Sequence record: PP993145.1
DNA length: 64,000 bases
Source: Escherichia phage phiP4
Reading direction: 5' to 3' (one strand)
Shown: in pieces, positions 1-64,000 of the stretch
Position numbering within the stretch: position 1 is the first letter of the stretch
How the letters are laid out: every line of letters begins with the position of its first letter
Program-made: the position numbers and the translations under genes
The notes under the pieces: model-generated
What the model was told of the DNA's origin: nothing
The model's database searches: none
The model's input: only the letters and a program-made list of their open reading frames with translations

Positions 1-1522
1 TTAGGATGCACTGTAATATGCCACCAGACACCTGATTTGCATCGGAAGTTCTTACAAGATTAAGAGCGTAGAATTGTGGAGTACTTGTCCAATCATACGA
101 TTGAAAAATCTTCCACTCGGTCCAATCCCAGCCAGTTGTCGAGGATTGCTTGATGTATTGGCGCATATAGAATGAACCATTAATGGAGTTGTATGGAAAA
201 TACAACTGGGTAGCCCCCTGCGGACCATTAGCGTTATTCTGCATTACAAGTAGTGCACCAGCACTATTTACAGGAAAATGACTTGCTGATGTAGCGCCGG
301 TATTGGCACCTTGATGATAAAAACCTGCTCTAGTACCATCAAGCATGTTAAGGTCCATACCGCCAAGATCTGCTTTTTGGTCCCTCATTGCATTAAGATT
401 GGTTAACGCAGAATTATAGTCACGTGCGCCAGTACCGCCCTGCTCTATTGCTAATGGCTTCCAATTTTGATCAGCTGGACTGTAATATCCCCATCTTCCG
501 CTAGCATCAAGCTGTAAATAACACCCTGTGCTTTTATCGTCAGATGAAAATATAACTGTTCTTTCGCCGGAGCTATGACTGAATCTCGAAACCTCATCTT
601 TTCTTGCGTGTCGAGTCCATTGTGGGCCTGTGCCTGTGCTCCAACGGTAAGTATAAAGCGATCTTGAGGCCCATCCTTGAAATATACCTGTATACCCAGG
701 TGTTCCATCCATCCGACTAATAAAACCAGTAAGGTTACTTTCACCTGATGCAATAGAAGGAAAACCTGTAGCATTTGAGGGGATGGATATAAAGCCAGTA
801 TAATTGGATGGCTCGCCGGAAATATCAGTGCAATAACGTGGGGATGATCCCAGGCCGATAGAAGCTTTCATACCAGAAGCTACACTTTCGGCTTTAGTAG
901 CTGAGGCGGCCGCATTAGTTTCCGAAGTTTTAGCATTAGTTTCTGATACTTTAGCAGCACTAGCACTGTTAGCAGCAGCAGTTTTACTACTATTAGCGTT
1001 AGTTTCAGAGGTTTTAGCGGCAGAAGCAGATGCAGCAGCATTAGTTTCTGAGGTTTTTGCTGCGGAAGCAGATGCAGCAGCAGCAGTTTTGCTACTATTA
1101 GCATTGGTCTCAGAAGTTTTAGCCGCTGTTTCACTAGCTTTTGCGTTAGTTTCTGAAGTTTTTGCAGCCGTCTCACTAGCTTTTGCATTAGTCTCAGAAG
1201 TCTTAGCAGCTTTAGCGCTATTAGCAGAAGCAGTAGCAGAAGAAGCAGACTGAGTTGCAGATTGCTGGGAAGATGCTGCGGAAATTTCTGCTTCATTCTC
1301 GGAATCTTTAGCGTTTAGCTCTGACTGTTTAGCATTAATCTCTGATTGTTTAGCTGCTGCAGCAGAAGCTTTAGAGGATTCTATAGCAGTAGTTAGTTCT
1401 CCTGCCGTAATAGAGCTAATAGAATTAGAAAGCACAACTGTATACTTAGGATATTTGCTTGCAGTTATGCTATTCTGGTCCATGGTGACCATTTGCTGTA
1501 AAATTATTTTAGTTATAGCCAT
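1..1522 (-). CDS. ltf: L-shaped lateral tail fibre protein pb1, N-terminal ~507 codons; ORF continues beyond the left edge of the window
   Basis: ATG at 1522 in a TAATG overlap with the p132 stop. The frame stays open to nt 2 in my hand translation ([30 protein letters not shown]..., then AKTSETNA-type repeats), matching my memory of T5 pb1. Absent from the ORF track because there is no in-window stop. Confidence 0.8.
   Translation of the reverse strand, partial: MAITKIILQQMVTMDQNSITASKYPKYTVVLSNSISSITAGELTTAIESSKASAAAAKQSEINAKQSELNAKDSENEAEISAASSQQSATQSASSATASANSAKAAKTSETNAKASETAAKTSETNAKASETAAKTSETNANSSKTAAAASASAAKTSETNAAASASAAKTSETNANSSKTAAANSASAAKVSETNAKTSETNAAASATKAESVASGMKASIGLGSSPRYCTDISGEPSNYTGFISIPSNATGFPSIASGESNLTGFISRMDGTPGYTGIFQGWASRSLYTYRWSTGTGPQWTRHARKDEVSRFSHSSGERTVIFSSDDKSTGCYLQLDASGRWGYYSPADQNWKPLAIEQGGTGARDYNSALTNLNAMRDQKADLGGMDLNMLDGTRAGFYHQGANTGATSASHFPVNSAGALLVMQNNANGPQGATQLYFPYNSINGSFYMRQYIKQSSTTGWDWTEWKIFQSYDWTSTPQFYALNLVRTSDANQVSGGILQCIL
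930..1260 (-). repeat. In-frame tandem Ala/Ser/Thr-rich repeats (AKTSETNAKASETAAKTSETNA...) within ltf
   Basis: Repeated gtttc(a/t)ga(a/g)gtttt(a/t)gc units are visible on the plus strand. They also create the spurious Leu-rich ORF 880..1296 in another frame. Confidence 0.7.
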
Positions 1523-1944
1523 TATTGAGTTACCCCATCACTAATATAAACCTTGCCTTCCATAATGCGGAAAGAACTAGTAGCACTACCAACAGCTGTT
1601 CTAGTAATAATTACATCATAGTATCCAGCCAACCTTTGTCTAGGGTTATATCTATCTCTTTCTTTAGATGCTTTGGAAGCAATAGTAGTTACGGCATTAA
1701 CAGGTAGACTTATAGATGCTACTCCTTGATTCGCATCAATAATAGATGTAGTAAAGGATGCTAAAGTTTCAGCTCCATCTTCTAAGCTACTTTTAATACT
1801 TCCTCTAAGAGAGAAGCCAGTAAGATCTACTGGCTTAGATGTAGCAGGATAAACACTATCATCTACATCCATAAATTGCATAAGTAAACCATAAGGTACG
1901 TTCTCATCTACTACTAAATCAATAACTCTATTTTCTGTACTCAT
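1522..1944 (-). CDS. Collar / tail-fibre attachment protein p132-like (140 aa)
   Basis: 140 aa ORF lying between pb4 and ltf, as in T5. Size and synteny match T5 p132. Confidence 0.7.
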
Positions 1945-1948
1945 TATT

Positions 1949-4069
1949 TTACCTTATATGGATATACCCGTTTTGCAGGTCTATCTTCATTTTGTAAGAT
2001 CCCTCTGGATTAGAGGATAGTGCTGCTGCACGATCATATATAATATTTACACCAATTTGTGATAAGAAAGCATTATTAGCAACAATTTTACTAGCAGTTA
2101 CCGTACCATTAACTATCATATCACCATGTAAAACCATTGCAGGGCTAGCCCATGCTGAACCATTCCACTGCCTAGTAAACGCTGTTCCTGGTGCCCCACT
2201 TTTATACTCGGTTAATACATCATATTTAACAGGACCAGTACCAAAGTTAGATGTAAAAAACGAATTAGCCTGAGAATCATTCCATGCGGTTAAATTTGCA
2301 ATAGCAAGAGAATACATTCCGGGACCACGTTGTCCATCTGCTCCTGGCCGCCCATCAGCACCTGGTTTTCCATCAGCACCTGGTCTACCATCAGCACCTG
2401 GTCTACCATCAACACCTTCAGTACCACTCCATTGAACTACATCTGACCAACTGGTTCCAGATACTAATTGATTAGTAACAGGGTCCAGAGTACCAGTAGA
2501 GCAGTAAATATTCTGAGTATTAGATGTTCTATTCGGGGGAGTTTTAGACCAACCAGAAGGTGGATATGCAGGGCTTGTTGGTTTAGCAGGTAATGAAGTA
2601 TCTAGAATATAAATAAATACTGTTTGTTTACCTTGTATACCTGTCTCTATATCGATGTCACCGTTAGGTGTGCCAATTACAACCCCACTAGAGATTCTTA
2701 ATGTATCACCATCATAACGAATGTACTGTGTAGCGTTACCAATGTCCAATTTTGGCTTTGCAGTAGCATTATCCATGCCCATCCAAATACCAGATTTTGT
2801 ATCTCCCCAAGTTTTACCCTGAGTATATATTGCTGGATTATCTTGACCAGTCAAATTAGTCATGACAAAGTTCGCAGCATTAATGGTTTTAGTTATTACA
2901 CTTCCATCAACGTTAACTATCTTTTTAATAGGGTCAAAAGATATTGGTGCTTTTCCTTCGGCATCTAGAAGACCTATATTAATAGCACCGGTGGCAGCGT
3001 CTATTAAAAAGGTTTGTTTCCAGGTAGATCCATCTTTAATCTTACCCTTAATATACGCGTAATTTACCTCTATACCAGTTTCGTTAACAAAACTATTATC
3101 TAATGGTGTACTTTCGTTTAGTATAAAGGTCTGTACTGTAGAATCAGTAATACTTTGAGCATCTGGTCCCCAGGCAATAGATGACACTTTAAATTTATGC
3201 TCTACTTTCCATGGGAATGATATAATTGTTGCAGACTGAGCAGCCCCTACGTTGATTTTTTGTGCCTTAGTCCATCCAGTTCTAGCAAATTCTGCTGAAT
3301 CTATATAAGATAGAACGAACTCACGAACGTTAGCACCTGTACCCCTATTCCAATCCCATTGTACACGTAAATCATAACGTTCTTTACCATCAGCTATACG
3401 TGCAGCTTTAAATACAACATTAATAGGGGCTGTAGGAGGTACAAAGTTATATCTAACTTCAAAGACAGTAGGATACTCATAGTATCCAGATGAATCAATA
3501 GTTACTCCATCTGGTAGAGATATTTGTCCAGAAATTCTTACCTTATAGGATCCGATTGGCACACCACCAAACATAATAGTTGGCATCAACGCACCAACGT
3601 AATATTTAACCCACGGATTATTAGCATTAGAATTATTTTTTAATTCTATAGTACAATAATCAGCTTCTCCTGTAGTATCTATATAAACTATTGGCGCTCC
3701 AACACCTACGTCTACAGGCTCTGATTCACATCTAGCACCTGTAATTCTAGGTGCTGACTTCATTTTAAAAGTTTGTTTGTCAGATAGATTAATACCTATC
3801 TGAGCATTAAGTAGTTCAGAGTCTATTATAGAATCATAAAATGCACCCTGAACTTCATAAGTTGTTGTAGGTTTTAGGTTATTAATAGTTACAGAGAAGG
3901 TATCAACTCCAGTAAAATCTCTACGAGTAACGTTGCTACCTTCTTTAAGCCAAAAAGACCTGCCTATAACGTCATAATCAGAATAGATAGAATGCTGGAT
4001 ATACGCCAACGTATATCCAGTTAAGACGCTATTTAGGACCATTTTAGCTGGTGCATTATTTGAAATCAT
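1949..4069 (-). CDS. Central straight-fibre protein pb4-like (706 aa) with collagen-like segment
   Basis: Position directly downstream of pb3 and size close to T5 pb4 (~690 aa as I recall). Contains [30 protein letters not shown]. Confidence 0.75.
2320..2412 (-). repeat. Collagen-like G-X-Y repeat (about 10 triplets) encoded by 15-bp tandem units ccatcagcacctggt
   Basis: Four near-identical 15-bp units are seen on the plus strand. They translate to the GADG(R/K)P repeat. Confidence 0.8.
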
Positions 4070-6919
4070 TTAAATAGTAGCCCAACCAACAGATTGCTCA
4101 CCATTTTCCCCTTCTGCTCTAATCCTGAATCGTATTTTACGATTAATTCCTAAAGCACCAGAGTTTAATAGTGCAAAATCCGCCTTATTATATGTTAATA
4201 GATAGTCATAGGTATAGGCATCCTCTATCCTAATACTACGAAGCATTCTATCCTGAGAATCATGTATTTCTAGAGTATAATAAATTTCTGGAATTATTTC
4301 TTCTTCAGGTATTTTATCCCAAGCAAGTTTCACGTCCGGGCCCACAAATTCGGTTACATCTCCAGAAGCTGTATTAGTTACTCTGAAGTTACTAACTACA
4401 CTCAAGTTTCTAGCAGAGTTAAGATCCACGGAAAGAGTAACAGGAGAACTACGTCTACCGTTAATATCAACAGCACGTAATTCAAAAATAGCTAAACCAG
4501 CAGGCTCACCTATAATCTCCTGAACCATCCTTTCATTAGGATTATTCTCTAATTGCTGAATTATGTAAGGGTCTACATGACCTGAATGAGCTATAGAATA
4601 ATATACTACGTTATTAGTAAGACTAGGTAGCCAAGATAGTTCCCCATTTTTACCTATAGCACCTATCATACCGCCAGGAGTTGGTGTATACTTAAAGTCT
4701 CTAGGAGGAAGAACATTATTACTAATATCTGGAATATCATTACCACTATTATCTACTTGATCAGAGTTGATAAATACATCTTCACCATACTCTTGTAGTG
4801 TTAAATTAATCTTACCATCACGAGTATTTTCTACTTCATCTACTAAGAAGAACTTGTCTTTCCACCCATAACGCTCATAAGTAAAAGCAATCGGGTCATT
4901 TGGCTCTATACCAATAAATTTATATGGTACTGAGAAGCTAAGTGTACGTGAGTACCTGGACTTTTTAAGCTCTCTATCAGCGTAACTACGAGCGGTGTAG
5001 TAGTTAGTAATATTTGCAAAAGATAGCTGAAGTTTTTTATCCAAACCCTTATCTTGTTCTTTAAACTTAGAGTTATAGAATGTAATAGAGTTTGTTTTCC
5101 AACTTAGCGCAGGGTCTACTAGGGATGCTTGTACTGAGTTAAACTTATTTCTACCAGTAGTATCAGATAAGTCTAAGTCCCCATAAGTATCTAGAAAACT
5201 TATCTTCAAAGGAGTTGTAGAATGCTTCTCTACAGTTATTCTATACTCGCCAGATAAGTTATTTATAGCTCCGCCAAAAGAATCCAGTACTCCTTGAACA
5301 TTTTTAAATACTGATTCGGAGGTATCTAATATAGTATTTAACTGAACTACTTGGCGATGTTCAGAAATAGAATCACTCCAACCAACATATCTCCAATAGG
5401 GTTGCCAGCTAACCTGATAAGATTCATCAATTATATCTAGAATTTTTGCTTCTGATATAATCTTTTGTAGTGGGAACTGATCTAGAGTTATATTAGCTCC
5501 ATAACGTTCAGAGGTTAGATAGTCCATGAGCTGCCAGATACCATTAAGGCTGGTTTTATCTGCTTTAACAGACCCATCAGAGTTATATACTTTGACTTTC
5601 TTACCTTGTACTTCGGCACTAATTTCTGGAATTTCAGTTCTATTCTCGTTAATAGTAAATCTAACTACAGCATAGGCTGTGTCTAAGAGCTTATAACGAG
5701 AATCCCAGTATTCTGGACCGTTGCCATTTTGATTCTGTAAATAGAAACCTCTTCTTTTAGCAATATCTACTAGTACTTGAGCTGCTGTCTGGTCTGGTTT
5801 GCCATGAAAAGTCCATATTCTTATATCACCATTACCATCGTTATACTTGTACTCCTGGCCATGAACGGAGGGCTGAGAAGTACTTGTACCCGCAGCTAAT
5901 CTATGCATTGTATCGCCCACTAGTTTCTTACGGCCGAAGCAGGTTCTAGCATTGGAATCCGTTTCATCGAAACAGATCATTGGGCTATCACCAATATAGA
6001 AATCTAGAAATCCGTCAATTTCTCCTTCCGAAAACGCATAGACTACATACACTATATTAGGGTTATTTAGCTCAGTATCTGCAAAAATAGGGATACCAGG
6101 AATTTTCTGAACCCCATATACAACAGGTATGAATTTAGCAGCTAAGTTAAAGTCTAAATCAACTTCTTTAGTTACAGTCTCATAATACTTTTTAAGACTG
6201 TAACTTCTTGATAGCCCAAAAAGTTTCTTCTTGGACTGAAGTTTATAGCGTTCTTCTTTTACCTGATATTTAGCTAATATAGTAGTACTTTTATTAGAGT
6301 GGAAGAAACCATAGTCTTCTTGATATTCAGGACGTTTAGCACCATTTGAAGGCTGAAGAGTCCCATTAACAACTTCAAGACCTCGGTGAGAAGCATCATC
6401 AGTATAACGACCATTCACTCTATCAAAATCATAGAACTGGTTAGAACAGTTCCATGTTATAACAGAAGTTCCTATACCGGAAGTACTAACATTATCCTTT
6501 ATTCCTCCACCAGTAATTTTACCACGAAAGAATAGTAAAGGTCCATTAGTATCAGGATCTACAGGAAGAATATTACCTTCTTCATCAATTATAGCTTGAT
6601 GTATAGTGATAGTTCTATCTAAGAAAGATACTCCATTTTGAACTAGTTTTAATACTTCATCTTCTGCTGTACCAGTTATGGTAAAAGATAGGCTACCAAT
6701 AGATAGTTCACGGTTTTGTTTATGAGAGCCGATACTTTTTACTTTACCAGATCTATATAAGATTCCGTTATAAGTAACATCTCTAAAGTAGTCAGTTAAA
6801 TAAATATAAGTAGCAGCAGAGCCTGATGAACTAGGAAGCTCTAAAGCTATAAGACAAGCTGTTTTTAGCTTGTCATGAGTATTAAGATATGTTTTAGCAC
6901 TATCGAGTATCTGCTTCAT
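4070..6919 (-). CDS. Baseplate hub protein pb3-like (949 aa)
   Basis: Its 949 aa equals the length I recall for T5 pb3. Synteny is pb9-pb3-pb4, with an ATGA-type overlap with pb9. Confidence 0.85.
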   Translation of the reverse strand: MKQILDSAKTYLNTHDKLKTACLIALELPSSSGSAATYIYLTDYFRDVTYNGILYRSGKVKSIGSHKQNRELSIGSLSFTITGTAEDEVLKLVQNGVSFLDRTITIHQAIIDEEGNILPVDPDTNGPLLFFRGKITGGGIKDNVSTSGIGTSVITWNCSNQFYDFDRVNGRYTDDASHRGLEVVNGTLQPSNGAKRPEYQEDYGFFHSNKSTTILAKYQVKEERYKLQSKKKLFGLSRSYSLKKYYETVTKEVDLDFNLAAKFIPVVYGVQKIPGIPIFADTELNNPNIVYVVYAFSEGEIDGFLDFYIGDSPMICFDETDSNARTCFGRKKLVGDTMHRLAAGTSTSQPSVHGQEYKYNDGNGDIRIWTFHGKPDQTAAQVLVDIAKRRGFYLQNQNGNGPEYWDSRYKLLDTAYAVVRFTINENRTEIPEISAEVQGKKVKVYNSDGSVKADKTSLNGIWQLMDYLTSERYGANITLDQFPLQKIISEAKILDIIDESYQVSWQPYWRYVGWSDSISEHRQVVQLNTILDTSESVFKNVQGVLDSFGGAINNLSGEYRITVEKHSTTPLKISFLDTYGDLDLSDTTGRNKFNSVQASLVDPALSWKTNSITFYNSKFKEQDKGLDKKLQLSFANITNYYTARSYADRELKKSRYSRTLSFSVPYKFIGIEPNDPIAFTYERYGWKDKFFLVDEVENTRDGKINLTLQEYGEDVFINSDQVDNSGNDIPDISNNVLPPRDFKYTPTPGGMIGAIGKNGELSWLPSLTNNVVYYSIAHSGHVDPYIIQQLENNPNERMVQEIIGEPAGLAIFELRAVDINGRRSSPVTLSVDLNSARNLSVVSNFRVTNTASGDVTEFVGPDVKLAWDKIPEEEIIPEIYYTLEIHDSQDRMLRSIRIEDAYTYDYLLTYNKADFALLNSGALGINRKIRFRIRAEGENGEQSVGWATI

Positions 6920-7530
6920 AGACTTTCCCTCAAGGAAAGTGAAATACCAGAGTAAGTACCATTGTTATTTAATGTAGAACCAAAAGAATCAGCATTCATT
7001 AGCTTAGTTCTAAATAAGATACCATTAAAAACTGGTTTTTCACTACCCGTAGTAGTAATAAATAGGTCAGGGTATAAGGATAAGTTCCATACATTTCCTG
7101 AGCTAGTAAAATTTGTTATTTTATAGACTTTTGGGTGATTTGATAATTTAAATAGATCTCCAGCTTTTGGTAGTCCTGTCAAGGTTCCATTAGTATTTAG
7201 TATAATCTGAGAACCTTTCTGTCCTGCTGGTATAGTAACATTTTTAGTATCACCACGTACTCTAAATGCTTCATACTGAGGTAGAAGTACTTCTAGATAA
7301 TCTCCAGTTCTTTTATATTCTAAAATTTTAGAATCTAGGAACGCATATTCATCTGGGAAAAGTTCCGGGTATGATATATTAATTCCCCAGTATTGAGCAG
7401 ATATTTTAACCTCTTTGACTTTACCATTAGGTAATTCATCACGAATCATAGGGTCATTATCTACTACGTTGACGCTTTCAAAACCTAACCCTGGGTATTC
7501 TGGGTTCGTGTATGGATCTGGTAGTCTCAT
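6916..7530 (-). CDS. Distal tail protein (Dit) pb9-like (204 aa)
   Basis: 204 aa, the same as T5 pb9. It sits between the tape measure and hub genes. Confidence 0.8.
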   Translation of the reverse strand: MRLPDPYTNPEYPGLGFESVNVVDNDPMIRDELPNGKVKEVKISAQYWGINISYPELFPDEYAFLDSKILEYKRTGDYLEVLLPQYEAFRVRGDTKNVTIPAGQKGSQIILNTNGTLTGLPKAGDLFKLSNHPKVYKITNFTSSGNVWNLSLYPDLFITTTGSEKPVFNGILFRTKLMNADSFGSTLNNNGTYSGISLSLRESL

Positions 7531-7557
7531 AGTTAATTTCTCCTCTTTAATAACAAT

Positions 7558-7586
7558 ATTATAATAGTATTGGAAAATTTTATCAA
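7558..7586 (-). promoter_or_regulatory. Sigma70-type promoter upstream of pb9 gene (-35 TTGATA, 17 bp, -10 TATAAT)
   Basis: The reverse complement reads aaaaatttcTTGATAaaattttccaatactatTATAATattg, with an A/T-rich upstream tract. Confidence 0.55.
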
Positions 7587-7603
7587 GAAATTTTTATTTT
7601 TCC

Positions 7604-7632
7604 ATAAAGAAAAGGAGGACATAAAGTCCTCC
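7604..7632 (-). terminator. Rho-independent terminator after pb2
   Basis: Minus-strand hairpin GGAGGAC-TTTAT-GTCCTCC followed by TTTTCTTTAT. Confidence 0.7.
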
Positions 7633-7639
7633 TCCAATA

Positions 7640-10600
7640 TTACATATTACCAAGAGATTTAAGGGTGGATCCATTCTCGTTAAGAGCCAGTTCCACGGCA
7701 TCTCTTAAAGCAGTGCTGTTATTCGATGCAAAATCTCTAAAGCTAGCAGCATCCATTGTGCTAATATTCAGAATGATTGGTCTTCCAGAGGTAGTCTTTG
7801 ATCCATCGGAAAGCTGATCATTAGGTGTGGCTTTCATAGGAACCATAGGAGTTACTACTTCGGTACCGTGCTCACCCATTTGATAGCTAACTCCAGGGTA
7901 CATCATACCACCCTCAGCACGCGGAACAAATGAATTGGCATTACCAATACCCTTATCACCACGTAGGTAGGATAATTCTCCTGAACTAGCTTGCATAGAT
8001 ACATCAATGTTCTTCTGTCGCTCACCTAAAGTTAGGTACTGAGTAGTATCTGCTCCAGAATCTGCAATAGAAGACATACCAGATGCAGAAGATGCTTGAG
8101 CAAGAGCTAAGGCACCTGCCAAACCTGCCGCCACCATCAAAGGAATAGAGAACGGGTATGGTACAGCTGTTGCCGCTTGCATTACTGCTACTGCTGTCTG
8201 GATAATAATTTGTTTCTTAGCTGCATCTTGCTGAATTTTTAACTTTTCAGCTTCTAACTTTTTCAGTTTAGCTTTAGATGCTTCAGATTTACCATCTCGT
8301 TTCTGTTCTGCTGCAATAGCCTGGTCAATCGCACTAACCTGCTGACTAGCACTATACTGAATCACAGAAGATACAGCTTGCATACCTGCTGCGATCGTAG
8401 AAGTAGTATCTAAAGACCCCATGGAGAACTGAATCATAGCATTGGTTAAATTACCCATGCTTTGAGCCACAGCAGTTGCTTCGGAGTTTAGCTCAGATAA
8501 CTTAGAGATTGCCTGATCATAAGAAGCCATTCTATTTCCCATATCAGCAAAATCTTTGTCTTTTCCAGATAGTCCAGTTGTAGGAGTATACACAGCACCT
8601 AAAGAAGACCCAACAGAAGCTTGCATTTGAGCATTACGTTGTGCTGTTAAAGCCGATATCTGAGCCCTTGTCTTGGCTATTTCAGCATTCCAACGCATCT
8701 GCTCATTAGCATTACCCTTAGTAAGTTCCTTCATCTGAGTATAAAAGTCTAACTGCATTTCCATTTTTTGCATTTCCCCTGCCAGAGGGAACATGGAAGT
8801 TAGGGTATTTTCAAAGGCTTCTTGCCTTTTACTGGTCATTTCAGCTTGCTGGTCCTGACGGAATTTCCATATTTCACGTTCAATTTGGGCTTGAGAACGT
8901 CTAGACTGTTCAGCCTCTTTCTGTTTGTCCGCTTGTTTTGTATACCATTCGTACTTCTCTTTTTCAATGGTCAATTCAAGATTTAACTGCGCTAGACGAT
9001 ACTGAGTATCTGTCATAGTACGGTTATTTAAGAGAGCTATCTCACGATCTACACCAAGAATTTTATCTGTGTAATCCTTGACCTTCTTCTGAGCTTCCAT
9101 ACCCTGATTGGTAAGTTTAAGTTTCTCCAGCTGAATTTTTTCAATTTCTTTCTCAACAGCTTTATTTCCCTGGTTTGTTTGAAGAACACGGCGTAAAGCA
9201 GCTTCTTGCTCTTCTAACTGTTGGAGTTCTAAACGCCTACCGGCTTCCTGTGCCTTTTCTTTATCTTTAGTTTGGTTGTATACGTCAGCTATCTTCTGTT
9301 GAACTGCTAACTGGTTCTTAGTCTCATTACCAGTTAGTTTAACGTACTCAGATAAGGCCTGAGACGCAGTTTTCATTTCAGACAGAGTGTTAAACCCTAA
9401 GTTGAGACTTTTAACATACTCATCCGCACTCTTACCAGTTCCTGCGGAGAGAGATTCTACATTTCTAATTACCTCTTCAAAAGTTGCACTAGTTTTAGCA
9501 GCGGTATCTGTACTATTAGCTATATTTTGAAAGTCGTTAGCTAAATCACTAGACGTTTTCTTAGTTTGGTTATATGCTTTTTGTTGCTCTGTCAGACCCT
9601 TTAGAGCAGCAGAATTAAAATCATATACAGCATCTGGGTCATATACATCTTTCTGTAGATTAATCTGTTTCTGGAACTCCGGATTAGCCTTTGCAGCAGC
9701 AGCTCCTGCAGTTTGGAAGGCTGATTTCCAAGCAGTAAGATTCTCTGTAGAATCTTCTACTTCTTTATCTAATCTACTTACTTGTAGTCCCATAGCGGCA
9801 GTTTCTGCTACAAATTGTTTATTAGCTTCCGAAGCACCTGCTGCTGCAAGACCAACAGGAATACCTTCACCAACTTGACGTATAGCTAATTTTGTATAGA
9901 AATCTGCTTGTTCCATTCGTTTATCGAACTCAGATTTTAGCTTATTACGCTTATCAAGAGATTCCTTATACATATCTAGAGCTTTATTATAGCCTTCTTC
10001 AGAAGCAGCCAAACTTAAAGCAACAGCACCAACGTTGGTAGGGTCTATCTGTCTATTAGTTTTTTCTTGAGCTCTAGCTGCTTCAGCAGATACAGAAGCC
10101 TGAGAAGTATAAAATACTGTGTTGATAGCATCAATTACTGGTCCTAAGTACTTAGCAGCAGCTTGTTGTATTGTTCTTAGTGCAGCATCTGCGTTAGCAG
10201 CAAACTGCTCCCACGGAGTAGCACGTAAAACTTCATCTAAGTAACCAAAACGTTTAGTAGATTCTGCTATAACAGCATTAGCATACGCTTGCTGTTTCTG
10301 GAAGGTAGTAAGGCTATTAATATTATATGTTATACCTGTGTTTGCAGCATTTAACTGTTTAACGTAATCAGCATAAGCATCGTTAAGACGAATAGTAACA
10401 CCAAGTTCATCCAGAAGTTCGATTTCTTGTTTAGATACACCCTTAATTACACGGTTAAGTGCATCAGTCATATCAACACCAAGAACAGCAGCAGCACGAC
10501 GAGCTACTAAACCAAATTTATTAAGTTGTTCGGCATCAAATCCATAAGCGGACGCTGAAGATGCCTGTCTCATTGCTTCTTCAAAAGAAATAGCATATCC

Positions 10601-11323
10601 AGCAGCTTCTTGTAGTGATCTAGCAAGGGACTGAACAGGAGTACCTGTCTGAGTACCTACTATAACACCAAATTTTTCAAGACGATTTAACTGATCACCT
10701 AGTTTAAGTTGTTCGAATGCAGATTGCAAAACGAAGATGTTGGAAGCAATAGCAGCGTATAACAGTGGTAAACCGCCACCTACCTTAGCCATTGCCGCAA
10801 AATCACGAGTTGCACCACGTGCTGAACCAGAAGTATTACCAATGGCTCTAGAAGCTCTACCAGCGGCACCAGCAGTATCATTAAAACCTCTAGCTGTACC
10901 ACCTAAAACTCTATTGGTGTCATACAGCCTATCTTGAACTTTCTCTGTTGCAGCTGCAACATCATTACCCATTGCTTTAACAGATCTAGAAACTCCATCG
11001 AATCCAACTTCTAGTTTATCCGTTACTTCAATAAGCTGGATAGCCAGGTAATCTAGCTTATCACCAATACCATCAATGGATTTAGTGATACCAGCCATAC
11101 CCCTACTAGCTTGCATTTTAGTAAGACTTTTTGCTGCCCTATCCGCTGCCCTCTCAATGGAGTAAAGGGTTTTGGGCATTTTACCTAACTGCTCATTTGT
11201 CAGTTCGGAAGCAGCAGCAGCGTTTTCCAACGCATCAGATACGTTTTCAATAGACTTTGCAGTACGAGTTGCCCCCTTCTGCTTAACATCTATTAATAAT
11301 TCTCGTATTAGCTTATCAGTCAT
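7640..11323 (-). CDS. Tape measure protein pb2-like (1227 aa)
   Basis: Very long Ala/Gln/Glu/Lys-rich coiled-coil ORF with a hydrophobic segment near the C-terminus. Size is close to T5 pb2 (~1219 aa) and the position is upstream of Dit. Confidence 0.9.
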   Translation of the reverse strand: MTDKLIRELLIDVKQKGATRTAKSIENVSDALENAAAASELTNEQLGKMPKTLYSIERAADRAAKSLTKMQASRGMAGITKSIDGIGDKLDYLAIQLIEVTDKLEVGFDGVSRSVKAMGNDVAAATEKVQDRLYDTNRVLGGTARGFNDTAGAAGRASRAIGNTSGSARGATRDFAAMAKVGGGLPLLYAAIASNIFVLQSAFEQLKLGDQLNRLEKFGVIVGTQTGTPVQSLARSLQEAAGYAISFEEAMRQASSASAYGFDAEQLNKFGLVARRAAAVLGVDMTDALNRVIKGVSKQEIELLDELGVTIRLNDAYADYVKQLNAANTGITYNINSLTTFQKQQAYANAVIAESTKRFGYLDEVLRATPWEQFAANADAALRTIQQAAAKYLGPVIDAINTVFYTSQASVSAEAARAQEKTNRQIDPTNVGAVALSLAASEEGYNKALDMYKESLDKRNKLKSEFDKRMEQADFYTKLAIRQVGEGIPVGLAAAGASEANKQFVAETAAMGLQVSRLDKEVEDSTENLTAWKSAFQTAGAAAAKANPEFQKQINLQKDVYDPDAVYDFNSAALKGLTEQQKAYNQTKKTSSDLANDFQNIANSTDTAAKTSATFEEVIRNVESLSAGTGKSADEYVKSLNLGFNTLSEMKTASQALSEYVKLTGNETKNQLAVQQKIADVYNQTKDKEKAQEAGRRLELQQLEEQEAALRRVLQTNQGNKAVEKEIEKIQLEKLKLTNQGMEAQKKVKDYTDKILGVDREIALLNNRTMTDTQYRLAQLNLELTIEKEKYEWYTKQADKQKEAEQSRRSQAQIEREIWKFRQDQQAEMTSKRQEAFENTLTSMFPLAGEMQKMEMQLDFYTQMKELTKGNANEQMRWNAEIAKTRAQISALTAQRNAQMQASVGSSLGAVYTPTTGLSGKDKDFADMGNRMASYDQAISKLSELNSEATAVAQSMGNLTNAMIQFSMGSLDTTSTIAAGMQAVSSVIQYSASQQVSAIDQAIAAEQKRDGKSEASKAKLKKLEAEKLKIQQDAAKKQIIIQTAVAVMQAATAVPYPFSIPLMVAAGLAGALALAQASSASGMSSIADSGADTTQYLTLGERQKNIDVSMQASSGELSYLRGDKGIGNANSFVPRAEGGMMYPGVSYQMGEHGTEVVTPMVPMKATPNDQLSDGSKTTSGRPIILNISTMDAASFRDFASNNSTALRDAVELALNENGSTLKSLGNM

Positions 11324-11337
11324 GTTTTATTTTTCCC

Positions 11338-11371
11338 AATAAAAAAGGCTCTGGGCAAATCACCCAGAGCC
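11338..11371 (-). terminator. Rho-independent terminator between chaperone genes and pb2
   Basis: Minus-strand hairpin GGCTCTGGG-TGATTTG-CCCAGAGCC followed by TTTTTTATTGGG. Confidence 0.65.
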
Positions 11372-11406
11372 AAGCCTCATCGTGGAACGCCCATTGGAGG
11401 AAACTT

Positions 11407-11775
11407 TTACCGTGCTCGAGATTTAGCATGTGGCTTAACGTTAGGAATCCTTCCGTTTTGCGGTTTATGCTTCTCAGCACGTTTACGTGCAGCATCTACA
11501 GCTTTAGCATCAAATATATTGATAATGTGTAGAACAAATTCTTTTTCTATAGGATCAGTAATCCCATAAATATCAAATAAAACACCTAGAGCAGCTTTAT
11601 CTTTGCCTATAAAGATAGGAAAGTCACCCGGTATGAAACAGTCAATTAGACTATTATAAATATTCATACTAATAGCTACAATAGGTGGAAAATCTTCAAG
11701 TTCAACAGGCATAGCTTTAGGATCAGGTTCTATACCCATTGACTCACAAAGTATTAAATATTGTTGTTTAGTCAT
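11407..11775 (-). CDS. Tail assembly chaperone-region protein (122 aa)
   Basis: Occupies the G/GT-equivalent position between the tube-side genes and the tape measure. Its frame is open 29 codons upstream of its ATG, overlapping the end of the preceding ORF. Confidence 0.5.
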   Translation of the reverse strand: MTKQQYLILCESMGIEPDPKAMPVELEDFPPIVAISMNIYNSLIDCFIPGDFPIFIGKDKAALGVLFDIYGITDPIEKEFVLHIINIFDAKAVDAARKRAEKHKPQNGRIPNVKPHAKSRAR

Positions 11776-11836
11776 TTTAGATGCTGAGCTTTTAATACAC
11801 TTATCAGCAAAGTCAGCAACAGCATCTAATAGTTCT

Positions 11837-12241
11837 TTACGCTTTTGAGCTACGAAAAGTGTCTAAGTGGAACACTGTCTGGTTGATCCAAGAATCAAAC
11901 GCAGCAGAGTTCTGCATAAGCATTACAGCATTATCACGGCTAAAAGGAACCTCAGTAGCAGGATCAGCATCTGTTTCAATCAGCATCAGTTTTTCAACGT
12001 CACCTACGGTCAAGCCAGTCCAGCCCTTAATCGCAGCATCAACGAAGGCTTCAATAAACTTATCATCATCCTGTACCTGAATCAAAGTACCGTTAACCCA
12101 TTCGTCACGCTTAGCAGAAGTGATAACTCGCTTAGAAGTAGCACGAGACATATAATTAAGCTCTAGCTTAAAGTTCGGCATACCTGGGTATGAAAGAGTG
12201 ACAGTACGAGTTTCTAGAGTAATATCTTTTAAGTTAATCAT
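11837..12241 (-). CDS. Tail assembly chaperone-region protein (134 aa)
   Basis: Assigned from its position upstream of the tape measure and its small acidic character. ATGA-type coupling with the upstream gene. Confidence 0.5.
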   Translation of the reverse strand: MINLKDITLETRTVTLSYPGMPNFKLELNYMSRATSKRVITSAKRDEWVNGTLIQVQDDDKFIEAFVDAAIKGWTGLTVGDVEKLMLIETDADPATEVPFSRDNAVMLMQNSAAFDSWINQTVFHLDTFRSSKA

Positions 12242-13137
12242 TATTTTCTTTCTCCAAAGAAGTTTATTTCTACAGGATCTGAATCAGCAGTAGGTATTAC
12301 ATCATACTCTACCTGATACAAATCTGAGAAGTTTAGGCGTTTTGAAATACGTGCTAAAGGGAATGTTATAGAAACATATTTATTTTTAATAATTAGGGGA
12401 GTTCTTGTTTCAGGATCTAGATTCAAGAACTTATCTCCTACCAATCTCTTAACGTAATAGAAAGCTAGCGTTGCGGAAGCATTCATTTCATTGACATAAG
12501 CTCGTTTATTAGTATAAACTTTGTTTATATCAAATATACTTCTATCTTCTCTCCAAGAACATTGTTGTTGGAAGGACATAGATGCTGAAATTAATGCCGG
12601 CAGCGGCGCGCTATTAGTATACACAGCTGGGGGACTATACGGAAGTACTTCACCTTGTGTAATTGTATATCCATCACGGAAAGTAGATACTTCAGAGAAT
12701 TTTCCAGACTCAATACCAACATTTAGAATTGGTACACTCTTATCTAGAGAAAAATCAACTGTTGATACATAACAGTTTTCGAAATAAATACAGCTATTAT
12801 TATAATTAATAATATACATATTGAACATAATAGGTTCAATATTGGGAGTATTTCTTGGCAAAAATAAAGAATTCCCCTCACGCGTGAATCCCATCCAATC
12901 AAAGAAATTAGACTCAATAAGCGTAGTACTGAAATTTATTGCCAATGAAATAGATGAAGGATCTTGAGCATTAATAATAGAGTCTGCATAGTTAGTACGA
13001 TTATGGATAGTACGTCTAAGAGTCTTAAACTCTTGAAAAGACGTACTAGCATCATAGTTAGAGAGGGCATCGAAATGATACCCCCTACCATCGTACTCAA
13101 TAACTATTTTAGACTCTCGCATGAGAGAATAAAACAT
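12241..13137 (-). CDS. p140-like tail/collar protein (298 aa)
   Basis: Assigned by synteny immediately downstream of the tail tube gene, from my recollection of T5 gene order. Confidence 0.55.
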   Translation of the reverse strand: MFYSLMRESKIVIEYDGRGYHFDALSNYDASTSFQEFKTLRRTIHNRTNYADSIINAQDPSSISLAINFSTTLIESNFFDWMGFTREGNSLFLPRNTPNIEPIMFNMYIINYNNSCIYFENCYVSTVDFSLDKSVPILNVGIESGKFSEVSTFRDGYTITQGEVLPYSPPAVYTNSAPLPALISASMSFQQQCSWREDRSIFDINKVYTNKRAYVNEMNASATLAFYYVKRLVGDKFLNLDPETRTPLIIKNKYVSITFPLARISKRLNFSDLYQVEYDVIPTADSDPVEINFFGERK

Positions 13138-13141
13138 TTAA

Positions 13142-14533
13142 TTAACCACCTGTTACAGTAATCTGTTTAGTGCCTTTAACTCCGGAACCATCTTTAGCAG
13201 TAGCTTCCACAGTTACTGCACCAGTTTTACTAGCATTTGCTGTTAGTAACCCTGTTGCGCTGATAGTGGCTGCATCACCGGCAGTAATAGCCCAGGTAAC
13301 ATCCTTATTCCTTGCAGAAGAAGGAGTAACTTCAACACTCATCTGAAGAGTTTGTCCAGTCCGAACAGAAGTAGCCTCACCGGCAGATTTAACAGTAATT
13401 GCAGTTACAGCATCAGTAGCACCATCACCATTAACAATCAAGTTATTAATAGTTGTTTTAGTATATTTACTAGAGAAACCTAAGTAACCCTCATCACCAG
13501 CATCTAGGTCTGACGGAATAGCCTTAAACTCTACTGAAGTACCAAGTACATCATCAGTTTCAATAGTAGGAATATTAACGTGGGCTTGTTTAGCTACTAG
13601 AATAGCTGCAGGACGTTCATTATCGTACTCGCCACCAAGTACTAGAGCGATTTCGAAACGATTAACTACCTTCAGAGTTTTGATAAGATCTTTATACAGT
13701 TCCATGGAACCAAGAGATTTATCATTCAGATAAGCAGTTAATGAACCAGTTAATTCAAAAGCACCAGTAAAGGAACCAATTGGAATAGTAACACGGGACA
13801 TTACATTAGGTGTTAAATAAGTAATGTTGTTGTTAATAGTAAAAGTACCACCGGTAATCGGTATGTCATAAGACTTATTGGTATCCATGTCCTTGATCTT
13901 CAAGATCGTTAGTTTGTTCTTAATATAAGAACCCTGGATAGTCATATAAGTTTCATCATCAATACCTAGCTGATCTGGGTCAAATGGGGCGGAATCCAGA
14001 GGAATAAGCTGATTACCATTACCAGACCAAGTTACACGGCCAATATCTTCGATATCAACGTTAACTTCTGCCTGATTAATCTGACAGGAATCAATATAAC
14101 TCCATGCTTTATCAGTCAGAATATAAATATGTAACATTGCTAACTCATGATAGGAGTTATCTTTGAAGTTAACCATGAAGTTAGTTGTGTTATTGTGTGC
14201 CCCTGTATTACCTTCTAAGTTAATAGCTTTACCACTAGAAAGTGCATGCCATAACATATAGTCAGGAACAATTTGTTTGCTAGTAGTTTTATCTTTATAC
14301 GGTAGGATGTAAGTAGAAAAACTCCACTCAGCTGCGTTTAAAGAGTCGTTAAAACGTTTAGAACCACGAGTTGGACGCGGACCAGCTTCATTAACAGTAA
14401 TATCTGTTGAGTTACTGTCCTGACCCCAAGAAATATCATCCTGAACTAGAATCTCTTGCGTGTTGGTCTTATTATGACCAGTCTTAACCGTAGACACGAA
14501 GATTCGAGTATTACGTAATAGTTGTAAAGACAT
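13142..14533 (-). CDS. Major tail tube protein pb6-like (463 aa) with C-terminal Ig-like (Big_2-type) domain
   Basis: Size is close to T5 pb6 (464 aa). The C-terminus TVKSAGEATSVRTGQTLQMSVEVTPSSARNKDVTWAI...ITVTGG is typical of Big_2 decoration domains. Confidence 0.85.
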   Translation of the reverse strand: MSLQLLRNTRIFVSTVKTGHNKTNTQEILVQDDISWGQDSNSTDITVNEAGPRPTRGSKRFNDSLNAAEWSFSTYILPYKDKTTSKQIVPDYMLWHALSSGKAINLEGNTGAHNNTTNFMVNFKDNSYHELAMLHIYILTDKAWSYIDSCQINQAEVNVDIEDIGRVTWSGNGNQLIPLDSAPFDPDQLGIDDETYMTIQGSYIKNKLTILKIKDMDTNKSYDIPITGGTFTINNNITYLTPNVMSRVTIPIGSFTGAFELTGSLTAYLNDKSLGSMELYKDLIKTLKVVNRFEIALVLGGEYDNERPAAILVAKQAHVNIPTIETDDVLGTSVEFKAIPSDLDAGDEGYLGFSSKYTKTTINNLIVNGDGATDAVTAITVKSAGEATSVRTGQTLQMSVEVTPSSARNKDVTWAITAGDAATISATGLLTANASKTGAVTVEATAKDGSGVKGTKQITVTGG

Positions 14534-14559
14534 TTAATTATTTTCTCCTAATCTGTAAC

Positions 14560-15045
14560 TTATCTGCGAAGTGACCTACGTGGAGGCTGATACCTCACTG
14601 TTACATTTATTTCTGCTAAACCATATGGGGCCAGTAGACCCTCATCTGTACTAACTGATGTAATGATCATATCAGTTGCCTCACATGGGAAGGTCGATCC
14701 ATTAGGTTTACTAACAGTATATTCTAAATTTCCACCTGTGTCAATAACGGTTTTTATATCCGCTACGAGTTTTTCAAGTTGCTCTTGAATGTCTGTTTTC
14801 TCTTTATCGTACACCAGGATTGGAAGTTCTAAAAACATCCACTGTTGGCCTGAAGGAAGATACTGCCCAGTTTCAGTTCCGATATGAACTGCCACATAAG
14901 GAAACTCTCGTATTTCCTCAAATTTATAAGTTTGACGAGAAACGTTTCCGTATAGGTTATTAAAATATTCGTCAGGTTGAGAACCATCCATTTGTTTAGA
15001 GATTCGATCAACCATAGCTTGTGCAATACTTGTTCTATGATCCAT
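14560..15045 (-). CDS. Tail terminator/completion protein p142-like (161 aa)
   Basis: 161 aa, the same length as T5 p142, and directly upstream of the tube gene. Confidence 0.65.
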   Translation of the reverse strand: MDHRTSIAQAMVDRISKQMDGSQPDEYFNNLYGNVSRQTYKFEEIREFPYVAVHIGTETGQYLPSGQQWMFLELPILVYDKEKTDIQEQLEKLVADIKTVIDTGGNLEYTVSKPNGSTFPCEATDMIITSVSTDEGLLAPYGLAEINVTVRYQPPRRSLRR

Positions 15046-15048
15046 TTA

Positions 15049-15816
15049 TTAGGTTCCTTGATTAACCTTAATTTTATATCTGGAGTGAATCAGGTCTCTT
15101 GCAGCCTTTGCTATAGCCTCACCAATAAGTTTTTGTGGGTTTCTAGCGCCAGGATAAGGTCGTAGAGATAATCTTCTGTAGGTAGATACTGCCGGATTGA
15201 ACACAGAATATGGACGAGTCATATAATTATATGTTACGTTCAATTCAGGAGAGCCTTTACTGGTTTCAGAATCACGAAGCATAACATCTTTAATTTTTAA
15301 AGAGTTTGCAAAGCGACCGGTCCTAAATTTTAGTGGTGCTCCCGCTTTTTTCATATCCTTTATTAAGTATTCTTTAGCAACTATCTCTAGTATAACTTTC
15401 ATATTGCTATTAGACACAAAACGTCCAGAAGCACCTGTTACTGCACCAGAGTATCCATCTTCAACATCACTAGGATCACCAAAGTTTACCTGCACTCTAC
15501 CAGTAGAACGTTTTTTACCTACTGAGGATTTTTTACCAGCAGTTGCTTGTATTAGGTTTTCTAGAGCACCTAAATCTCCAGAAAGATCTAAACTAGAGGA
15601 TACAGCTTTTAGTATAGAGGCTGTTCTAACATCAAGAAGATCTTGGGATACAGGTTTTGAAAACTTAAAAGATACTTGAGCAACAGTACCATCTCTGGTA
15701 GGATCTTTTAGCCCTGTTTCAACAGAGTATACAACAGTATTCTTATTATTTTCAGATCGTCCTGCAGTATCTAGCTGCTCTTTAATAATTTGTTTAGCTA
15801 GATCGGAAAGAGACAT
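15049..15816 (-). CDS. Head-tail joining (neck) protein p143-like (255 aa)
   Basis: Assigned by synteny between the head and tail modules. Confidence 0.5.
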   Translation of the reverse strand: MSLSDLAKQIIKEQLDTAGRSENNKNTVVYSVETGLKDPTRDGTVAQVSFKFSKPVSQDLLDVRTASILKAVSSSLDLSGDLGALENLIQATAGKKSSVGKKRSTGRVQVNFGDPSDVEDGYSGAVTGASGRFVSNSNMKVILEIVAKEYLIKDMKKAGAPLKFRTGRFANSLKIKDVMLRDSETSKGSPELNVTYNYMTRPYSVFNPAVSTYRRLSLRPYPGARNPQKLIGEAIAKAARDLIHSRYKIKVNQGT

Positions 15817-16328
15817 TATACTCTCCTATATACTTCAATAATAGTACGAATATGCTCTGGAATACCAGACTTAGTGCTATTGAAGGTTACTGTTTCCCCA
15901 CCAATTGTTTTAGCTTGGCGGTAATCTTGTTTGTGCCAATGATCTACTAGCATACATGCTGCAAGTTTGAGATCTTCAGGTATTGGATTGAATCCACCTT
16001 GTGTATACGCTACATCCATATAACCTTCTGGAGGATTAAATTTGAGAAGGATAATACCGTCAGAGTATAGCTTATACTGCTCTGGGTCAATCTCATTATC
16101 GTTAATCGTCACTTTAGTTACGGAGGTAGCAGATGGTGAGCTCAGAAAATATTTTCTACGTGTAGGTTTTGTATTGATTAACTGGTCTACCGCATCAGCA
16201 TCATCCATGCCTAGAAGGCTCGTGATCAGCGCATTGGCAGCAGTAATCATCATTTCTACACCAGATTCTAATTCAGGTCGTTTTAAACCACCATATAATC
16301 TATAATCTTCGGCTGTGATGATTTGCAT
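15816..16328 (-). CDS. Head completion / head-tail adaptor protein p144-like (170 aa)
   Basis: First gene downstream of the major capsid gene, ATGA-coupled to the next gene. Size is typical of gp6-like adaptors. Confidence 0.55.
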   Translation of the reverse strand: MQIITAEDYRLYGGLKRPELESGVEMMITAANALITSLLGMDDADAVDQLINTKPTRRKYFLSSPSATSVTKVTINDNEIDPEQYKLYSDGIILLKFNPPEGYMDVAYTQGGFNPIPEDLKLAACMLVDHWHKQDYRQAKTIGGETVTFNSTKSGIPEHIRTIIEVYRRV

Positions 16329-16339
16329 TTATTTTTCCC

Positions 16340-16368
16340 AATAAAAAAGGAGAGCCGAAGCTCTCCTT
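16340..16368 (-). terminator. Rho-independent terminator after major capsid gene
   Basis: Minus-strand hairpin AAGGAGAGC-TTCG-GCTCTCCTT followed by TTTTTTATTGGG. Confidence 0.7.
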
Positions 16369-16387
16369 ATCGGCTGAAAAGCCTGTA

Positions 16388-17764
16388 TTAAGATGCAGCG
16401 TAAGCACCGGATACAACGCCATTTTCAAAGTAACGTTGCAGGTTAACACGCTGAGTAACGTAGTACGCGTCACGCTGTTTACCAGCTTGGCGCTCACGTT
16501 CAACAGTAACAGCACGCTGACGCGGCATTACGAAGTTATCTTTGTAAACAATAACTGCGAACTCTGCGGAGGTAGCTTTAGCCGGGAAGAACTCAGAAAC
16601 TACAACCGGCAGACCGTAAATACGACCGACCTGACCTTGCAGTTTAACAGCATCATTACCAACCTGGGCAACATCCTGCCATTCTTCATCTTCCAACAGA
16701 TCGTAATAAGCATCCATAGATACGATCAGTACCAGTTTGCTCAGTTTCAGACCATGACGGCCCAGTTTACGACGCAGTTTAGAGATAGTTTTAGCAGTTA
16801 CCAGAACAGAACCATCAGCTTTAGCTTCAGTAATAACTTTAGCACTATCGCCTTCAGCCAGTTTCAGCAGACCTTTCGGCTTACCAGTACCGTCACCAGT
16901 CATAAACGCTTCTTCGATAGAAACAGCGTGTGCTTCAATCAGACGCTTACGCAGCAGCGGTAGCAGGGAGAAGATTGCATCTTCTTCAGTTTCATCAGTA
17001 ATGAAGGACTTAGCAGCCAGTTTATAGGTTTTGAACTGAATTTCAGTCAGAGCACCTTTAACTTCGTTACCAGTAGTAGTGTCAGTACCATATGTATTAG
17101 CATCTACCCAAGTAGCTTTACCAGCATCTGGTTCAACCAGCATAGTAAGAATTTTGCTGGACATTGGTAGCTCTTCAAACAAAGCACCAACTACTAGTTC
17201 TTTCTGCAGGTCACGAATAATACGCTGGGAGAAAATAGTTTCATAGCTTTCACTAGAAACTTCTACTGAAGAGGACTGGTTTACAGTTTTCAGGTGTCTC
17301 TGGCCATGTTCGGTATCAAATACACCTTTTTCCATCACGTAAGACAGAAGAACCAGTTTTTCAACTTCATCTTCAAAGTTTTCCTGAGTACCGTACAGTG
17401 CTTTAGCTACGCTATCACCAACGAAGGAACGACCTTCACGAGCTGCTAGCAGAGATTTAATTTCATCCTGGAGACCAACAATAGTTTCCTGCTGTTTTTC
17501 TACAGTCTGTGCAAACAGTTCTGCGCTCTTTTTAGATTTTTCATCCAGGGATTTAACCAGTTCCAGAGCTTCTTCTAGCTTCTGACGATCTTCGCCAACT
17601 GCTTTAGAAACTAGATCATTCATACGAGCCAGTTCTTTTTCTTCCTGCTCTTTACGCATACGTTCAGCTTCAGCAGCTTTCTGAGCAGCGGTCAGACCTT
17701 CCAGAGATTTAGCCAGATCACCCAGACCAAGTTCTTCTTTCAGCTTATTAATATCAATAGTCAT
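16388..17764 (-). CDS. Major capsid protein precursor pb8-like (458 aa)
   Basis: Its 458 aa equals T5 pb8. It has an N-terminal coiled-coil delta/scaffold-like region (KEQEEKELARMNDL...) followed by an HK97-type body, and high-expression codon usage. Confidence 0.9.
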   Translation of the reverse strand: MTIDINKLKEELGLGDLAKSLEGLTAAQKAAEAERMRKEQEEKELARMNDLVSKAVGEDRQKLEEALELVKSLDEKSKKSAELFAQTVEKQQETIVGLQDEIKSLLAAREGRSFVGDSVAKALYGTQENFEDEVEKLVLLSYVMEKGVFDTEHGQRHLKTVNQSSSVEVSSESYETIFSQRIIRDLQKELVVGALFEELPMSSKILTMLVEPDAGKATWVDANTYGTDTTTGNEVKGALTEIQFKTYKLAAKSFITDETEEDAIFSLLPLLRKRLIEAHAVSIEEAFMTGDGTGKPKGLLKLAEGDSAKVITEAKADGSVLVTAKTISKLRRKLGRHGLKLSKLVLIVSMDAYYDLLEDEEWQDVAQVGNDAVKLQGQVGRIYGLPVVVSEFFPAKATSAEFAVIVYKDNFVMPRQRAVTVERERQAGKQRDAYYVTQRVNLQRYFENGVVSGAYAAS

Positions 17765-17781
17765 TTTTAAATAATTCTCCG

Positions 17782-18414
17782 TTATTCTTTAACGTAGCCT
17801 AAAGCTATCGCAAGTTTTTCTAGTTCAGAAAGATTACGTTCTTGAGCTGGGACAGCTTTAGAACTTATTGCAGTAAAAGATTTACGCCATTCAGTATAAT
17901 CATGACCATTCATGCTCTTAGCGAGATTGAATGTCGAGTCCTGATTACAAGGTACAGAAACTACCGAAACTTCGTATAGTTCTAAATCTTTAATAATAAA
18001 TATATCAGTAGCTTCATCCCACTCTGCATCTAGGCAGCGGAATCCGATACTAAAAGTTTTCAGTACACCGTTTTTAATTAGTGAAAAGATAGCCGGATCA
18101 GAACTTTCATAGATCTCGCATTCGATTTCGAGACCCATTTCAGTAGGGTTAAGATCAATACACTTGCCGATTGGACGACGATGGTCGTGTCCGAAAAGAA
18201 TAATCGGGTTTTTCATGTAGTTAGCAAGTGCATTAGATGTTTTCCATGCCGAAGCAGGGATTACATCACCAGCGCGATCTTTACTAATTGTATTAGCGAA
18301 TCCACGGATTTTTACAACACCCTCTTTGGATTCGCTATCAATAGATTTAATATAAGCATCTAAATGAACCGGTGCTGATTTTAACTTGTTATAGTCAATA
18401 GCAGCTTGTGTCAT
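17782..18414 (-). CDS. Prohead protease pb11-like (210 aa)
   Basis: 210 aa, the same as T5 pb11. It lies between the portal/decoration and capsid genes. Confidence 0.8.
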   Translation of the reverse strand: MTQAAIDYNKLKSAPVHLDAYIKSIDSESKEGVVKIRGFANTISKDRAGDVIPASAWKTSNALANYMKNPIILFGHDHRRPIGKCIDLNPTEMGLEIECEIYESSDPAIFSLIKNGVLKTFSIGFRCLDAEWDEATDIFIIKDLELYEVSVVSVPCNQDSTFNLAKSMNGHDYTEWRKSFTAISSKAVPAQERNLSELEKLAIALGYVKE

Positions 18415-18417
18415 TTA

Positions 18418-18909
18418 TTAGCCTCCAACACCGGGATTAACCGTTACTGTACATGCAGTAGAATCCTTACTAACTTTCTTACTATCTGTTACAGTTACTT
18501 TATAAGCTCCAGAATCCCCAGTAGCTGCTGCAGACTTAGTATAGGTAGCATCTGTAGCATCTGGAATAGGAGCACCATCTTTAGTCCAAGCATAAGTATA
18601 CGGACCAGTGCCACCGGTTGCAGTAACAGAAAGTGTTAACGCTGCTCCCTCTTCAACAGACATGCTAGCAGCTAAATCCTTGGAAAGAGTTAAGGGTGGA
18701 GCAGGCGGAGCAGGAGGAACTGCTGCACCATAAGCCTCTACAAATTTCTTCCATACTTTACGGTTAGTATGCGCAGATGAAAGTCCTAGTTCTCTACGCA
18801 GAAAAGCATAGCTAGGAACATATTTATGCGCAGCAACCGTAGCAAAGAAGATATGAGATTCTGGCAGTTTTTCACCAAAAATGGCCTTTAGACCACTATA
18901 ATCAATCAT
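18418..18909 (-). CDS. Capsid decoration protein pb10-like (163 aa) with C-terminal Ig-like domain
   Basis: Size is close to T5 pb10 (164 aa). The C-terminus LTLSVTATGGTGPYTYAWTKDGAPI...YKVTVTD is an Ig-like motif. Confidence 0.75.
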   Translation of the reverse strand: MIDYSGLKAIFGEKLPESHIFFATVAAHKYVPSYAFLRRELGLSSAHTNRKVWKKFVEAYGAAVPPAPPAPPLTLSKDLAASMSVEEGAALTLSVTATGGTGPYTYAWTKDGAPIPDATDATYTKSAAATGDSGAYKVTVTDSKKVSKDSTACTVTVNPGVGG

Positions 18910-20123
18910 TCTTTATCTCCCTCGGTGGAACCTTGAGGTCTACCACCTTCTTGACCGGATACACCTGTTGCAGAACCAGCAACGTTAGCAGGAATACGAA
19001 TCTTATTCATCTGCTCATCATCTAAAGGTTCAAGGTTCAGCTCTAAACGAGCTTCATTACCAGTTATAATACCATTATTAACCAATGAGGTTAAATGTTT
19101 AGCCTCAGATTCTTTATCTGGTGTTAATGCAGCTACTTCCTTAGTATTAGGAGTAATCTTATAACCAAAAAAGAAAGTAAGAGAACTAGTCAGTTTGTTC
19201 AGCATAGGGATGATAGTCATGTAATAGAACAGCTCGATATTTGGTCGAATGTTCGCATTATTACCACCATCAAGTAGCACTTGCGGAACACCAAAGGCTA
19301 GACAGATGGATTTATTAAATCCTTCAATGTCTTCCTTAAAGTCTAGATCTTTAAAAGAGGATATTTGGGAGTACGGTTTAGCTTTCATACCACCATCTAG
19401 AATCAGGACAGAGGACTGACCAGTACTAGGATTATAATCTAGTTGTAATTCTTCTTGTTTACGCTCACGCAATTTCTTGTTCAGGATTTCATCCGTCTCA
19501 AGAATAAGACCAATCACGGTTCCGTTATCAAGGAATTTCTCTTTAAAGTTAAGCATCTTAGAACGCTTCTCAAGAGAATCAATAACAGTAGCAACACGAG
19601 ATTGTCCAGAAATTTGAGAATTTGTGCCACACACGTAACTGTTATCCTTTATAAAGATAATCTCATCTACGCGATAGTCTATCTGATTATTAAATATAAA
19701 TTTTTTGATAAACTTATTGGCATCTGCCTCTACTTGCACTAGTGCAGCAGGGACATGGTAAAGTGCTGTGCCATCCCAATAGATGTATGCACAACCTTCA
19801 AAAAGTAGGTCAGTGACTACAAGTCTACGGAATGTGCTTATATCCATGAATGGATTAGGTCGTACATTTAAGAGAGTGTCTAGAGTCTTTGTCTTGATGC
19901 CATTAGCATACGTGACAATATTATATTTATCTCCGACAGTATAAGAACACTCCGCCGCACTATCTATAACCATATTAGCAGTTCTATTGAGAATCTCAAT
20001 TTTACTGTAGGCTTGTCCAGTGGTAAAAGGCTTACGGTTAGTGCGATGACTAACTGGTTCCATGTCTCTTATAATACGTTGACCCGGATTTAGCTTTTCA
20101 GTAATCCAGCTTTTAAAACCCAT
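18906..20123 (-). CDS. Portal protein pb7-like (405 aa)
   Basis: Size and position match T5 pb7 (~403 aa). It lies between the terminase/HNH genes and the head genes. Confidence 0.85.
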   Translation of the reverse strand: MGFKSWITEKLNPGQRIIRDMEPVSHRTNRKPFTTGQAYSKIEILNRTANMVIDSAAECSYTVGDKYNIVTYANGIKTKTLDTLLNVRPNPFMDISTFRRLVVTDLLFEGCAYIYWDGTALYHVPAALVQVEADANKFIKKFIFNNQIDYRVDEIIFIKDNSYVCGTNSQISGQSRVATVIDSLEKRSKMLNFKEKFLDNGTVIGLILETDEILNKKLRERKQEELQLDYNPSTGQSSVLILDGGMKAKPYSQISSFKDLDFKEDIEGFNKSICLAFGVPQVLLDGGNNANIRPNIELFYYMTIIPMLNKLTSSLTFFFGYKITPNTKEVAALTPDKESEAKHLTSLVNNGIITGNEARLELNLEPLDDEQMNKIRIPANVAGSATGVSGQEGGRPQGSTEGDKE

Positions 20124-20560
20124 TATAAGAACCTTGCGAATCCTGATTTTGTTTCAGTCTTGACTTGTGTCTTTTCTTGAGGATTCTGTAATTTGTCTTT
20201 CTGCTTTTGAACCCACACTTTTTGCTTATTAGCAGAAAATAAGGGAGGTTCTTTTGTGTAAACCTTATGTAATAATTGGTGATGGTGTACACAAAGGGTA
20301 ACAGTGTCTTCTACTAGCTCATGCCTATATCGATCATAGAATGCCGTCCTATTTGAGAGGACTGTTTCTTCGTCAGTGAAATCCAATTGGAGTTCTTTAG
20401 CAAATTTTTTAACTAGTAGAGACACCGTATGGTAATGATGAAGTTCTAATTCTTCAGCACAACCGCAGATAGCACATTGAGAGTCTTTTTTATATTGACT
20501 TTTTATTCCGTCTCTCATAAGGGATATAGCATCGCGTTTATATTTTACATTGCTTGCCAT
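20123..20560 (-). CDS. HNH-family endonuclease (146 aa from the SD-preceded ATG at 20560; ORF track gives 20647)
   Basis: Motifs CAICG...ELHHYH...CVHHHQLLH fit the HNH/zinc-finger pattern. GAGGAGAACACTATG precedes the start. Located between TerL and portal, a common terminase-associated HNH position. Confidence 0.65.
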   Translation of the reverse strand: MASNVKYKRDAISLMRDGIKSQYKKDSQCAICGCAEELELHHYHTVSLLVKKFAKELQLDFTDEETVLSNRTAFYDRYRHELVEDTVTLCVHHHQLLHKVYTKEPPLFSANKQKVWVQKQKDKLQNPQEKTQVKTETKSGFARFL

Positions 20561-20586
20561 AGTGTTCTCCTCAACTGTATGAATAT

Positions 20587-20615
20587 AGTATACATAATCG
20601 TATCGAATTTGTAAA
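20587..20615 (-). promoter_or_regulatory. Candidate sigma70 promoter upstream of HNH/portal genes (-35 TTTACA, 17 bp, -10 TATACT)
   Basis: The reverse complement reads TTTACAaattcgatacgattatgTATACT. Confidence 0.4.
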
Positions 20616-20621
20616 GGGGAT

Positions 20622-20661
20622 TTTAAAATGCAGGAATGGGATACCAACTGAGTAGTATCCC
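20622..20661 (-). terminator. Hairpin/terminator after terL
   Basis: Minus-strand stem GGGATAC...GTATCCC followed by ATTCCTGCATTTT. Confidence 0.45.
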
Positions 20662-20674
20662 ATCCTATACTTAT

Positions 20675-21991
20675 TTATTTACCACGGGAAATAGAGTAAA
20701 TTCCATAGCGCAGCGCATCACAAAGGTGAGAGTTAGCATCATGACGTGGTTTTTCACGTGATAATTTTTCTTCACCTTCTTGGAAATCCCACTTATAGTT
20801 CTGCAATGCATGAATTAATGAGGAACATGAAGCGTCTACAATAATCTTACCCTGCTGGAATAGCGCTTGCAAGCATGCTAGGCCATCTAGGACAGATTTC
20901 TTAGCGGGAGCAGAGGCAATTTCATGTTCATAAGCTAAGTCCTGACGGAACTGAGCTGCTGCAGAGTCAACGAAGATACGATCTACATTATAACGATCTA
21001 TACAGTGCTGAATATACGCAGCATGCTGAGCTGTGGTTTTCTCAGCCTGCTGGTACTCTTCTAATACATAGTAAGTATCTGTATCATAGTGATACTTGAT
21101 AGTAAGAACTGCTGTAGGATCACGATAACCAACGTCAATGCCAAGCAACGTTTCGAATGCTTCATCATCTTTAAAGAAGTGACGCATACCTTTAAGGTCT
21201 TTAACATGATCAATAGCATTAAAGGTATCAAAGATCTGACCTTCGAATACAGAGAAGTCAGCCTCGTATTCTTGGCGGAAGTAGTTTTTACTAACAGTAC
21301 GACGTGCCTCCTCAATATCATTCAGGTCAGCACGTGGATTATCACGATATGTACCATGAATAGATACCCAGTTAGGCAACGTATCATCAAACCCATAGGC
21401 ATAAAATTCTTTAAACCAGTTACCACCACGAGGAGTAGAGATAAACAGAGCCTTAGAATTAGGTTTATCTAGGGTAGGACGCAACTGAACTCTAAAGGCA
21501 TCACCACCTACATCGGAAATTGCCGCCTCGTCAAAGATGATAAAGTCATATGAACGTCCAACCGCGGAGTCGGCCTGCGCCGCGGAAGCTAGTTTAAACA
21601 GCGAGCCGTTTGCCAGCTCAATCTCTTTATCTTTAGCATTCTCACGTTCGGTTTGCAATCCATACTTCTTAATAAGACCACGAATCTGAGACCATCCGAT
21701 GTTGGCTAGTGAATAGTTAGGAGCAACTACTAGTACTTTTACATTAGGTTCCAGCAATTTTAGGAACCCAAGCGTATATGCTATGAAGGATTTACCTACA
21801 CGGCGTGATACACACGCCGTTACAAAACGATGTCTAGGATCTTCTAGCGCATTGATAATTGCTATTTGAGGACCATTAGGTGTAATACCTTCTTGTGCTA
21901 GTATTCCCGAAACAGGTAGACGAAAGAAACGTTTATCTATTCCGAAATCTATAACATCTACTGTATTAACGTAGGGTCTTGATACTTCCAT
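20675..21991 (-). CDS. terL: Terminase large subunit (438 aa)
   Basis: Walker A-like RRVGKSF and Walker B-like FIIFDEAA, a C-terminal nuclease-like region, and the same size as T5 TerL. Confidence 0.9.
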   Translation of the reverse strand: MEVSRPYVNTVDVIDFGIDKRFFRLPVSGILAQEGITPNGPQIAIINALEDPRHRFVTACVSRRVGKSFIAYTLGFLKLLEPNVKVLVVAPNYSLANIGWSQIRGLIKKYGLQTERENAKDKEIELANGSLFKLASAAQADSAVGRSYDFIIFDEAAISDVGGDAFRVQLRPTLDKPNSKALFISTPRGGNWFKEFYAYGFDDTLPNWVSIHGTYRDNPRADLNDIEEARRTVSKNYFRQEYEADFSVFEGQIFDTFNAIDHVKDLKGMRHFFKDDEAFETLLGIDVGYRDPTAVLTIKYHYDTDTYYVLEEYQQAEKTTAQHAAYIQHCIDRYNVDRIFVDSAAAQFRQDLAYEHEIASAPAKKSVLDGLACLQALFQQGKIIVDASCSSLIHALQNYKWDFQEGEEKLSREKPRHDANSHLCDALRYGIYSISRGK

Positions 21992-22473
21992 TACTTCTTA
22001 CCTCCAGTAGCTAGGGAAGTAATTAAGTCCATGTAGTTTTGATCCCCAGCTCCAGCAATAATATTATTCTGGATATTGGTCTGATTAGCAGGAGCACGGA
22101 CGGCAGCTTTAGCTTTTTCTAGTTCCACCATCATTTTCATCTCTTCCATCTTCATTTTATGTGCCTTCCAGAGAATATCCATAATATCCTGGTCAGAACC
22201 CATGCCAGTTTCTTCCAATTCCTCTAGCTTACGTTTAATAACTTCATCTAGAACACCGAACAAACGATCTCTATTACGGAAACCACTTTCCATAAAAATA
22301 TCGTTTAAGTAGTTCTTAACCTCACTACGATTCATAATATCTCGGAAAGCAATTTCGGACATTCCAAGACTACGTGCGGCAGAAGGCACATCACTGCCAC
22401 ACTGTAAATAAGCTTCAATTACATCCATCCCTTCAGGGGACATAAGATCTGGTACTAATACATCATTTGCCAT
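21991..22473 (-). CDS. terS: Terminase small subunit (160 aa)
   Basis: ATGA-coupled immediately upstream of terL. It has an HTH-like N-terminus and a coiled-coil middle region. Confidence 0.65.
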
Positions 22474-22483
22474 ATTTCCTCCT

Positions 22484-24271
22484 TTAGGTAAGGCGTTGAA
22501 CTGTTACTCGTAGTCTCGGTAAGAAAACTGCAGCGGATTCATTTGCATGTATAACTACACCTAACTCAGCGTTACCGTTACCCAAATTTTTAATAGTATA
22601 AATAAATCCACTTCTAGTGAATGTTAAATCATCAGGTCGACTAGCCCACTGCTGTGTATAGCTATAAGAAGCTGTAGTATGGAAGGGCACCAACTGATTG
22701 GGTGGTAAAGTTAATATTTGATGGAATACCCCGTCACCACCTGTATAACTTTGTTGTCTTCTACCTTGCACCTGCCACGCAGTACCACCATATGTTCGTA
22801 TAGGACCTCCTGCTGTATTAAGATTTCCGGCAACTACTTCAGTAGTTAGGATTACTGTAGAGTTTGCATTAGGTAATCCAAGACCTACTGTAGATAGGGC
22901 TACATACTTATTCCCTGTACCTGGATAAGAGGGGTTTATGTCATCACCTATGTAAGTACTAGCTACGTTATTTGGTAGTAATCGTAAAGGTACTGAAGAA
23001 GGTCCCCAAACAACTCCATGCTCATTACCTATAGTATTATTATTGGAATTAACATACCATTGTTTACCAGCAGAGAATTTGTAAATACTTATCTGAGACT
23101 TAGAACCTCCATAATTTACAGGCGACCATAAAGAACCTTTGTTAGAGCCTACAATTTCACATCTTGCTGTAGTATCTCCAAAGACTCCGGTATAAGCAAC
23201 GTTATTACCAATATATTCCATATCAGGTCTAGATGATAAGTTACCAAAAGCATTCTGATTAATGAATTTGTAACTGGTGTTTGGAAGACTAACACCTTTT
23301 ATAGTAAAGTTAGAAGGACTTATACGAATATCAGACCCAGTAAAAGGATTACTAGCAACGCTCATACTACCATTAGAGTATCTAAGATTCAGCACATACC
23401 AAATAACTTTGGTCGGAGTAATATTATAGCTATCTTGAACATACTTCTTCTTTGCTGCCTGTGATGCTAAATTAGATGTCGAGCCCCTACATACATAAAC
23501 CTTATTCGGATAGGTCGAAGAATTATATAGTACACTCACATTACTTGGCGTAGTGCCTTTTTTACCCGCGTATCCACGTATATTGGAGTTACAAACATAA
23601 AACCAATTATGACCCCTTTTCCCAGCCCCTATAGGGGCTTGCCAATTAGGGTGCCAGAAGTCAACATTACCACTATTTATAGATACTTTAGACGCCCCAG
23701 CTGGAAATCCTGCTAAAGTCCATGCTCTACCGATAGCTTCACCGGCATATGCCCCTCCAGGTCTGTATAAGTTAAATCCAGAAGCCTGTGATATAGTACC
23801 GCCAGTACCCTGTCTAGCTATTGACTCTTCATGGCCCAGACTAGAGTTATAAGTATAAGTACCATGTGCTAAACTATTACCAGATGCAAAAGCTGACGTA
23901 AGACCTAATTCAGCACCAGCCCTACCAATAGGGGGGTCTTCAAAAAATGCAAGAAATTGTCCAACCTGGGATTGAGTACCATTAAGAAAAGCTCTATGTG
24001 TACCATTTATCTCAACAGCGGTTAGTATAACCCTACCAGGATCATTACTCTTTAGGTTAGCTATTACAGAAGGCATCTGACATACAAAAAACCCATTTCC
24101 AGCGCTACTTAATGCACTTTCATAAGTACTCTCAACTAGAACAAAGGGCATATCAGAGTGAAATATAGTATTGGCATTAGGAGTTTTGTGAGCATTAATA
24201 TCCCCACCATTCACTTTGTTTAGTGATAATACAGTTTTACCATCACTATATTTTCCAGCGAAAAAACCCAT
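22484..24271 (-). CDS. oad: Receptor-binding protein pb5-like (595 aa)
   Basis: Last late gene, divergent from the llp lipoprotein gene exactly as in T5 (oad/llp). Gly/Asn/Ser/Thr-rich beta-type composition. Its length differs from the 640 aa I recall for T5 pb5. Confidence 0.7.
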
Positions 24272-24356
24272 ATAATCTCCTATTATAAAAATGTATTTGC
24301 TTTCATCTCTCTATTTTGCTATAATATATTCATAAATTAGAAATGGAGAGATAAAT

Positions 24357-24623
24357 ATGAAAAAGTTTGTGATTGCACTAGTTGCCACAGTTATGTTATC
24401 TGGTTGTGCACCTGCTCCCAAACCATTTTGTACGGGATTTGTAAAATCTTTTGGTGGTGCGGGAGAAGAACATTACGGTCTCAAGGTTCAAAAAGTTCGT
24501 ATTAAGGGAGATCGCTTTCCAGTAGTACAGCTCCGTACTAAGTTTGGATGGTGGGATCTCAGTCAGTTTGACCTTAAATATGGTGATTGTAAATTTAAAC
24601 TAGAACAATCTAATTACTTGTAA
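24357..24623 (+). CDS. llp: Receptor-blocking lipoprotein Llp-like (88 aa)
   Basis: Signal peptide with lipobox MKKFVIALVATVMLSGC. It is divergently adjacent to the RBP gene, as T5 llp is. Confidence 0.7.
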   Translation: MKKFVIALVATVMLSGCAPAPKPFCTGFVKSFGGAGEEHYGLKVQKVRIKGDRFPVVQLRTKFGWWDLSQFDLKYGDCKFKLEQSNYL

Positions 24624-24785
24624 TTAGTATAAAACAAAAAGACATCCAAGTAAACTAAATTTTTTATTTCTTGGATGGTGTACTGGCAGAAACCACTATG
24701 TAAGAAAATTAGAAGTCCTTCTAGAAAGTCACGAGTATGGTTGGTTATGCACAAATTATAAAATATTTATTGGAGCACGAAATAT

Positions 24786-24914
24786 ATGTCAAACAAAAGA
24801 AAGAACAGACGCGGAGAAGTGTACAATAGCTGGATAAATAGTTTTGGGTTCGGAACTATCTTATTCCTAGTCTTCGTAGGTTTTTGGTTAGCAGCTATGG
24901 TGGGGTGGATTTAA
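24786..24914 (+). CDS. Small single-pass membrane protein (42 aa)
   Basis: Hand-translated as MSNKRKNRRGEVYNSWINSFGFGTILFLVFVGFWLAAMVGWI. Preceded by an SD (ttggagcacgaaatatATG) and joined to the next ORF by a TAATG overlap. Confidence 0.5.
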   Translation: MSNKRKNRRGEVYNSWINSFGFGTILFLVFVGFWLAAMVGWI

Positions 24915-25021
24915 TGGAATGGGTAATTATTGCACTGCTGGGGATTGTGATTATTGGGCAGTGTATTCTAGATAATCACTTAGCTAGAATTGAAACCTTA
25001 CTATCGGAGAAACGTAAATGA
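24914..25021 (+). CDS. Small single-pass membrane protein (35 aa)
   Basis: MEWVIIALLGIVIIGQCILDNHLARIETLLSEKRK, translationally coupled on both sides. Confidence 0.45.
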   Translation: MEWVIIALLGIVIIGQCILDNHLARIETLLSEKRK

Positions 25022-25212
25022 TGGAAGCGGCAGTTACACTAATAGTAATATTAGTCTGGGTAATCCTCATTGTCTCTCGTATCGTGTATCTCCGCCTAAA
25101 AACTCTAGAGGCTCAGGTAAAACAACAACAAGTTATTATAGAAAAGCTAGTACTACTGCAACGTTGTGATAGCACCCGTATTCTGCAAATTGAGAGGGAA
25201 TTAGATGTTTAG
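25018..25212 (+). CDS. Small single-pass membrane protein (64 aa)
   Basis: N-terminal TM segment AAVTLIVILVWVILIVSRIVYL followed by coiled coil. ATGATG overlap with the upstream ORF. Confidence 0.55.
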   Translation: MMEAAVTLIVILVWVILIVSRIVYLRLKTLEAQVKQQQVIIEKLVLLQRCDSTRILQIERELDV

Positions 25213-25450
25213 TATTATAATTGCTTTTATTATCGGGATACTCGCGGGGGTTTTCGGGACGACTGCGGCAATCAATAAGCACCGGAAATATATTGCGGGA
25301 GTGTCGCGGGAGATTGCGGAAAGGGAGCGGAAGTTTGACGAGAAACGTGCGGAGTTTGAGAGGGAATGGTCGGATGGATCTCGGGCGTCGCGGAAGAGAT
25401 TCCGTGAGTTCAGACCAGAACACAGGTTTGATGACCCTTCTATGCGCTAA
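25205..25450 (+). CDS. Small single-pass membrane protein with Arg/Glu-rich tail (81 aa)
   Basis: TM segment FSIIIAFIIGILAGVFGTTAAI followed by a charged tail. Fourth member of a coupled chain of small ORFs. Confidence 0.55.
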   Translation: MFSIIIAFIIGILAGVFGTTAAINKHRKYIAGVSREIAERERKFDEKRAEFEREWSDGSRASRKRFREFRPEHRFDDPSMR

Positions 25451-25551
25451 TTTGACTTTTGCCAAATTTCATAAGATTACACATGGAGGTGTGTCCAGTG
25501 GCCTCCCGGATGAGAATGAGTCTCATTACCGCCTGGTACTTAGCAAGCTAA

Positions 25552-25596
25552 TAGTCACGATATGCAATGATAACATACCGTGACTATTTCAATTTT
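25552..25596 (+). terminator. Convergent-operon hairpin/terminator between the small plus-strand ORFs and dmp
   Basis: Stem TAGTCACG...CGTGACTA (8 bp) followed by TTTCAATTTT. Confidence 0.45.
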
Positions 25597-25601
25597 AATT
25601 A

Positions 25602-26336
25602 TTACGCGACTTTTAATTTCTCAATATATTGTTGCGGGCTGCAACTATATTCTGCGCGTTCTTCCTCGGTCATACTTTCCCAACATAATTTCAATCGGTC
25701 CGCTAGGAACTGATAATCATTATCATCATCAAGCGATTCATCAATAAAGGTTCCGCCTATCAATGCCACGCCGATTGATAGAATATCATTAACGGCTTGC
25801 GCATCCAGCGTTTTAAATCCGTATGATGCCGCCGCCGCCAATACTCCTTTATGGTCATCAATCATTGTAAAATCAGCGTTCGGGTATAATTGTTTGAATA
25901 GCTCGAAATAATAACTTTTATATACTGCATCCTTGCTGTGGTATATTTCGCTAACCTTATCAGCCGTAAAATATTTGTGAAGTGTATCGCGGGAAAATAC
26001 ACGGATATTGGTATCCCCACGCCCGCGCAATCCTTGTTTGCGTAGGAAGTAATAATCTGACTTGCTCATCAGGCGAGCGGTGCAAATAATGTTTAAAGTA
26101 TTTGCGTCATTCATGCATTGGCGCATATATTCCACCAAAGGCAATAAAGTATCTTGCATTATTAAATGATGCTTGCAAGCCTCGTTTTTGTATTTATTTA
26201 AATCTAAATTCCCGTCGCTATCAAAGCAAGGCGCTACACGATGGAATGAATTAACGATAGTGCCATCAAGATCCCAAATCATGACGCGGGAAATATGCGG
26301 AAAATTACGGGTAATATTCGTTTTAACTTGATTCAT
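25602..26336 (-). CDS. dmp: 5'-deoxyribonucleotidase (pre-early), HAD-type (244 aa from ATG 26336; ORF track start 26378)
   Basis: HAD motif I VMIWDLDGTIVNS. 244 aa from the SD-preceded MNQVKT start, equal to the size I recall for T5 Dmp. Synteny with A1 and A2. Confidence 0.75.
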   Translation of the reverse strand: MNQVKTNITRNFPHISRVMIWDLDGTIVNSFHRVAPCFDSDGNLDLNKYKNEACKHHLIMQDTLLPLVEYMRQCMNDANTLNIICTARLMSKSDYYFLRKQGLRGRGDTNIRVFSRDTLHKYFTADKVSEIYHSKDAVYKSYYFELFKQLYPNADFTMIDDHKGVLAAAASYGFKTLDAQAVNDILSIGVALIGGTFIDESLDDDNDYQFLADRLKLCWESMTEEERAEYSCSPQQYIEKLKVA

Positions 26337-26416
26337 TTTGTTACGTTCTCCAATAAAGGGATCTAGTTTATCCAGCATTGCCCGCTATTTATAAGCGGGC
26401 AATAATAAATCAACTA

Positions 26417-26809
26417 TTAAAGGCCATAAGCCAACGCATCAGCGATAAAACTAATATCCTCGCCAGATACACCGGAACGAATACCAGCACAAGTATATAC
26501 TTTCGCGCTAGATAGCTGATCATCAAAGCAAGCTGGGCAAGGCGCGACAACTGCAAACGCAAGGCCAGCTTTCACGGCGTCGATGATAATCGTTTCCTGC
26601 TTCACCGTATCAACATAAACGCCCGCGGCCTTGATGTGACTACTTGCGCGGCCTTGCGTATAGGCGAAAGTCGTGATCTGTAGCGCCTCATTAAACTCAA
26701 TTAAGTCATCAACAACGTGACCGGCCTCAACGTGATACCGCTCACCATTTGAATAAACCAGAACGATTGAGGACTGAGCGCGATCGAATGGAATATTTTG
26801 CTTTTTCAT
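26417..26809 (-). CDS. Pre-early hypothetical protein (130 aa)
   Basis: ORF between A1 and dmp with E. coli-like codon usage. No motif recognised. Confidence 0.6.
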   Translation of the reverse strand: MKKQNIPFDRAQSSIVLVYSNGERYHVEAGHVVDDLIEFNEALQITTFAYTQGRASSHIKAAGVYVDTVKQETIIIDAVKAGLAFAVVAPCPACFDDQLSSAKVYTCAGIRSGVSGEDISFIADALAYGL

Positions 26810-26881
26810 ATTTATAAAACTCCAATTAATTTAATAAACTTTTATAGCGGCTATATTTCAAGCCGCTGGGGAATAATTTAA

Positions 26882-28546
26882 TTACGCGAAAAATTTGCCG
26901 TTTTTAAAGTCAATCAAAGTGCGCTGCCCGTTCGCATAGGTAATTAAATGCGTTTGCGTCCAACTTGACGCGCCAACGTTGTAACCCATATCCAGACTAC
27001 CAGCAACGCCAGCGGTATAAACGCCGCCGTAAATGCTGGCGGTGTGGGTGTGCCCCGTGTTTAATTTGCCCAATTTCTTAAACTGCTTCGGATTACCACG
27101 GCTGCCGTTAATGCCGTTGTGACCGTGTACGCCGCATTCAATGCCTGCAATTTTAAATGATTGGTCAGTGGTCAGGAAAATTGCGTTAAACTCGCAACCT
27201 GCGACGTCACGCAGCGCATAATCCAGCACGTTGAAAGTATCGTCATGATTACCGATTGCCGCGTAAATCGCAGCATTAAGGCGGTGATATAGTTCCGCAT
27301 TGGCTGGATCGTCTTTAATGTTAGCATTGCGATCATCAAGCCAACGGGATAACGCCAAATCGTGGTTTGATTCGACAATGATCGTTTGACTAAAATCGCG
27401 CTCCATTGACTCCAGCACGCGCCCGGTATCGATCAGATCATCCAGAACTTTATCACGTCCGGCTGCATACTGTTTCGCTAGGAATACACCAGAGGCGCGA
27501 TTATGATGATTGCGCGATGTAAAATCATGCACGTCATGCACAAACTGATATTTAGGCTTGAGAATATCAAGCAAGCTGTTTTCGCCAGCCCATGACGCTG
27601 CGGCGCACTCCTCATCTAATTTCTCGGCGTGTACGTCGCCATATTGCAAGCCTAAAACATGCCCCGACGTTTCAAAACATCCGGCGGGAGTGGCGCAAAT
27701 ATTCAAATCGTAAAACATGCCGCTTTCGTCCATCGTTTCAAGCTGGCGAACAAAAAATTCCCCGTCCTCGTCGAACTCAACAATCAGCGCACCGTAATTA
27801 TGCAGCGCCTCCGCTTTTTGCCCTGCTTTTTGCTGAATGTAGTTTTTGAGCGTTGCCGTTCCGGTTGAGTACATGCGGCGTACTACTTCACCTTTGAGAG
27901 CTGGCACGCTTTCAGCGGTGATTTTAGCGTGACCAATTGCCAGACCTTCCAGATTAAGCGCGGTTGCAGTTTCAGCAAATCCAGATAGCGGATAATCTGC
28001 CGTTGGCAAAACATTAATTTCAGCCATGAAAGCAAAACGGCGATTGTTTAAAAACACGTTTTTGCTGCAAATATATTTATCAAACGCGGAATCATATTTT
28101 ACACCGTCTGCGCCTTCTCCGTTCTGAAAACCGTTTTTATTATAAATATACTTAGAAACAAGCAAATCAGCGCCGATAAATTTAGCATATTGTTCAAGCG
28201 AGGCTAAAAAGTTTTTATGCGGGAAAGTATTGTTCTGAATTGATGTAATAATAAAGCGTTTGCCCTGTTTTACTTCCCACTGTTCCACCGTGCTGGAAAT
28301 AATTCCAGCCGCCTCGGGGCGCTCGTCGTTTTTAATGGCTTTTGCTACTTTCGCCGCTTTTGGTTTTGCTGGTTTATTTGCTTCCAGCCAATCACAAATC
28401 GCGGTCGAGTGTTTCGTTGTATCGTAGACCGCTTTTGATATATCGTCGCAGACTTCCAGCTTAGTAGCGCGCAGACGTTTACCGTAGAAATTAAAGTCAG
28501 CGGCCAGCTTCAGGATAACGGTTTGTTTTTCTGCGGAAATAATCAT
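26882..28546 (-). CDS. A1: Pre-early protein A1-like, metallophosphoesterase-type (554 aa from SD-preceded ATG at 28546; ORF track start 28636)
   Basis: Calcineurin-like phosphoesterase motif series (GDVH, VHDVHDF, ESNHD, GVHGHNG, TGHTHT). Size is close to T5 A1 (556 aa as I recall), and it is adjacent to A2 and dmp. Confidence 0.75.
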   Translation of the reverse strand: MIISAEKQTVILKLAADFNFYGKRLRATKLEVCDDISKAVYDTTKHSTAICDWLEANKPAKPKAAKVAKAIKNDERPEAAGIISSTVEQWEVKQGKRFIITSIQNNTFPHKNFLASLEQYAKFIGADLLVSKYIYNKNGFQNGEGADGVKYDSAFDKYICSKNVFLNNRRFAFMAEINVLPTADYPLSGFAETATALNLEGLAIGHAKITAESVPALKGEVVRRMYSTGTATLKNYIQQKAGQKAEALHNYGALIVEFDEDGEFFVRQLETMDESGMFYDLNICATPAGCFETSGHVLGLQYGDVHAEKLDEECAAASWAGENSLLDILKPKYQFVHDVHDFTSRNHHNRASGVFLAKQYAAGRDKVLDDLIDTGRVLESMERDFSQTIIVESNHDLALSRWLDDRNANIKDDPANAELYHRLNAAIYAAIGNHDDTFNVLDYALRDVAGCEFNAIFLTTDQSFKIAGIECGVHGHNGINGSRGNPKQFKKLGKLNTGHTHTASIYGGVYTAGVAGSLDMGYNVGASSWTQTHLITYANGQRTLIDFKNGKFFA

Positions 28547-28635
28547 AATAATAAACTCCATTAAAGGGATAAGGTTAATAACGGCAATATTGCCAAATAT
28601 AACGCCTCCAATAATAGGCGTTATAATTTGCAACA

Positions 28636-28833
28636 TTAATTTAAAGGCATCAGGCTAGAACTAACACCACAAACAACGGCGGCAATAAAACAAATCAGGC
28701 CCAAACGCTTCGCTAACTTAGATTTGCGTTTAAAATAATACGAATCTAAATCATTTTGAAAATATGCGAACAATAACGAGGCCGCCATAATAAATAAGCC
28801 TAGAATCAACGATTCAGTAGGGTAAAAGATCAT
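28636..28833 (-). CDS. Small two-TM membrane protein (65 aa from SD-preceded ATG 28833)
   Basis: MIFYPTESLILGLFIMAASLLFAYF...LGLICFIAAVVCGVSS, preceded by an SD (ctggagttattaaaATG). Confidence 0.5.
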   Translation of the reverse strand: MIFYPTESLILGLFIMAASLLFAYFQNDLDSYYFKRKSKLAKRLGLICFIAAVVCGVSSSLMPLN

Positions 28834-28890
28834 TTTAATAACTCCAGTTAAAGGGAAATTATAGTGGGGAATAATCCCCACTATTTAAAT

Positions 28891-29298
28891 TTATTCACCT
28901 GCGGCCTGTTTTACTTCATCGGCAACGCCTAACAACTGCGCCACGGCGTCCAGCGTTTCCAGCTTCGCGCTTTCAAGGCTTGCCAGATCATCGGCGTCCT
29001 TGATAATGCCGGAATCAATAGCGTGTTTTGCAATCACTCGCACGTAATGAGCTTTGCGGATTGAACTACCGCCGCCAACTTTGCGCGGCTTATCGCTTTT
29101 TTGATATGCTTTCGCGCTGGTCAATTTTGAGCGAACTGACACGGGAGAAGCCGCGCCAACTGCTTTCGCAATCTCTTTCAGGCCGTCGCTATTTGCGAAA
29201 TCTAAACCGTTTTCATTGATTAACTGCTGATACATGGTAACAGCTTTTTGGGTGTTTTCTTCGTTCCAAGAAAATTTTGCGGTTTTTGCGTTAGTCAT
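28891..29298 (-). CDS. A2: Pre-early DNA-binding protein A2-like (135 aa)
   Basis: Its 135 aa equals T5 A2, and it lies immediately upstream of A1. Confidence 0.7.
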   Translation of the reverse strand: MTNAKTAKFSWNEENTQKAVTMYQQLINENGLDFANSDGLKEIAKAVGAASPVSVRSKLTSAKAYQKSDKPRKVGGGSSIRKAHYVRVIAKHAIDSGIIKDADDLASLESAKLETLDAVAQLLGVADEVKQAAGE

Positions 29299-29398
29299 GG
29301 TAAAAACTCCAATTAATTTAATTTAAGGGATTAAATGATTAACTAATGTTAATCGTTATATGCCCCGAACTACTGGGGCATATAAAGTTAACACTATA

Positions 29399-29650
29399 TT
29401 ATAAAACGGCTTCCCATTTTTCGTTACGTTGAACAACCTTTACAACGTCGCCGGATTTAACGCGAACGCTAAAAACGGTTTTTCCGTTGTTACTGCGCTC
29501 ATTTTCAGCGTATACCGCGTCGATTGTATCAAACGGCATAAGCGCCGCGCCTTTAATACGTTCGGCTTTTCCGGTTAATTCATCCGTTTTAGTAACGAAA
29601 GGAATAAAAACAGATTGACCAATTTTCGGCGCGGTAATAACGTTTTGCAT
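29399..29650 (-). CDS. Pre-early hypothetical protein (83 aa)
   Basis: ORF with an SD (aactggagtttatattATG), upstream of A2. Confidence 0.55.
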   Translation of the reverse strand: MQNVITAPKIGQSVFIPFVTKTDELTGKAERIKGAALMPFDTIDAVYAENERSNNGKTVFSVRVKSGDVVKVVQRNEKWEAVL

Positions 29651-29687
29651 AATATAAACTCCAGTTTATTTGATGGATTGTTCCGCA

Positions 29688-29715
29688 TTATCTGCTAGAA
29701 AATACTAGCAGATAA
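29688..29715. promoter_or_regulatory. Perfect 11-bp inverted repeat TTATCTGCTAG-aaaata-CTAGCAGATAA (operator-like) upstream of the leftward pre-early operon
   Basis: Palindrome read directly from the sequence. It overlaps a GATAAT -10-like hexamer on the minus strand. The TAGCAGA half-site recurs at 30636 and 30697. Confidence 0.55.
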
Positions 29716-29853
29716 TAAGAAGAAATCCGCTCGCCATTATAAAATCAATTTAAGGAACTCCACGCGGGCCGCTATATCCCAGTTAGGGGGCGGGATGCAT
29801 TATGGTAAGCACCGACCGTCAAATTGTATCAAGTTATCGCTCTTATCGAACTG

Positions 29854-29876
29854 GGTACATCTTAAAGCCTATCGGC
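29854..29876. repeat. Left copy of 23-bp inverted repeat (GGTACATCTTAAAGCCTATCGGC) flanking the 67-aa ORF
   Basis: Its reverse complement matches 30120..30142 at 22 of 23 positions. Confidence 0.85.
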
Positions 29877-29883
29877 TAGGTTG

Positions 29884-30087
29884 TCAAACTATTTTTTGCA
29901 GTTTTTTATGATTTTCCTTCAGGTCGATCATAATATTTCGCCAGATCATTTCTAGTCCTTGCTGGCGGCCTTTCTTGTACTGCTCAAATCGATATTTTAC
30001 CGATCTTTGCGCTACTGTCAATAAATTTTTTGTTTTGCTATCCAGTGCCTTGCTAGGTTTACCAGTGATCAATAAAGTTTGTTTCAT
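29884..30087 (-). CDS. Small basic protein (67 aa) bracketed by a 23-bp inverted repeat
   Basis: ORF MKQTLLITGKPSKALDSKTKNLLTVAQRSVKYRFEQYKKGRQQG..., Lys/Arg/Gln-rich. Function unknown. Confidence 0.45.
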   Translation of the reverse strand: MKQTLLITGKPSKALDSKTKNLLTVAQRSVKYRFEQYKKGRQQGLEMIWRNIMIDLKENHKKLQKIV

Positions 30088-30119
30088 ATCGTCGATTCCT
30101 TATAATGAATAAGTTTACC

Positions 30120-30142
30120 GCCGATAGGCTTTAAGATATACC
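30120..30142. repeat. Right copy of 23-bp inverted repeat flanking the 67-aa ORF
   Basis: GCCGATAGGCTTTAAGATATACC, with one mismatch to the reverse complement of 29854..29876. Confidence 0.85.
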
Positions 30143-30635
30143 CAATTTTTAAAGAGCGCGGCGGTAAACTCCCCGCCGTGTAGTTCGTCATTGCCGCCCT
30201 ACGAGATAAATAATAACAAACAACGAAAAAGGCGCAACCTTATATTTGTAAAGAAATGTAAAGACAAACGCCACCGGACACCGTGCGGCGACCTGGGCGC
30301 GGCGCATTAAAATTAAAAGAAACGGGCGCGCGAATACCACAAAACACAGCAGATAGGCAAGTAATTTTTTCATTTATATTTGCTTTGCCCTACTTGACAA
30401 AATCTAAAAAGCTCGTGGCAGCGATAAACGGCTTATCCCCTTATGATGGGATGGCTAAAAACTTTATTGCGTTCTGGGGCGTTTTAGGCCGCCTATTTTC
30501 GACTTAACAAATCATTAACAAACGCAAAATTGAAAAATAGTTGGAAAAGGTCTTGACTTTTAAAAATCAAGATCAAATGACTTATTTTATAAAATAAATT
30601 AATTGACTTTTATTTGTTAGTATGCATCGGAAAGA

Positions 30636-30714
30636 TAGCAGACTATTAATCACTAGAAGGATGATCATGCTGGTGGATTGTAACGGCCTGAATTATTAGC
30701 AGACTATTAATCAC
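30636..30714 (+). repeat. Two 18-bp direct repeats TAGCAGACTATTAATCAC (30636-30653 and 30697-30714)
   Basis: Identical 18-mers with starts 61 bp apart. They share the TAGCAGA core with the palindrome at 29688. Confidence 0.8.
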
Positions 30715-30776
30715 GGAAAAACTCATTAGCCAACTAACTATTTCATGATATATAATATACTTATAAATTAATGAGA

Positions 30777-30857
30777 AATAATAACTATAAGAAATCATCA
30801 CCATTATAATAATAACTATAAGAAATCATCACCATTATAATAATAACTATAAGAAAC
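30777..30857 (+). repeat. 31-bp tandem repeat AATAATAACTATAAGAAATCATCACCATTAT x about 2.6
   Basis: Two exact copies plus a 19-nt partial third copy, read directly. Confidence 0.85.
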
Positions 30858-30866
30858 TATCGGCAT

Positions 30867-30998
30867 AAGTGAGAACCACTATCATTTAAGTTATCCACAA
30901 TGTTATCCACAGCACAAAATAATTTGACACGATAGGCGGCGATATAAGGGCTTATCCACAGACTTATCCACAGGTTATCCTACTGTATAAATATACAG
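30867..30998. repeat. Left arm of large imperfect inverted repeat (pairs with 34010..34143)
   Basis: AAGTGAGAACCACT...TTATCCACA...TTGACA...CTTATCCACAGACTTATCCACAGGTTATCCTACTGTATAAATATACAG aligns along its whole length with the reverse complement of the right arm. Confidence 0.75.
30891..30983 (+). promoter_or_regulatory. DnaA-box cluster: 4 perfect TTATCCACA (30891, 30903, 30952, 30964) plus TTATCCTAC (30975)
   Basis: Exact matches to the 9-mer DnaA box consensus TTATCCACA, read directly. Confidence 0.8.
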
Positions 30999-31263
30999 GG
31001 TAAAAAGGCAGTGTTAACGACTGCAATCAATTTTAAGCGGCCTAAAACGCTTTCTAACGAGCTAAACGCTGTGGGGTAATATTAAAGTAAAGACCCAACG
31101 CGGTGCCCTGGTGGCTTCGCCGTGTTTTGCTCTTTACCGTACCGCTGCGCGGTTATCATAAAAATAGGCGTTAGGCAAGGAAAATAAAAAAGTAAAATAA
31201 TCTTTGCCTATGCTAGAAAATTACCCTTATCATTTACTCACCGATTAACGAGAGGGCCAACAA

Positions 31264-32256
31264 ATGAGGCTATATAAACCAGATAACGCAACCGTCTTAA
31301 AAGGTGCGCTGCGTAACCTGCTGGATGGTAGCAGAACAACCAGCATCCGGCATTTTGTTTTCAATATTGAAACTATTCATCAAAACTTTTTTGATGAATA
31401 TGACGCTTATAATATGAATAGTTTTCTACCGTTATATAAACAAGGGGCAACGCTTGTTTTGTATAATCAGGATTATCAATTGCTCACTAGTCGGGGGCCG
31501 GATACTGATTTCATAATCGTAAAAGGCAACACAGTAAAAGCCTATGATACTGGGGCGGGCTTAGAAGTTTTTTCAATAGAAAACTATGAGGCTAATGATA
31601 ATGATCTTTATGACGTAGAAAATTTTCTTGATTCATTTTGGCGTTATTTATCAGTTGGCTGGAATCGGTCGGATTCTGATGGGTATCGTTTTGCGGCTAT
31701 AATGGCCTTCGATGATAACGGTAATTTTTTGCTACCGTCGGAACTATGCCCGTATGTTTATAATGATCTGATACAGGAGGCCGGTTTTACTTTCTGGAAA
31801 GATGAGGATCAGATTATTAACAGTATAGAAAAACATGCTGTAAATTCTAACACTCAAAGCGTTATCACTCAAACTACTGAAAATAAAGGAAAAAACACTA
31901 TGACCAAGATCGCTAACATCGTTGCCGCCAATAAGTCTGCCGTTGTAAACGCTGCAAAACTGGAAGCGGGTAAAATTGCACTAACTCAAATCACGAAAGT
32001 AGCGGCTAAAAAAGCACCGTTCATGATCAAAGGTTATATCGATACGCCGATTGGTCGCGTAGTAATCGCTAACCTGCTGAGTGTAGCGGTTGACCAGTAC
32101 GCCCCGAGTAACCAGAAAGCGAAAGCGGTAGCGGGGGCGGCTATGGAAGCGGCAATGTTGGAAATGGTGCAAAGTTTTAACATCGCTGAGATGATCGATG
32201 AAATGGTAAAAGGTATCGATATTTCTACTTTTACCAATAACACCGAAAACGAGTAA
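31264..32256 (+). CDS. Hypothetical protein (330 aa), possibly two in-frame products (internal SD+ATG at 31900)
   Basis: Long ORF. The N-terminal ~210 aa are Asp/Asn/Phe/Tyr-rich, and the C-terminal ~118 aa are Ala/Lys-rich and amphipathic, preceded by AAGGAAAAAACACTATG. Confidence 0.6.
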   Translation: MRLYKPDNATVLKGALRNLLDGSRTTSIRHFVFNIETIHQNFFDEYDAYNMNSFLPLYKQGATLVLYNQDYQLLTSRGPDTDFIIVKGNTVKAYDTGAGLEVFSIENYEANDNDLYDVENFLDSFWRYLSVGWNRSDSDGYRFAAIMAFDDNGNFLLPSELCPYVYNDLIQEAGFTFWKDEDQIINSIEKHAVNSNTQSVITQTTENKGKNTMTKIANIVAANKSAVVNAAKLEAGKIALTQITKVAAKKAPFMIKGYIDTPIGRVVIANLLSVAVDQYAPSNQKAKAVAGAAMEAAMLEMVQSFNIAEMIDEMVKGIDISTFTNNTENE

Positions 32257-32283
32257 TAACTAGCCCATTGTAAAGTTTTGTAA

Positions 32284-32311
32284 AGGCCGCCTTTTATGGT
32301 GGCCTTTTTTG
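32284..32311 (+). terminator. Rho-independent terminator after the 330-aa ORF
   Basis: GGCCGCC-TTTTAT-GGTGGCC followed by TTTTTT. Confidence 0.7.
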
Positions 32312-32376
32312 TTATAATGCCTTTACACCGTTTGAGGACGGTTGAAAATTTTCCCAAAAAATTTTGGAGGCTTAAA

Positions 32377-32607
32377 ATGGTTGCTTTTTCTTCTTCTGAC
32401 GCTCTTTTCACTGGAAAAGGCTGGGTATCAAATCGCTGGATTATTCAGGAAATGGTGCAAGAGTACGGCATTGCTAAAACTTATACTACCATTCAGGCGC
32501 TTTATGATAATGATCAAATCGATCAGCAAACGGCGGGCTTTTTACTGGATACCCTGAAGGCGGAACACTGTACCAAAAAACAAGCCGCTAAAATTGTTTT
32601 AATGTAA
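32377..32607 (+). CDS. Hypothetical protein (76 aa from SD-preceded ATG 32377; ORF track start 32296)
   Basis: TTGGAGGCTTAAAATG ribosome-binding context. The ORF-track N-terminal extension overlaps the terminator. Confidence 0.55.
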   Translation: MVAFSSSDALFTGKGWVSNRWIIQEMVQEYGIAKTYTTIQALYDNDQIDQQTAGFLLDTLKAEHCTKKQAAKIVLM

Positions 32608-32656
32608 TTAATAACGGGGCGAAAGTATCGCCCCACTAACTAGGGGAGTATCACAA

Positions 32657-32839
32657 ATGATTATTTTTCGAGCTTTTTTAGCGGGTATCTTGGGAGCTAT
32701 TTTGACCCTTTTCGCCACCGCTTACGGTATTCAGGATTCCTATTGCGGTTTGGTAAACACAAAACCTATGGTTACTATAGGCGCTGGTATCGCTGTATTT
32801 TCTTATCTGCTGGGCTGCATGAATAGTAAAGGAGAATAA
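32657..32839 (+). CDS. Small two-TM membrane protein (60 aa)
   Basis: Hydrophobic segments FRAFLAGILGAILTLFATAYGI and VTIGAGIAVFSYLLGCM. SD taggggagtatcacaaATG. Confidence 0.55.
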   Translation: MIIFRAFLAGILGAILTLFATAYGIQDSYCGLVNTKPMVTIGAGIAVFSYLLGCMNSKGE

Positions 32840-32841
32840 AA

Positions 32842-33054
32842 ATGATCCGCAACGTTTCTCTTGCACGTTCGAAAGGTTTTAAGCTGGTGGACGCTAACAC
32901 GTTCGAGCGTCCAGATTGCAAGATCGAATATGTAGCACGTAATAAAAATGCCTTTCGTGTTACCGAGAAAAAATTTGATAAGCGCGGCAACGTGATCCTT
33001 GAAACGGTTAGGCACTTTGCCACCTTTTACGCTGCATTTCGTGGGGTACTATGA
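32842..33054 (+). CDS. Hypothetical basic protein (70 aa)
   Basis: SD aaaggagaataaaaATG. ATGA overlap with the next ORF. Confidence 0.55.
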   Translation: MIRNVSLARSKGFKLVDANTFERPDCKIEYVARNKNAFRVTEKKFDKRGNVILETVRHFATFYAAFRGVL

Positions 33055-33194
33055 AAAGCGTTATTGTTGTTATCCTTGCAATGGCTGGCGGTTTTATCGC
33101 CACCTTATTTAAGAATGATCCCACTTCGTTGGGTATCTTTATGCTTTTATCGGGCTATCTGATCGGGAGGTTGTCAAATGATAGCGCAAATTAA
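33051..33194 (+). CDS. Small membrane protein (47 aa)
   Basis: Hand-translated as MKSVIVVILAMAGGFIATLFKNDPTSLGIFMLLSGYLIGRLSNDSAN, translationally coupled. Confidence 0.45.
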   Translation: MKSVIVVILAMAGGFIATLFKNDPTSLGIFMLLSGYLIGRLSNDSAN

Positions 33195-33300
33195 AACGGC
33201 TTTTCGTTTTTGGGGCGTCCTGCCTTCAATTGGTTTTATTCTGATAATCATTAGTCAGCTAATGATTATCGTTGGCGTTATCTGGGAGCTATGCAAATGA
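33178..33300 (+). CDS. Small membrane protein (40 aa)
   Basis: MIAQIKTAFRFWGVLPSIGFILIIISQLMIIVGVIWELCK, preceded by an SD (GGGAGG). Confidence 0.45.
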   Translation: MIAQIKTAFRFWGVLPSIGFILIIISQLMIIVGVIWELCK

Positions 33301-33641
33301 TCATTTACGAGGGCAATCGCTTTGTTGCTAATTGCCGCCCGGCATTGTTAGCAAACTATTTAAACCAGCTTTCACCAGCTTATAAGGGCGTTATTAATAT
33401 TTACGAGGGCAAGGCGCATTATAAAATCAATGCGGTCGTTGCCCGTGAACTAGCGTTTCAATTTTTAACCTTTGCATCTTGCGACGTTCAGGTTATGGGT
33501 GAGGCGTTAATTGCAGAAAATGAAGACGATTTTATTAATATTTTCCGTAAGGTATGCACCGAGCGCCTGATAATCAAAGGCGCATATATTCAATCCACGG
33601 CTGATAGTATTGAAACAGCGTTTCGAAAGGTGGCGCAATGA
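33291..33641 (+). CDS. Hypothetical protein (116 aa)
   Basis: ORF coupled to its flanking small ORFs. No motif recognised. Confidence 0.55.
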   Translation: MQMIIYEGNRFVANCRPALLANYLNQLSPAYKGVINIYEGKAHYKINAVVARELAFQFLTFASCDVQVMGEALIAENEDDFINIFRKVCTERLIIKGAYIQSTADSIETAFRKVAQ

Positions 33642-33751
33642 AACGATGGTTTAATCACTGGTACAAGCGGTTTTTAGTACGCCGTCGCAAGTCTAGGCAT
33701 CAAGATGAGTGGCGGGAGTGGGCAAAGCGTAACGGTTGCCCACTAATATAA
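33638..33751 (+). CDS. Small Arg/Trp-rich protein (37 aa)
   Basis: MKRWFNHWYKRFLVRRRKSRHQDEWREWAKRNGCPLI, with an ATGA overlap with the upstream ORF. Confidence 0.35.
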   Translation: MKRWFNHWYKRFLVRRRKSRHQDEWREWAKRNGCPLI

Positions 33752-33790
33752 TAATCACGGGGCGCAACTATCAGGGAGTGCCCCCAATTT

Positions 33791-33813
33791 TCAAATGATA
33801 ATCATTCTCATTT
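33791..33813. promoter_or_regulatory. Fur-box-like palindrome TCAAATGATAATCATTCTCATTT
   Basis: TCAAATGATAATCATTCTC matches the 19-bp Fur consensus GATAATGATAATCATTATC at 15 of 19 positions (hand alignment). Confidence 0.5.
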
Positions 33814-34009
33814 GACCGCGCCCGCGATGGTTAGCCTGCTAATGGTTCGGGTGTTACGTGTCGCCTTGTGTGATCGTTAGCTCGCTAACTAATTTTCAAG
33901 CCTCCTCCAATTTTGCCCTTGTTTTAGTATCCCCACCAAAATTAAACGCGTTAGAATGCGTTTGAGAGCGTTTTAACGCTATATTAGAATTATTCGCTGC
34001 GTAGGAATA

Positions 34010-34143
34010 CTGTATATTTATCCAGTAGGATAAGCTGTGGATAAGTCTGTTAATAACGCCTCAAAATGGCTAGGGTTTTGTCAAGTCAAATCGTGCTGTT
34101 AATAAGTCTGTGGATAACTTAAATAACAGTGTTTCTCACTTCC
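34010..34143. repeat. Right arm of large imperfect inverted repeat (pairs with 30867..30998)
   Basis: Its reverse complement reads CAGACTTATCCACAGCTTATCCTACTGGATAAATATACAG...GAAGTGAGAAACACT..., colinear with the left arm. Confidence 0.75.
34025..34117 (-). promoter_or_regulatory. DnaA-box cluster on opposite strand: TGTGGATAA at 34036 and 34109, GTAGGATAA at 34025, degenerate TGTTAATAA at 34048 and 34097
   Basis: Two exact reverse complements of TTATCCACA plus three variants, mirroring the left arm. Confidence 0.75.
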
Positions 34144-34149
34144 GTTCTT

Positions 34150-34367
34150 AAATGAGAATCATTATCATTTGTATTTCACTATCTAACTAATAATCATTCC
34201 ACTATCTAACTAATAATCATTCCACTTTCTAAATGAGAATCATTCCGCTTTTTAAATGAGAATCATTTCACTTTTTAAATGAGATTGATTCTCATTTCAC
34301 TTTCTAAATGCGAATTATTATCATTCTCATTCCGCTTTTTAAATGAGAATGATTCTTATTATCATTC
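34150..34367. repeat. Degenerate ~23-bp tandem array (6 copies) of AAATGAGAATCATT(N)C(N)CTTTTT containing Fur-box-like palindromes
   Basis: Copies start at 34150, 34231, 34254, 34277, 34306 and 34341. The first (TTAAATGAGAATCATTATC) matches the Fur consensus at 15 of 19 positions. 34277-34297 is the palindrome AAATGAGA-TTGAT-TCTCATTT. Confidence 0.7.
34177..34222 (+). repeat. 23-bp exact tandem duplication CACTATCTAACTAATAATCATTC x2
   Basis: Read directly from the sequence. Confidence 0.85.
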
Positions 34368-34374
34368 GTATTTA

Positions 34375-34400
34375 GCGCAGAGCAATTGCTCTGCGCTTTT
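34375..34400 (+). terminator. Perfect 22-bp palindrome GCGCAGAGCAATTGCTCTGCGC followed by TTTT
   Basis: Perfect hairpin with a T-run. It separates the AT-rich Fur-like array from the iteron array. Confidence 0.55.
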
Positions 34401-35000
34401 GTGCAAATCCGACATTGCTCCACGGGTGTTACGTGCGGGCGTGTATGTGCGAATCCGACAATTTTTGGTAGTGTGCAAATCCGACCCGAAAAATTTTTAT
34501 AGTGTGCAAATCCGACAATGAATTTTCCTAAAAACTCCAGCAATCCGATGCTGCGCATCAATCCTGTGGAATTAGCTAGAGTATGTGCAAATCCGACATG
34601 GGTTTATTTGTGCGAATCCGACAAGATTTTTGTGACTTCGATTGGAGGGTGTGTGATTGTGTGGGTTTGGGGAGAAGTTGAGAGAGCGAGAGAAAATAAG
34701 AGGAGAAGCTAGAGGGGCAGCAGTGGTGGCGTGCAACGCCTGATTTGCTGCGTTTTTGGGGAGAGTTGAAAAGATTTGGGTTAATTTGAGATTAGTGGAG
34801 ATAAAGTAAAATTTTATTAGCAAAATGGGGCAAAATAGCTTGACAAGTGAAAATTTCTGTGGCTCTAAAAACTCAGGCAATCACGGGCCTTCGGCCCGAA
34901 ATAATGCTGCCATTTTCAGGAGATTATATGTTCCTAAAAACTTAGGCAATTGTGCAAATCCGACCATAAATTTCTAGAAACACAATGTGCAAATCCGACA
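34401..35000 (+). repeat. Iteron array: 8 same-orientation copies of GTGC(A/G)AATCCGAC(A/C)
   Basis: Copies at 34401, 34447, 34473, 34504, 34585, 34610, 34952 and 34987. They are interspersed with CCTAAAAACT..GGCAAT (34527, 34865, 34932) and TTTCTAGAAA-type motifs, and there is no credible ORF. Confidence 0.85.
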
Positions 35001-35043
35001 GTAATTTCTGGAAATGTGTTTTCAAAAAATGTCTCCTAGAAAT

Positions 35044-35114
35044 AACCGCCCTCCCCATAACCGCCCTGTATTAAACCGCCTAGTATATGTTCCTAGAAAC
35101 TTGGGAGAACCGCC
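35044..35114 (+). repeat. Four direct AACCGCC heptamers (35044, 35059, 35074, 35108)
   Basis: Read directly. The first three are spaced 15 bp apart. Confidence 0.6.
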
Positions 35115-35249
35115 CACTAGAAGCGTGAGATCTCGTGAGTATTTCGTGAGAACTCTGGAGTTTCTAGGAAAGTGTTGTGCCATCCTAGCAGATGAGCGGC
35201 AACCGGTGTATCATCTTGAATGTAAATTATGTGGTCAAAAGTTTTACCT

Positions 35250-35431
35250 TTAATTTAAGTATAAGATCCCCCAAGATTGGAAGAGATGCTCCACCCCTGG
35301 GATACGAATTGCGTGAGATGGTACAAAACTTCTTAAGATTTCCCTAGTCCTTCGACAAGCTACGGGGGAAATAGAAGTTTCCCATCCACCATCCGTATCC
35401 GGGTGGATCTCTTTATTCTATGTTATTTCAT
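35250..35431 (-). ncRNA. Candidate non-coding transcript/leader driven by the promoter at 35438..35466, reading into the repeat region
   Basis: No ORF longer than 10 codons lies downstream of a consensus promoter. It contains hairpins ATCCACC...GGTGGAT and GGGAAA...TTTCCC. Confidence 0.3.
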
Positions 35432-35437
35432 AGAGTT

Positions 35438-35466
35438 ATTATAACATGCAGAAATCATAACGTCAA
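35438..35466 (-). promoter_or_regulatory. Early-type sigma70 promoter (-35 TTGACG, 17 bp, -10 TATAAT) pointing toward the terminal-repeat block
   Basis: The reverse complement reads TTGACGttatgatttctgcatgtTATAAT. Confidence 0.55.
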
Positions 35467-35473
35467 GTAGAGT

Positions 35474-36364
35474 TTATTCATCGAACATGAGATTTCCTTT
35501 CATCCCCATCTCCGCATACTCCATGAGTTCTTTGATGGATCTCACGGGGTAATCTACTTTACTAAAGTTATCATAGATCTTACATGAACTCTCATACAAC
35601 TCGTTAGGTATCTGCAATTTGTTATCTGTTAGCTTCTCATAACGTGCAGAAGAATTTGTACCGTCAAACAGAACTGCGATAACTGCGGCGATTTGTTTAG
35701 TAAGATCATCTGCTCCTAGAATTATTCTATTAATAGCAATCGTTACTTCATGCTTAGGTTTAGCAGGTGGAAGGATAGGTTTGAGATCCTTAGGTAAAGG
35801 TTCTGTTCCTAGGAATCCTTCTTTTGTGCGGAACCAATAATTATCTAGATCAGATATCGTCTTAGACTTATTCCAAATAGTGAAGCAGGGTTTATTTCCT
35901 TCACGATCTCTGTATTCACGAATTGGAAGGTAATGATCAGGGAATGAATTGAGTGCATCATGCATCGGTGAGCCTGTCTTTTTGAATGACAAACCATACA
36001 ACTCATTATAATTCATAACTTCATCTTCGTAAACATGGAAATCTTTATATGCTGGAAGATTAAACCATTCCTGAAGTGAATGAACTGCAAAACGTTGTGC
36101 CCAAGCATGCATCACTAGAACTCTGTATTCTTTTACTTCATCTTTTGGAGAAGTACCTTTAGCTGTTCTAGCTGAACGAATACAGAACATCTCAACAACA
36201 CGTTTCTCATTTAAAGAGAGTTCAGAATAACAACGTTCATGGCAACCTTCTAGCATTTCTAGAAGTTCACGTAGTTTCTCTACATCGACCGGTGGAAAAG
36301 GTCTTTCTTCAACTGCGAATTTACCAGTTACACCTTTTGGTTTTCTATTACTATAAAATCCCAT
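35474..36364 (-). CDS. Hypothetical early protein (296 aa)
   Basis: Long ORF, ATGA-coupled to the upstream gene. No motif recognised. Confidence 0.7.
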   Translation of the reverse strand: MGFYSNRKPKGVTGKFAVEERPFPPVDVEKLRELLEMLEGCHERCYSELSLNEKRVVEMFCIRSARTAKGTSPKDEVKEYRVLVMHAWAQRFAVHSLQEWFNLPAYKDFHVYEDEVMNYNELYGLSFKKTGSPMHDALNSFPDHYLPIREYRDREGNKPCFTIWNKSKTISDLDNYWFRTKEGFLGTEPLPKDLKPILPPAKPKHEVTIAINRIILGADDLTKQIAAVIAVLFDGTNSSARYEKLTDNKLQIPNELYESSCKIYDNFSKVDYPVRSIKELMEYAEMGMKGNLMFDE

Positions 36365-36966
36365 TAATTACCTCTCTTATCTTCATTAATAGCAGCTCCC
36401 AACGCTTCAAGGATAGCATCACTCATACTCCCAGGCTTAAGATTATTAAAGTGAGTAACATAAATGGGACTTCTAAAACCCTTAGCATCCGCAGGTGCTA
36501 CGCTTCGCATATCAGATTCAAAAGCTTCTTGAGTGTGTTTCAACTGTACAGAAGGGCCGTAATCTTCCCCAAACTTATATGACTGCGTACTACTTACCAC
36601 ACTCCCACAAGGAACATTGTGCAAATCCGGTGATTTATTTAGCATTGAGATTGTCCCTGACTGCCACGGATCTCTAATAGTCACTGGAGTACTAGGGCGG
36701 TTCACCTCAGTCTTCACAAGTTTATATCCTGCATCGATTAATACGTTAATTAGATTATCAGCTGGGATGCGAGCCTTACCAAAAATCTTACGAGCATCTT
36801 CGAGCTTATCCTCAAGATCTTTACACGCTCTAAGGTCAGTGTGTGCAAATGTTAGCTTCATGGATTTGAATTGTACAGTAGCAGTTAGATCTTTAAAGCT
36901 ATAATCCCATGTGTTCAGTTCATGGTCTGGTACTACTTGAATAGATTGTTGTACATTAAAAGTCAT
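36364..36966 (-). CDS. Hypothetical early protein (200 aa)
   Basis: ORF coupled to its neighbours. Confidence 0.7.
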   Translation of the reverse strand: MTFNVQQSIQVVPDHELNTWDYSFKDLTATVQFKSMKLTFAHTDLRACKDLEDKLEDARKIFGKARIPADNLINVLIDAGYKLVKTEVNRPSTPVTIRDPWQSGTISMLNKSPDLHNVPCGSVVSSTQSYKFGEDYGPSVQLKHTQEAFESDMRSVAPADAKGFRSPIYVTHFNNLKPGSMSDAILEALGAAINEDKRGN

Positions 36967-37151
36967 TATTTATTCTCCAGTTTGTCTAATAGCTTATGAG
37001 CTGCTAGATTATATTGTTTGAGTTCACGATTAAGGATTTGATTCTCACACTTTAGCTCTAGATTCTTATTATTAAGAATATTGCAGATTAGTAGAAGTGC
37101 TAATATTAGTAACAGAGAACCTACGAGCATTAAAAGAAAAAGAGTTTCCAT
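36966..37151 (-). CDS. Small membrane-anchored coiled-coil protein (61 aa)
   Basis: N-terminal TM segment LFLLMLVGSLLLILALLLICNIL followed by coiled coil. Coupled starts and stops. Confidence 0.55.
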   Translation of the reverse strand: METLFLLMLVGSLLLILALLLICNILNNKNLELKCENQILNRELKQYNLAAHKLLDKLENK

Positions 37152-37591
37152 TATTTTATCTCCATTCTTAACTTTGAAAACTTATTATACCAAACTATAT
37201 GATTATCGTCAATTACAAATTTATGATAACATGCTGGTACGGTATAAGTTCCATAATCTGTGACACGCTGCACAACCTTGTGTGCACACAGTCGACAACC
37301 ATGCCCTTCTAAATGAGATCTAGCAGTTTGCCAGTAATAACCATCATGATCTGGACAATAGATCTCGACTTGCTGTTGCATTGTTTTGTAATTTACACGC
37401 TCATATCCAAAGAAAGCTCCATGAACTGCAACAGCTTTCTTGATAAATATAAGGTTTAGTGCTTCTTGTTGAAAGTCGGGATGTAGCTGCTTAATCTTAG
37501 TTCTATTAATAGATCCATCCGATTTGATGAACCTATTTATTGGAAAGTTGTTAGCTTCCTCGATTAGTAATTCATTTACTTTTTCTCTCAT
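37151..37591 (-). CDS. Hypothetical protein with Cys/His cluster (146 aa from ATG 37591; ORF track start 37693)
   Basis: CPDHDGYYWQTARSHLEGHGCRLC is a zinc-ribbon-like motif. The TAATATG junction with the upstream ORF argues for the shorter start. Confidence 0.5.
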   Translation of the reverse strand: MREKVNELLIEEANNFPINRFIKSDGSINRTKIKQLHPDFQQEALNLIFIKKAVAVHGAFFGYERVNYKTMQQQVEIYCPDHDGYYWQTARSHLEGHGCRLCAHKVVQRVTDYGTYTVPACYHKFVIDDNHIVWYNKFSKLRMEIK

Positions 37592-37592
37592 A

Positions 37593-37796
37593 TTATATAC
37601 TCTCACAGCTAAGGTAAAAACATTCGTAAGCATCACCAGTAAACTCTTTATCTTGTAGTATACATTTAGCCTGGTCTTCTGGTACTCCGGCATCTAATAA
37701 TTGTTGTTTACTTGGCTTTTCAGCGAATACTTTTACAAAATATTCACCATCCTGATTATACTCATTTATATCTCTAGTAAGGACATATAATTGCAT
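37593..37796 (-). CDS. Hypothetical protein (67 aa from SD-preceded ATG 37796)
   Basis: AAGGAACTTCAGATG context. The longer ORF-track start would lie inside the terminator T-run. Confidence 0.5.
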   Translation of the reverse strand: MQLYVLTRDINEYNQDGEYFVKVFAEKPSKQQLLDAGVPEDQAKCILQDKEFTGDAYECFYLSCESI

Positions 37797-37810
37797 CTGA
37801 AGTTCCTTGA

Positions 37811-37844
37811 AACACAAAAGGCCAGAACAATTAAGTCCTGGCCT
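37811..37844 (-). terminator. Rho-independent terminator
   Basis: Minus-strand GGCCAG...CTGGCC stem followed by TTTTGTGTTT. Confidence 0.6.
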
Positions 37845-37850
37845 CTAGAA

Positions 37851-38222
37851 TTAATGAAGTTGTTTACCACTTCTTAAAATAGTGGCCGTTTCCATAAGAT
37901 TTAACGTTGTATCACGCTTTTTGATTTGTTTGTCGAGTTCATCGGTACGTTTGCCAATGTAAGCGTTAATAGCCATATTCATAGCGGAGGCGAGATCTTC
38001 TTTGGTTATCTCTTCGTCATCTAAGGCTAATTTAGCCAAAGAATCGAAAGTACTAGAAAGTCCTATAAGATCAGAAGCTTCCCCAGCCAAAATAGGGTTA
38101 ACATTATCTATTGTTACTTCTAGCATAGAGTTAACAATATCTTCTCCGTCTACTAGACCAGATTCAATATTACTCTCCCATTCCTTCATCTGCTCCAGCA
38201 ATGGATTTTTCTTTTCTGTCAT
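37851..38222 (-). CDS. Hypothetical acidic protein (123 aa)
   Basis: ORF only; no motif recognised. Confidence 0.6.
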   Translation of the reverse strand: MTEKKNPLLEQMKEWESNIESGLVDGEDIVNSMLEVTIDNVNPILAGEASDLIGLSSTFDSLAKLALDDEEITKEDLASAMNMAINAYIGKRTDELDKQIKKRDTTLNLMETATILRSGKQLH

Positions 38223-38631
38223 GGTAGAGGTTTCCTGTGTCAGTTGGTAAGAAGGACGATTGAGCTTTAGGCGGATGTTGTTTAGTAATCCAGTTAAGAA
38301 TCAGTACACGACTAGGAACAATATCAGTGTTGCACCAAAAATCATGAACCCATTGACGAGCATCCTCAAACTTACCAAATTTATATGCTTTCTTAAATAA
38401 TTCAAACCCAAAACAATCTGGTGTAAAGTCTACTTCACGATATTGAATTACTTTAGAACCAGTTAGGTCTTGGATCGCTGCATTAATTTCTGTATGCGAG
38501 AATTTTGTTTCGTGAAACTTATTAAAGAATCGGTAGTTGAAGCGTCCGTTCGTTTCGACAAACAACTGGATGAAGAGATCGTTAAATTGGTTATCAAACC
38601 AGTAATTCTGTAGTTGTTGTAGTGCTGTCAT
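38170..38631 (-). CDS. Hypothetical protein (153 aa)
   Basis: ORF that overlaps the downstream gene start by 53 nt. Confidence 0.6.
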   Translation of the reverse strand: MTALQQLQNYWFDNQFNDLFIQLFVETNGRFNYRFFNKFHETKFSHTEINAAIQDLTGSKVIQYREVDFTPDCFGFELFKKAYKFGKFEDARQWVHDFWCNTDIVPSRVLILNWITKQHPPKAQSSFLPTDTGNLYHDRKEKSIAGADEGMGE

Positions 38632-38828
38632 TTACGAACTCCGTTAATTGCCACGATGATGCCTTCGTACATAAAAGGAAGTAGCCCAGAAGTATAGAAG
38701 ATATTTTCCGTTATTCCTAGATGTCGAAAAAGTATATTAAATAACGCTGTTAGAAATACAATCTGAGGCAGTAATACAAAATATTCAGTTACAATCTTTG
38801 GTGCCTGATAAACAAGACGTTTTATCAT
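38628..38828 (-). CDS. Small membrane protein (66 aa)
   Basis: Strong SD (AAGGAGACTTAAAAACAATG) and two hydrophobic segments. Confidence 0.6.
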   Translation of the reverse strand: MIKRLVYQAPKIVTEYFVLLPQIVFLTALFNILFRHLGITENIFYTSGLLPFMYEGIIVAINGVRK

Positions 38829-38931
38829 TGTTTTTAAGTCTCCTTATTACTTTGGCCTGCTCCACAATAATAAAAACTGCAAGCACTAATAGTGCTATTA
38901 GCCCAGCAGTAACTGGTACTAAATCAATCAT
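38785..38931 (-). CDS. Small membrane protein (48 aa), not in ORF track
   Basis: Hand-translated as MIDLVPVTAGLIALLVLAVFIIVEQAKVIRRLKNNDKTSCLSGTKDCN, with an ATGA overlap with the upstream gene stop. Confidence 0.4.
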   Translation of the reverse strand: MIDLVPVTAGLIALLVLAVFIIVEQAKVIRRLKNNDKTSCLSGTKDCN

Positions 38932-39254
38932 GGGAGACGCCACACGTAATTAGCTGTCTGTAGGATCTTAGTGGTATCATCATGGTACATTACTACAGAC
39001 TTTGGTGAATAGCTATCAGCTAGTTCTTTACGAATCATTTCACACTCTTCACCAGTATCAATATTTTTAACTATCACTTTCATATTAAGTGGTGTTAATA
39101 CAGAAAGTGGTTTCCAAGAGTCCTCAATTTCAATCCCTACCTTTTTCTCGATTAACATGAGGACTTCTAATGTATCGTCCGGAATACTAATATTATTATT
39201 CACAAACTGTAATATCTCATGTAAGGTATTTAATTCATTAAAATTAAGCTTCAT
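38928..39254 (-). CDS. Hypothetical protein (108 aa)
   Basis: ORF only; no motif recognised. Confidence 0.6.
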   Translation of the reverse strand: MKLNFNELNTLHEILQFVNNNISIPDDTLEVLMLIEKKVGIEIEDSWKPLSVLTPLNMKVIVKNIDTGEECEMIRKELADSYSPKSVVMYHDDTTKILQTANYVWRLP

Positions 39255-39489
39255 CTTTAAGAATATCCTCTACCATATCACAAGACTGTTGCAATTCATC
39301 CGCAATTCGTTTAATATCGGTTTTTGTTACTTTACCAACTAACATCACCAGTAACATAGAAAAGATAATAAGTGGAACTGGAATAACAAATAAAGCTACC
39401 TTAACAACATTCTTTGGTGCCCATGTGTGGTACTTAGTAACCAGTACACCAACCACAATTAGATAAAACGCTAGAATAAACATCATCAT
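39244..39489 (-). CDS. Small two-TM membrane protein (81 aa)
   Basis: Hydrophobic segments MFILAFYLIVVGVLV and VALFVIPVPLIIFSMLLVMLVG. Confidence 0.6.
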   Translation of the reverse strand: MMMFILAFYLIVVGVLVTKYHTWAPKNVVKVALFVIPVPLIIFSMLLVMLVGKVTKTDIKRIADELQQSCDMVEDILKDEA

Positions 39490-39767
39490 TTTTTAATCTC
39501 CGTAATTATCTGTGCACGCATTACTTTATTAGGTAATTTTGTATTCCCAGCTATTGCTTCAATATTGTTTAGTTTTTCTTTTAGAATATCTGAGCGTCTT
39601 TGCGCTAGTTCAATATCTTGTTCTTGTTCTATTAAGCGACAGTGGAGTCCACTATTAGTAATAAGCATACTCTCCATGTTTTTTCGTATGCTTACAATAC
39701 CAATAACCCCACCAATCGCTGCTAGTGTCATAAGCACTAGCAATCCAATGAGAATTTCAATTAACAT
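39486..39767 (-). CDS. Membrane-anchored coiled-coil protein (93 aa)
   Basis: N-terminal TM segment LIEILIGLLVLMTLAAIGGVIGIV. Confidence 0.6.
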   Translation of the reverse strand: MLIEILIGLLVLMTLAAIGGVIGIVSIRKNMESMLITNSGLHCRLIEQEQDIELAQRRSDILKEKLNNIEAIAGNTKLPNKVMRAQIITEIKK

Positions 39768-39931
39768 TAAATACCCCTACATTTTTCGTTATCCGGGACT
39801 AATTTACACATTTCTACATTTAACTCATGGAGAGATTTGTCTACCTCAGTTAAGTGTACGTTAAGAGCAACTATATTATATATTAGTGTTCCTATAAGGA
39901 ATGACAGTATTGAAATTGATACCCTTTCCAT
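39767..39931 (-). CDS. Small membrane protein (54 aa), not in ORF track
   Basis: Hand-translated as MERVSISILSFLIGTLIYNIVALNVHLTEVDKSLHELNVEMCKLVPDNEKCRGI, with TAATG overlaps at both ends. Confidence 0.45.
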   Translation of the reverse strand: MERVSISILSFLIGTLIYNIVALNVHLTEVDKSLHELNVEMCKLVPDNEKCRGI

Positions 39932-40182
39932 TATTTCTTACCTTTCAGTTGCTTAACTTCACGCTCAAAAGATGCTGCACGACGTTCGGCAGTTGCCTGA
40001 TGTTCTTTCGCAAAACGTGCTTCCTGTTTTGCTAGGTTGAACGCCATAGCATTCTTATTCAGGGAATCATACATCTTTTTCATTGCCGGGATAGACATCT
40101 TCATGAGCTGGCCTTCAAAACCCTGCATGTCGAGGAGAATTGCCAGAACGTTAGCCATTTCATTTTTAGTCATGTTTTCCAT
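39931..40182 (-). CDS. Hypothetical protein (83 aa from SD-preceded ATG 40182; ORF track start 40200)
   Basis: GAGAGAGGAAATTCTAATG context. First gene after the promoter at 40215. Confidence 0.55.
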   Translation of the reverse strand: MENMTKNEMANVLAILLDMQGFEGQLMKMSIPAMKKMYDSLNKNAMAFNLAKQEARFAKEHQATAERRAASFEREVKQLKGKK

Positions 40183-40214
40183 TAGAATTTCCTCTCTCAT
40201 TAACTTATGAACTT

Positions 40215-40243
40215 ATTATACAGAATTTTAAGGCTTAAAGCAA
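40215..40243 (-). promoter_or_regulatory. T5 early-type promoter (-35 TTGCTT, 17 bp, -10 TATAAT)
   Basis: The plus strand reads attata-N17-aagcaa, with an A/T tract beyond the -35. Confidence 0.65.
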
Positions 40244-40260
40244 CTGAATTTTTTAATTAC

Positions 40261-40689
40261 TTACCAATCGTTAACGAAACCTGAGAACTCAGAAGCCAAT
40301 ACTTGCTCAAATTTTTCTGCAATTTCAGGATGATTTTTGCAAATCAGTTCAATGCACGCTTCTGGCGTCATCCCATCATCTTCAGGATTACCATAGTATT
40401 TATCCCAAAGATCATCAGGAATGATGCGTTCAGCGAGGTCTTGGAAATAAACTGCCTGATACCGTGGAGCCTCTTCAGCAAAAAGTTCTTCGATCTCTTC
40501 GTCTGCCTCACCTCTGTAATCTGCCATTAATAGGGCATCAGTTGCGTAACATTCCCAGACCATCAAGCGTTCAGAGATAGGGTTAGACTTATCCTGAACG
40601 TAGGACTGGAACAAGGTTCGGAAAGTTGCCTTAACTTGTTCAAACTTATCTGCTGCTGCGAAAACTAGAGCTTTATCAACTTTGTTCAT
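40261..40689 (-). CDS. Hypothetical acidic protein (142 aa)
   Basis: ORF preceded by promoter 40720..40748. Confidence 0.65.
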   Translation of the reverse strand: MNKVDKALVFAAADKFEQVKATFRTLFQSYVQDKSNPISERLMVWECYATDALLMADYRGEADEEIEELFAEEAPRYQAVYFQDLAERIIPDDLWDKYYGNPEDDGMTPEACIELICKNHPEIAEKFEQVLASEFSGFVNDW

Positions 40690-40719
40690 TTTGATTCCTT
40701 CTAATCAATTTATAAAGTA

Positions 40720-40748
40720 ATTATACAGAAACTTAAGCATTTTAGCAA
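40720..40748 (-). promoter_or_regulatory. T5 early-type promoter (-35 TTGCTA, 17 bp, -10 TATAAT)
   Basis: The plus strand reads attata-N17-tagcaa. Confidence 0.6.
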
Positions 40749-40864
40749 ATAAAACTTTTAATTAAAATGCCTAATCCCGTGCCAATAGCAATACAAATGA
40801 TTATAAGTATTGCTATCGCTTGTATGACTCGTTTAATAATAGCCTCAGCTATATACTTAGACAT
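40742..40864 (-). CDS. Possible small membrane protein (40 aa), not in ORF track
   Basis: Hand-translated as MSKYIAEAIIKRVIQAIAILIIICIAIGTGLGILIKSFIC. It overlaps the upstream gene end by 8 nt. Confidence 0.3.
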   Translation of the reverse strand: MSKYIAEAIIKRVIQAIAILIIICIAIGTGLGILIKSFIC

Positions 40865-41378
40865 TTAACATCCAGCTAGTTTTATCATGTGAGGTATACT
40901 TACCACTCATGATGTCTTCCAGACGTACTGGTGATTTTGCATATTCGACACAAACGTTAATATAACGAGGATCCCCCATTAGCTCAAAGTGAGTATGCCC
41001 ATGTAAATTCTTCTTACCTCTCAGCTCCCCATGGTGTATTGGAGCATGGGAAAGCCAGAAGTTTTTATACTTAACTAGTGATTGTACGTTATCTACAACC
41101 CCTATTAAGTCTTTGAAAGATAATCCTTCTCGTTCTAAGTCGTGGTTTCCCAAAACTAACGTAGTTCTAACATTGCCAAAGAGTTTTTCGAACTTTTCCA
41201 AACCATTTCTAGATACAAATGCGTCTCCTAAAATATAGAATACTGTACGCTTATCTTTCACGGATGTAATAGTATCCATAATAAATTCGTCATGCTCTTC
41301 CATAGTAGAGAAGATTGGTCTGAATTTAGTAATATTTGCATGCCCCAAGTGGAGATCACTCCAAAAACAAACTTTCAT
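40857..41378 (-). CDS. Metallophosphoesterase (173 aa)
   Basis: Calcineurin-like motifs SDLHLGH, ILGDAF, LGNHD and HGHTH. Confidence 0.7.
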   Translation of the reverse strand: MKVCFWSDLHLGHANITKFRPIFSTMEEHDEFIMDTITSVKDKRTVFYILGDAFVSRNGLEKFEKLFGNVRTTLVLGNHDLEREGLSFKDLIGVVDNVQSLVKYKNFWLSHAPIHHGELRGKKNLHGHTHFELMGDPRYINVCVEYAKSPVRLEDIMSGKYTSHDKTSWMLNV

Positions 41379-42241
41379 TAAAGAACCCTCTGTACACCAC
41401 AGCTATCTTCCCGGAGTGTAGTAAATGTGGTGATTTTGCCCGTTTCATCGTTAACTTGCGCAACCGTCAACTGCCCGTTGAAAACACCGCCAGTATCAAG
41501 ATAAACACGGTTTTTATAGAGAAGTGGATAAGGAACCCCAGTATGTCCGTGAAACACGAAATCTACCCCTTTAACTTCTGGTACTTCTACCGTGTATTTT
41601 TCTTTAAATCCTGCGTAACGCTGGAAATATGGGTGTTCTTCTCCATTTTTGGACAAGTGGAAGCCTATTTCTTGGATTACATCTCGATCCCATAAATATG
41701 GCTCAACATGGTATCCAGGATGGTCATGTGGGTCTTCCTTAGCTGCTTCTACTTGCGCAATAAGATTATCCCATACTGGGGTTTCTACCTCATTACCACA
41801 TTCTTTGTATGTAAAAGGTACACCACCGTGAACAACACCAAATTTCTTACCACGATGTCTAACAGTTAGGAATATTGGCATTTTTTCAGCCATATCTTCG
41901 GCAATATTTTTAATGGTGTCTGCATCCAGCTCATTCATAGCCCACATACCACCGTTATACATCCAATTAGCCCAATCTCCCACAATCATAAATTGATCAT
42001 GATTACCACGGACACTGATAAAACGTGGATTATACAGGAATTTGGCTAAAACTTGTAGGTTTTGTGTGCCTCGGTCTATTAAGTCTCCGACACATACTAC
42101 GCAATCTTTTTTGCTATTATACCCAGCTAATTTCAACGCATCTTCTAGCAAATCATTGCATCCATGAATATCACCAACGAAAAACAAGTTGGCCTCATCC
42201 GGCACTACTAGAGTTTTATGTACATTAAATTCTTTTTTCAT
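41378..42241 (-). CDS. Ser/Thr protein phosphatase, lambda-PP/ApaH-like (287 aa from ATG 42241; the ORF track start 42253 is a TTG)
   Basis: PPP-family motifs VGDIHGC, VGDLIDRG and RGNHD. Confidence 0.8.
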   Translation of the reverse strand: MKKEFNVHKTLVVPDEANLFFVGDIHGCNDLLEDALKLAGYNSKKDCVVCVGDLIDRGTQNLQVLAKFLYNPRFISVRGNHDQFMIVGDWANWMYNGGMWAMNELDADTIKNIAEDMAEKMPIFLTVRHRGKKFGVVHGGVPFTYKECGNEVETPVWDNLIAQVEAAKEDPHDHPGYHVEPYLWDRDVIQEIGFHLSKNGEEHPYFQRYAGFKEKYTVEVPEVKGVDFVFHGHTGVPYPLLYKNRVYLDTGGVFNGQLTVAQVNDETGKITTFTTLREDSCGVQRVL

Positions 42242-42517
42242 AATTATTCCCAAATAACAGTTAAAATAGTTGTGCCATAGTCATTAGATAGTTGGAGAGT
42301 ATAACCCTCTTTATAGAGGGCTTTTATAGCTTCATAACTAATTTCATCACGATTAAACTGCACAAAAGAACCCCCCAATCCCCACAGAAGAAACTATTCT
42401 CTTTTTAACATACTTATATGGTTTCTTTCTGCTATTAAGAAGTGCAGCTCTATTTATCCTGGCTAAACGTTTTGCTTGTTCCGCTAACATTTAATCCTCC
42501 AATCAATTTATATAACT

Positions 42518-42546
42518 ATTATACCAAAATTTTTAGCAAAAAGCAA
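42518..42546 (-). promoter_or_regulatory. T5 early-type promoter (-35 TTGCTT, 17 bp, -10 TATAAT)
   Basis: The plus strand reads attata-N17-aagcaa. Confidence 0.65.
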
Positions 42547-42547
42547 G

Positions 42548-42580
42548 TAAAATAAAAGCCTGATCAGCTAAGATCAGGCT
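42548..42580 (-). terminator. Rho-independent (bidirectional-looking) terminator
   Basis: AGCCTGATC-...-GATCAGGCT stem, followed on the minus strand by TTTTATTTT. Confidence 0.7.
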
Positions 42581-42587
42581 TTGTTTA

Positions 42588-42878
42588 TTAGTCCTCTGGA
42601 TTATCATCCAGGAAATTTTTAATAGCTTCGTGCATAGTTTCTTTACGAAGCTGACGTCCAATCAGAATATGATTAGCTTCTACTCGACCATTGGGTAAAC
42701 GATCCGCCAGAACTACTACAGGAACTTGGCGCACACCAAATTTCTGCATTAATTCTGTATTATCAGTCTCTTTATGGATTTCCAAATTATAGTCACTGAC
42801 TACTTTATCAAATACTGGCTCAAACATTTTGCAAGGGTTGCAAGTGGAACCTTTCAATAGATATACTAATTTACTCAT
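42588..42878 (-). CDS. Thioredoxin/glutaredoxin-like protein (96 aa)
   Basis: CNPC (CxxC) motif near the N-terminus, and thioredoxin-fold length. Confidence 0.65.
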   Translation of the reverse strand: MSKLVYLLKGSTCNPCKMFEPVFDKVVSDYNLEIHKETDNTELMQKFGVRQVPVVVLADRLPNGRVEANHILIGRQLRKETMHEAIKNFLDDNPED

Positions 42879-43302
42879 AGTTATTAATGGCCTCTAAGAA
42901 GTTTTTCATAGTTTTTACGGTTGCGGTGCTTAGATCAAGATTTACACCCAAACACTCGGTTAATGCTTCCTGATAAGGAGCCTTCAATCTGCCTTCTGGG
43001 ACTTCTACCTTTTTATACTCTTTATTTTTGACCTTTTTAATCATAGTCTCTAGTACAAGAAGCGGTAATTTAGCACCTTCAATATCAGTACCCAAAAGTT
43101 CAGTTAAAATTTTATTAAGATCAAGACGAGTTAACTTTTTGCCCTTAGACATAGATGCACCTACCTTTGTATCAATAGATTTTTCCGCTTTCTTTTCGAG
43201 CTTTTTGTACTCAGGAGAGTCATGATCACGGAGTGCAATGTTTAGCTCGTAATGTGGTATACGAAAATGTTCCGCCATTTGAGTATAGAAACGATCAGAC
43301 AT
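42871..43302 (-). CDS. Hypothetical protein (143 aa)
   Basis: ORF downstream of the promoter at 43336. Confidence 0.6.
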   Translation of the reverse strand: MSDRFYTQMAEHFRIPHYELNIALRDHDSPEYKKLEKKAEKSIDTKVGASMSKGKKLTRLDLNKILTELLGTDIEGAKLPLLVLETMIKKVKNKEYKKVEVPEGRLKAPYQEALTECLGVNLDLSTATVKTMKNFLEAINNYE

Positions 43303-43335
43303 AATATATACCTCTCTTAACTAATTTATGTATAT

Positions 43336-43364
43336 ATTATATAATAACTAGGGCTAAAAGTCAA
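43336..43364 (-). promoter_or_regulatory. T5 early-type promoter (-35 TTGACT, 17 bp, -10 TATAAT)
   Basis: The plus strand reads attata-N17-agtcaa. Confidence 0.6.
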
Positions 43365-43377
43365 CTACTTTTTTATC

Positions 43378-43794
43378 TTAATCTACTACATGTATAAATC
43401 TTTTCCTAACTAGATACATAGTTATTGGGTAAATTGAGTACATAAGTATCGGGGAGAAAAGGGTGAAATACGCTGTAACTCCCCCAGCTAACATCAAAGG
43501 TATTAATGCTAGAGTAAGGGCCATAAGAATCATGCCGAATGAAACAGCCAAAGCTATGGATATAGGATTCTCTAGTTCCATCCATAACCAACAATATTTC
43601 GTATCTCTATGGCAATTGCATTTACAAACGCCGAATGAACCCATAATTATATACTCTAGTCCGTGAATAACCTTTATTAATAAGCTATTTCGGGTAGTTA
43701 ATGCAAGGATAGTAAAGACTATCATTAAAACGAATACTACTAGACTTATTTTCCAGATACCTAGCAGCATCATAGTGAATAGTTCTGCAAACAT
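43378..43794 (-). CDS. Multi-pass membrane protein (138 aa)
   Basis: At least four hydrophobic segments. Confidence 0.6.
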   Translation of the reverse strand: MFAELFTMMLLGIWKISLVVFVLMIVFTILALTTRNSLLIKVIHGLEYIIMGSFGVCKCNCHRDTKYCWLWMELENPISIALAVSFGMILMALTLALIPLMLAGGVTAYFTLFSPILMYSIYPITMYLVRKRFIHVVD

Positions 43795-43835
43795 GGCTTT
43801 CTCCTATCTTTAAAAATTATTAAAGCCCCCTTTGC

Positions 43836-43860
43836 CTAAAAAGGCGGGAATATTCCCGCC
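43836..43860 (-). terminator. Rho-independent terminator after endolysin
   Basis: GGCGGGA-ATAT-TCCCGCC followed on the minus strand by TTTTTAGG. Confidence 0.7.
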
Positions 43861-43871
43861 TCAGTTATTAA

Positions 43872-44285
43872 TTAAACTAGTTCGACATGACCGCCATCAT
43901 AGGTACCACGTTTTATTTCATCGTGGTAATCTCCCGAAGCATTCCAATCAGCACCAAAACGAAGTTTAATGCCTAGTTCTTTACCAGCTTGTTCAAAAGC
44001 CTTTTTAACTGCCCAAAATGCTTCTAAATCATTCCAATCAATTTTGCCATTAATGTATGGAGCAAAATCAAGGGCATCCCCAGTAATATGCTTGCTTTTA
44101 CTAGGATCTTTTAAAAATGAAGTACCATTAGCAATATTCTGGGCACTTTGTGCTACTGTACGAATACCCTGTACGATTGTGAAATCATATGGAGATAATT
44201 CTAAAGCTCTACGAGCTACTTTTTGTAGCTCTGGCTTAACGGTAGCTAATTGTTTTTCGCTATTTTTACCAAATTTAAAACTCAT
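43872..44285 (-). CDS. lys: Endolysin, L-alanyl-D-glutamate peptidase (T5 Lys-like, 137 aa)
   Basis: 137 aa, and the sequence (MSFKFGKNSEKQLATVKPELQKVARRALE...HVELV) matches my recollection of EndoT5. Adjacent to the holin gene. Confidence 0.85.
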   Translation of the reverse strand: MSFKFGKNSEKQLATVKPELQKVARRALELSPYDFTIVQGIRTVAQSAQNIANGTSFLKDPSKSKHITGDALDFAPYINGKIDWNDLEAFWAVKKAFEQAGKELGIKLRFGADWNASGDYHDEIKRGTYDGGHVELV

Positions 44286-44938
44286 ATTGATCTACCTAAA
44301 GATCTCTGTTGTGGGGAACAGAGCTTTGTTAAATACTCGTTAAATTTCTCAGAATCGGCTGCATCTACAGGATTATCTTTCCAAGCAATACCAATATATC
44401 CAGCATAGATATTGTTTAGATTGAAATACGGACAAGTGTATATGTAATTAAAAGTAACGTTCTTAAACGCAGGTATATTTAACCCCATATATTTATTTAC
44501 TTTTACACTTAAATCCGATGCGTAGTTAAAGCCTTCCAAGTGACGTCTATATAGCTCAGACGTTTTATTTACCGCTTTATCGGCCAAGTCAGCCCTATCT
44601 AATTGCGCATTGCTTTCCCATGCAATAATGTTAGAATAATCATTAATGGCATCGGGTTTATACTTGACGACAAAAACAGCATCCGCACCCGTTTGAGAAA
44701 AGAGTACCATGCTCTTTTCTCTAGCTACATTAGGAAAGTTATCTATCCTTTGAGTTTGAACATCCTGTAGAACCGCAGACGTGGAGAAAGTCTTTAAGAA
44801 TGACATCACCTCGCTAGTATTACTAACAAATAAGAAAATAATGACAGCAACTAAGATAGTTAGCAGACGTTTAAGAAGCGATGCTGGATCTTTCGCTTCT
44901 TGGAGCAGTACCGTTAATAATTGTAAGAACTTTTCCAA
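44282..44938 (-). CDS. hol: Holin (T5-type, 218 aa)
   Basis: N-terminal TM segment (LLTILVAVIIFLFV). ATGA-coupled upstream of the endolysin. The 218 aa size matches the T5 holin as I recall it. Confidence 0.7.
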   Translation of the reverse strand: MEKFLQLLTVLLQEAKDPASLLKRLLTILVAVIIFLFVSNTSEVMSFLKTFSTSAVLQDVQTQRIDNFPNVAREKSMVLFSQTGADAVFVVKYKPDAINDYSNIIAWESNAQLDRADLADKAVNKTSELYRRHLEGFNYASDLSVKVNKYMGLNIPAFKNVTFNYIYTCPYFNLNNIYAGYIGIAWKDNPVDAADSEKFNEYLTKLCSPQQRSLGRSI

Positions 44939-44963
44939 TTGTAACCTCCTCTAACCAGTACCA

Positions 44964-44992
44964 TTATACTAATTTTGGAGGAAAATTACAAT
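44964..44992 (-). promoter_or_regulatory. Early-type promoter (-35 TTGTAA, 17 bp, -10 TATAAT)
   Basis: The plus strand reads attata-N17-ttacaa. Confidence 0.5.
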
Positions 44993-45051
44993 GTGTTTTT
45001 AAAGATCACTTCTGGAGCATAAAATTTTGTCGTTGTCAAGAAGAATTTTAG

Positions 45052-45084
45052 ATAAAAGAAAAGCCAGGGTCGTTAAACCCTGGC
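45052..45084 (-). terminator. Rho-independent terminator
   Basis: GCCAGGG...CCCTGGC stem followed on the minus strand by TTTTCTTTTATC. Confidence 0.7.
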
Positions 45085-45094
45085 TTAAAACTAC

Positions 45095-45694
45095 TTACTC
45101 TTCTTTATGCTCCTCTGATTGAGGTAACTGGGCTTTATTATATTGCTCAGATCGATATTTTGCCAAGATTTCAATACGCTTATGGATTTCTTTGCTATCT
45201 AGATAGATATTTTTGTTGTCTTTTACCATCTCGTCGATTTCGTCTATTGAGAAGAACGGATAGTAGACATCTAGCATCATATCTTCTACGAACTTGTTGT
45301 AAGATTCATAGGCTTTCTTGATTTCTTGACCCTTCTCACAGAATCCGCCAGAGAACGTGTGTCCCATTAGCGTAGCATGTGGATGTACTACCCACCCATG
45401 GCAGGATAAGAAAATTGTGCAGTAAGCAGAAGCACTAGGACCAACCAGATGTCCTATAACTGTTCCACGGCAATTAGCAATTAAGTTAGATAACTGTGCA
45501 GCAGTATCAACATAACCACCCGGGCCATTAATCATCAGATTAATTTCGTCGTCCTCATGTGCCTGCATAAGTACCATTGATAAATCACGGTATTCATCAG
45601 GTGGACCTAATTCTTCATCAAAGAAAAAGGTATACTCATTAGATTGGCGAATGGAGTGAAACAGGTTAGTCTTTTCTTCTTTTTTATTAGTCAT
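45095..45694 (-). CDS. ClpP-family (S14-like) serine protease (199 aa)
   Basis: The pattern INGPGGYVDTAAQLSNLI...GPSASAYCTIFL...HPHATLMGHTFSGG parallels ClpP (INSPGG...AASMG...IHQPxGG). Confidence 0.65.
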   Translation of the reverse strand: MTNKKEEKTNLFHSIRQSNEYTFFFDEELGPPDEYRDLSMVLMQAHEDDEINLMINGPGGYVDTAAQLSNLIANCRGTVIGHLVGPSASAYCTIFLSCHGWVVHPHATLMGHTFSGGFCEKGQEIKKAYESYNKFVEDMMLDVYYPFFSIDEIDEMVKDNKNIYLDSKEIHKRIEILAKYRSEQYNKAQLPQSEEHKEE

Positions 45695-45706
45695 AGCGAT
45701 CCTTGA

Positions 45707-46459
45707 TTATCCAACTAGTGGTTCTAGCTCTAAGTCACAGAAGTTATAAACTTCTAGTTTAAGGTTATTGATACCATCGAATTTATTAACTAATTCGTGA
45801 GTAATATATTTTGCAGGAATACCACTTTCAGATGGATGATCTGATTTAATAGTGAACTTCTGCTCAGCGGGCACTACATTTACTATCAAAGAATCCATAT
45901 CTAAATGGTTTGTTTCTCTGAGTAACTCTCCTTCATTGGGGAATCTAACATCTGTTATTACGGCGACATCTGGGTCGTCTTTAGCGATGGATTGCTCCAG
46001 AATTATGAGCCAAATGCGTTCATGCACCAGCTGCCTTCCTAGCTCTGTCCCTACGAGCTGTAACATTTTTCTCGGAGAAATAAATAAACTATAAAGTCCG
46101 TCTTCTTTATTCTCTGAGATAAGTTGTTGAGGATTAAGGTATTTTTCCTCAAAAATAGGCCAAACGTACGAGAAGTCTTCAAACTTATCGATACCGTACT
46201 TAAACCATACATCTCTGGCTCGCTCCAATTGAGATTGTGTGACCGTAAACCATTGGTCAATCTCTTTTCCTCTGCGCTCTCCTAGAAACTCTGGAGTTAC
46301 ACCGAGGATTACGGATGCAAGTTCATAAACTGGCTTAGCAAAACTATAACGACGAGAAAAACACGTTGGATACGTGTCATTACACCAATCGATAATTAAT
46401 TTTGCAACGGTATCTTTTCCCGAACCAGCTTCACCATGTAAACCGACTAATACTGACAT
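45707..46459 (-). CDS. dnk: Deoxynucleoside monophosphate kinase (250 aa)
   Basis: P-loop GLHGEAGSGKDT. The 250 aa equals T5 dNMP kinase as I recall it. Confidence 0.75.
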   Translation of the reverse strand: MSVLVGLHGEAGSGKDTVAKLIIDWCNDTYPTCFSRRYSFAKPVYELASVILGVTPEFLGERRGKEIDQWFTVTQSQLERARDVWFKYGIDKFEDFSYVWPIFEEKYLNPQQLISENKEDGLYSLFISPRKMLQLVGTELGRQLVHERIWLIILEQSIAKDDPDVAVITDVRFPNEGELLRETNHLDMDSLIVNVVPAEQKFTIKSDHPSESGIPAKYITHELVNKFDGINNLKLEVYNFCDLELEPLVG

Positions 46460-46812
46460 TAATCTTTCCTATTGTTAATTGGTGGATAATATACTAAACA
46501 ACGTTTTTCTTGCAAATCTTGACGATAGAAGCAAACCATACTTGTCAGTCGTGAAATATATGAATATTCTGCCTCACGGCATTTTGCCAACATATTCCAA
46601 TCTTTATATGGTACAACAACTACTACGCCATCTTCTCCATTTGTAGCTAATTTCTTTTCAAACTTAAAGTCAAAGCTACAAGGTTGAAGTCCTTTAGGCC
46701 AATCTACATGAGCTGTTGGTAACTCATGTGAGGGTTCTGACTCTATTTCTTGTGCACAGCCTGTGATTGTGATTGCGGCTGCGAGCAGTATTCCAAGTTT
46801 CCAGTTAAACAT
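46459..46812 (-). CDS. Outer-membrane lipoprotein spanin component (o-spanin-like, 117 aa)
   Basis: Lipobox LLAAAITITGC. Its start is embedded in the 3' end of the i-spanin-like gene. Confidence 0.6.
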   Translation of the reverse strand: MFNWKLGILLAAAITITGCAQEIESEPSHELPTAHVDWPKGLQPCSFDFKFEKKLATNGEDGVVVVVPYKDWNMLAKCREAEYSYISRLTSMVCFYRQDLQEKRCLVYYPPINNRKD

Positions 46813-47192
46813 GCTAATCTTTCCTCGAACTCTTTACTCTGCTTTTTAGCAATTAATGTTACCAATCCAGGCTTTGCAGCTATAATGTCTTGACGACTAA
46901 GTGCTTTATCAAGCTGACTAATTTTCTTATCTAAGTCTGCTTGAGAAATATTATTCATCGTGAAATACTGATTCATTCTAGTCTCACGAAGTTCACTTTC
47001 AGCTTTCACCTTATTAAGGGAAGTCTCTAGAGAAGAAATCTTTTTAGTAGCTACTGCAAGATCTCCCGCTAAAGTCTCCACTTTATCTACTAAGTGATAA
47101 GCACCGAATCCGATGCCTATCGCTAGACCTGCTCCCAGGATATACCACTTACCGTGCCATATTCCTGAAAGAAGTTTTTGTATCAAATCCAT
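46743..47192 (-). CDS. Inner-membrane spanin component (i-spanin-like, 149 aa)
   Basis: N-terminal TM segment (WYILGAGLAIGIGFGAY) and a coiled-coil periplasmic domain. It overlaps the lipoprotein gene by 70 nt. Confidence 0.6.
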   Translation of the reverse strand: MDLIQKLLSGIWHGKWYILGAGLAIGIGFGAYHLVDKVETLAGDLAVATKKISSLETSLNKVKAESELRETRMNQYFTMNNISQADLDKKISQLDKALSRQDIIAAKPGLVTLIAKKQSKEFEERLACLTGNLEYCSQPQSQSQAVHKK

Positions 47193-47847
47193 GCGCTGCT
47201 AACCTGTCTTTATCTGATACTTTAATCATATCAGGCTCACCAGTTCCTAGTACACCGAAGATATACTGTTCGAGAACTTGGTGTAAACGGTATAAGTTAC
47301 TTTCAATTTCCTGCCACGGAATACCTGACTGATGGAAACGAATGTTAGTCTGAATTACGAAGTTACGAACATCATCGTTATCGTTCTTTTTAATACCTTT
47401 CACATATGCAATCGGTACGCGCAGTTCGGATAAGATACGTTCTGCTTTAGGTTTTGCTTCAGCTAGCAGATCACGCATTGTTTCACGAACATCTCCACGA
47501 CTCTTATCCATTAAGTAAGAGCGAGCATGCAATCCCATCTCTTCCATTTTATCGAACATAGTGTCGAGATTAAACGTTTTGAAGCTAAATGCTGGATGCC
47601 AGCAGTACAGCTCGTGTAACCAGTAAACTTCACCTGCAACAAACAGTGGATTTACGAAGTATTCGAAATCACCACGGAAAGATAGTGAACCATCACGAAA
47701 TACCTGGCGAGTATGCACAATGTTCTTTTCTGCATCATCGGTTACTTTAACCAGCAACTCCTCAGTTTTACGTTCCCACACACGATCTGGGTCGAACAAA
47801 CTGTTCTGCAAATCATACACATCGGCGAACTTAGAAATAATCCTCAT
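47149..47847 (-). CDS. Hypothetical early protein (232 aa)
   Basis: First ORF after the promoter at 47879. Confidence 0.65.
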   Translation of the reverse strand: MRIISKFADVYDLQNSLFDPDRVWERKTEELLVKVTDDAEKNIVHTRQVFRDGSLSFRGDFEYFVNPLFVAGEVYWLHELYCWHPAFSFKTFNLDTMFDKMEEMGLHARSYLMDKSRGDVRETMRDLLAEAKPKAERILSELRVPIAYVKGIKKNDNDDVRNFVIQTNIRFHQSGIPWQEIESNLYRLHQVLEQYIFGVLGTGEPDMIKVSDKDRLAAHGFDTKTSFRNMAR

Positions 47848-47878
47848 ATTTAATCCTCTTGCCTCAATCTATAAACAT

Positions 47879-47907
47879 ATTATACAAAAGTTTGGGCATC
47901 TAAGCAA
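47879..47907 (-). promoter_or_regulatory. T5 early-type promoter (-35 TTGCTT, 17 bp, -10 TATAAT)
   Basis: The plus strand reads attata-N17-aagcaa. Confidence 0.65.
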
Positions 47908-47920
47908 CTAAAATTTTATT

Positions 47921-47957
47921 ATAAAAATAGCCCAGTCGCAAAAGTGCAGGCTGGGCT
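47921..47957 (-). terminator. Rho-independent terminator
   Basis: AGCCCAG...CTGGGCT stem followed on the minus strand by ATTTTTAT. Confidence 0.6.
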
Positions 47958-48001
47958 TTGTCATTATTTGCTTTTGCTAGTAAGTTGATTTAGTATCAAT
48001 C

Positions 48002-48346
48002 TTATGTAATATTAGTTTCTCTAGCTTTGCGTAGTACCCCTGCGTTTCTCCACAATTTGATGTCAGCAACTGTTTCTTTATATGGAGCAATGGTAGAACC
48101 AATTGGGCCAGCAACTAATAACCCAAAGAACCCTACAATACGCATGTAGAACAAGCATTCTTTGGCTGTCATATTATTTACTGCTTTTTTCTGCTTTTCA
48201 TCTTTAAACTTCTGTTCTTGATCATCAATACGTAGATACTTAATAAACCATTCAGCAGAATATTCGTCCAAATGTCTAATAATAGCTATCGCATATACAG
48301 CACCGATTAAAAACCAAGTTGTAACAAGAATTAGTAATATAGTCAT
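48002..48346 (-). CDS. Membrane protein (114 aa from SD-preceded ATG 48346)
   Basis: ACTGGAGATAATATG context. TM segments at the N-terminus and in the middle. Confidence 0.55.
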   Translation of the reverse strand: MTILLILVTTWFLIGAVYAIAIIRHLDEYSAEWFIKYLRIDDQEQKFKDEKQKKAVNNMTAKECLFYMRIVGFFGLLVAGPIGSTIAPYKETVADIKLWRNAGVLRKARETNIT

Positions 48347-48456
48347 ATTATCTCCAGTTATGGCTAGCAGCCACCTCACCACTTACCGCACTAAGGGGCA
48401 CGACTCCCTTATCCGTAACAGTTGCAGGTGACGCAACTCGGTCCTACGCGAGTTCT
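48347..48456 (-). ncRNA. G+C-rich structured intergenic element (candidate small RNA / leader)
   Basis: 110-nt ORF-free spacer, visibly far more G+C-rich than its flanks. Stems AACTCG/CGAGTT, AAGGG/CCCTT and TCACC/GGTGA are seen on the minus-strand reading. Confidence 0.3.
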
Positions 48457-48741
48457 TTAAGTATTCTGCATTTCAGCTTTAAATTTTTTCATATTACGAG
48501 TTTTTCTATAAAAGAAAAACACAGATGTTGGGCCTAGAAGAATATCTACAATAAATATCATAGATCTAGCACATCTGAGTAATGTTTTATCATCAAGAGG
48601 TGGCAGATCTAACGGTCGAGTTTTATGTATAACGTATAATATTACATCTTTATTCTTAGAAATATACAGATCATCAACCAAGCTGTAAATAGCAACCACA
48701 GATCCAATGACGAACCAAAGAGCAAATGGAGAGATAATCAT
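48457..48741 (-). CDS. Membrane protein (94 aa)
   Basis: Two hydrophobic segments. Confidence 0.55.
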   Translation of the reverse strand: MIISPFALWFVIGSVVAIYSLVDDLYISKNKDVILYVIHKTRPLDLPPLDDKTLLRCARSMIFIVDILLGPTSVFFFYRKTRNMKKFKAEMQNT

Positions 48742-49034
48742 TTCAGATCCTTTTCATTAATTAGAATATTAGTAAACAGTGGAGTAAATCCTAGACTCAT
48801 AGTGGGTCCAAAGGTTTTCATAGCTACCCATAACTGCAGGGTAATCATCCCATCTTTAATCTCTGGATCTTTATATTCACCAATACGTTTTTTGGCAAAG
48901 GCAACTACATCTGGGTTATTTTTATTTTCCTGAATATAGTCATGCCAAAACTGAGTATTCTCACTACGTAGGAATGTTAAAACATCCTTAGTTGCTGGGA
49001 TCTGCACTGTGCTGTTGATGTTTAGTCTTTTCAC
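48738..49034 (-). CDS. Hypothetical protein (98 aa)
   Basis: ORF with an ATGA overlap with the downstream gene. Confidence 0.55.
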   Translation of the reverse strand: MKRLNINSTVQIPATKDVLTFLRSENTQFWHDYIQENKNNPDVVAFAKKRIGEYKDPEIKDGMITLQLWVAMKTFGPTMSLGFTPLFTNILINEKDLK

Positions 49035-49431
49035 GTTCTTCTCTCCGACGTTTACTTTCTTTCATCATATGAGCTGCTACAACTTCATGGTAGTAGTCAT
49101 TAATGTTACCTTCTGGCAAGAAATGCTTAATAGTCTCTAACTGACAAATAACTCGATGAAGATGGTTATTTGGTAGACACAATTTTATACCTGCAACAAA
49201 TCCTGAGAAGCCTGGAATACTGAACATGGGTTTGGCTTCTACTCTACCTTCAGAGTTGATGTTAAGCTCAATTGAAATACCCATTTTCATGCTATAAAGC
49301 TGGCAATATTCTCCATTACCAGACCTTGACCAAACAGTGAAGTCCTCATCAATTTGATCTTGGATTTCTGTAATTGCAAATTTAATTCTAGGGTCTAAAT
49401 TATTCATCTTCACCTTCAAAGTCGCAATCAT
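48988..49431 (-). CDS. Hypothetical protein (147 aa)
   Basis: ORF only; no motif recognised. Confidence 0.55.
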   Translation of the reverse strand: MIATLKVKMNNLDPRIKFAITEIQDQIDEDFTVWSRSGNGEYCQLYSMKMGISIELNINSEGRVEAKPMFSIPGFSGFVAGIKLCLPNNHLHRVICQLETIKHFLPEGNINDYYHEVVAAHMMKESKRRREEREKTKHQQHSADPSN

Positions 49432-49699
49432 AACGACAAGTAAAAGAATCAGAACTATTAGTACGTTGAGTGGTTATTTCACCGCGTTTGCTAATAGTAA
49501 CGGCTGGAGTAGAGAAGTTTTTATTAGTATATATTTCTACTTTACCATTACGTTCCTTAACATCACGAACTTTACCATACTCGGTAATAATGCCGTTCTG
49601 TTGGACTTTAACATTACCATTTTTCATAGAAACTTTGGTAGACGCCAGAGAACCGAAACTAACTGCGGAGATCATCAGTGCAATAATAAACTTATTCAT
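49400..49699 (-). CDS. Secreted/periplasmic small protein (99 aa from ATG 49699)
   Basis: Signal peptide MNKFIIALMISAVSFGSLAS, preceded by an SD (GGAGG). The ORF-track start at 49786 is unlikely. Confidence 0.55.
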   Translation of the reverse strand: MNKFIIALMISAVSFGSLASTKVSMKNGNVKVQQNGIITEYGKVRDVKERNGKVEIYTNKNFSTPAVTISKRGEITTQRTNSSDSFTCRYDCDFEGEDE

Positions 49700-49973
49700 C
49701 TTCATCCTCCCCACTACAATCACGACATACATCATAATCGTTGAAAGAACGTTCGTGGGCTTCACACCACCAAGAACAAGAATCACAGAGAAACATTTCG
49801 GTTTTCTCCAGTGCTTGACCTAAAAGATCATCAGCTTCCTCAGCAGTAATCTTCAATCCGCACACATCTGCCACACGTTCTTTAATTAAACGACCTGCTT
49901 CGTGGTAAGACATACAGGTTCCCGCAACATCATGTTCAAGAACATGAACAGCACAGTCTAGACGAGTTTTCAT
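49692..49973 (-). CDS. Cys-rich acidic protein (93 aa)
   Basis: C-terminal CDSCSWWCEAH...CRDC is a zinc-binding-like cluster. Confidence 0.55.
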   Translation of the reverse strand: MKTRLDCAVHVLEHDVAGTCMSYHEAGRLIKERVADVCGLKITAEEADDLLGQALEKTEMFLCDSCSWWCEAHERSFNDYDVCRDCSGEDEDE

Positions 49974-50003
49974 TTCAAACCTCTCTCATCAATTTATAAA
50001 CAT

Positions 50004-50032
50004 ATTATAGCAAGAAAAGAGAGGTTTAGCAA
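50004..50032 (-). promoter_or_regulatory. T5 early-type promoter (-35 TTGCTA, 17 bp, -10 TATAAT)
   Basis: The plus strand reads attata-N17-tagcaa. Confidence 0.65.
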
Positions 50033-50049
50033 ATGAATTATTTCAGAAT

Positions 50050-50397
50050 TTAGTCATAGCACCACCATAACCCACGTTTACGCATGTCATGATCGCGATT
50101 ATAATCATAATTTTCTGGATCTTTCATCACGCGGTGGAGTTCTTGACGATTCCCTTGACGAACCATTTTATTAGAATGCCACTTAACATTCTTACTAATA
50201 GAATTCCAGTTATAACCATCCTTTTTCTCATTACGAATGGTTGCTTCCTTCATTTCTTTTTTGATGTCGTCCCAGGATTTGGCATAAATAACACGAATCC
50301 AGTAGCCATTTTCTTTGAGGAAAGAATATTCTTGAGAGAATTGTTCTTTAGACTTCCACCACTGATCACCAGATTGTCTACGATAAGTACGGCTCAT
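50050..50397 (-). CDS. Hypothetical basic Trp-rich protein (115 aa)
   Basis: ORF only; no motif recognised. Confidence 0.55.
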   Translation of the reverse strand: MSRTYRRQSGDQWWKSKEQFSQEYSFLKENGYWIRVIYAKSWDDIKKEMKEATIRNEKKDGYNWNSISKNVKWHSNKMVRQGNRQELHRVMKDPENYDYNRDHDMRKRGLWWCYD

Positions 50398-50473
50398 ATT
50401 ACCTCCATTAAGTCTTTTAAATTAACCTAATGTGGATGAATTTTATTATACATATATTATGTACCTTTATACA

Positions 50474-50508
50474 GAAAAACCCCAGACTACTTATTCAATA
50501 GCTGGGGT
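50474..50508 (-). terminator. Rho-independent terminator
   Basis: CCCCAG...CTGGGG stem followed on the minus strand by TTTTTCTG. Confidence 0.65.
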
Positions 50509-50518
50509 TTGTTATTAA

Positions 50519-50824
50519 TTACAGATCGGGGCGTTCATCTTCGAACGCTACGAAGCCATCAAATTCATCATTTGAAATACCACCAGTATAGGTGATGTCC
50601 GCAATCATCGCTTCCATTTTCCTGATCTCCGAGGTTTTCATACCTGCTTTACTATTCTTATAATATTTGCGAGGGTTCCCACACATCCAACAAGAACAGA
50701 TGCAAGGAGTAGTAGTGATAATACCTAACCGCTTAGGGCTTTCTTCATGTGGAAAGACTGTCCAATACTTCTTACGGTTGTTCTTCACACGTTGCCGGTG
50801 ATGGCGTCTTAATGCTCGATCCAC
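50519..50824 (-). CDS. Basic Cys-cluster protein (101 aa, GTG start)
   Basis: CICSCWMCGNPRKY motif. An SD (AGGAGA) lies 6 nt upstream of the GTG. Confidence 0.5.
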   Translation of the reverse strand: MDRALRRHHRQRVKNNRKKYWTVFPHEESPKRLGIITTTPCICSCWMCGNPRKYYKNSKAGMKTSEIRKMEAMIADITYTGGISNDEFDGFVAFEDERPDL

Positions 50825-50905
50825 ACATTTCTCCTAAAACTTGGGAGATAAACGGAGTTTGCTCGACTACCTTGCGTAGCTGGGAGAAATCGTATCCAAA
50901 CCCCA

Positions 50906-51274
50906 TTACATCGCCTGAGTAAATGTACGACTAATAACGTCGTTCTGTTGTTCACGAGTCAGTGCATTAAATCGAACAGCGTAGCCAGAGACACGGATGG
51001 TCAACTGAGGATATTTTTCAGGATGTTTCTGCGCATCCAAAAGCTGATCACGGCTTAACACATTGACATTTAGGTGCTGACCACCTTCGATTTGAGGGAC
51101 GACTTCCACCTTAACTTCACGGAAGGATTCAGGATCGAATTGCGGTGTGATACCTTCTAGATCTTCAACTAGAACTTTCTGTTTAAGTTCACCGTTGTCG
51201 GAGTATAGCTGAATAATCTGATTTTCATGAACAAGGTTAATTACGCCAGATTTAAGATTTTGATATGCTTTCAT
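50906..51274 (-). CDS. grcA: Autonomous glycyl radical cofactor GrcA/YfiD-like protein (122 aa)
   Basis: C-terminus [29 protein letters not shown] closely matches the glycyl-radical motif RVSGYAV and the tail of E. coli GrcA/PflB. Confidence 0.8.
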
Positions 51275-51316
51275 TAGATCTCCCCGATGTTAGAATTTGG
51301 CTCAGCTTTTTATTCT

Positions 51317-51511
51317 TTATACTTTTCCATAGTATACGGAAACTGTCTTACCAGTTTGGTTCATGACATATGCTACTTCATCTTCTTTTAAAAAGATGGC
51401 TTGGTCTACTCCAACTATAGCCAATCTTTTATTTCTAGGATTAAAGCTTACACTTTTGCCTGTATGAATCTGTTCCCCATTCTTGGCTGACATTATTTTA
51501 ATTGTTAACAT
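51317..51511 (-). CDS. Hypothetical protein (64 aa)
   Basis: ORF only; no motif recognised. Confidence 0.5.
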   Translation of the reverse strand: MLTIKIMSAKNGEQIHTGKSVSFNPRNKRLAIVGVDQAIFLKEDEVAYVMNQTGKTVSVYYGKV

Positions 51512-51548
51512 AGCTGCTCCTAAATTTAGCTATCTCTAGCTATTTTAA

Positions 51549-51624
51549 TGGTAGTTAGTAGTGGATTTGAACCACTGTAATCGCTCCGTATGAAGGAGGT
51601 GCATAACCGCTCTGCCAACTAACT
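51549..51624 (-). tRNA. tRNA with CAT anticodon (Met or Ile2/lysidine type)
   Basis: Acceptor AGTTAGT/ACTAACT, A73, encoded CCA. Anticodon loop TTCATAC, T arm AGTGG-TTCAAAT-CCACT. Confidence 0.75.
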
Positions 51625-51720
51625 ATTATGTTTTACTAGACTAAGTAAGTATTCTTTATACTCTTTAGTCCAATTAGCTTTTTTAAACTTTCCTGGACGC
51701 ATAGTCTTAATTCCTAAATT

Positions 51721-51797
51721 TGGTACTCCGGGAGGGATTTAAACCCCCGATCTCTCGGTTATCAGCCGAGTGCTTTAGATCGCTAAGCTACCGAAGT
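51721..51797 (-). tRNA. tRNA-Ile (GAT)
   Basis: Acceptor ACTTCGG/CCGGAGT, anticodon arm CTCGG-CTGATAA-CCGAG, encoded CCA. Confidence 0.8.
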
Positions 51798-51798
51798 A

Positions 51799-52005
51799 TT
51801 AACATTTTACAGCAGAACGTTTGCCATTTCTAGGCGCACCTGGAAGTCGTGCACGTTCTGCCATTATTCGCTTAATCTTTGAGATATTTTCTAGTGTTTG
51901 TTTTTCAGGCTTAATACCTGAAACACTACACCACTGACTACCATCCCATGCGGTAATGATCATAACACCATTACTCATGATCTTTTCTGTGAAAGTAATC
52001 CTCAT
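51799..52005 (-). CDS. Hypothetical protein (68 aa from ATG 52005, TAATG-coupled)
   Basis: ORF that abuts the tRNA-Ile 5' end. Confidence 0.5.
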   Translation of the reverse strand: MRITFTEKIMSNGVMIITAWDGSQWCSVSGIKPEKQTLENISKIKRIMAERARLPGAPRNGKRSAVKC

Positions 52006-52298
52006 TATAGCAACTCGTCTAAGCAAGAGGTATATTTAAGTTTACCATCTTTATCTACTTTGATTTCGACTTCCGCTCGTGGTACTTGACGAACTACACC
52101 ATGAATCATCTTATAGCGAATGCCTTTAGCTGGTTCATGCTCTTTTGGAAATACTTGCTTAACCGTTACTACCTTGAAACCCTCACGCGGTGTTAACACT
52201 ACTACTTGATCACCTTTTTTGATCTTCCAAGAGCTAGGAAATTCATAGGTATAGCGTTGACCACCAGTTTGGAACACAACAGAAAGATAACGTTTCAT
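52005..52298 (-). CDS. Hypothetical protein (97 aa)
   Basis: First ORF after the promoter at 52329. Confidence 0.55.
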   Translation of the reverse strand: MKRYLSVVFQTGGQRYTYEFPSSWKIKKGDQVVVLTPREGFKVVTVKQVFPKEHEPAKGIRYKMIHGVVRQVPRAEVEIKVDKDGKLKYTSCLDELL

Positions 52299-52328
52299 TT
52301 GGTTTCCCTCTCATTAATTTATATAAAT

Positions 52329-52357
52329 ATTATAACAAGAAATAAGAGAGAAAGCAA
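52329..52357 (-). promoter_or_regulatory. T5 early-type promoter (-35 TTGCTT, 17 bp, -10 TATAAT)
   Basis: The plus strand reads attata-N17-aagcaa. Confidence 0.65.
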
Positions 52358-52365
52358 ATGAATTT

Positions 52366-52533
52366 TTAATAGAGTTTAGTCACTTCATAAACTATACTAC
52401 GAGATTCTTTATTACGTTCTATTAAATTAGCGTATGCTTTTTCAGCTTCGTTTTTAGTATTAAAGTCTATAACGTGGGAGGTATTAGCTCTGTTTGATTG
52501 ACTATACCAGATAACTACTAGGAGTTTAAACAT
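52366..52533 (-). CDS. Small protein (55 aa from SD-preceded ATG 52533)
   Basis: TAAGGACTAGTATG context. The ORF-track start at 52560 would overlap the tRNA at 52548. Confidence 0.45.
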   Translation of the reverse strand: MFKLLVVIWYSQSNRANTSHVIDFNTKNEAEKAYANLIERNKESRSIVYEVTKLY

Positions 52534-52547
52534 ACTAGTCCTTAAAT

Positions 52548-52634
52548 TGGTGCTGGGCACAGGATTCGAACCTGCAGTGGGATTACTCCTCCTGATTACA
52601 AATCAGGTGCATTCAACCATTCTGCCAACCCAGC
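52548..52634 (-). tRNA. tRNA with TGT (Thr) anticodon and a 15-nt long variable arm (class II-like architecture)
   Basis: Acceptor GCTGGGT/GCCCAGC, A73, CCA. D arm TGGCAGAATGGTTGAATGCA (Ser-like), anticodon arm CCTGA-TTTGTAA-TCAGG, variable region AGGAGTAATCCCACT, T arm GCAGG-TTCGAAT-CCTGT. Confidence 0.65.
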
Positions 52635-52642
52635 AGAACCCG

Positions 52643-52807
52643 TTATTTCAACGGGATTTCTTTTTCAATAACAGGAGACTTATCAGTCATAACTGTCATT
52701 GCCATTTGTTGTAGAAATTCAAAGGTGAAGGCTACACGTTCTTCACCAATCTCTACTTCTACACGTTTCTTTTGTTTATCGATCTTGACTTTTAGGTTAT
52801 CAGCCAT
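52643..52807 (-). CDS. Small protein (54 aa), not in ORF track
   Basis: Hand-translated as MADNLKVKIDKQKKRVEVEIGEERVAFTFEFLQQMAMTVMTDKSPVIEKEIPLK. Its start overlaps the stop of the upstream ORF. Confidence 0.4.
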   Translation of the reverse strand: MADNLKVKIDKQKKRVEVEIGEERVAFTFEFLQQMAMTVMTDKSPVIEKEIPLK

Positions 52808-53021
52808 CTTCGGGTTCTCGTTGCTGTGCTACTTCTAGCCAGTCTGGTAGAAGAAACTTTGTACGAAATTCTTCGTAAGTTTCTTTGGGATAAAAGCTAA
52901 AACCTCCTTTCTCATCATTCAGGATAACAGAGCCGTCCGTTTGTTCGTATGCTCGGTATGTTTCTCCAATAACAATAACTCGTTTATCGGTACTTTTATT
53001 ACGAAACTCAAAAACGTGCAT
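52800..53021 (-). CDS. Hypothetical protein (73 aa)
   Basis: ORF only; no motif recognised. Confidence 0.5.
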   Translation of the reverse strand: MHVFEFRNKSTDKRVIVIGETYRAYEQTDGSVILNDEKGGFSFYPKETYEEFRTKFLLPDWLEVAQQREPEDG

Positions 53022-53037
53022 AACGTTTCCTTAAAGT

Positions 53038-53113
53038 TGGAGCGGCTAGAGGGAATCGAACCCTACTCAGCGAGGCTTGGAAGGCCTGCGACACAACCCG
53101 TGTGCTTAACCGC
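53038..53113 (-). tRNA. tRNA-Gly (TCC)
   Basis: Acceptor GCGGTTA/TAGCCGC, anticodon loop CTTCCAA, T loop TTCGATT, encoded CCA. Confidence 0.75.
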
Positions 53114-53121
53114 TTATTATT

Positions 53122-53197
53122 TGGCTGGAGAAGGAGGAATCGAACCTACCATTAACGGAGTCAAAGGCCGTTGTGCTAACCGTTACACTACTCTCCA
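53122..53197 (-). tRNA. tRNA-Gln (TTG)
   Basis: U1:A72 and G73 as in E. coli tRNA-Gln. Anticodon loop CTTTGAC, encoded CCA. Confidence 0.8.
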
Positions 53198-53203
53198 ATT
53201 GTT

Positions 53204-53279
53204 TGGCTGGGATGCCACGGATCGAACGTGGAACCTTCGGAGTCAGAGGCCGACGATCTGCCAATTGATCTACATCCCA
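53204..53279 (-). tRNA. tRNA-Gln (CTG)
   Basis: U1:A72 and G73. Anticodon loop CTCTGAC, encoded CCA. Confidence 0.75.
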
Positions 53280-53288
53280 AGAATGCTA

Positions 53289-53525
53289 TTAGCTAGATGC
53301 TGTTTCTACTGGCTGAGAAACAGCAGGCTGTTCTAACGTATCTGGTGCTGATACAGAGAAAAGAGCTTGTAATGCTGCAATATCACGCTCGTAAGTATCA
53401 ATACGAGTAGTAAGAGTATCTACCATCTGTTTATGGTAGGATAAGTTATTCTGAGATTCATCTCGAAGAGTTTGCAGTTCTGCAAGACGTGTTAACATAA
53501 TTTCACTAATTAAAGCATTACTCAT
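53289..53525 (-). CDS. Coiled-coil protein (78 aa)
   Basis: ORF only; no motif recognised. Confidence 0.5.
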   Translation of the reverse strand: MSNALISEIMLTRLAELQTLRDESQNNLSYHKQMVDTLTTRIDTYERDIAALQALFSVSAPDTLEQPAVSQPVETASS

Positions 53526-53715
53526 TTGTTTCTCCTAAGTTTTCCTGTTCTTCTAAACGTTTGCCTTCATGATCTACTCGAATAACTCCGCATCCTTCGC
53601 AAATCACAACTGCACCATAACCTTCTTTGACCTCAGCTTCTGTAATCAAACCAGAAAGATCACCAGTATCTCTGCCCCACATATCAATGGAGCATTGTTT
53701 GCAGAAATCAGCCAT
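53518..53715 (-). CDS. Zinc-ribbon-like protein (65 aa)
   Basis: CKQC...CEGC Cys pairs. Confidence 0.5.
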   Translation of the reverse strand: MADFCKQCSIDMWGRDTGDLSGLITEAEVKEGYGAVVICEGCGVIRVDHEGKRLEEQENLGETNE

Positions 53716-53740
53716 ATTTTATTTCCTATTTAAGTTAATT

Positions 53741-53817
53741 TGGGGTGGCTAGTGGAATTCGAATCCACATAGGCCTGATTCACAATCAGGATCATTAACC
53801 AATTATGATATAGCCAC
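53741..53817 (-). tRNA. tRNA-His (GTG)
   Basis: Acceptor GTGGCTA/TAGCCAC, C73, CCA. Anticodon arm CCTGA-TTGTGAA-TCAGG. Confidence 0.8.
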
Positions 53818-53932
53818 AATTGAAAACTCGCAGGGTTAGCGAAACCTTCCTCAATTAGCATGTTCTAGAATACTAATCAAGTTATCTCCTATTGCACGCA
53901 GCTCAAGACGAGTACGAATTTTCAATTGTGGC
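53813..53932 (-). ncRNA. Stem-closed ~120-nt element sharing the 5' acceptor strand of tRNA-His
   Basis: Perfect 14-bp inverted repeat GCCACAATTGAAAA (53813-53826) / TTTTCAATTGTGGC (53919-53932). Confidence 0.4.
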
Positions 53933-54035
53933 GGCTCTCAGAAACTCTTCTACTCTAGCTTTAGCAGCTTACTCCCGAACGCATGTCGGGGAAGTCTTAC
54001 CAAGAGCATCAAATAGCACCGTTACACTTTGAGCC
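53933..54035 (-). ncRNA. Stem-closed ~100-nt structured spacer element
   Basis: Terminal GGCTC/GAGCC pairing and an internal CCCGA-CATGCGT-TCGGG hairpin. No ORF. Confidence 0.25.
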
Positions 54036-54046
54036 ATAGATGTATC

Positions 54047-54178
54047 AAGAAGCAGAAGGATTTGAACCTTCACGAGATAGACCAGTTATCTCAGCCGCTT
54101 TATGAGGTATGTTGCAGGGAGTGGATGTTCCCTATAAACCTTTTAGGCAGCCCCGTCTACCGATTCCGGCATACTTCA
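54047..54178 (-). ncRNA. Oversized tRNA-like gene (132 nt): Leu-like class II scaffold with ~40-nt expansion in the anticodon-loop region, no encoded CCA
   Basis: Acceptor TGAAGTA/TGCTTCT (U1:U72 mismatch), D arm GCCGGAATCGGTAGACGG (resembles E. coli tRNA-Leu), helix GCTGC/GCGGC enclosing 48 nt, variable arm GAGATA-ACTGGTC-TATCTC, T arm GAAGG-TTCAAAT-CCTTC. Confidence 0.45.
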
Positions 54179-54186
54179 AGAATTTT

Positions 54187-54360
54187 TTATAAACCAGCAG
54201 AAGCCTCATTTAAAGCATCAACAATAGCTTCACGTTGGGTCATTCCATACCCGGTGGAATCTAGGTGTGGCAAATAAGCCATCCATCCCTTATCTGTTTC
54301 ATGAAGACATGCTTTAAATTTTTTACCATCCTTCATTGTTACAGTAACTGTTTTGCTCAT
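54187..54360 (-). CDS. HicB/UPF0150-like small protein (57 aa), not in ORF track
   Basis: Hand-translated as MSKTVTVTMKDGKKFKACLHETDKGWMAYLPHLDSTGYGMTQREAIVDALNEASAGL. The pattern G-W-x-A-x-x-P-x-L-x-x-x-G-x-G-x-T-x-x-E-A resembles HicB-type antitoxin N-domains. Confidence 0.4.
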   Translation of the reverse strand: MSKTVTVTMKDGKKFKACLHETDKGWMAYLPHLDSTGYGMTQREAIVDALNEASAGL

Positions 54361-54380
54361 AAGATTTCCTTATAGTTAAT

Positions 54381-54470
54381 TGGCAGAAGATAATGGAGTC
54401 GAACCATCACCGTATCGCTACAGCGGGCTGGTTTTCAAGACCAGTTACGTACCACTACGTCCTATCTTCT
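54381..54470 (-). tRNA. tRNA-Ser (TGA)
   Basis: Acceptor AGAAGAT/ATCTTCT, G73, CCA. Anticodon arm CTGGT-CTTGAAA-ACCAG, with a long variable arm. Confidence 0.8.
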
Positions 54471-54483
54471 AGTATTTATTATA

Positions 54484-54831
54484 CTAATAGTCACTCGTAC
54501 TAGTGAAGTTTTCTACTTTTCCACAGATTTTACAAGTCCTACGATGATAGTAGGTAATTTTTACTTTAGACCAGCCATCGTGATCATTACCTAGGTTTTC
54601 TGTTACTCCCCAAGTATGAGAACACTCATTTTCAATTTGCTTAGTAAGAGCGTTATAGCGAGTATAAAACTCCTCCTGAGCAATAGCAAATTCTTTCTGT
54701 AGTTTATCACGAGCAATAATAGCACGTTCCAGATATGTTAAATCAGGCATTCCAGCTTTTTCAGCAACATCTATAATCTTATCTTCATCTAAAGATGCTA
54801 AAAACTCTAGAGCTTTATCTTTTGTTAGCAT
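54484..54831 (-). CDS. Hypothetical protein with C-terminal zinc-ribbon-like motif (115 aa)
   Basis: CSH...CKIC motif. Confidence 0.55.
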   Translation of the reverse strand: MLTKDKALEFLASLDEDKIIDVAEKAGMPDLTYLERAIIARDKLQKEFAIAQEEFYTRYNALTKQIENECSHTWGVTENLGNDHDGWSKVKITYYHRRTCKICGKVENFTSTSDY

Positions 54832-54850
54832 TATTATTACCTCAAGTGTT

Positions 54851-54941
54851 TGGCGGAAGAGGAGAGATTTGAACTCTCAAGCCGTTTTACCAGTCAGCCA
54901 CTTTCCAAGCGGTTTTCGTCACCAATTCGATTTGCTCTTCC
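54851..54941 (-). tRNA. tRNA-Ser (GGA)
   Basis: Acceptor GGAAGAG/CTCTTCC, G73, CCA. Anticodon loop TTGGAAA, with a long variable arm. Confidence 0.75.
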
Positions 54942-54961
54942 AATAATAAGATGATGCCTCT

Positions 54962-55040
54962 ATCACACCAGGCAGTTACGCCTCGCTGGGATTCGAACCC
55001 ATTAAAACAGCTCAACCGAGATAGTAGGTTTAATTTACTC
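54962..55040 (-). pseudogene. tRNA remnant (intact T arm TGGG-TTCGAAT-CCCA with no matching 5' half)
   Basis: A T-arm consensus is present, but I could not build a full cloverleaf. An alternative hairpin AGGC-GTAACT-GCCT exists. Confidence 0.3.
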
Positions 55041-55053
55041 TGACCATCAAATT

Positions 55054-55130
55054 TGGTGCGTGACAAGGGATTCGAACCCTCAAAACCCGACTTCTAAGGA
55101 CGGTATGTATGCCAATTCCATCAATCACGC
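55054..55130 (-). tRNA. tRNA with TAG (Leu) anticodon but a short 5-nt variable loop
   Basis: Acceptor GCGTGAT/GTCACGC, A73, CCA. Leu-like D region ATGGAATTGGCATACAT, anticodon arm CCGTC-CTTAGAA-GTCGG (one U:U mismatch), variable GTTTT. Confidence 0.65.
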
Positions 55131-55135
55131 ATATT

Positions 55136-55214
55136 TGGTGGAGAATAACGGAATCGAACCGTTCTGATGTCCTCGGTGCAAGCGAGGTGTCCACTCCATG
55201 CAGACCCATTCCCC
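55136..55214 (-). tRNA. tRNA-Ala (TGC)
   Basis: G3:U70 identity pair is present (GGGGAAT/ATTCTCC). Anticodon arm CCTCG-CTTGCAC-CGAGG, encoded CCA. Confidence 0.85.
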
Positions 55215-55230
55215 AAATTCTTTAGTTTAC

Positions 55231-55410
55231 TAAGGCTATTAGCTCGGCGTAACTACAGCACCTTCGCTTCGAGCGGAAGGAACTGCGTCATCTCGCAAAC
55301 CCAATACACTATTCAGTTGCCGCTGAATCTAGTGGACCAATCTAGAACTTCTCCCGAATCAGGGGGATCGTGCTTTTTGGCAGCCAGTCCTAGGTCGAGC
55401 TAATACCTTA
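55231..55410 (-). ncRNA. Stem-closed ~180-nt structured leader element upstream of tRNA-Ala
   Basis: A ~15-bp long-range helix (TAAGGCTATTAGCTCG at 55231 / CGAGCTAATACCTTA at 55396) encloses several hairpins (TCTAG/CTAGA, TTCAG/CTGAA, CCTTC..GAAGG). No credible ORF. Confidence 0.35.
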
Positions 55411-55452
55411 GTGAACTATGATGAGGATTTCTCCTCATCAATTTATATAAAT

Positions 55453-55481
55453 ATTATAACAAGAAATTAAGCATCAAGCAA
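55453..55481 (-). promoter_or_regulatory. T5 early-type promoter (-35 TTGCTT, 17 bp, -10 TATAAT) driving a tRNA operon
   Basis: The plus strand reads attata-N17-aagcaa. Confidence 0.65.
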
Positions 55482-55500
55482 CTGCGTTTTTTCTTGAAAT

Positions 55501-55579
55501 TGGTAGATCGCCTGGGACTCGAACCCAGAACCTTCCGATTAAAAGTCGGATGCTACTAAACCTATTGAGCTAGCGATCT
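55501..55579 (-). tRNA. tRNA-Lys (TTT)
   Basis: Acceptor AGATCGC/GCGATCT, A73, CCA. Anticodon arm TCCGA-CTTTTAA-TCGGA. Confidence 0.8.
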
Positions 55580-55580
55580 A

Positions 55581-55748
55581 TTAGTAACCATTATACACTT
55601 CTTTAATAGAGTGGACTTTTAAGTAAGGGTGATTAGTACTAAACTCTACCATTACTTCATCCCAATTTTTACCATAATGAGCAAGTAAGGATTTTGATGT
55701 ATTCTTACCTAATCGTTTATCACTTACTACTAATCGAAATACTTTCAT
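55581..55748 (-). CDS. Small protein (55 aa), not in ORF track
   Basis: Hand-translated as MKVFRLVVSDKRLGKNTSKSLLAHYGKNWDEVMVEFSTNHPYLKVHSIKEVYNGY. Its stop abuts tRNA-Lys. Confidence 0.4.
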   Translation of the reverse strand: MKVFRLVVSDKRLGKNTSKSLLAHYGKNWDEVMVEFSTNHPYLKVHSIKEVYNGY

Positions 55749-55768
55749 TTCGAAATCCTCTATTAAAA

Positions 55769-55846
55769 TGGAAGCGGGTGCAGGAATCGAACCTACCTCT
55801 TTCTAGCTTATGAGACTAGCGATCTCTACCAGAGATCTAACCCGCG
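55769..55846 (-). tRNA. tRNA with CAT anticodon and a C1:U72 mismatch (possible initiator-type)
   Basis: Acceptor CGCGGGT/ACCCGCT has an unpaired 1:72 position, reminiscent of the bacterial initiator C1:A72 mismatch. Anticodon arm CTAGT-CTCATAA-GCTAG, encoded CCA. Confidence 0.65.
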
Positions 55847-55852
55847 ATTATT

Positions 55853-55928
55853 TGGTCAGTGCGGCAGGACTCGAACCTGCGACCCGAAGCATCCAAGGCT
55901 CCCACGCTACCAACTGCGCTACGCACTG
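55853..55928 (-). tRNA. tRNA-Pro (TGG)
   Basis: C1:G72 (CAGTGCG/CGCACTG), A73, CCA. Anticodon arm GGAGC-CTTGGAT-GCTTC. Confidence 0.8.
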
Positions 55929-55959
55929 TTAATTTTTGTTAACTCACTTTATAAGATAT

Positions 55960-55988
55960 ATTATACAGAGAATTAAGCAGAATAGCAA
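55960..55988 (-). promoter_or_regulatory. T5 early-type promoter (-35 TTGCTA, 17 bp, -10 TATAAT) driving a tRNA operon
   Basis: The plus strand reads attata-N17-tagcaa. Confidence 0.65.
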
Positions 55989-56008
55989 ATGAATTTTTAA
56001 TAAATTTA

Positions 56009-56122
56009 CTTATTGTGTAGGCCACCTAGAGGCTATGAACCCCACGGCTGACAAAGAAGTTTGCGAGACTTCTCTTAAATGCCAGAATAGACCCGCCGAT
56101 CTATCGGAACCTACATAATAAG
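56009..56122 (-). ncRNA. Stem-closed 114-nt structured element
   Basis: 13-bp terminal helix CTTATTGTGTAGG (56009) / CCTACATAATAAG (56110) with one mismatch. Internal 6-bp stem AGAAGT-CTCGCAA-ACTTCT with a 7-nt loop. Confidence 0.35.
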
Positions 56123-56137
56123 TAAACTTTATAGTGT

Positions 56138-56258
56138 CATTCTAGACAGGACTCGAACCTGTTATCACTTGTGCGGACTTACGAGAACCATTCTTTCACT
56201 CGAATCGAACGAGCTTCTGCCCTCGCCAAGCTGGTTTCCCCATCAACCACGCTAGAAT
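56138..56258 (-). ncRNA. Oversized tRNA-like gene (121 nt) with perfect 7-bp acceptor, canonical T arm and an internal second T-arm-like hairpin; no encoded CCA
   Basis: Acceptor ATTCTAG/CTAGAAT, T arm ACAGG-TTCGAGT-CCTGT, internal GCTCG-TTCGATT-CGAGT, D-like stem TGGTT...AACCA. Confidence 0.4.
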
Positions 56259-56271
56259 GTTTGATTGTTTT

Positions 56272-56372
56272 CAGTGCAAGAGTCCGAGTCTTGGACACGA
56301 CCGCTTCGCAAGTACATAGGCAGCTTATCATGAGTCAGCACTTCCGAATTGCTAGCTCCGTGTTCTGCACTG
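56272..56372 (-). ncRNA. Stem-closed ~100-nt structured element
   Basis: 7-bp terminal helix CAGTGCA (56272) / TGCACTG (56366). No credible ORF; 56171..56389 (+) is judged spurious. Confidence 0.25.
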
Positions 56373-56380
56373 AAATTTTA

Positions 56381-56728
56381 TTAGTTTAACCGTAAAGTAT
56401 TATCTACTTCACCATTAATTGTTCGGCATTCTTCTGGGATTGCCGGGGTAGCCTTATATTCCCACCACTCAGCACCATCATATTCCCCACGTTCTAACCA
56501 AGTTCCATCGGCAAACCATACATTACCATAAAGTAATTGTCCACCGTATCCAGAATCATATTCAAAGTCTAGGTTATTAAGAAAATCCTCAATATCTTCT
56601 TCTGTATAACCTAAAGGTAATACCCAAACTTTTTTATCCCCATAATACCCGAATTCTATTTTAATACACTTAACTTCAGAATTAGTATTTTTTAAGGCAA
56701 GTAACAACTCTTCTTTAGCATTACGCAT
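56381..56728 (-). CDS. Hypothetical protein (115 aa)
   Basis: ORF rich in Trp/Tyr/Glu. Confidence 0.55.
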   Translation of the reverse strand: MRNAKEELLLALKNTNSEVKCIKIEFGYYGDKKVWVLPLGYTEEDIEDFLNNLDFEYDSGYGGQLLYGNVWFADGTWLERGEYDGAEWWEYKATPAIPEECRTINGEVDNTLRLN

Positions 56729-56753
56729 AATATATTCTCATACTGAATTAATT

Positions 56754-56830
56754 TGGCGCGACCGATGGGATTCGAACCCACATTCTCTCCCGTGACAGGG
56801 GAGTACCATTACCAAGCCAGCCCCGGTCGC
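56754..56830 (-). tRNA. tRNA-Asp (GTC)
   Basis: Acceptor GCGACCG/CGGTCGC, G73, CCA. Anticodon arm CTCCC-CTGTCAC-GGGAG. Confidence 0.85.
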
Positions 56831-56839
56831 ATGATCTGT

Positions 56840-57025
56840 TTATTCAGCTTTGAGTTTTTCAATAGCTGCATTAAGTTCTTTAAGAAACTCTTTTCGTACA
56901 TTAAGACGATTGAGACTTACTAGTATATCATGTTTAAGTTCTTCGATGTATTTCTTCTCAACTTCAATATTGTTGATAGTGCTATCACGATGAACTTCTA
57001 ACTGTGCAATTACATTCTTGGACAT
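56840..57025 (-). CDS. Coiled-coil protein (61 aa)
   Basis: ORF only; no motif recognised. Confidence 0.45.
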   Translation of the reverse strand: MSKNVIAQLEVHRDSTINNIEVEKKYIEELKHDILVSLNRLNVRKEFLKELNAAIEKLKAE

Positions 57026-57052
57026 GCTTATTTCCTCAGTTATTAATGAAAA

Positions 57053-57125
57053 TGGTATCTGTGGCTGAATTCGATGTCAGCAATGATAGCTGGTTGGCTA
57101 CCGGTTTACTTAACTCTACACAGAA
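57053..57125 (-). pseudogene. Non-canonical tRNA-like gene (73 nt) with encoded ACCA end but aberrant D arm and 6-8-nt anticodon loop lacking U33
   Basis: Acceptor TTCTGTG/CACAGAT (U1:U72 mismatch), stem GGTAGC-CAACCA-GCTATC, T arm GCTGA-CATCGAAT-TCAGC. It lies 2 nt from the next tRNA. Confidence 0.35.
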
Positions 57126-57127
57126 TT

Positions 57128-57210
57128 TGGCGGGCCGTGTAGGATTCGAACCTACGTTGTCTTTCGACATGGATTAACAGTCCACCGCCAAACCGCTTGG
57201 CTAACGACCC
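57128..57210 (-). tRNA. tRNA with GTT (Asn) anticodon and a 13-nt long variable arm (class II-like)
   Basis: Acceptor GGGTCGT/ACGGCCC, G73, CCA. Anticodon arm GTGGA-CTGTTAA-TCCAT (like E. coli tRNA-Asn), variable region GTCGAAAGACAAC (GTC-GAAA-GAC hairpin), T arm GTAGG-TTCGAAT-CCTAC. Confidence 0.65.
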
Positions 57211-57219
57211 TAAATTTAT

Positions 57220-57360
57220 ATTGCTGACTAGGATTTTCACCTAGACGGAGTTAGCACCGTAGCGTGTAGCGGCATACCTCTCCAAACCGTGCCTCATCTT
57301 TCAATTACGGAGACAGTGTTCCTACGCGTGCCTGAATTGATTTAACAATTCTTTCAGCAA
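57220..57360 (-). ncRNA. Oversized tRNA-like element (141 nt): perfect 7-bp terminal helix plus T-arm-like hairpin
   Basis: TTGCTGA/TCAGCAA terminal helix, CTAGG-TGAAAAT-CCTAG hairpin adjacent to the 3' strand, GAATTG-TTAAAT-CAATTC stem near the 5' end. It lies 2 nt upstream of tRNA-Cys. Confidence 0.35.
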
Positions 57361-57362
57361 AT

Positions 57363-57438
57363 TGGACGACCGCATGAGATTTGAACTCACATAAAAAGGA
57401 TTTGCAATCCTTCGCCTAAGCCATTCAGCCAACGGTCG
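57363..57438 (-). tRNA. tRNA-Cys (GCA)
   Basis: U73 (the Cys identity element). Acceptor CGACCGT/GCGGTCG, anticodon arm AAGGA-TTGCAAA-TCCTT, encoded CCA. Confidence 0.8.
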
Positions 57439-57505
57439 ATTTATTATCTTTCATAACGTGCAGCTACATGGTCGGAACCACAACACTTAAATCTAACTAA
57501 TCGTT

Positions 57506-57730
57506 TCATTTAACACGCTCCGGTAGATCTTCTAGTTTATATTCAGTAGCCACATTAGCAGCATCTAAAAGTAATCCCATGTGTTTAAGGATTTTAGTGA
57601 TAGATTCGCCTTTGGCTTCTTCTACGAAAGAACGTAGATGAACAAAGTCAATTCCACCGTCCATACCAGAGAAAATATTTAGTAAGCGAAGCATTACCAG
57701 CTTACGTTCATTCAATTCTTGTTCTGTCAT
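57506..57730 (-). CDS. Hypothetical protein (74 aa from SD-preceded ATG 57730)
   Basis: TGGAGAAGCAACATG context, downstream of the promoter at 57760. Confidence 0.5.
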   Translation of the reverse strand: MTEQELNERKLVMLRLLNIFSGMDGGIDFVHLRSFVEEAKGESITKILKHMGLLLDAANVATEYKLEDLPERVK

Positions 57731-57759
57731 GTTGCTTCTCCAGTTCAATTTATATAATT

Positions 57760-57788
57760 ATTATACAGAACTTTTGGAAACTAAGCAA
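57760..57788 (-). promoter_or_regulatory. T5 early-type promoter (-35 TTGCTT, 17 bp, -10 TATAAT)
   Basis: The plus strand reads attata-N17-aagcaa. Confidence 0.65.
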
Positions 57789-58068
57789 CTACATTTTTTA
57801 AGAATTTGATGCCTTTCTTTTTCTTCTTATATTTCCACGTTAAGGGATTCTGTCGATTATGAACGCTTGAGATCTTCGTCTCGTCAAAGTTCTTCAATAT
57901 CATGTAATCACAAGATAATTGTTCTAGTGGAATGTGATCACCGTCAAAAGCGTATACATAAGGCTGTTGACTAGCACGATAATGATAGACTTTGTTAATT
58001 CTACGTTTCAGCGACTTATCCGCGCAGTAAATAAAGAAGTTTTCAGGATGCATCAGCAGCTCCTTCAA
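57781..58068 (-). CDS. Hypothetical basic protein (95 aa)
   Basis: ORF whose 3' end overlaps the next promoter. Confidence 0.5.
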   Translation of the reverse strand: MKELLMHPENFFIYCADKSLKRRINKVYHYRASQQPYVYAFDGDHIPLEQLSCDYMILKNFDETKISSVHNRQNPLTWKYKKKKKGIKFLKNVVA

Positions 58069-58070
58069 TT

Positions 58071-58145
58071 TGGTGCACCCTGTTCGTATCGAACGAACCT
58101 CTCAAGCTCTTCAGGCAAGCGCTAATCCATCTCAGCTAAAGGTGC
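58071..58145 (-). tRNA. tRNA-Phe (GAA)
   Basis: Acceptor GCACCTT/AGGGTGC, A73, CCA. Anticodon loop CTGAAGA (stem has two U:U mismatches), T arm GTTCG-TTCGATA-CGAAC. Confidence 0.65.
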
Positions 58146-58152
58146 AAATTTT

Positions 58153-58229
58153 TGGCAAACCTACTAGGACTCGAACCTAGACCGTACGGTTTTGGAGACC
58201 GACATGCTGTCCAGTAACACTCTAGGAAT
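58153..58229 (-). tRNA. tRNA-Trp (CCA)
   Basis: Anticodon arm CGGT-CTCCAAA-ACCG (like E. coli tRNA-Trp), G73, CCA. The acceptor ATTCCTA/TAGGTTT has two U:U mismatches. Confidence 0.6.
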
Positions 58230-58237
58230 GCAGGAAT

Positions 58238-58314
58238 TGGCGTCCTGTGAGGGGATCGAACCCGCAAATCCTACCTTGAAAGGGTAGTGACTTTACCAGT
58301 TTGTCTAACAGGAC
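58238..58314 (-). tRNA. tRNA-Glu (TTC)
   Basis: Acceptor GTCCTGT/ACAGGAC, G73, CCA. Anticodon arm CTACC-CTTTCAA-GGTAG. Confidence 0.8.
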
Positions 58315-58320
58315 TTAAAT

Positions 58321-58408
58321 TGGTGGGGAAAGATGGAGTCGAACCACCCGAGTCGCAATGACAACTGATTTACAGTCAGCTCTGCTACCACTTACAGAAT
58401 ATTTCCCC
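58321..58408 (-). tRNA. tRNA-Tyr (GTA)
   Basis: Acceptor GGGGAAA/TTTCCCC, A73, CCA. Anticodon arm GCTGA-CTGTAAA-TCAGT, with a long variable arm. Confidence 0.8.
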
Positions 58409-58474
58409 ATATTTAGAAGTATTCAAAAAATTCTCATTTAAACACTTTTAAATATGTTTCCAAATTAGATAAAT

Positions 58475-58503
58475 ATTATATCAAGTTTTATAGCACTGAG
58501 CAA
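58475..58503 (-). promoter_or_regulatory. T5 early-type promoter (-35 TTGCTC, 17 bp, -10 TATAAT) driving the Tyr-Glu-Trp-Phe tRNA operon
   Basis: The plus strand reads attata-N17-gagcaa. Confidence 0.6.
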
Positions 58504-58539
58504 GTCAAATTTTAAAGAACTTGCTCAGTGCTGTATTAG

Positions 58540-58815
58540 TTAGTCGAACTTAGGAGTGACAGTTAAGGAGAATGGAAGTTCGAAAACTTCTTCACCCTCA
58601 TCACTAACAGTAATTACACGACCTTTAAGTTCAGACATTGAAATATCAATATCAGCTTTTGCATCTGGAGCCATGCCAGCTTCAACACATTTAGCTTTAA
58701 TTTCCGGTAGAAGTTCTACATCGTAGAAATAAAGCCATTCAATCTCACCTTCCCAGCCTTCCCAGGATTTACAGATTGCACTTTCAATACCAGCTGCTAT
58801 AACACGATTTTGCAT
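58540..58815 (-). CDS. Hypothetical acidic protein (91 aa)
   Basis: ORF downstream of the promoter at 58846. Confidence 0.55.
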   Translation of the reverse strand: MQNRVIAAGIESAICKSWEGWEGEIEWLYFYDVELLPEIKAKCVEAGMAPDAKADIDISMSELKGRVITVSDEGEEVFELPFSLTVTPKFD

Positions 58816-58845
58816 TCGTTAACTCCTCCATCAATTTATATAACT

Positions 58846-58875
58846 ATTATACCAGAAATTTAAAGCAAAAGGCAA
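58846..58875 (-). promoter_or_regulatory. T5 early-type promoter (-35 TTGCCT, 18 bp, -10 TATAAT)
   Basis: The plus strand reads attata-N18-aggcaa. Confidence 0.55.
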
Positions 58876-58905
58876 GTACATTTTTAAAAATTCTGTTTGG
58901 AAGAG

Positions 58906-59112
58906 CTAAACTCCAGACTCTTCAGCCAAGTCTAGACTAATAAGAGATATAGCCATAATTGCTGCTCCATGTTCTTTTTCTCCAGTTTCTTTAGCTAGAG
59001 TTATAATATCAAGAAATTGCTTATGAAAATCTGCAACCTCTTGAGTTAAACCCGCCTCAGCAATCATACCTTTAAGCATGAAACGTTGTGCGGTAATTTC
59101 AGGATTAGCCAT
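58906..59112 (-). CDS. Hypothetical protein (68 aa)
   Basis: ORF only; no motif recognised. Confidence 0.5.
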   Translation of the reverse strand: MANPEITAQRFMLKGMIAEAGLTQEVADFHKQFLDIITLAKETGEKEHGAAIMAISLISLDLAEESGV

Positions 59113-59272
59113 GTTGTTTCTCCAGTTTCATCTTTAATAGTCTACAAATAAAATCAATGTCTTCATCCGTGCCTAGATCTCTATCTTCAAGAGTTGCCTT
59201 GAAGTTTTTAGTCAATTCCATGAGAATAACTTCTCTAGAACGACGTGTTGGCGGAGGTGGATGTCTATACAT
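59105..59272 (-). CDS. Small protein (55 aa), not in ORF track
   Basis: Hand-translated as MYRHPPPPTRRSREVILMELTKNFKATLEDRDLGTDEDIDFICRLLKMKLEKQHG. It overlaps the downstream start by 8 nt. Confidence 0.4.
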   Translation of the reverse strand: MYRHPPPPTRRSREVILMELTKNFKATLEDRDLGTDEDIDFICRLLKMKLEKQHG

Positions 59273-59287
59273 CTTATTTCCTTAATT

Positions 59288-59364
59288 TGGTAGGGGTGGT
59301 GGGATTCGAACCCACAAAACCTGAATTTTAAGTCCAGTACCTATGCCAATTCGATTACACCCCC
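59288..59364 (-). tRNA. tRNA with TAA (Leu) anticodon but a short 5-nt variable loop
   Basis: Acceptor GGGGGTG/CACCCCT, A73, CCA. D region ATCGAATTGGCATAGGT, anticodon arm CTGGA-CTTAAAA-TTCAG, variable GTTTT, T arm GTGGG-TTCGAAT-CCCAC. Confidence 0.7.
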
Positions 59365-59465
59365 ATGTAATCAGTTTATTAGTTGATACATATTATAGCC
59401 TAGTGAAAATCCTACTACTAATCCCACAAACCAACCAATATAATAATCTTTTAGTTTCACAGGTA

Positions 59466-59651
59466 TTATCCTCGTTCAATATCTAGGGAAATACCGCAGT
59501 TAGGATTAATACCTGTACCATTGCAATTTGCGCAAACCCAGATATTGCAAAAAGTATCTCCTGCTTCTGCATCAGAACTTTCACCAATTCCCCTACACTC
59601 AGGGCAGGCACATTCCTCTAGCTCTTGCTTGAGTTCTTGAAACTTGGACAT
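59466..59651 (-). CDS. Zinc-ribbon protein (61 aa)
   Basis: CPECRG...CANCNG, two CxxC pairs. Confidence 0.55.
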   Translation of the reverse strand: MSKFQELKQELEECACPECRGIGESSDAEAGDTFCNIWVCANCNGTGINPNCGISLDIERG

Positions 59652-59659
59652 ATAGTCTC

Positions 59660-59848
59660 CTAGTTAATTACTTTTGAGGCTTCTAAAGCATTGACGTAGT
59701 AAACATCTTCTACATTATACATATAGTCTACTACTTTGTCCATAGCATGGAGTTCAGATGTAGCCTTTACTAGTCTGTACCCTTGCTTAAACTCGTCCGA
59801 ATGTTCTCTATCTTGTGCAAATTTAACAGAAACTATGAATAATTCCAT
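59660..59848 (-). CDS. Hypothetical protein (62 aa)
   Basis: ORF only; no motif recognised. Confidence 0.5.
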   Translation of the reverse strand: MELFIVSVKFAQDREHSDEFKQGYRLVKATSELHAMDKVVDYMYNVEDVYYVNALEASKVIN

Positions 59849-59867
59849 TAGTTGTCCTTATTTAATT

Positions 59868-59945
59868 TGGTGGCTCCCCGAGGATTCGAACCTACGTACC
59901 TTCCGGTTATGAGCCGGGTGCTCATACCATATGAGCTTGAGAACC
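59868..59945 (-). tRNA. tRNA with CAT anticodon (Met-type), weak T stem
   Basis: Acceptor GGTTCTC/GGGAGCC, A73, CCA. Anticodon arm CCCGG-CTCATAA-CCGGA. The T stem has two mismatches, so it is possibly impaired. Confidence 0.55.
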
Positions 59946-59951
59946 AAAATC

Positions 59952-60040
59952 TGGCGGAAGAAGTGGGAATCGAACCCACAAGGCTATATTTCAAGCCGAC
60001 AGATTAGCAATCTGCTGCAATACCGTTATGCTATTCTTCC
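59952..60040 (-). tRNA. tRNA-Ser (GCT)
   Basis: Acceptor GGAAGAA/TTCTTCC, G73, CCA. Anticodon arm GCAGA-TTGCTAA-TCTGT, with a long variable arm. Confidence 0.8.
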
Positions 60041-60055
60041 GAATTTATAAGATAT

Positions 60056-60084
60056 ATTATATTAGAAATTTAGCTTCATAGCAA
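60056..60084 (-). promoter_or_regulatory. T5 early-type promoter (-35 TTGCTA, 17 bp, -10 TATAAT) driving the Ser/Met tRNAs
   Basis: The plus strand reads attata-N17-tagcaa. It overlaps the 3' end of the Toprim gene. Confidence 0.6.
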
Positions 60085-60580
60085 GAAAATTTTTCAAGTT
60101 TTCGGTAGACATCTCATCCACATCTACAGGAGAAACAAAGCCGTTTAATTTTCTAGCAAATTTTTCACCTGCAGGGTCATTATCCCCGACAGCTACCAAT
60201 TTAAAAGGTAATAATTTCAGTTGCTTTAATAACGCTTTTCCTGGAGAAGAACCCAACATTGCCAGGGCTGGATAACCAGCGTTATGTAACGCAACTGCCT
60301 TAAATACAGATTCAGCAATCAATACTACTTTTTCATCTCCATTGAGAGTTTCTAGTCCCCATACACACTGGATAGTAGAATAAGTAAAATATTTAGCTTC
60401 AAATGGGCACTTACCATGACCTTTTGGAGCAGAAGGATTATACGTCTGATAGCCTCTCAACATCCCAGAGAAGTCATACAACGGGACTGTTAGCCATCCT
60501 TCCGGACTTAACCAGCAATGATATTTATCTGTATCAAATCCTCTAGATAAGAGGTGCTGTGTTAGCTCATCAACATTCAT
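60062..60580 (-). CDS. Small Toprim-domain protein (172 aa from SD-preceded ATG 60580)
   Basis: Toprim signature: a conserved Glu (VLIAESVF) and DxD (VGDNDPAGEKFA). SD GAGAGAGGAACCAAATATG. It is embedded in the tRNA cluster. Confidence 0.6.
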   Translation of the reverse strand: MNVDELTQHLLSRGFDTDKYHCWLSPEGWLTVPLYDFSGMLRGYQTYNPSAPKGHGKCPFEAKYFTYSTIQCVWGLETLNGDEKVVLIAESVFKAVALHNAGYPALAMLGSSPGKALLKQLKLLPFKLVAVGDNDPAGEKFARKLNGFVSPVDVDEMSTENLKNFLAMKLNF

Positions 60581-60610
60581 ATTTGGTTCCTCTCTCAAAT
60601 TTATAGATAT

Positions 60611-60639
60611 ATTATACAGAGAATTTAGCATTCAAGCAA
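60611..60639 (-). promoter_or_regulatory. T5 early-type promoter (-35 TTGCTT, 17 bp, -10 TATAAT)
   Basis: The plus strand reads attata-N17-aagcaa. Confidence 0.65.
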
Positions 60640-60755
60640 TCAAATTTTTTAACTTTTTAGAGGAAAATCATATGGCACTTAAGGGTAGCAGATAAGTGGT
60701 GAGGACCAAAATTTGTGACCCCACTAAAAATCCGGGGGTAATTTTTAAAGACCCC

Positions 60756-60784
60756 TTGACATTTTCTCGGGGGTAGTGTAAAGT
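60756..60784 (+). promoter_or_regulatory. Plus-strand sigma70 promoter (-35 TTGACA, 17 bp, -10 TAAAGT) for the 60847-62463 operon
   Basis: ccccTTGACAttttctcgggggtagtgTAAAGTatacg, with an A/T-rich tract upstream. Confidence 0.45.
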
Positions 60785-60846
60785 ATACGTTATGGATGAG
60801 TGATCAAAGAGACACACATTTTCTATATACTAGGAGGTGTCAAAAA

Positions 60847-61833
60847 ATGACAGAAGAAGTAGCTAAGAGTCCTGAGACCGTCGCTAGCGTTGCAGCAGAA
60901 CTGCACCGTCACGAGGAATCGGATAAGAAAAAGTGGGAGAAGGTCAGAGCCTACGAAGAGAAACATCGCGAACACGACGATGAAGAAGATGACGATGATG
61001 AACATTGTCATAAATATGGAAAACATAAAATGCAAGAACCAGTAAACGTATTCACTAGTGGCTTCCCTGGCCTACTGGGTGGTTACCCAGCAAACGCAGG
61101 TGCTTTCGGTGGTGAAGGTATGGGACTATTCGGAGCTATCCTAATCGGTGCTCTATTAACAGGCGGATTCGGTGGTTTCGGTGGATTCGGTGGACGTGGT
61201 GTAGTTGGTGATGGTACCGCAGTTGATGCAGTACTTCAGAACCAAGATACCGCTAGTATTCTAGCAGCTATTAACACTACTCGTACAGAAGCTAACCAGG
61301 GTACTGGAGCTGTTTTAAGCGCAGTTAACAATGGTTTTAGCCAGACATCCCAAAACCAGAGCCGTGATACTCAGTCTGTACTAACTACGATCTATGGTAC
61401 AGGTGCTAATCTGTCTAATCAGATCTGCCAGGAAACTCGCAACGTTATTCAGGGTCAGTTCGATCTTTCTCGCCAGATTGATCAATCTTTCGCAGCTAAC
61501 CAGATAGCTCGTGCACAAGATAAGTTTGATTCTGCACAGATCGCTTTCCAGCAGACTTTACAAACTAATAACCAGTTTGCCGCTGTTCAGGCTCAGATGT
61601 GTGCTAACCAGAACTCTCTGGAACGTCAGATCGCTGAATGTTGCTGTGAACTTCAGACTGCGATCGCTGGTGTAACTACTGCGCGTATCCAGGATGAGTT
61701 AGACGCATGTCGCCTACGTGAAGCAATCGCTGCTGGTAGCGGTGCTAACGGTCAGGTAATTAATCAAATCGCTTTAAGTCTTGGTGCTATCACTCAGACT
61801 CTGGCTGGTCTGCAGGCTAAACTGCCGGCTTAA
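60847..61833 (+). CDS. Low-complexity protein: acidic/His-rich N-terminus, Gly-zipper hydrophobic segment, Gln/Asn/Ser/Thr/Ala-rich C-terminal 200 aa (328 aa from SD-preceded ATG 60847)
   Basis: AGGAGGTGTCAAAAAATG context. Segments EEKHREHDDEEDDDDEHCHKYGKH, GLFGAILIGALLTGGFGGFGGFGG, then repetitive Q/N-rich helices with an ECCCE motif. Opposite strand to all neighbours. Confidence 0.65.
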   Translation: MTEEVAKSPETVASVAAELHRHEESDKKKWEKVRAYEEKHREHDDEEDDDDEHCHKYGKHKMQEPVNVFTSGFPGLLGGYPANAGAFGGEGMGLFGAILIGALLTGGFGGFGGFGGRGVVGDGTAVDAVLQNQDTASILAAINTTRTEANQGTGAVLSAVNNGFSQTSQNQSRDTQSVLTTIYGTGANLSNQICQETRNVIQGQFDLSRQIDQSFAANQIARAQDKFDSAQIAFQQTLQTNNQFAAVQAQMCANQNSLERQIAECCCELQTAIAGVTTARIQDELDACRLREAIAAGSGANGQVINQIALSLGAITQTLAGLQAKLPA

Positions 61834-61854
61834 TATTAAGGGGAGGAGCCCATT

Positions 61855-62259
61855 ATGAGTAAATATGGTTTTGTAAATAACGGACTTAATCAAAGTATGG
61901 GCTCCCAGCAGCCCATGCCGGGTCTGGATAACCCCTACTTACAACAGTTGCAACAGCGTTTAGCAGAAGCGCAACAGATGCAGCAACAACTCCAGCAAAA
62001 CCCTGGAAGTGTGAGTCCTATGCAAATGATGCAGCAAATGAGCGGGCAGTCGCAAATGCCTCAACAAATGCAGCAACAGGTGCCGCAGCAGCAAACCCAA
62101 CAACCGCAGGTTTCTGCGGAAGGACAGGCAGTACTAGCCCTTTTCGAAGACTTCGCAAAGACAGAGGATGGGAAACAGCTTGTATCACTTATGGGTAAGT
62201 TTAATAGCTTCTGCCAAAGCCAAGTTGCAAAAGCTCAAAATGGTGGTAATAACTCCTAA
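61855..62259 (+). CDS. Gln-rich (prion-like composition) protein (134 aa)
   Basis: SD GGGGAGGAGCCCATTATG. QQLQQRLAEAQQMQQQLQQNPG...QMPQQMQQQVPQQQTQQPQ. Confidence 0.6.
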   Translation: MSKYGFVNNGLNQSMGSQQPMPGLDNPYLQQLQQRLAEAQQMQQQLQQNPGSVSPMQMMQQMSGQSQMPQQMQQQVPQQQTQQPQVSAEGQAVLALFEDFAKTEDGKQLVSLMGKFNSFCQSQVAKAQNGGNNS

Positions 62260-62268
62260 GGAGGAATT

Positions 62269-62463
62269 ATGTGTTGCAGAAAATCTGTTTCGTGCTGCCC
62301 AATGCCTGTAACACGTTGTTGCTCTCCAGCAATGTTTACGCAAATACCGGCGTTCAATCCGTTTGCCTTTAAACCTATTCTTATCCTGCCCCCTAGAGTA
62401 GATTTTCAGTCAAGATTGGCCTCCCGTATGGGTGGTTGCTGTACACCGAGAGTGTGGTTCTAA
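62269..62463 (+). CDS. Cys-pair-rich small protein (64 aa)
   Basis: SD AAGGAGGAATTATG. MCCRKSVSCCPMPVTRCCSP...GGCCTPRVWF has four CC doublets. Confidence 0.55.
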   Translation: MCCRKSVSCCPMPVTRCCSPAMFTQIPAFNPFAFKPILILPPRVDFQSRLASRMGGCCTPRVWF

Positions 62464-62476
62464 ACCAAAAAACAAA

Positions 62477-62510
62477 AGCCCCTGCCGAAAGGTAAGGGGC
62501 TTTTTCTTTT
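62477..62510 (+). terminator. Rho-independent terminator of the plus-strand operon
   Basis: GCCCCT-GCCGAAAGGTA-AGGGGC followed by TTTTTCTTTT. Confidence 0.75.
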
Positions 62511-62520
62511 GCCTTAAATA

Positions 62521-62555
62521 CAGAAAAGCCCGCGCTCTCGGAGGAAACGCGGGCT
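62521..62555 (-). terminator. Rho-independent terminator of the SPFH gene
   Basis: Minus strand AGCCCGCG-TTTCCTCCGAGA-GCGCGGGCT followed by TTTCTG. Confidence 0.65.
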
Positions 62556-62579
62556 TGGTTCGAAGATTACGTGTAACTA

Positions 62580-63527
62580 TTACTTGTTACGCATATCCAT
62601 GATCATTTGACCATCGTAGCCAGTACCTACCACAGTCTGAGGCACACCACCTTGATACTTCTGAGCACGAATCATTTCAACTTCCAGTTGCTTCCAGCGA
62701 ATCATCTCAGGAGTAATGGTACGTTGCAATGCGGCGTTAGCTTCAGCTTCTTTTTTAGCTGCGTACAGTTTAGCATCTGCGTCACGTTCGTTAGCAATAG
62801 CCTGGTTATTACGGGCTTCACGGTCTGCTTCTGCCTGTTTAACTTTTTGCTGTGCTTCTTGTTCAACACGAGCCAACTCAGCTTTTGCAGCATTAACTTG
62901 CTCTTCACGAACTTTGGTATTCTGTACCTGTTCCATGATTACTGGTGGCAGAGTAATATCCTGAAGGAATACCTGCTTAACTGTGTAACCATATGGGCGT
63001 GCATACTCTTCAACTTCTTGTTGAATTGCAGTTTGCAATTGAGCCTGAATTTTAGCATCAAACAAATCTTGTGCTTTAGGTACAGACTTACCAAACTCAC
63101 GAATAGTAGACAGTAATTTTTCAGTTACATATTTGTCTAACGCTTGATCCTGAGTACCCGCATTAATACGGTTAATCGGTGCCTTAGAACCATCAAACTG
63201 CAACATAACAGTCAGGTCAACAGTGGATTTAAACTTATCCTGGCTAGGAACCTGAAGTTTATCTAATTTTACAGCAATATCTTTTGTACTAAAAGTATCG
63301 AAAGATGCAAATGGGTTTACAAGATGGAAACCCGGTAATACTGGGTTAGGATCTACTTTACCCAGAAATGTTTGGGTTTTAACCGTACCATCAGAAACAA
63401 TAGTATATGAATTAAAGGCTAGAATCAAGCCTGCTAAACCAACTACAGCACCAATACCCCAACGTTTAATAGTACGAATTACTTTCTGCTCAGAAGTCAG
63501 TTCTTTCATATTTTTAGTATTAAACAT
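62580..63527 (-). CDS. SPFH/band-7 (prohibitin/HflC-like) membrane protein (315 aa)
   Basis: N-terminal TM segment (WGIGAVVGLAGLILAF), an SPFH-like core, and a long Ala/Glu/Gln/Lys coiled coil (EQVNAAKAELARVEQEAQQKVKQAEADREARNNQAIA...). Confidence 0.7.
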   Translation of the reverse strand: MFNTKNMKELTSEQKVIRTIKRWGIGAVVGLAGLILAFNSYTIVSDGTVKTQTFLGKVDPNPVLPGFHLVNPFASFDTFSTKDIAVKLDKLQVPSQDKFKSTVDLTVMLQFDGSKAPINRINAGTQDQALDKYVTEKLLSTIREFGKSVPKAQDLFDAKIQAQLQTAIQQEVEEYARPYGYTVKQVFLQDITLPPVIMEQVQNTKVREEQVNAAKAELARVEQEAQQKVKQAEADREARNNQAIANERDADAKLYAAKKEAEANAALQRTITPEMIRWKQLEVEMIRAQKYQGGVPQTVVGTGYDGQMIMDMRNK

Positions 63528-63561
63528 ATATTTCCTTTGTTTTAGTTACAGTTAATAAAAT

Positions 63562-63636
63562 TGGCCGAGGTGACAGGATTCGAACCTGCATAAAGGAATT
63601 TAGAAGACTCCTGCCTCTCCCTTAGACTACACCCCG
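63562..63636 (-). tRNA. tRNA-Arg (TCT)
   Basis: Acceptor CGGGGTG/CACCTCG, G73, CCA. Anticodon arm GGAGT-CTTCTAA-ATTCC, T arm with TTCGAAT. Confidence 0.75.
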
Positions 63637-64000
63637 TTTAAGTATTTTTAAGAACTCTCGTAAAAACTCTTAAAAATACAGACGATACCGGGAGAGTCAT
63701 AAGTCTCACTCATTAAGTATTTCAAGACAAAATACAGTAACGTCTATTATTTTCCAGTTTAAGTCAAGGTGACTTAGTGGTTATGTCCTGCGGTATATTG
63801 AGGACTCGGTTAGGCTTGGGGTCATGACTTCCCGCCTTTTGCTGCTACTCAACAGGAGTTATCGCGAATTACCTGTGCTATTGTGCACCATTAGTGACAT
63901 CTCTCATGTCAGCATTTCCCACTTTGTGGATAGCTTGAAAAACTACTCCGATATGGAGAAAGAACTTCACTATCCTAGAATACCTTCTAAAGTTCTTCTT

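Follow-up and report, generated by a model that had tools for sequence, protein, structure and literature searches.

Two features of infection by phage T5, the stop after injection of 8% of the DNA with its later restart and the cutting of the 10-kb terminal repeats (TRs), have remained questions for more than 50 years. The non-coding region with the "direct repeat D" (DRD) series is regarded as the cis-acting key. Davison placed the likely stop element further left, in IRD′-spacer-IRC′ and DRE rather than in DRD, and the FST shear point has been put at ~9618 (10.1101/866236); the AY587007 annotation has the 7.9% nick at 9661-9668. Among the T5 proteins, A2 is reported to have been purified as a dimer that binds DNA, to interact with A1, to associate with the membrane and to be indispensable for second-step transfer (SST) (10.1101/866236 section 4.7; PMC5408693). 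The DRD repeats are already catalogued, as copies 1-10, in the annotation of T5 (GenBank AY587007), from which we took both the repeat sequence and the definition of its copies, and the element itself is not new. In the literature that we searched (up to 2026), however, no role is assigned to the series, and the 13-mer string was not found.

Arrays of short repeats are familiar from several better-characterized systems. In lambda the R elements of cosB lie beside cosN, in P1 hexamer clusters flank the pac cleavage site, and SPP1 has pacL and pacR. The SRL and SRR short-repeat arrays of T7 flank its 160-bp terminal repetition and have no established function, while the RK2 oriV combines iterons with DnaA boxes and an AT-rich region.

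The window analysed here comprises 64,000 nucleotides of Escherichia phage phiP4 and is the sequence of a T5-like phage in which the TR has been collapsed to a single copy. As judged by alignment to T5, an array of 13-mers in the window is the homologue of the DRD series (Repeat Region 3), which occupies the right margin of the long TR, with eight copies that pair one-to-one with T5 "direct repeat D copy 1-8". A previous sequence-only reading of this DNA had described the architecture of the array, but its identity with the annotated T5 repeats went unrecognised. The array has the T5-type layout of six copies, a gap and two copies; it comes after palindrome J and the nick-1 site, lies between the pre-early genes and the T5.018 homologue, and spans the right TR end. 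The T5 injection stop signal (iss), which by definition acts in cis to hold back DNA transfer until A1 and A2 have been made, is annotated as a misc_feature (9140-10149) that covers DRD1-6. The window is homologous to it throughout, and the location agrees with that of iss, at ~7.9-8.4% of the genome and within the non-coding right portion of the LTR.

The repeat unit is GTGC(A/G)AATCCGAC. A match scan with GTGCRAATCCGAC returned eight exact matches in the window, all on the plus strand, which the T5 alignment and annotation identify as copy 1 (GTGCAAATCCGAC, 34401-34413, the homologue of T5 "direct repeat D copy 1"), copy 2 (GTGCGAATCCGAC, 34447-34459), copy 3 (34473-34485), copy 4 (34504-34516), copy 5 (34585-34597), copy 6 (34610-34622), copy 7 (34952-34964) and copy 8 (34987-34999). 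With up to two mismatches allowed there were 12 matches against 1.18 expected, a count reached in 0 of 100 shuffles, and the eight same-strand 13-14-mers that had been read at these positions are thereby confirmed. Two of the four additional 2-mismatch matches fall within the T-arm part of tRNA genes (57139 in tRNA-Asn and 59299 in tRNA-Leu) and another, at 59403, adjoins the tRNA-Leu gene; we take the resemblance of the 13-mer to the T-arm (GTTCGAATCC) as a coincidence. The remaining match is a degenerate homologue of T5 copy 10 (GTGCAAATCCGGT, two mismatches), at 36619-36631 on the plus strand and inside the ORF019 homologue (36364-36966, minus strand); in ~20 relatives, copies with at most one mismatch lie at ~+1.9 to +2.9 kb. 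Start-to-start spacings of the eight copies are 46, 26, 31, 81, 25, 342 and 35 bp, irregular and with no common helical phase among the seven intervals; the earlier proposal of cooperative binding is not supported. The A/T run said to follow the motif often is real, in that at least 8 of the next 12 bases are A/T at 7 of the 8 copies, but modest against a background of ~60%.

Homology to the T5 record end, to the PhageTerm TRs of BF23 and Sw2, and to My1 and GZ8 places the right TR end, which would also be the right physical genome end, at 34865|34866 (...CTGTGGCTC|TAAAAACTCAGGCAAT). Among the records that contain both TRs, six end exactly at ...CTGTGGCTC, one ends a single base later, and one ends at ...CTGTGGCCC. 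The TR boundary that had been expected nearby would thus lie in the gap between copies 6 and 7, with six copies inside the TR and two outside. Copy 6, the last within the TR, starts 256 bp before the end; copies 7 and 8 are in unique DNA, their first bases separated from the end by 86 and 121 bases. Relative to the terminus, the offsets in the window are -465, -419, -393, -362, -281, -256, +86 and +121, and those in T5 are -467 to -258, +86 and +121. Alignment to the T5 RTR start puts the left TR end at 25491|25492, and we infer a TR of 9.4 kb (~25492-34865); the match scan of the window found no DRD copies near this left end. A search for a cut motif shared by the left and right termini of T5 revealed only a faint inverted resemblance, GTGTCCACTG versus GAGCCACAG.

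The DNA to the left of the array contains DnaA boxes at 34036 and 34109 and AT-rich 23-bp repeats at 34150-34365, and it is dense in host-type boxes, including SOS-box-like and Fur-box-like elements. The perfect palindrome that had been noted before the array is indeed perfect, but it is 24 bp long rather than 22 (AGCGCAGAGCAATTGCTCTGCGCT, 34374-34397) and is the homologue of T5 palindrome J. Its right arm contains CTCTGCGC (34389-34396), which corresponds to CCCTGCGC, the 8-mer at the nick site of T5 (major nick 1, 7.9%), and the array starts 5 bp past this palindrome J/nick-site homologue. Between the first DRD cluster and the terminus element, sequence comparison delineated a purine/G-rich spacer (34640-34800, plus strand), which is variable in sequence yet has a G-rich tract in every lineage examined. 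The terminus-proximal block that follows (34799-34871, plus strand, including TTGACA at 34840-34845) is all that BLAST still detects of the tract in T5-like phages of Klebsiella. Just past the end is a GC hairpin, CGGGCC-TTC-GGCCCG, followed by a T-run (34884-34898, minus strand). It probably terminates the early operon that runs leftward, judging from its sequence and from Sw2, where a minus-strand terminator is annotated just past the TR end at the same hairpin sequence; Klebsiella phages retain a hairpin past the TR end with a different sequence.

The T-run of this hairpin is supplied by the second of three exact copies of CTAAAAACTNNRGCAAT (34528, 34865 and 34934), which occurs nowhere else in the window (0.05 expected) and bears out the three secondary motifs with GGCAAT that had been seen among the 13-mers. 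The first copy (34528-34544, plus strand) overlaps a terminator-like hairpin and T-run on the minus strand, and the third (34934-34950, plus strand) is immediately 5′ of DRD7. The four AACCGCC heptamers reported earlier were recovered by motif scan as four copies of AACCGCCY within 72 bp on the plus strand (35044, 35059, 35074 and 35108; 35044-35115). Relatives from Klebsiella, Pectobacterium (My1 and L060), Proteus and Aeromonas have AACCGCCC on the right side of the terminus element, at least once and in most cases as a pair. TTTCTRGAAA occurs at 34971 and 35005, in each case a few bases 3′ of a 13-mer. The open reading frames called across the tract had been dismissed as artefacts. Four of the five stretches tested in 34346-35194 are broken by stops and/or non-3n indels in most of 19 related genomes, and therefore their reading frames are not conserved. 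The fifth (34825-34977, plus strand) is intact in 15 of 20 and sits in a block of very high nucleotide conservation. A Pfam search of the neighbouring proteins returned DUFs only, and an Rfam E-value scan of 33500-35600 gave chance-level matches far under gathering scores, so a structured RNA is not supported.

Comparison of 20 distinct Markadamsvirinae sequences showed that the DRD columns are the best conserved of the tract (0.97 conserved and 71% invariant, versus 0.82 and 46% for other columns), and opposite-strand copies were absent from all 47 IMG/VR loci. The 13-mer persists in relatives whose flanks are beyond BLAST detection, including the Klebsiella phages Roth39 and GZ8, Pectobacterium phage My1, Vibrio phage Quinn (A1 ~30% identical) and the metagenomic locus L033 (A2 40% identical). 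The motif is kept in Klebsiella, Pectobacterium and Vibrio relatives, in which A1 is only ~30% identical. The units are packed head to tail as 15-bp repeats in L033 and as 13-bp repeats in Vibrio phage D25. Some lineages show a concerted change of all copies, to GTACTTATCCGAC / GTAGAAATTCGAY in Aeromonas phage AhSzw-1 and to GTGCGAAWYCTAT in Vibrio phages D25 and VspSw_1, and the Proteus phage M4H10_20 keeps A2 and has a single DRD-like copy. A scan of 185,579 species genomes for pairs of the motif gave eight matches, comprising two mis-binned T5-like contigs and six unrelated tandem repeats; no chromosome of Enterobacterales or Vibrio was among them. One match (L017), in an uncultured contig, is a 22-bp iteron-like array that includes GGTGCAAATCCGAC and is probably a coincidence.

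These comparisons show that the DRD series is deeply conserved and that its copies are probable protein-binding sites; we consider it highly probable that every 13-mer is recognized, in a single orientation, by one sequence-specific DNA-binding protein. Head-to-tail packing at 13-15 bp implies that such a site would be no longer than 13-15 bp. The earlier description of the array as iteron-like, with many sites for one protein, fits the conserved columns, the single strand in 47 loci, the 13-15-bp packing and the concerted change. If each 13-mer is indeed the site of one protein, then the concerted change in some lineages and the lack of paired motifs in host chromosomes point to a reader that is likely phage-encoded.

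The opposite interpretation, in which the 13-mers bind a conserved host protein that helps to hold or organise the incoming DNA, appears improbable. The adjoining DNA is dense in host-type boxes, the DnaA boxes just upstream have been proposed to bind a host protein and are likewise conserved across phages (10.1101/866236), the SOS-box-like and Fur-box-like elements there may also bind host proteins, and the motif is almost invariant in phages that infect Escherichia, Salmonella, Klebsiella, Pectobacterium and Vibrio, even though protein identity among them falls to 30-40%. The host factor suggested by the sequence-only reading is nevertheless weakened by the concerted change in Aeromonas and some Vibrio phages and by the near-loss of the array in a Proteus phage, the hosts of which are no more distant than those of phages that keep the motif, as well as by the absence of paired motifs from the Enterobacterales and Vibrio chromosomes scanned. 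To our knowledge the 13-mer matches no host consensus; CRP, IHF, FadR, the HSV UL9 box and others are unconvincing. In a second, still less probable scenario, DnaA boxes, AT-rich repeats and 13-mers would form a plasmid-like origin for an early phage initiator such as the UL9-like helicase D2. The order of the elements, with DnaA boxes (34036, 34109), AT-rich 23-bp repeats (34150-34365) and then direct repeats, is indeed that of an iteron origin, and D2 of T5, which has an HTH and is a putative helicase that binds origins, has been assigned no origin sequence (PMC3632103). On the other hand, electron-microscopy studies cited by Davison put the origins close to mid-genome (10.1101/866236), the array has no rep-type gene next to it and the flanking ORFs gave no Rep-like family matches, and a 13-bp unit with irregular spacing departs from typical iterons of 17-22 bp. 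A direct connection to the 7.9% nick, with the first DRD directing a nicking enzyme to the adjacent GCGC, would account for the CTGCGC-type nick consensus that, in T5, the window, and Klebsiella, Quinn, Aeromonas and Proteus phages, precedes the first DRD-like copy by 2-5 nt. This idea is largely refuted by T5 major nick 2, which has the same 8-mer CCCTGCGC and no DRD beside it; moreover, the window should by its offset from T5 include the nick-2 homologue, and it has no further DRD-like site beyond the array, the copy-10 homologue and the tRNA-linked matches. We regard it as extremely unlikely.

The two phage proteins named as candidates by the sequence-only reading were A2 and terminase, and the sequence evidence leans slightly towards A2. 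The A2 gene (28891-29298, minus strand, 135 aa) encodes a predicted N-terminal HTH-like domain in which one helix, S..SVR.KL, hardly varies; the gene for the small terminase subunit (TerS) is at 21991-22473 on the minus strand (160 aa). No solved structure was found for either protein. In a structural model of A2 (mean pLDDT 85.5), the N-terminal helical domain (H38-47, H52-61) is followed by a low-confidence, non-helical basic stretch, and helix 52-61 bears the conserved S..SVR.KL; a fold search gave weak matches to HTH, Myb and LexA-type domains that were not statistically significant (best E 0.7). Six lineages that retain GTGCRRA also retain VRSKL, Aeromonas combines VRQKL with an altered left half-site, and Proteus, with the array almost lost, has VRTKL. 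No A2 is more divergent than that of Aeromonas (34%), whose TerS, at 46-47%, is not unusually divergent. The HTH-like N-terminal segment of TerS, which we provisionally assign as its DNA-binding domain, differs strongly among lineages with an identical 13-mer (EEPKFREIMRK in Klebsiella, KEVDCRLMLQK in My1 and DKQRVLQVLDS in L033). The conserved HTH-like helix of A2 would therefore seem to fit an invariant motif slightly better than the variable segment of TerS.

A packaging function, in which TerS would recognize the DRD clusters and so position the cut that makes the right TR end, by analogy with lambda cosB or P1 pac, is somewhat doubtful in our judgement, yet terminase recognition of the TR end is nearly as likely as a role for A2. 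Cluster 1 (-465 to -256) and cluster 2 (+86, +121) stand on either side of the homology-inferred end (34865|34866), and the same two-cluster bracket surrounds the recorded end in T5, BF23, Sw2, My1 and GZ8, so that repeated elements adjoin the recorded end in these five lineages. Conservation within the tract reaches deepest in the last 75 bp before the end, the left TR boundary has no DRD, as would fit a single initiation site, and terS and terL are ~3 kb left of that boundary. By a last-in-first-out rule, packaging would start at the right end, where the sites lie, and spacings of 25-81 bp would suit wrapping around a TerS ring. The direction of T5 packaging is itself inferred, however, and apart from the behaviour of the TerS segment, which varies under a constant motif and is not unusually divergent where the motif has changed, Vibrio D25, VspSw_1 and L033 have another repeat in the cluster past the terminus-like element, and the record of Vibrio phage Quinn has its TR boundary at the left edge of the array rather than within it. 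The literature that we searched contained no report of TerS or holoterminase binding to DRD.

The explanation to which we tentatively commit is that the reader may be the pre-early protein A2, with a link to the restart of second-step transfer. The motif and its conservation are observed, as are its placement with respect to the TR end and the nick counterpart and the HTH-like helix conserved in A2; the binding of any protein, A2 as the binder, and the connection to restart are inferred. The first DRD cluster, 5 bp past the counterpart of the 7.9% nick and palindrome J, would be the first DNA to move when paused first-step transfer resumes, and A2, alone or with A1, could load on the same-orientation sites such that the stalled DNA is released or pulled; alternatively, A2 might mark a site for A1/A2 action in both terminal repeats. 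The fuller proposition, that the 13-mers are A2 targets co-evolving across the Demerecviridae and that loading of A2 (with A1) on the array just past the first-step stop point or nick forms a cis/trans pair that restarts entry or directs A1/A2 in both TRs, is somewhat doubtful. The co-variation rests on very few lineages and has an exception in L033, which has VRGKL with the canonical motif; Vibrio D25 and VspSw_1 retain VRSKL despite a changed right half of the motif, and Proteus phage M4H10_20 retains A2 with its single DRD-like copy. Copies 7-8, and copy 10 ~2 kb further on, are outside the TR and are not obviously needed for restart, and an array that brackets the genome end is more naturally explained by packaging. 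If the paused DNA past the stop point were still in the tail or envelope, cytoplasmic A2 would have no access to it before restart, and the fold matches of A2, as given above, are not significant.

Regardless of which protein is involved, the comparisons narrow the search to a site of at most 13-15 bp, in one orientation, with a reader that is probably a phage protein, and they reduce the question to whether A2 or TerS binds the 13-mer, a testable protein-site pairing for two-step transfer or end formation. Should the 13-mers prove to be targets of A2 that serve restart or A1/A2 action in both TRs, second-step transfer of T5 would gain its first defined protein-DNA interaction.

Of the known systems, the DRD series of T5 is the closest, with the same 13-mer on the same strand, the order of copies 1-8 kept at near-identical spacing, palindrome J and the nick site to the left, the TR end in the gap and T5.018/019 homologues to the right. 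The window differs from it in lacking T5 copy 9, its sequence diverging at ~35120, in the two mismatches of its copy-10 homologue, and in the exchange of A and G at motif position 5 between some copies. Plasmid iteron origins such as RK2 oriV similarly have same-orientation direct repeats beside DnaA boxes and AT-rich repeats, but here the unit is 13 bp, the spacing ranges from 25 to 342 bp and no initiator gene is adjacent. The SRL/SRR arrays of T7 also place short motifs beside a direct terminal repeat, although the motif and the phage family are different and the T5 arrays occur at only one end of a repeat ~60 times longer. The terminase arrays of lambda, P1 and SPP1 share with this locus short repeats clustered on both sides of a genome end, tens to hundreds of bp from the cut; in T5-like phages, however, a constant motif is paired with variation in the TerS segment that putatively binds DNA, and the TR of ~9-10 kb puts the second cut site far off, at a place without such an array.

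An exact-match scan of the window recovered the 13-mer GTGCRAATCCGAC at all eight positions proposed by the sequence-only reading (34401, 34447, 34473, 34504, 34585, 34610, 34952 and 34987), exclusively on the plus strand. When up to two mismatches were allowed, 12 matches were found against 1.18 expected, a count reached in none of 100 shuffles; two of the four extra matches lie within the T-arm part of tRNA genes, and a third (59403) adjoins a tRNA gene. Phage T5 carries the identical eight 13-mers in unchanged order, and record AY587007 labels them 'direct repeat D copy 1' to 'copy 8' (DRD), adding a ninth copy that carries one mismatch and, some 2 kb beyond within ORF019, a tenth. The fourth extra match (36619–36631) is the homologue of copy 10 and is likewise intragenic, in ORF 36364–36966 on the minus strand; it is degenerate in the window (two mismatches) and departs from the motif at no more than one position in about 20 relatives, and the 13-mer is too rare for its presence within a coding gene to be due to chance.

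The secondary motifs reported earlier were also recovered: three exact copies of CTAAAAACTNNRGCAAT, found nowhere else in the window, four of AACCGCCY inside 72 bp, and TTTCTRGAAA a few bases after each of the last two 13-mers. The palindrome preceding the array is perfect as described, although it spans 24 bp (34374–34397) rather than 22 bp. Four of five in-frame ORF stretches tested in the tract are broken by stop codons and/or indels that are not multiples of three in most of 19 related genomes, and the tract was therefore treated as non-coding; the fifth (34825–34977) is an exception, open in 15 of 20 genomes, but the DNA around it is itself very highly conserved at the nucleotide level.

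BLAST detected the tract in more than 500 records of T5-like phages (family Demerecviridae); where a record opens with the physical left end, the tract is found about 9–10 kb from the start. The assembly that forms the window contains a single copy of the long terminal repeat (TR), at approximately 25492–34865 by alignment to T5. Genes for terminase, receptor binding and lytic conversion flank the TR on the left and early genes on the right, and the TR itself includes dmp, A1 and A2, which are pre-early. In AY587007, copy 1 comes directly after 'palindrome J' and 'major single-stranded nick 1, 7.9%', and AY543070 places the injection stop signal at 9140–10149 and the left TR end at 10219. The T5 record terminates in ...TTTCTGTGGCTC, and the TR ends at the homologous position in four other records, BF23 (...TTGTGGATC|TAAAAACTCAGGCAAT) and Sw2, both set by PhageTerm, Pectobacterium phage My1 and Klebsiella phage GZ8. 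Among IMG/VR contigs with both repeats, six end exactly in ...CTGTGGCTC, another runs a single base further and another finishes in ...CTGTGGCCC; homology to T5 may have been used to place some of these ends. By homology to the recorded ends, the TR boundary lies at 34865|34866, close to the array as had been guessed, such that copies 1–6 (cluster 1) begin 465 to 256 bp before the repeat end; copies 7 and 8 (cluster 2) lie in unique DNA, their starts separated from the TR end by 86 and 121 bases. The inferred cut falls on the second CTAAAAACT motif, and the GC hairpin after it occupies the position of a minus-strand terminator annotated for Sw2. The 13-mer scan of the window found no DRD-like site near the left TR boundary. 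In the record of Vibrio phage Quinn (L013, 7735) the boundary, CCTGCGCC|T, immediately precedes the first DRD, in contrast to T5, BF23, Sw2, My1 and GZ8, where the TR end follows a TTGACT element; either the difference is genuine or a nick was mistaken for the end.

Across 20 distinct Markadamsvirinae sequences (78–94% identity to the window across the tract), conservation was 0.97 in DRD columns, 71% of them invariant, compared to 0.82 and 46% in other columns, and all copies lay on one strand in 47 of 47 IMG/VR loci. Conservation in T5-like relatives had been proposed as a check, and the 13-mer proved to be kept even where its flanks no longer align. Klebsiella phages, in which about 75 bp at the terminus is all that BLAST still detects, have five and four ATGTGCRWWWCCGAYR copies flanking the terminus; My1, of another subfamily, has six copies inside its recorded end and four outside; and Quinn, whose A1 is about 30% identical, has the CCTGCGCC site followed by GGTGCAAATCCGAC and variants. 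Head-to-tail packing of five units with a 15-bp period in the metagenomic relative L033, and of three with a 13-bp period in Vibrio phage D25, limits the site to at most 13–15 bp.

Several other elements surround the array. Fur-box-like hexamer arrays (AATGAKAATSATT, e.g., CAAATGATAATCATTCTCATTTG) gave 18 matches in the window against 0.75 expected, all within the TR, with 13 at 33794–34360 and three at 25515–25727; their density peaks immediately to the left of the DRD array, and some adjoin the left TR boundary. Comparable elements are found at the equivalent position in Klebsiella, Pectobacterium, Aeromonas and Vibrio (VspSw_1) relatives, and Fur boxes were not seen to be mentioned in the accessible T5 literature. 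An SOS-box-like (LexA) palindrome, CTGTATATTTATCCAG (34009–34024), lies beside DnaA boxes; the T5 site (AY543070, ~9411–9430) is TACTGTATAAATATACAGTA, a perfect CTGT-N8-ACAG, and CTGTAT...ATACAG equivalents occur in My1, Quinn, Proteus, Aeromonas, D25, VspSw_1 and L033. Perfect DnaA boxes TGTGGATAA (six against 0.8 expected) are paired at 34036 and 34109 (plus strand) and at 30891, 30903, 30952 and 30964 (minus strand), the groups corresponding to Davison's Repeat Regions 3 and 2. Chi, GCTGGTGG, was found in neither the window nor T5; it occurs in My1 (L011, ~12590), Proteus phage M4H10_20 (L014, ~6240) and D25 (L073, ~5770), in the G-rich region from DRD cluster 1 to the downstream TTGACA/terminus-like element, oriented to be active for RecBCD coming in from the right genome end. 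Right of cluster 2, pairs of AACCGCCC (window 35044–35115; L010 2982/3011; L011 ~13015; L071 ~13363) are kept in Klebsiella, Pectobacterium and Aeromonas phages, with one copy in Proteus, which suggests a second, independent conserved site. Beyond the terminus-like element, GTAGTCT(A/G)TTTTT, which is not DRD, forms clusters in three distant lineages (L033 ~8480–8620; L073 ~5360–5400; L074 ~7400–7420).

The array had been read as iteron-like and bound by one protein, either A2, terminase or a host factor, an interpretation that our results partly support. We tentatively read the DRD copies as putative A2 sites on the first DNA past the first-step stop and nick, where A2, together with A1, might load and cause the stalled DNA to be released or moved; alternatively, A2 might mark the place of A1/A2 action in both repeats. 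In the literature, A2 is described as a purified dimer with affinity for DNA and for A1 that associates with the membrane and on which second-step transfer depends (10.1101/866236; PMC5408693). Its structural model (mean pLDDT 85.5) has an N-terminal helical domain with an HTH-like pair (38–47 and 52–61), after which come a basic stretch, non-helical and of low confidence, and helices at the C terminus; the only fold matches, to transposase HTH, Myb and LexA N-terminal domains, were weak and non-significant. The most conserved residues, S..SVR.KL, lie on helix 52–61, which reads VRSKL in six lineages that retain the GTGCRRA half-site, VRQKL in Aeromonas, where the left half-site is changed, and VRTKL in Proteus, where the array is nearly lost; L033, with VRGKL and a canonical motif, is an exception in this small sample of lineages. 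Within the family, the set of lineages with A2 is almost identical to that with TerS, the small terminase subunit. TerS has an HTH-like N-terminal segment, presumed to bind DNA, that diverges strongly among lineages with an identical 13-mer, and in Aeromonas TerS is not unusually divergent (46–47%), while A2 (34%) is the most divergent A2. Together, these sequence patterns lead us to lean slightly to A2 over TerS as the candidate reader. Between the portal and large terminase genes, a 174-aa ORF (20123–20647, minus strand) carries an HNH-type motif, C..C...HH.H......HHH..LH, a placement resembling the HNH–terminase pairing of some cos phages.

The main rival, which we consider nearly as likely as the A2 reading, holds that both clusters are terminase recognition sites that would set where the right end is cut and where packaging begins, and is favored by the cluster geometry around the mapped end and by a left boundary without DRD sites. 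Binding of a host factor appears improbable, given that copies within one genome vary in concert, as expected of a phage protein co-evolving with its sites and not of a conserved host factor: Aeromonas phage AhSzw-1 fills the same slot with GTACTTATCCGAC, GTACTTWTTCGAT and GTAGAAATTCGAY, Vibrio phages D25 and VspSw_1 have units of GTGCGAAWYCTAT type, and M4H10_20 has one copy left, beside its CCCTGCGCC, with another repeat further on. Moreover, a scan for two motifs 5–35 bp apart, covering 185,579 species of bacteria and archaea with one genome each, gave eight matches, two in mis-binned T5-like contigs and six in unrelated tandem repeats, and none in Enterobacterales or Vibrio chromosomes. 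An unrelated uncultured-bacterium contig (L017, CAZMBF010000179.1) has about ten tandem 22-bp iteron-like units GACTATAAAATGGTGCAATCGA at ~430–640, two of which contain the exact 13-mer GTGCAAATCCGAC. That the copies are origin iterons is more doubtful still, and specification of the nick by DRD is very unlikely, as nick 2 of T5 has the identical 8-mer CCCTGCGC but no adjacent DRD.

Our analysis constrains the array by the depth of motif conservation, the minimal site size, the concerted variants, the fixed position between nick consensus and repeat end, and a ranked pair of candidate readers. Davison's 2020 preprint (10.1101/866236) counts 'nine copies of direct repeat DRD' as part of the conserved repeat content of Repeat Region 3 and says that its model gives these repeats no role, and two 2026 papers treat the region in general terms only. 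The element is already known as the DRD series of T5, of which the window supplies one further homologue.

Follow-up and report, generated by a model that had tools for sequence, protein, structure and literature searches.

Small RNAs among the early tRNA genes

The DNA considered here ("the window") is a stretch of 64,000 nucleotides from Escherichia phage phiP4 (PP993145.1), a T5-like phage (Tequintavirus). Its minus strand carries all 22 of the tRNA genes called by ARAGORN and, interleaved with these early tRNA genes, ten discrete structured non-coding small RNAs; all features given below lie on that strand. Ten such segments had been singled out in a preliminary description, and each was found again where it had been placed or a few bases away; the same description had credited all 25 regular tRNAs with an encoded CCA, and this is the case for 25 of 25 in the window. 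Seven of the segments are orthologues of RNAs annotated in T5, namely RNAIII, RNAI, RNA1, RNA2H, RNAIV, RNA2 and RNA3. The T5 record (AY543070) lists these seven as stable or tRNA-like RNAs, functions unknown. The records for BF23 and DT57C carry the same seven under "stable RNA with unknown functions", and the earlier mention of stable RNAs from the T5 tRNA region agrees with all three annotations. The label "stable" comes from the depositors' annotation and from the literature of the 1980s. The seven were already known, and the RNAs at 56269-56375, 57221-57360 and 54950-55049 are without prior annotation; these three are relatives in kind of the T5 stable RNAs. The ten elements had been described as a family, but they are not one homologous family, as blastn of the elements against each other gave no match between any two. 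An Rfam scan found no family for the RNAs (RNA1 had a sub-threshold tRNA score), no host homologue was found, and none of the proteins encoded nearby is informative as to a specific partner.

Promoter P13a (55960-55988; TTGCTA-17-TATAAT in a consensus scan, and an annotated promoter in T5 and BF23) stands between RNAIV and the tRNA-Pro/tRNA-fMet unit. The P13b region with its leader hairpin (55419-55497), mapped onto the window from the T5 and BF23 promoter annotation, includes a 22-nt leader hairpin (55419-55440) directly upstream of RNA2H. A consensus scan for minus-strand terminators inside the array gave no convincing candidate, its two matches being the T arm of RNA1 and a hairpin inside RNAIII. 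Neighbours are 0-10 nt apart across the elements, and the gaps of 0-2 nt from tRNA-Cys to 57221-57360, from tRNA-Asn to RNA3 and from RNAIII to tRNA-His bear out the spacing of about 2 nt that had been noted. These spacings and the lack of convincing internal terminators fit a predicted co-transcription and shared processing of RNAs and tRNAs, and strong promoters lie where they would be expected.

RNAs built on a tRNA frame

The RNAs had also been proposed to be expanded tRNA-derived RNAs. This is supported for at least RNA1, RNA2, RNA3 and the 57221-57360 RNA, in which a tRNA frame has its anticodon arm replaced by a conserved module; it is unsupported for RNAIII, RNAI, RNAIV, RNA2H and the 56269-56375 RNA, whose common features are a closing helix and a multi-way junction only. 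RNA1 (54036-54178), annotated in T5 as a tRNA-like stable RNA, consists of an acceptor stem (the closing helix, 6-7 bp), a D hairpin, a lengthened anticodon stem, a long variable arm and a T arm, the anticodon stem being lengthened by a 48-nt arm that is tipped by the invariant hairpin GGGAACAUCCACUCCC. It scores 26.5 bits against the Rfam tRNA model, where the cut-off is 29, and its own covariance model (R1) matches, beyond true RNA1 copies, class-II tRNA-Leu genes only. RNA1 is a tRNA-Leu derivative in which a conserved hairpin has taken the place of the anticodon loop. The acceptor stem is fully replaced in the Sugarlandvirus copy, and the discriminator, U in T5-like phages, is A there, so that A73 is not conserved.

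RNA2 (56138-56259; tRNA-like, T5 rna2) keeps the cloverleaf frame: its acceptor helix has 8 bp, its D arm contains GG, and a T arm is present. The second T-arm-like hairpin that had been seen inside it is a conserved T-loop hairpin on a long central arm, which also bears the invariant stretch UCUCGUAA.UCCGCA; in My1 and Sugarlandvirus this hairpin changes from GCUCG-UUCGAUU-CGAGU to UACGG-UUCRAUU-CCGUA. RNA3 (57053-57125; putative tRNA-like RNA in T5) is an aberrant tRNA-like RNA of 73 nt that starts 2 nt after tRNA-Asn. Its D arm is weak, its T-like loop measures 8 nt, and its anticodon-like loop, CAACCAG, lacks U33; it is not called as a tRNA by ARAGORN or Rfam, and is 94-100% identical among relatives, Epseptimavirus included.

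The 57221-57360 RNA (140 nt) has tRNA connectivity: a 7-bp closing helix is followed, after 2 nt, by a 6-bp hairpin and, 1 nt further on, by a 10-bp helix that leads to a three-way junction with the invariant core CGCGUAGG, ACGGUU and GCCGCUACACGCUACGG; next come 8 nt and then, directly against the closing helix's 3' strand, a hairpin of 5 bp with a 7-nt loop (UGAAAAU). It is present in 219 phage records, and its covariance model (R2) matches its known copies only. T5 and BF23 lack it, ORF T5.069 filling the slot; in Sugarlandvirus it lies between tRNA-Asn and tRNA-Cys, and in the unrelated Mydovirus myoviruses it sits in the tRNA array between two tRNA-Ser genes. The limits of homology coincide with the closing helix in three lineages, in all of which an upstream CCA and a 2-nt gap precede the RNA.

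The absence of an encoded CCA that had been reported stands for RNA1, RNA2 and 57221-57360; RNA3 (CACAGA-UA-CCA) and RNAI do encode it. These ends bear on the possibility that the RNAs are chargeable but non-decoding, i.e., amino-acid donors, tmRNA-like rescue factors or sinks for synthetases or EF-Tu, which we regard as very unlikely. The R-CCA of RNAI is kept in Tequintavirus and Sugarlandvirus, RNA3 has an A-CCA end, and RNA1, which scores as a tRNA-Leu without an anticodon, could gain CCA on its tRNA-Leu-like body once trimmed; LeuRS does not read the anticodon, and some CCA-less tRNAs of T4 are matured by host enzymes. On the other hand, none of the RNAs has the G3:U70 alanine identity, ARAGORN makes no tmRNA call, the RNA1 discriminator is not conserved as A73, RNAI has no T arm, and neither a resume codon nor a tag ORF can be made out.

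Helix-closed RNAs with multi-way junctions

RNAIII (53818-53927; 110 nt) is a four-way junction that directly adjoins, at its 3' end, G-1 of tRNA-His. This segment had been given as 53813-53932 with a perfect 14-bp helix; its core is indeed RNAIII, but the helix has 15 bp, two of them G-U, and the bounds took in part of tRNA-His (53813-53817) and the GCCA end of RNAI (53929-53932). RNAIII is 95-100% identical throughout Tequintavirus and in Stitch; a positional analogue in Sugarlandvirus (148 nt, 17-bp closing helix) is likewise flush with tRNA-His. RNAI (53929-54035; 107 nt) has a terminal helix of 5 bp, GGCUC/GAGCC, that continues into the encoded CCA end (GAGCC-G-CCA). Its Sugarlandvirus homologue retains GUAACGG and GAAGAGUUUCU.AG.GCC-R-CCA, and there the terminal helix covaries to GGCCC/GGGCC.

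Two of the unannotated RNAs are also closed by helices. The one at 56269-56375 (107 nt; closing helix 10-12 bp), with a T5.067-like ORF directly upstream and RNA2 downstream, is 98-100% identical in all Tequintavirus loci, including that of T5 itself, where it is unannotated; in TrudiGerster it is 94% identical although the T5.067-like ORF is missing. The one at 54950-55049 (100 nt), between tRNA-Leu(UAG) and tRNA-Ser(GGA), had been taken for a T-arm-only remnant at about 54962-55040 and is in fact a complete unit: UGAUG(GU)/(GG)CAUCA forms its terminal helix, and inside lie a canonical T arm, GGGUUCGAAUCCC, and one more hairpin. It is 97-100% identical in Tequintavirus, is absent from the BF23 and DT57C annotation, and has its T5 slot occupied by the homing endonuclease gene hegC; the Sugarlandvirus copy, about 80% identical, holds the same Leu-Ser position and has compensatory changes in the T stem.

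RNA2H (55229-55412; 184 nt, T5 rna2H) is multi-branched, with a closing helix of about 17 bp interrupted by one bulged G, and is the first product downstream of P13b, tRNA-Ala coming next. In Epseptimavirus two of its arms are expanded or replaced with the structure kept, and the Sugarlandvirus homologue, whose closing helix covaries, is placed between a TTGCTA-17-TATAAT promoter (directly before it) and tRNA-Ala. RNAIV (56006-56125; 120 nt, T5 rnaIV) has a cloverleaf topology, in which a closing helix of some 19 bp leads to three hairpins, and ends just upstream of P13a. The My1 homologue retains CGGCGGGU, CUCGCAA (the apical loop proper) and GGGGUUCAUAGCC, and its closing helix is replaced. 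Invariant loops of this kind might suggest base-pairing regulators, acting on phage or host mRNAs, on tRNAs or on one another, and the RNAIV apical loop with flanking stem bases (UCUCGCAAAC) matches GUUUGCGAGA in RNA2H with perfect complementarity along 10 nt. That match is near chance (about 0.25 expected for the words tested), and it does not covary, as RNA2H changes to UUGUGAA in Epseptimavirus and the RNAIV loop is unchanged. The screens for RNA-RNA complementarity found no significant pairing, nothing in the duplex screen going beyond z = -3, and regulation of this type seems to us quite unlikely.

Covariation, conservation and a proposed role

Minimum free energies relative to shuffles gave z-scores of -4.9 for RNAIV, -3.5 for RNA2H, -3.3 for RNA3, -2.5 for RNAIII, -2.3 for both RNA1 and 57221-57360, about -1.3 for RNAI, RNA2 and 56269-56375, and -0.6 for 54950-55049. 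The covariation called for in the preliminary description is found for five RNAs, whose folds are supported by compensatory changes: RNA1 (12 compensatory pairs against a shuffle mean of 6.5), RNA2 (19 against 4.5), RNA2H (11 against 6.1, reached in 0 of 500 shuffles; 99.2% of cells paired), RNAIV (11 against 1.7; 0 of 300) and 57221-57360 (13 against 2.8; 0 of 500). For each of the five, none of 300-500 shuffles matched the observed number, and slid-partner controls gave at most 4 pairs (at most 5 for RNA2H in the run with the official tool, and at most 2 for 57221-57360). The fold of 54950-55049 is weakly supported (4 pairs against 1.8; 12 of 300 shuffles), and the alignments of RNAIII, RNAI, RNA3 and 56269-56375 are near-invariant, their folds being without covariation support. 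Wherever variation exists, the helices are kept by compensatory changes.

Outside Tequintavirus the RNAs are 85-100% identical (75-80% for the Sugarlandvirus and My1 copies) and the neighbouring ORFs 73-86% or absent. The RNAs are about as conserved as the tRNAs, and far more so than the small ORFs beside them; each comes and goes singly, as an independent cassette. Several recur in Sugarlandvirus and Myunavirus, a conservation that spans genera of Demerecviridae, and an unrelated myovirus family shares one. The extreme DNA conservation of RNAIII, RNAI, RNA3 and 56269-56375 could partly be due to recent exchange or co-conversion near homing-endonuclease sites.

It had also been suggested that the elements may be decaying or intron-like tRNA genes. 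On this reading they would be pseudogenes, or tRNA genes split by introns or small insertions, with no selection on them as such. RNA1, RNA2, RNA3 and 54950-55049 do contain tRNA-like pieces, and homing endonucleases are active in the region. Against this stand the compensatory changes throughout, "inserts" included, the invariant loops, persistence in several phage genera and families, and a level of conservation across genera that equals that of functional tRNAs. It is in the inserts that the best-conserved loops lie, and in T5 it is the entire RNA that is annotated as the stable species. Neither a group I intron nor any other family was detected, and the 48-nt insert of RNA1 has no conserved remnant of an anticodon loop. 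This explanation is largely refuted, and we consider it extremely improbable.

It seems probable that these are trans-acting accessory RNAs, co-transcribed with the tRNAs, released by the tRNA-maturation machinery and putatively titrating proteins that bind the tRNA shape, like the decoys or sponges suggested earlier. Early promoters, P13a and P13b among them, would give rise to transcripts that the host machinery processes: RNase P would cut either at the closing helix, which resembles an acceptor stem, or at the 5' terminus of the tRNA that follows, and 3' exonucleases would trim back as far as the closing helix. That helix would seal both ends and confer stability by the same logic as the engineered "tRNA scaffold". 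RNAIII, RNAIV, RNA2H and 56269-56375 have no T arm beside the closing helix, so that it is not obvious how RNase P would recognise their 5' ends; the helices of 15-19 bp could be RNase III substrates instead. The invariant apical loops and junction cores would be the working surfaces, most likely binding and titrating putative proteins, of the host or of rival elements, with affinity for RNA of tRNA shape, and such titration, if true, would imply a role in anti-defence or host takeover. The role would be dispensable on laboratory E. coli. Viable T5 deletions span 29191-32442 and 30661-38625 (PMC11464382), and together, on the assumption that this source and AY543070 share one coordinate system, they take in all of these RNAs that T5 possesses.

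That dispensability would also suit RNAs that are cis-acting punctuation only, i.e., structured spacers that guide the folding and cleavage of polycistronic tRNA precursors (as RNase III or RNase P entry sites, or as insulators between tRNAs and small ORFs) and persist only as stable by-products, lacking any role in trans. Helices as long as 15-19 bp look like stems for RNase III processing, the elements are placed exactly at unit boundaries, and RNA2H is promoter-proximal in two genera. However, the RNA1 apex and the RNA2 and 57221-57360 cores are invariant across genera or families far from any cleavage site while the stems vary, one and the same RNA adjoins different tRNAs in different phages, and many tRNAs of these arrays are 5-8 nt apart with no such element between them; we judge punctuation alone to be unlikely. 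For the favoured reading, accessory RNAs acting in trans, the closest parallel is provided by T4 species 1 and 2 RNA, of which species 1, in the T4 tRNA cluster, has an acceptor-like helix, a long arm, a long variable arm and a canonical T arm.

Stable RNAs of the tRNA array and the T5 catalog

The preliminary description placed helix-closed structured elements and oversized tRNA-like genes among the tRNA genes at 53813-57360. This description is borne out, and most of what it reports was known before, seven of the elements being catalogued stable RNAs of phage T5. The additions made here are three unannotated members, structures backed by covariation, the tRNA-Leu origin of RNA1, conservation throughout the family, and a tRNA-framed RNA that is mobile across phage families.

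The 22 tRNAs predicted by ARAGORN all lie on the minus strand, so the array reads from right to left in window coordinates; Rfam supplies 3 further tRNA-like genes. The 3.8-kb region resembles T5-like phages and matches a total of 635 phage records, the best being that of Escherichia phage BUCT632 (97% identity). By mapping the window onto the T5 record (AY543070) with blastn, and by blastn with each element separately, elements were assigned to RNAIII (53813-53932), RNAI (53933-54035), RNA1 (54047-54178), RNA2H (55231-55410), RNAIV (56009-56122), RNA2 (56138-56258) and RNA3 (57053-57125). In the T5 array the misc_RNA genes rnaIII, rnaI and rna1 lie upstream of tRNA-His, rna2H sits between promoter P13b and tRNA-Ala, rnaIV and rna2 lie upstream of promoter P13a, rna3 comes after tRNA-Asn, and a 719-nt rnaX adjoins tRNA-Arg. 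The record describes these genes as "stable RNA with unknown functions" or "tRNA-like stable RNA", and the records of BF23 (AJ604530) and DT57C (KM979354) bear the same annotations. Seven of our ten elements are orthologous to these features, at 85-100% identity and with the same order and neighbors (RNA1-RNAI-RNAIII-tRNA-His; P13b-RNA2H-tRNA-Ala; RNA2-RNAIV-P13a; tRNA-Asn-RNA3), which bears out the statement in the preliminary description that older T5 literature mentions stable RNAs from the tRNA region. Their status as stable RNAs in infected cells derives from the depositors' notes in the three records, which state neither structure nor function. Our literature searches found no modern paper on these RNAs and no transcriptome paper on T5 small RNAs; the relevant finds were limited to the viability of deletion mutants and to the context of tRNAs and anti-defense.

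The other three elements are unannotated in, or absent from, T5, BF23 and DT57C. The element at 56269-56375 has a 100% identical copy in T5 itself, in a gap without annotation. That at 54950-55049, previously taken for a remnant and now seen as a complete 100-nt helix-closed unit, occurs in BF23 and DT57C, and in T5 its slot is taken by the homing endonuclease gene hegC. The third, at 57221-57360, is missing from T5 and BF23, where the slot holds ORF T5.069. A counterpart of RNAX ("stable RNA with unknown functions", 640-720 nt in T5 and DT57C, directly adjoining tRNA-Arg) would start at 63637 and run past the end of the window (63637-64000), a stretch in which Rfam gave no match.

The non-tRNA RNAs of such arrays have received no attention since the 1980s, nearly all modern phage annotations omit them, and some records overwrite them with apparently spurious protein genes. 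"Hypothetical proteins" are drawn in GenBank over RNA1, RNAI and RNA2H, and a Mydovirus copy of 57221-57360 (L087:2538-2759, a homologous locus) is covered by a "DNA ligase" of 73 aa encoded on the opposite strand. These protein genes are probably mis-annotations, since RNA2H carries indels of 22 and 25 nt, which are not multiples of three.

Structures and their relation to tRNA

Folding of single sequences reproduces the closing helices (z of -4.9 for RNAIV, -3.5 for RNA2H and -3.3 for RNA3), and compensatory changes are found where the sequences vary. The homologues compared came from 20 IMG/VR T5-like contigs, 7 Epseptimavirus genomes, 3 Sugarlandvirus sources, Pectobacterium phage My1 and 2 Mydovirus myoviruses. 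In a uniform analysis that counted pairs changed on both sides against the mean of shuffled controls, RNA1 had 12 compensatory pairs (shuffle mean 6.5), RNA2 19 (4.5), RNA2H 11 (6.1), RNAIV 11 (1.7) and 57221-57360 13 (2.8), values that none of 300 shuffles reached in any of the five; the unit at 54950-55049 had 4 (1.8), which was reached in 12 of 300. Slid-partner controls for these elements gave at most 4 pairs. A second run of pair counting returned the same 11 pairs for RNA2H (99.2% of cells paired, 0 of 500 shuffles, slid controls at most 5) and the same 13 for 57221-57360 (97.4% paired, 0 of 500 shuffles). Two helices were misaligned by MAFFT, namely the internal T-loop hairpin in RNA2 and, in the Mydovirus copy of 57221-57360, the closing helix, so their pair counts are underestimates. 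Across the set, RNAIII, RNAI, RNA3 and 56269-56375 show 94-98% identity, a level at which covariation speaks neither for nor against their folds.

Rfam 15 at its gathering score found tRNAs and nothing else in the whole 64-kb window, with no known riboswitch, ribozyme or phage RNA family, and at E ≤ 10 within 53000-58000 nothing credible from such families was found. The sole relevant extra at that level was a match of RNA1 to the tRNA family (RF00005) at 54047-54178, with a large insertion and at 26.5 bits, below the cut-off of 29. RNA1 is thus outside the canonical tRNAs (a score of at least 29 bits and an anticodon loop of 7 nt), a 48-nt insert replacing the loop; none of the other elements scores against RF00005 at E ≤ 10, and ARAGORN calls none of the ten, RNA1 included.

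The ancestry of RNA1 is better seen with a covariance model of RNA1 itself (R1), to which true copies score 142-171 bits. The next tier consists mainly of annotated class-II tRNA-Leu genes of phages Stitch, 150049, Sealy, P8734 and T4 (22-26 bits) and is headed, at 32 bits, by an unannotated 93-nt locus of My1 (L090:11727-11819) that is probably a class-II tRNA-Leu gene itself. These matches identify RNA1 as a tRNA-Leu derivative, and it has the corresponding class-II body, i.e., a long variable arm, a Leu-type D region and a T arm. Its anticodon loop has been swapped for a covarying extension capped by the invariant hairpin GGGAACAUCCACUCCC, with a conserved apex, ACAUCCAC. Two tRNA-Leu genes called by ARAGORN in the window, at 55054-55130 and 59288-59364 (UAG and UAA), are each 77 nt in length and have variable loops of 5 nt, a class-I body; RNA1, by contrast, has a class-II Leu-like body and no anticodon.

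The interpretation in the preliminary description is partly supported. Derivation from tRNA stands for RNA1. The alternative, that the elements are decaying or intron-like tRNA genes, does not hold: there is no match to an Rfam intron family, such as would be expected of a group I intron (E ≤ 10, 53000-58000), the inserts are of 40-70 nt, their helices covary, and in RNA1 no conserved anticodon loop is left. As explanations, pseudogenes and tRNAs with introns can for practical purposes be discarded. Readings of RNA1 in terms of an anticodon or intron, of the RNAI hairpin as a CRISPR-repeat mimic, and of the core of 57221-57360 as a sarcin-ricin-loop mimic were dropped on inspection by eye, the relevant bases being not conserved or mismatched.

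The remaining elements resemble tRNA to differing degrees. In RNA2 the acceptor helix (8 bp), the GG-containing D arm and the T arm are retained, and there is a conserved stretch, UCUCGUAA; the central arm carries a second T-loop hairpin that keeps its UUCRAUU loop in My1 and Sugarlandvirus, where its stem is wholly swapped. RNA3 is a 73-nt cloverleaf-like RNA that lacks U33 and has an encoded A-CCA, and RNAI ends in GAGCC-G-CCA. It is conceivable that RNAs of this kind are charged without decoding, a reading to which we give a lower probability than to action in trans. RNAIII, RNAIV, RNA2H and 56269-56375 have long closing helices and at least three arms, none of them recognizable as a tRNA arm. 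No element was similar to any other in the per-element blastn searches, so that the set is best described as distinct RNAs with a common context and not as one family.

The element at 57221-57360 has the connectivity of a tRNA: a 7-bp closing helix is followed by 2 nt, a 6-bp hairpin, 1 nt and then a 10-bp helix, which opens into a three-way junction with the invariant core GCCGCUACACGC; after 8 nt, a final hairpin of 5 bp and 7 nt abuts the 3' strand of the closing helix. A covariance model of this element (R2) matched the known copies alone, apart from marginal global alignments to tRNA-Ile. One T5-like contig (L003:4342-4548) has only its 3' half, the 5' half being swapped for AT-rich, promoter-like sequence.

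Distribution, mobility and expression

A matrix of presence and identity for 13 phages indicates that every RNA has been gained or lost independently. DT57C lacks RNA1, RNAIV, RNA2 and 56269-56375, RNAIII is missing from most Epseptimavirus genomes, and only part of the members of each genus have a copy of 57221-57360. Where present, the RNAs of these phages are 85-100% identical, as are the tRNAs, and the neighboring small ORFs are 73-86% identical or absent outside Tequintavirus. This comparison shows RNAs that appear to be under purifying selection like that on tRNAs, several of them conserved throughout the family and one across families.

That one is 57221-57360, which occurs in Sugarlandvirus (86-90% identity) between tRNA-Asn and tRNA-Cys, in reversed order, and in Mydovirus myoviruses of the Vequintavirinae (75-80% identity) between two tRNA-Ser genes. 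The homology does not reach beyond the closing helix. In each of the three lineages the 5' end lies 2 nt past the CCA of the upstream tRNA. At the level of blastn, copies of RNA1, RNA2 and 54950-55049 are found in Sugarlandvirus and of RNA2 in My1. Blastn understates the spread, and further homologues were recognized by folding and alignment of the spacers between tRNAs. In the Sugarlandvirus phage Sealy, an RNA2H homologue with a covarying closing helix stands directly 3' of a TTGCTA-17-TATAAT promoter and is followed by tRNA-Ala; an RNAI homologue has the terminal helix GGCCC/GGGCC and keeps the R-CCA end; and a 148-nt RNA with a 17-bp closing helix, flush with tRNA-His, is the positional analogue of RNAIII. 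The RNAIV homologue of My1 follows RNA2 and tRNA-Gly, the order found in BF23. A blastn search of 5,426 complete E. coli genomes with the whole 3.8-kb region matched tRNA-Asp alone; hence these RNAs have no blastn-detectable homologue in E. coli. When IMG/VR was scanned for exact matches to the invariant cores of three elements (57221-57360, RNA2 and RNA1), true matches were limited to T5-like phages, Sugarlandvirus and Mydovirus, the environmental matches all being due to chance and lying inside coding sequence when viewed in context.

In Klebsiella phage P8734 (Mydovirus), a 101-nt spacer between tRNA-Leu and tRNA-Phe (L088:2235-2335) has a 13-bp closing helix and three hairpins (z -4.8), so that helix-closed RNAs in tRNA arrays extend beyond the T5-like phages. 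Two strongly structured spacers between tRNAs of Klebsiella phage Sealy (L089:2891-3020 and L089:5588-5725; z -3.5 and -5.7) have no recognized counterpart in the window.

The arrangement of the array suggests how these RNAs could be made. Neighbors are 0-10 nt apart, and no convincing intrinsic terminator was found on the minus strand of the array, one of the two consensus matches being the T arm of RNA1 and the other a hairpin within RNAIII. The consensus promoters coincide with the T5-annotated P13a and P13b, and RNA2H heads its transcription unit in two genera. From these features we infer that the RNAs would be co-transcribed with the tRNAs, freed by RNase P, cutting at acceptor-like helices or at the tRNA that follows, and trimmed back to the helix by exonucleases. 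For helices of 15-19 bp, release by RNase III instead is plausible. Both the existence and the processing of these RNAs are rated as likely. A role in cis as punctuation of the transcript, which the position of RNA2H behind its promoter might recall, is considered less probable than one in trans. Between the -10 box of P13b and RNA2H stands a 9-bp hairpin, UGAUGAGGA-GAAA-UCCUCAUCA (55419-55440); the Sugarlandvirus homologue of RNA2H begins right after the promoter, without a leader hairpin of the P13b type.

Parallels and possible functions

The closest independent parallel is with T4, whose tRNA cluster encodes the small stable RNAs species 1 (rnaC, 139 nt) and species 2 (rnaD, 119 nt), adjoining tRNA-Arg and the homing endonuclease gene segB; as in the T5 set, no function has been assigned. 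The fold of rnaC follows the RNA1 design, in that an acceptor-like terminal helix is joined to a long central arm, a long hairpin resembling a variable arm and a canonical T arm, but it lacks a D arm. Searches of the T4 tRNA region with R1 and R2 matched tRNA-Leu only, sequence similarity was likewise not detected, and the likeness is one of design and context, not of demonstrated homology.

In tmRNA and the bacterial Y RNAs, tRNA-shaped modules are fused to a functional domain that is not tRNA, and the whole is handled by tRNA-processing and tRNA-modifying enzymes. The elements share with tmRNA and YrlA the joining of a tRNA module (an acceptor with a T arm, or a T arm with a D arm) to another domain, YrlA being a Y RNA with such a module (PMC4201824). 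They belong to neither class: for tmRNA there is no ARAGORN call, no Rfam match and no G3:U70 (the terminal helices have C-G, A-U or G-C as their third pair), and for YrlA there is no Rfam match. Moreover, the ends of YrlA sit in the Ro-binding stem, whereas the termini of the elements form the acceptor-like helix itself, and Pfam found no Ro or SmpB partner among six neighboring ORFs. GOLLD and ROOL are structured phage non-coding RNAs, likewise of unassigned function and often next to tRNAs (PMC12286853), but they are of 500-800 nt, form homo-oligomeric cages and have Rfam families, whereas the elements here are of 73-184 nt and match neither family (whole window, and E ≤ 10 in 53000-58000).

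Viable T5 mutants carry the deletions 29191-32442 and 30661-38625 (PMC11464382), which jointly span all of these RNAs that are present in T5 if the same coordinate system as in AY543070 is assumed; the RNAs are thus accessory on laboratory E. coli. Regulation by base pairing would be another possible role, and we rate it as less probable than presentation to a protein. RNAduplex, run for each RNA against the others and against 25 phage tRNAs, found nothing beyond z = -3, unrestricted duplexes being uninformative. When complements of the invariant motifs were sought throughout the window, the sole non-trivial match within the structured RNAs was between the apical loop and flanking stem bases of RNAIV, UCUCGCAAAC (56056-56065), and RNA2H, GUUUGCGAGA (55291-55300), perfectly complementary over 10 nt. 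This pairing was rejected, as it is about what chance predicts for the words tested and shows no covariation in Epseptimavirus; the few scattered 9-mer matches elsewhere are also as expected by chance. Neither a host homologue (blastn, E. coli), nor an informative neighboring protein (Pfam), nor convincing RNA-RNA complementarity was found.

The combination of variable stems, invariant loops and cores, a tRNA frame, cassettes mobile across families and dispensability fits RNAs that act in trans, the tRNA fold serving for processing and stability and a conserved module perhaps being shown to a protein partner. That this action is specifically that of a decoy or an anti-defense agent we regard as doubtful. 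In the engineered tRNA scaffold of Ponchon and Dardel for recombinant RNA, a payload in place of the anticodon loop reportedly yields a chimera that is processed and stabilized like a tRNA in E. coli. Its layout is exactly that of RNA1, RNA2 and 57221-57360; being a laboratory construct, it is an analogy for the mode of working, not for ancestry or function. Our tentative proposal, which we offer as a possibility on the improbable side, is that the tRNA fold serves large lytic phages as a natural scaffold for expression and that the grafted modules are mobile effectors of anti-defense or host takeover. Three conserved modules would take the place of the anticodon arm, namely the apex of RNA1, the second T-loop domain in RNA2 and, in 57221-57360, the invariant three-way-junction core; the tRNA machinery of the host would process and stabilize the chimeras; and cassettes would be swapped between the tRNA arrays of unrelated families (Demerecviridae and Mydovirus).

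Phage tRNAs themselves were recently shown to counter tRNA-cleaving defenses, among them PARIS, Retron-Eco7 and Septu (PMC11464382, PMC11555353, PMC13096335). Should the RNAs described here turn out to be counter-defenses built on a tRNA scaffold, they would be phage effectors of a new class, would offer a precedent in nature for a widely used trick of RNA engineering, and would provide a function for the 50-year-old T4 species 1 and 2 and the T5 stable RNAs. With their most constrained surfaces now located, an old curiosity has become experimentally tractable.

Among the six neighboring small ORFs, Pfam recognized one DUF and nothing related to RNA: a 61-aa ORF that lies between RNA3 and tRNA-Asp (56843-57025) belongs to DUF7337 over its full length. 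The 115-aa ORF at 56384-56728, which matches no Pfam family, has relatives in ~60 otherwise unrelated viral contigs.
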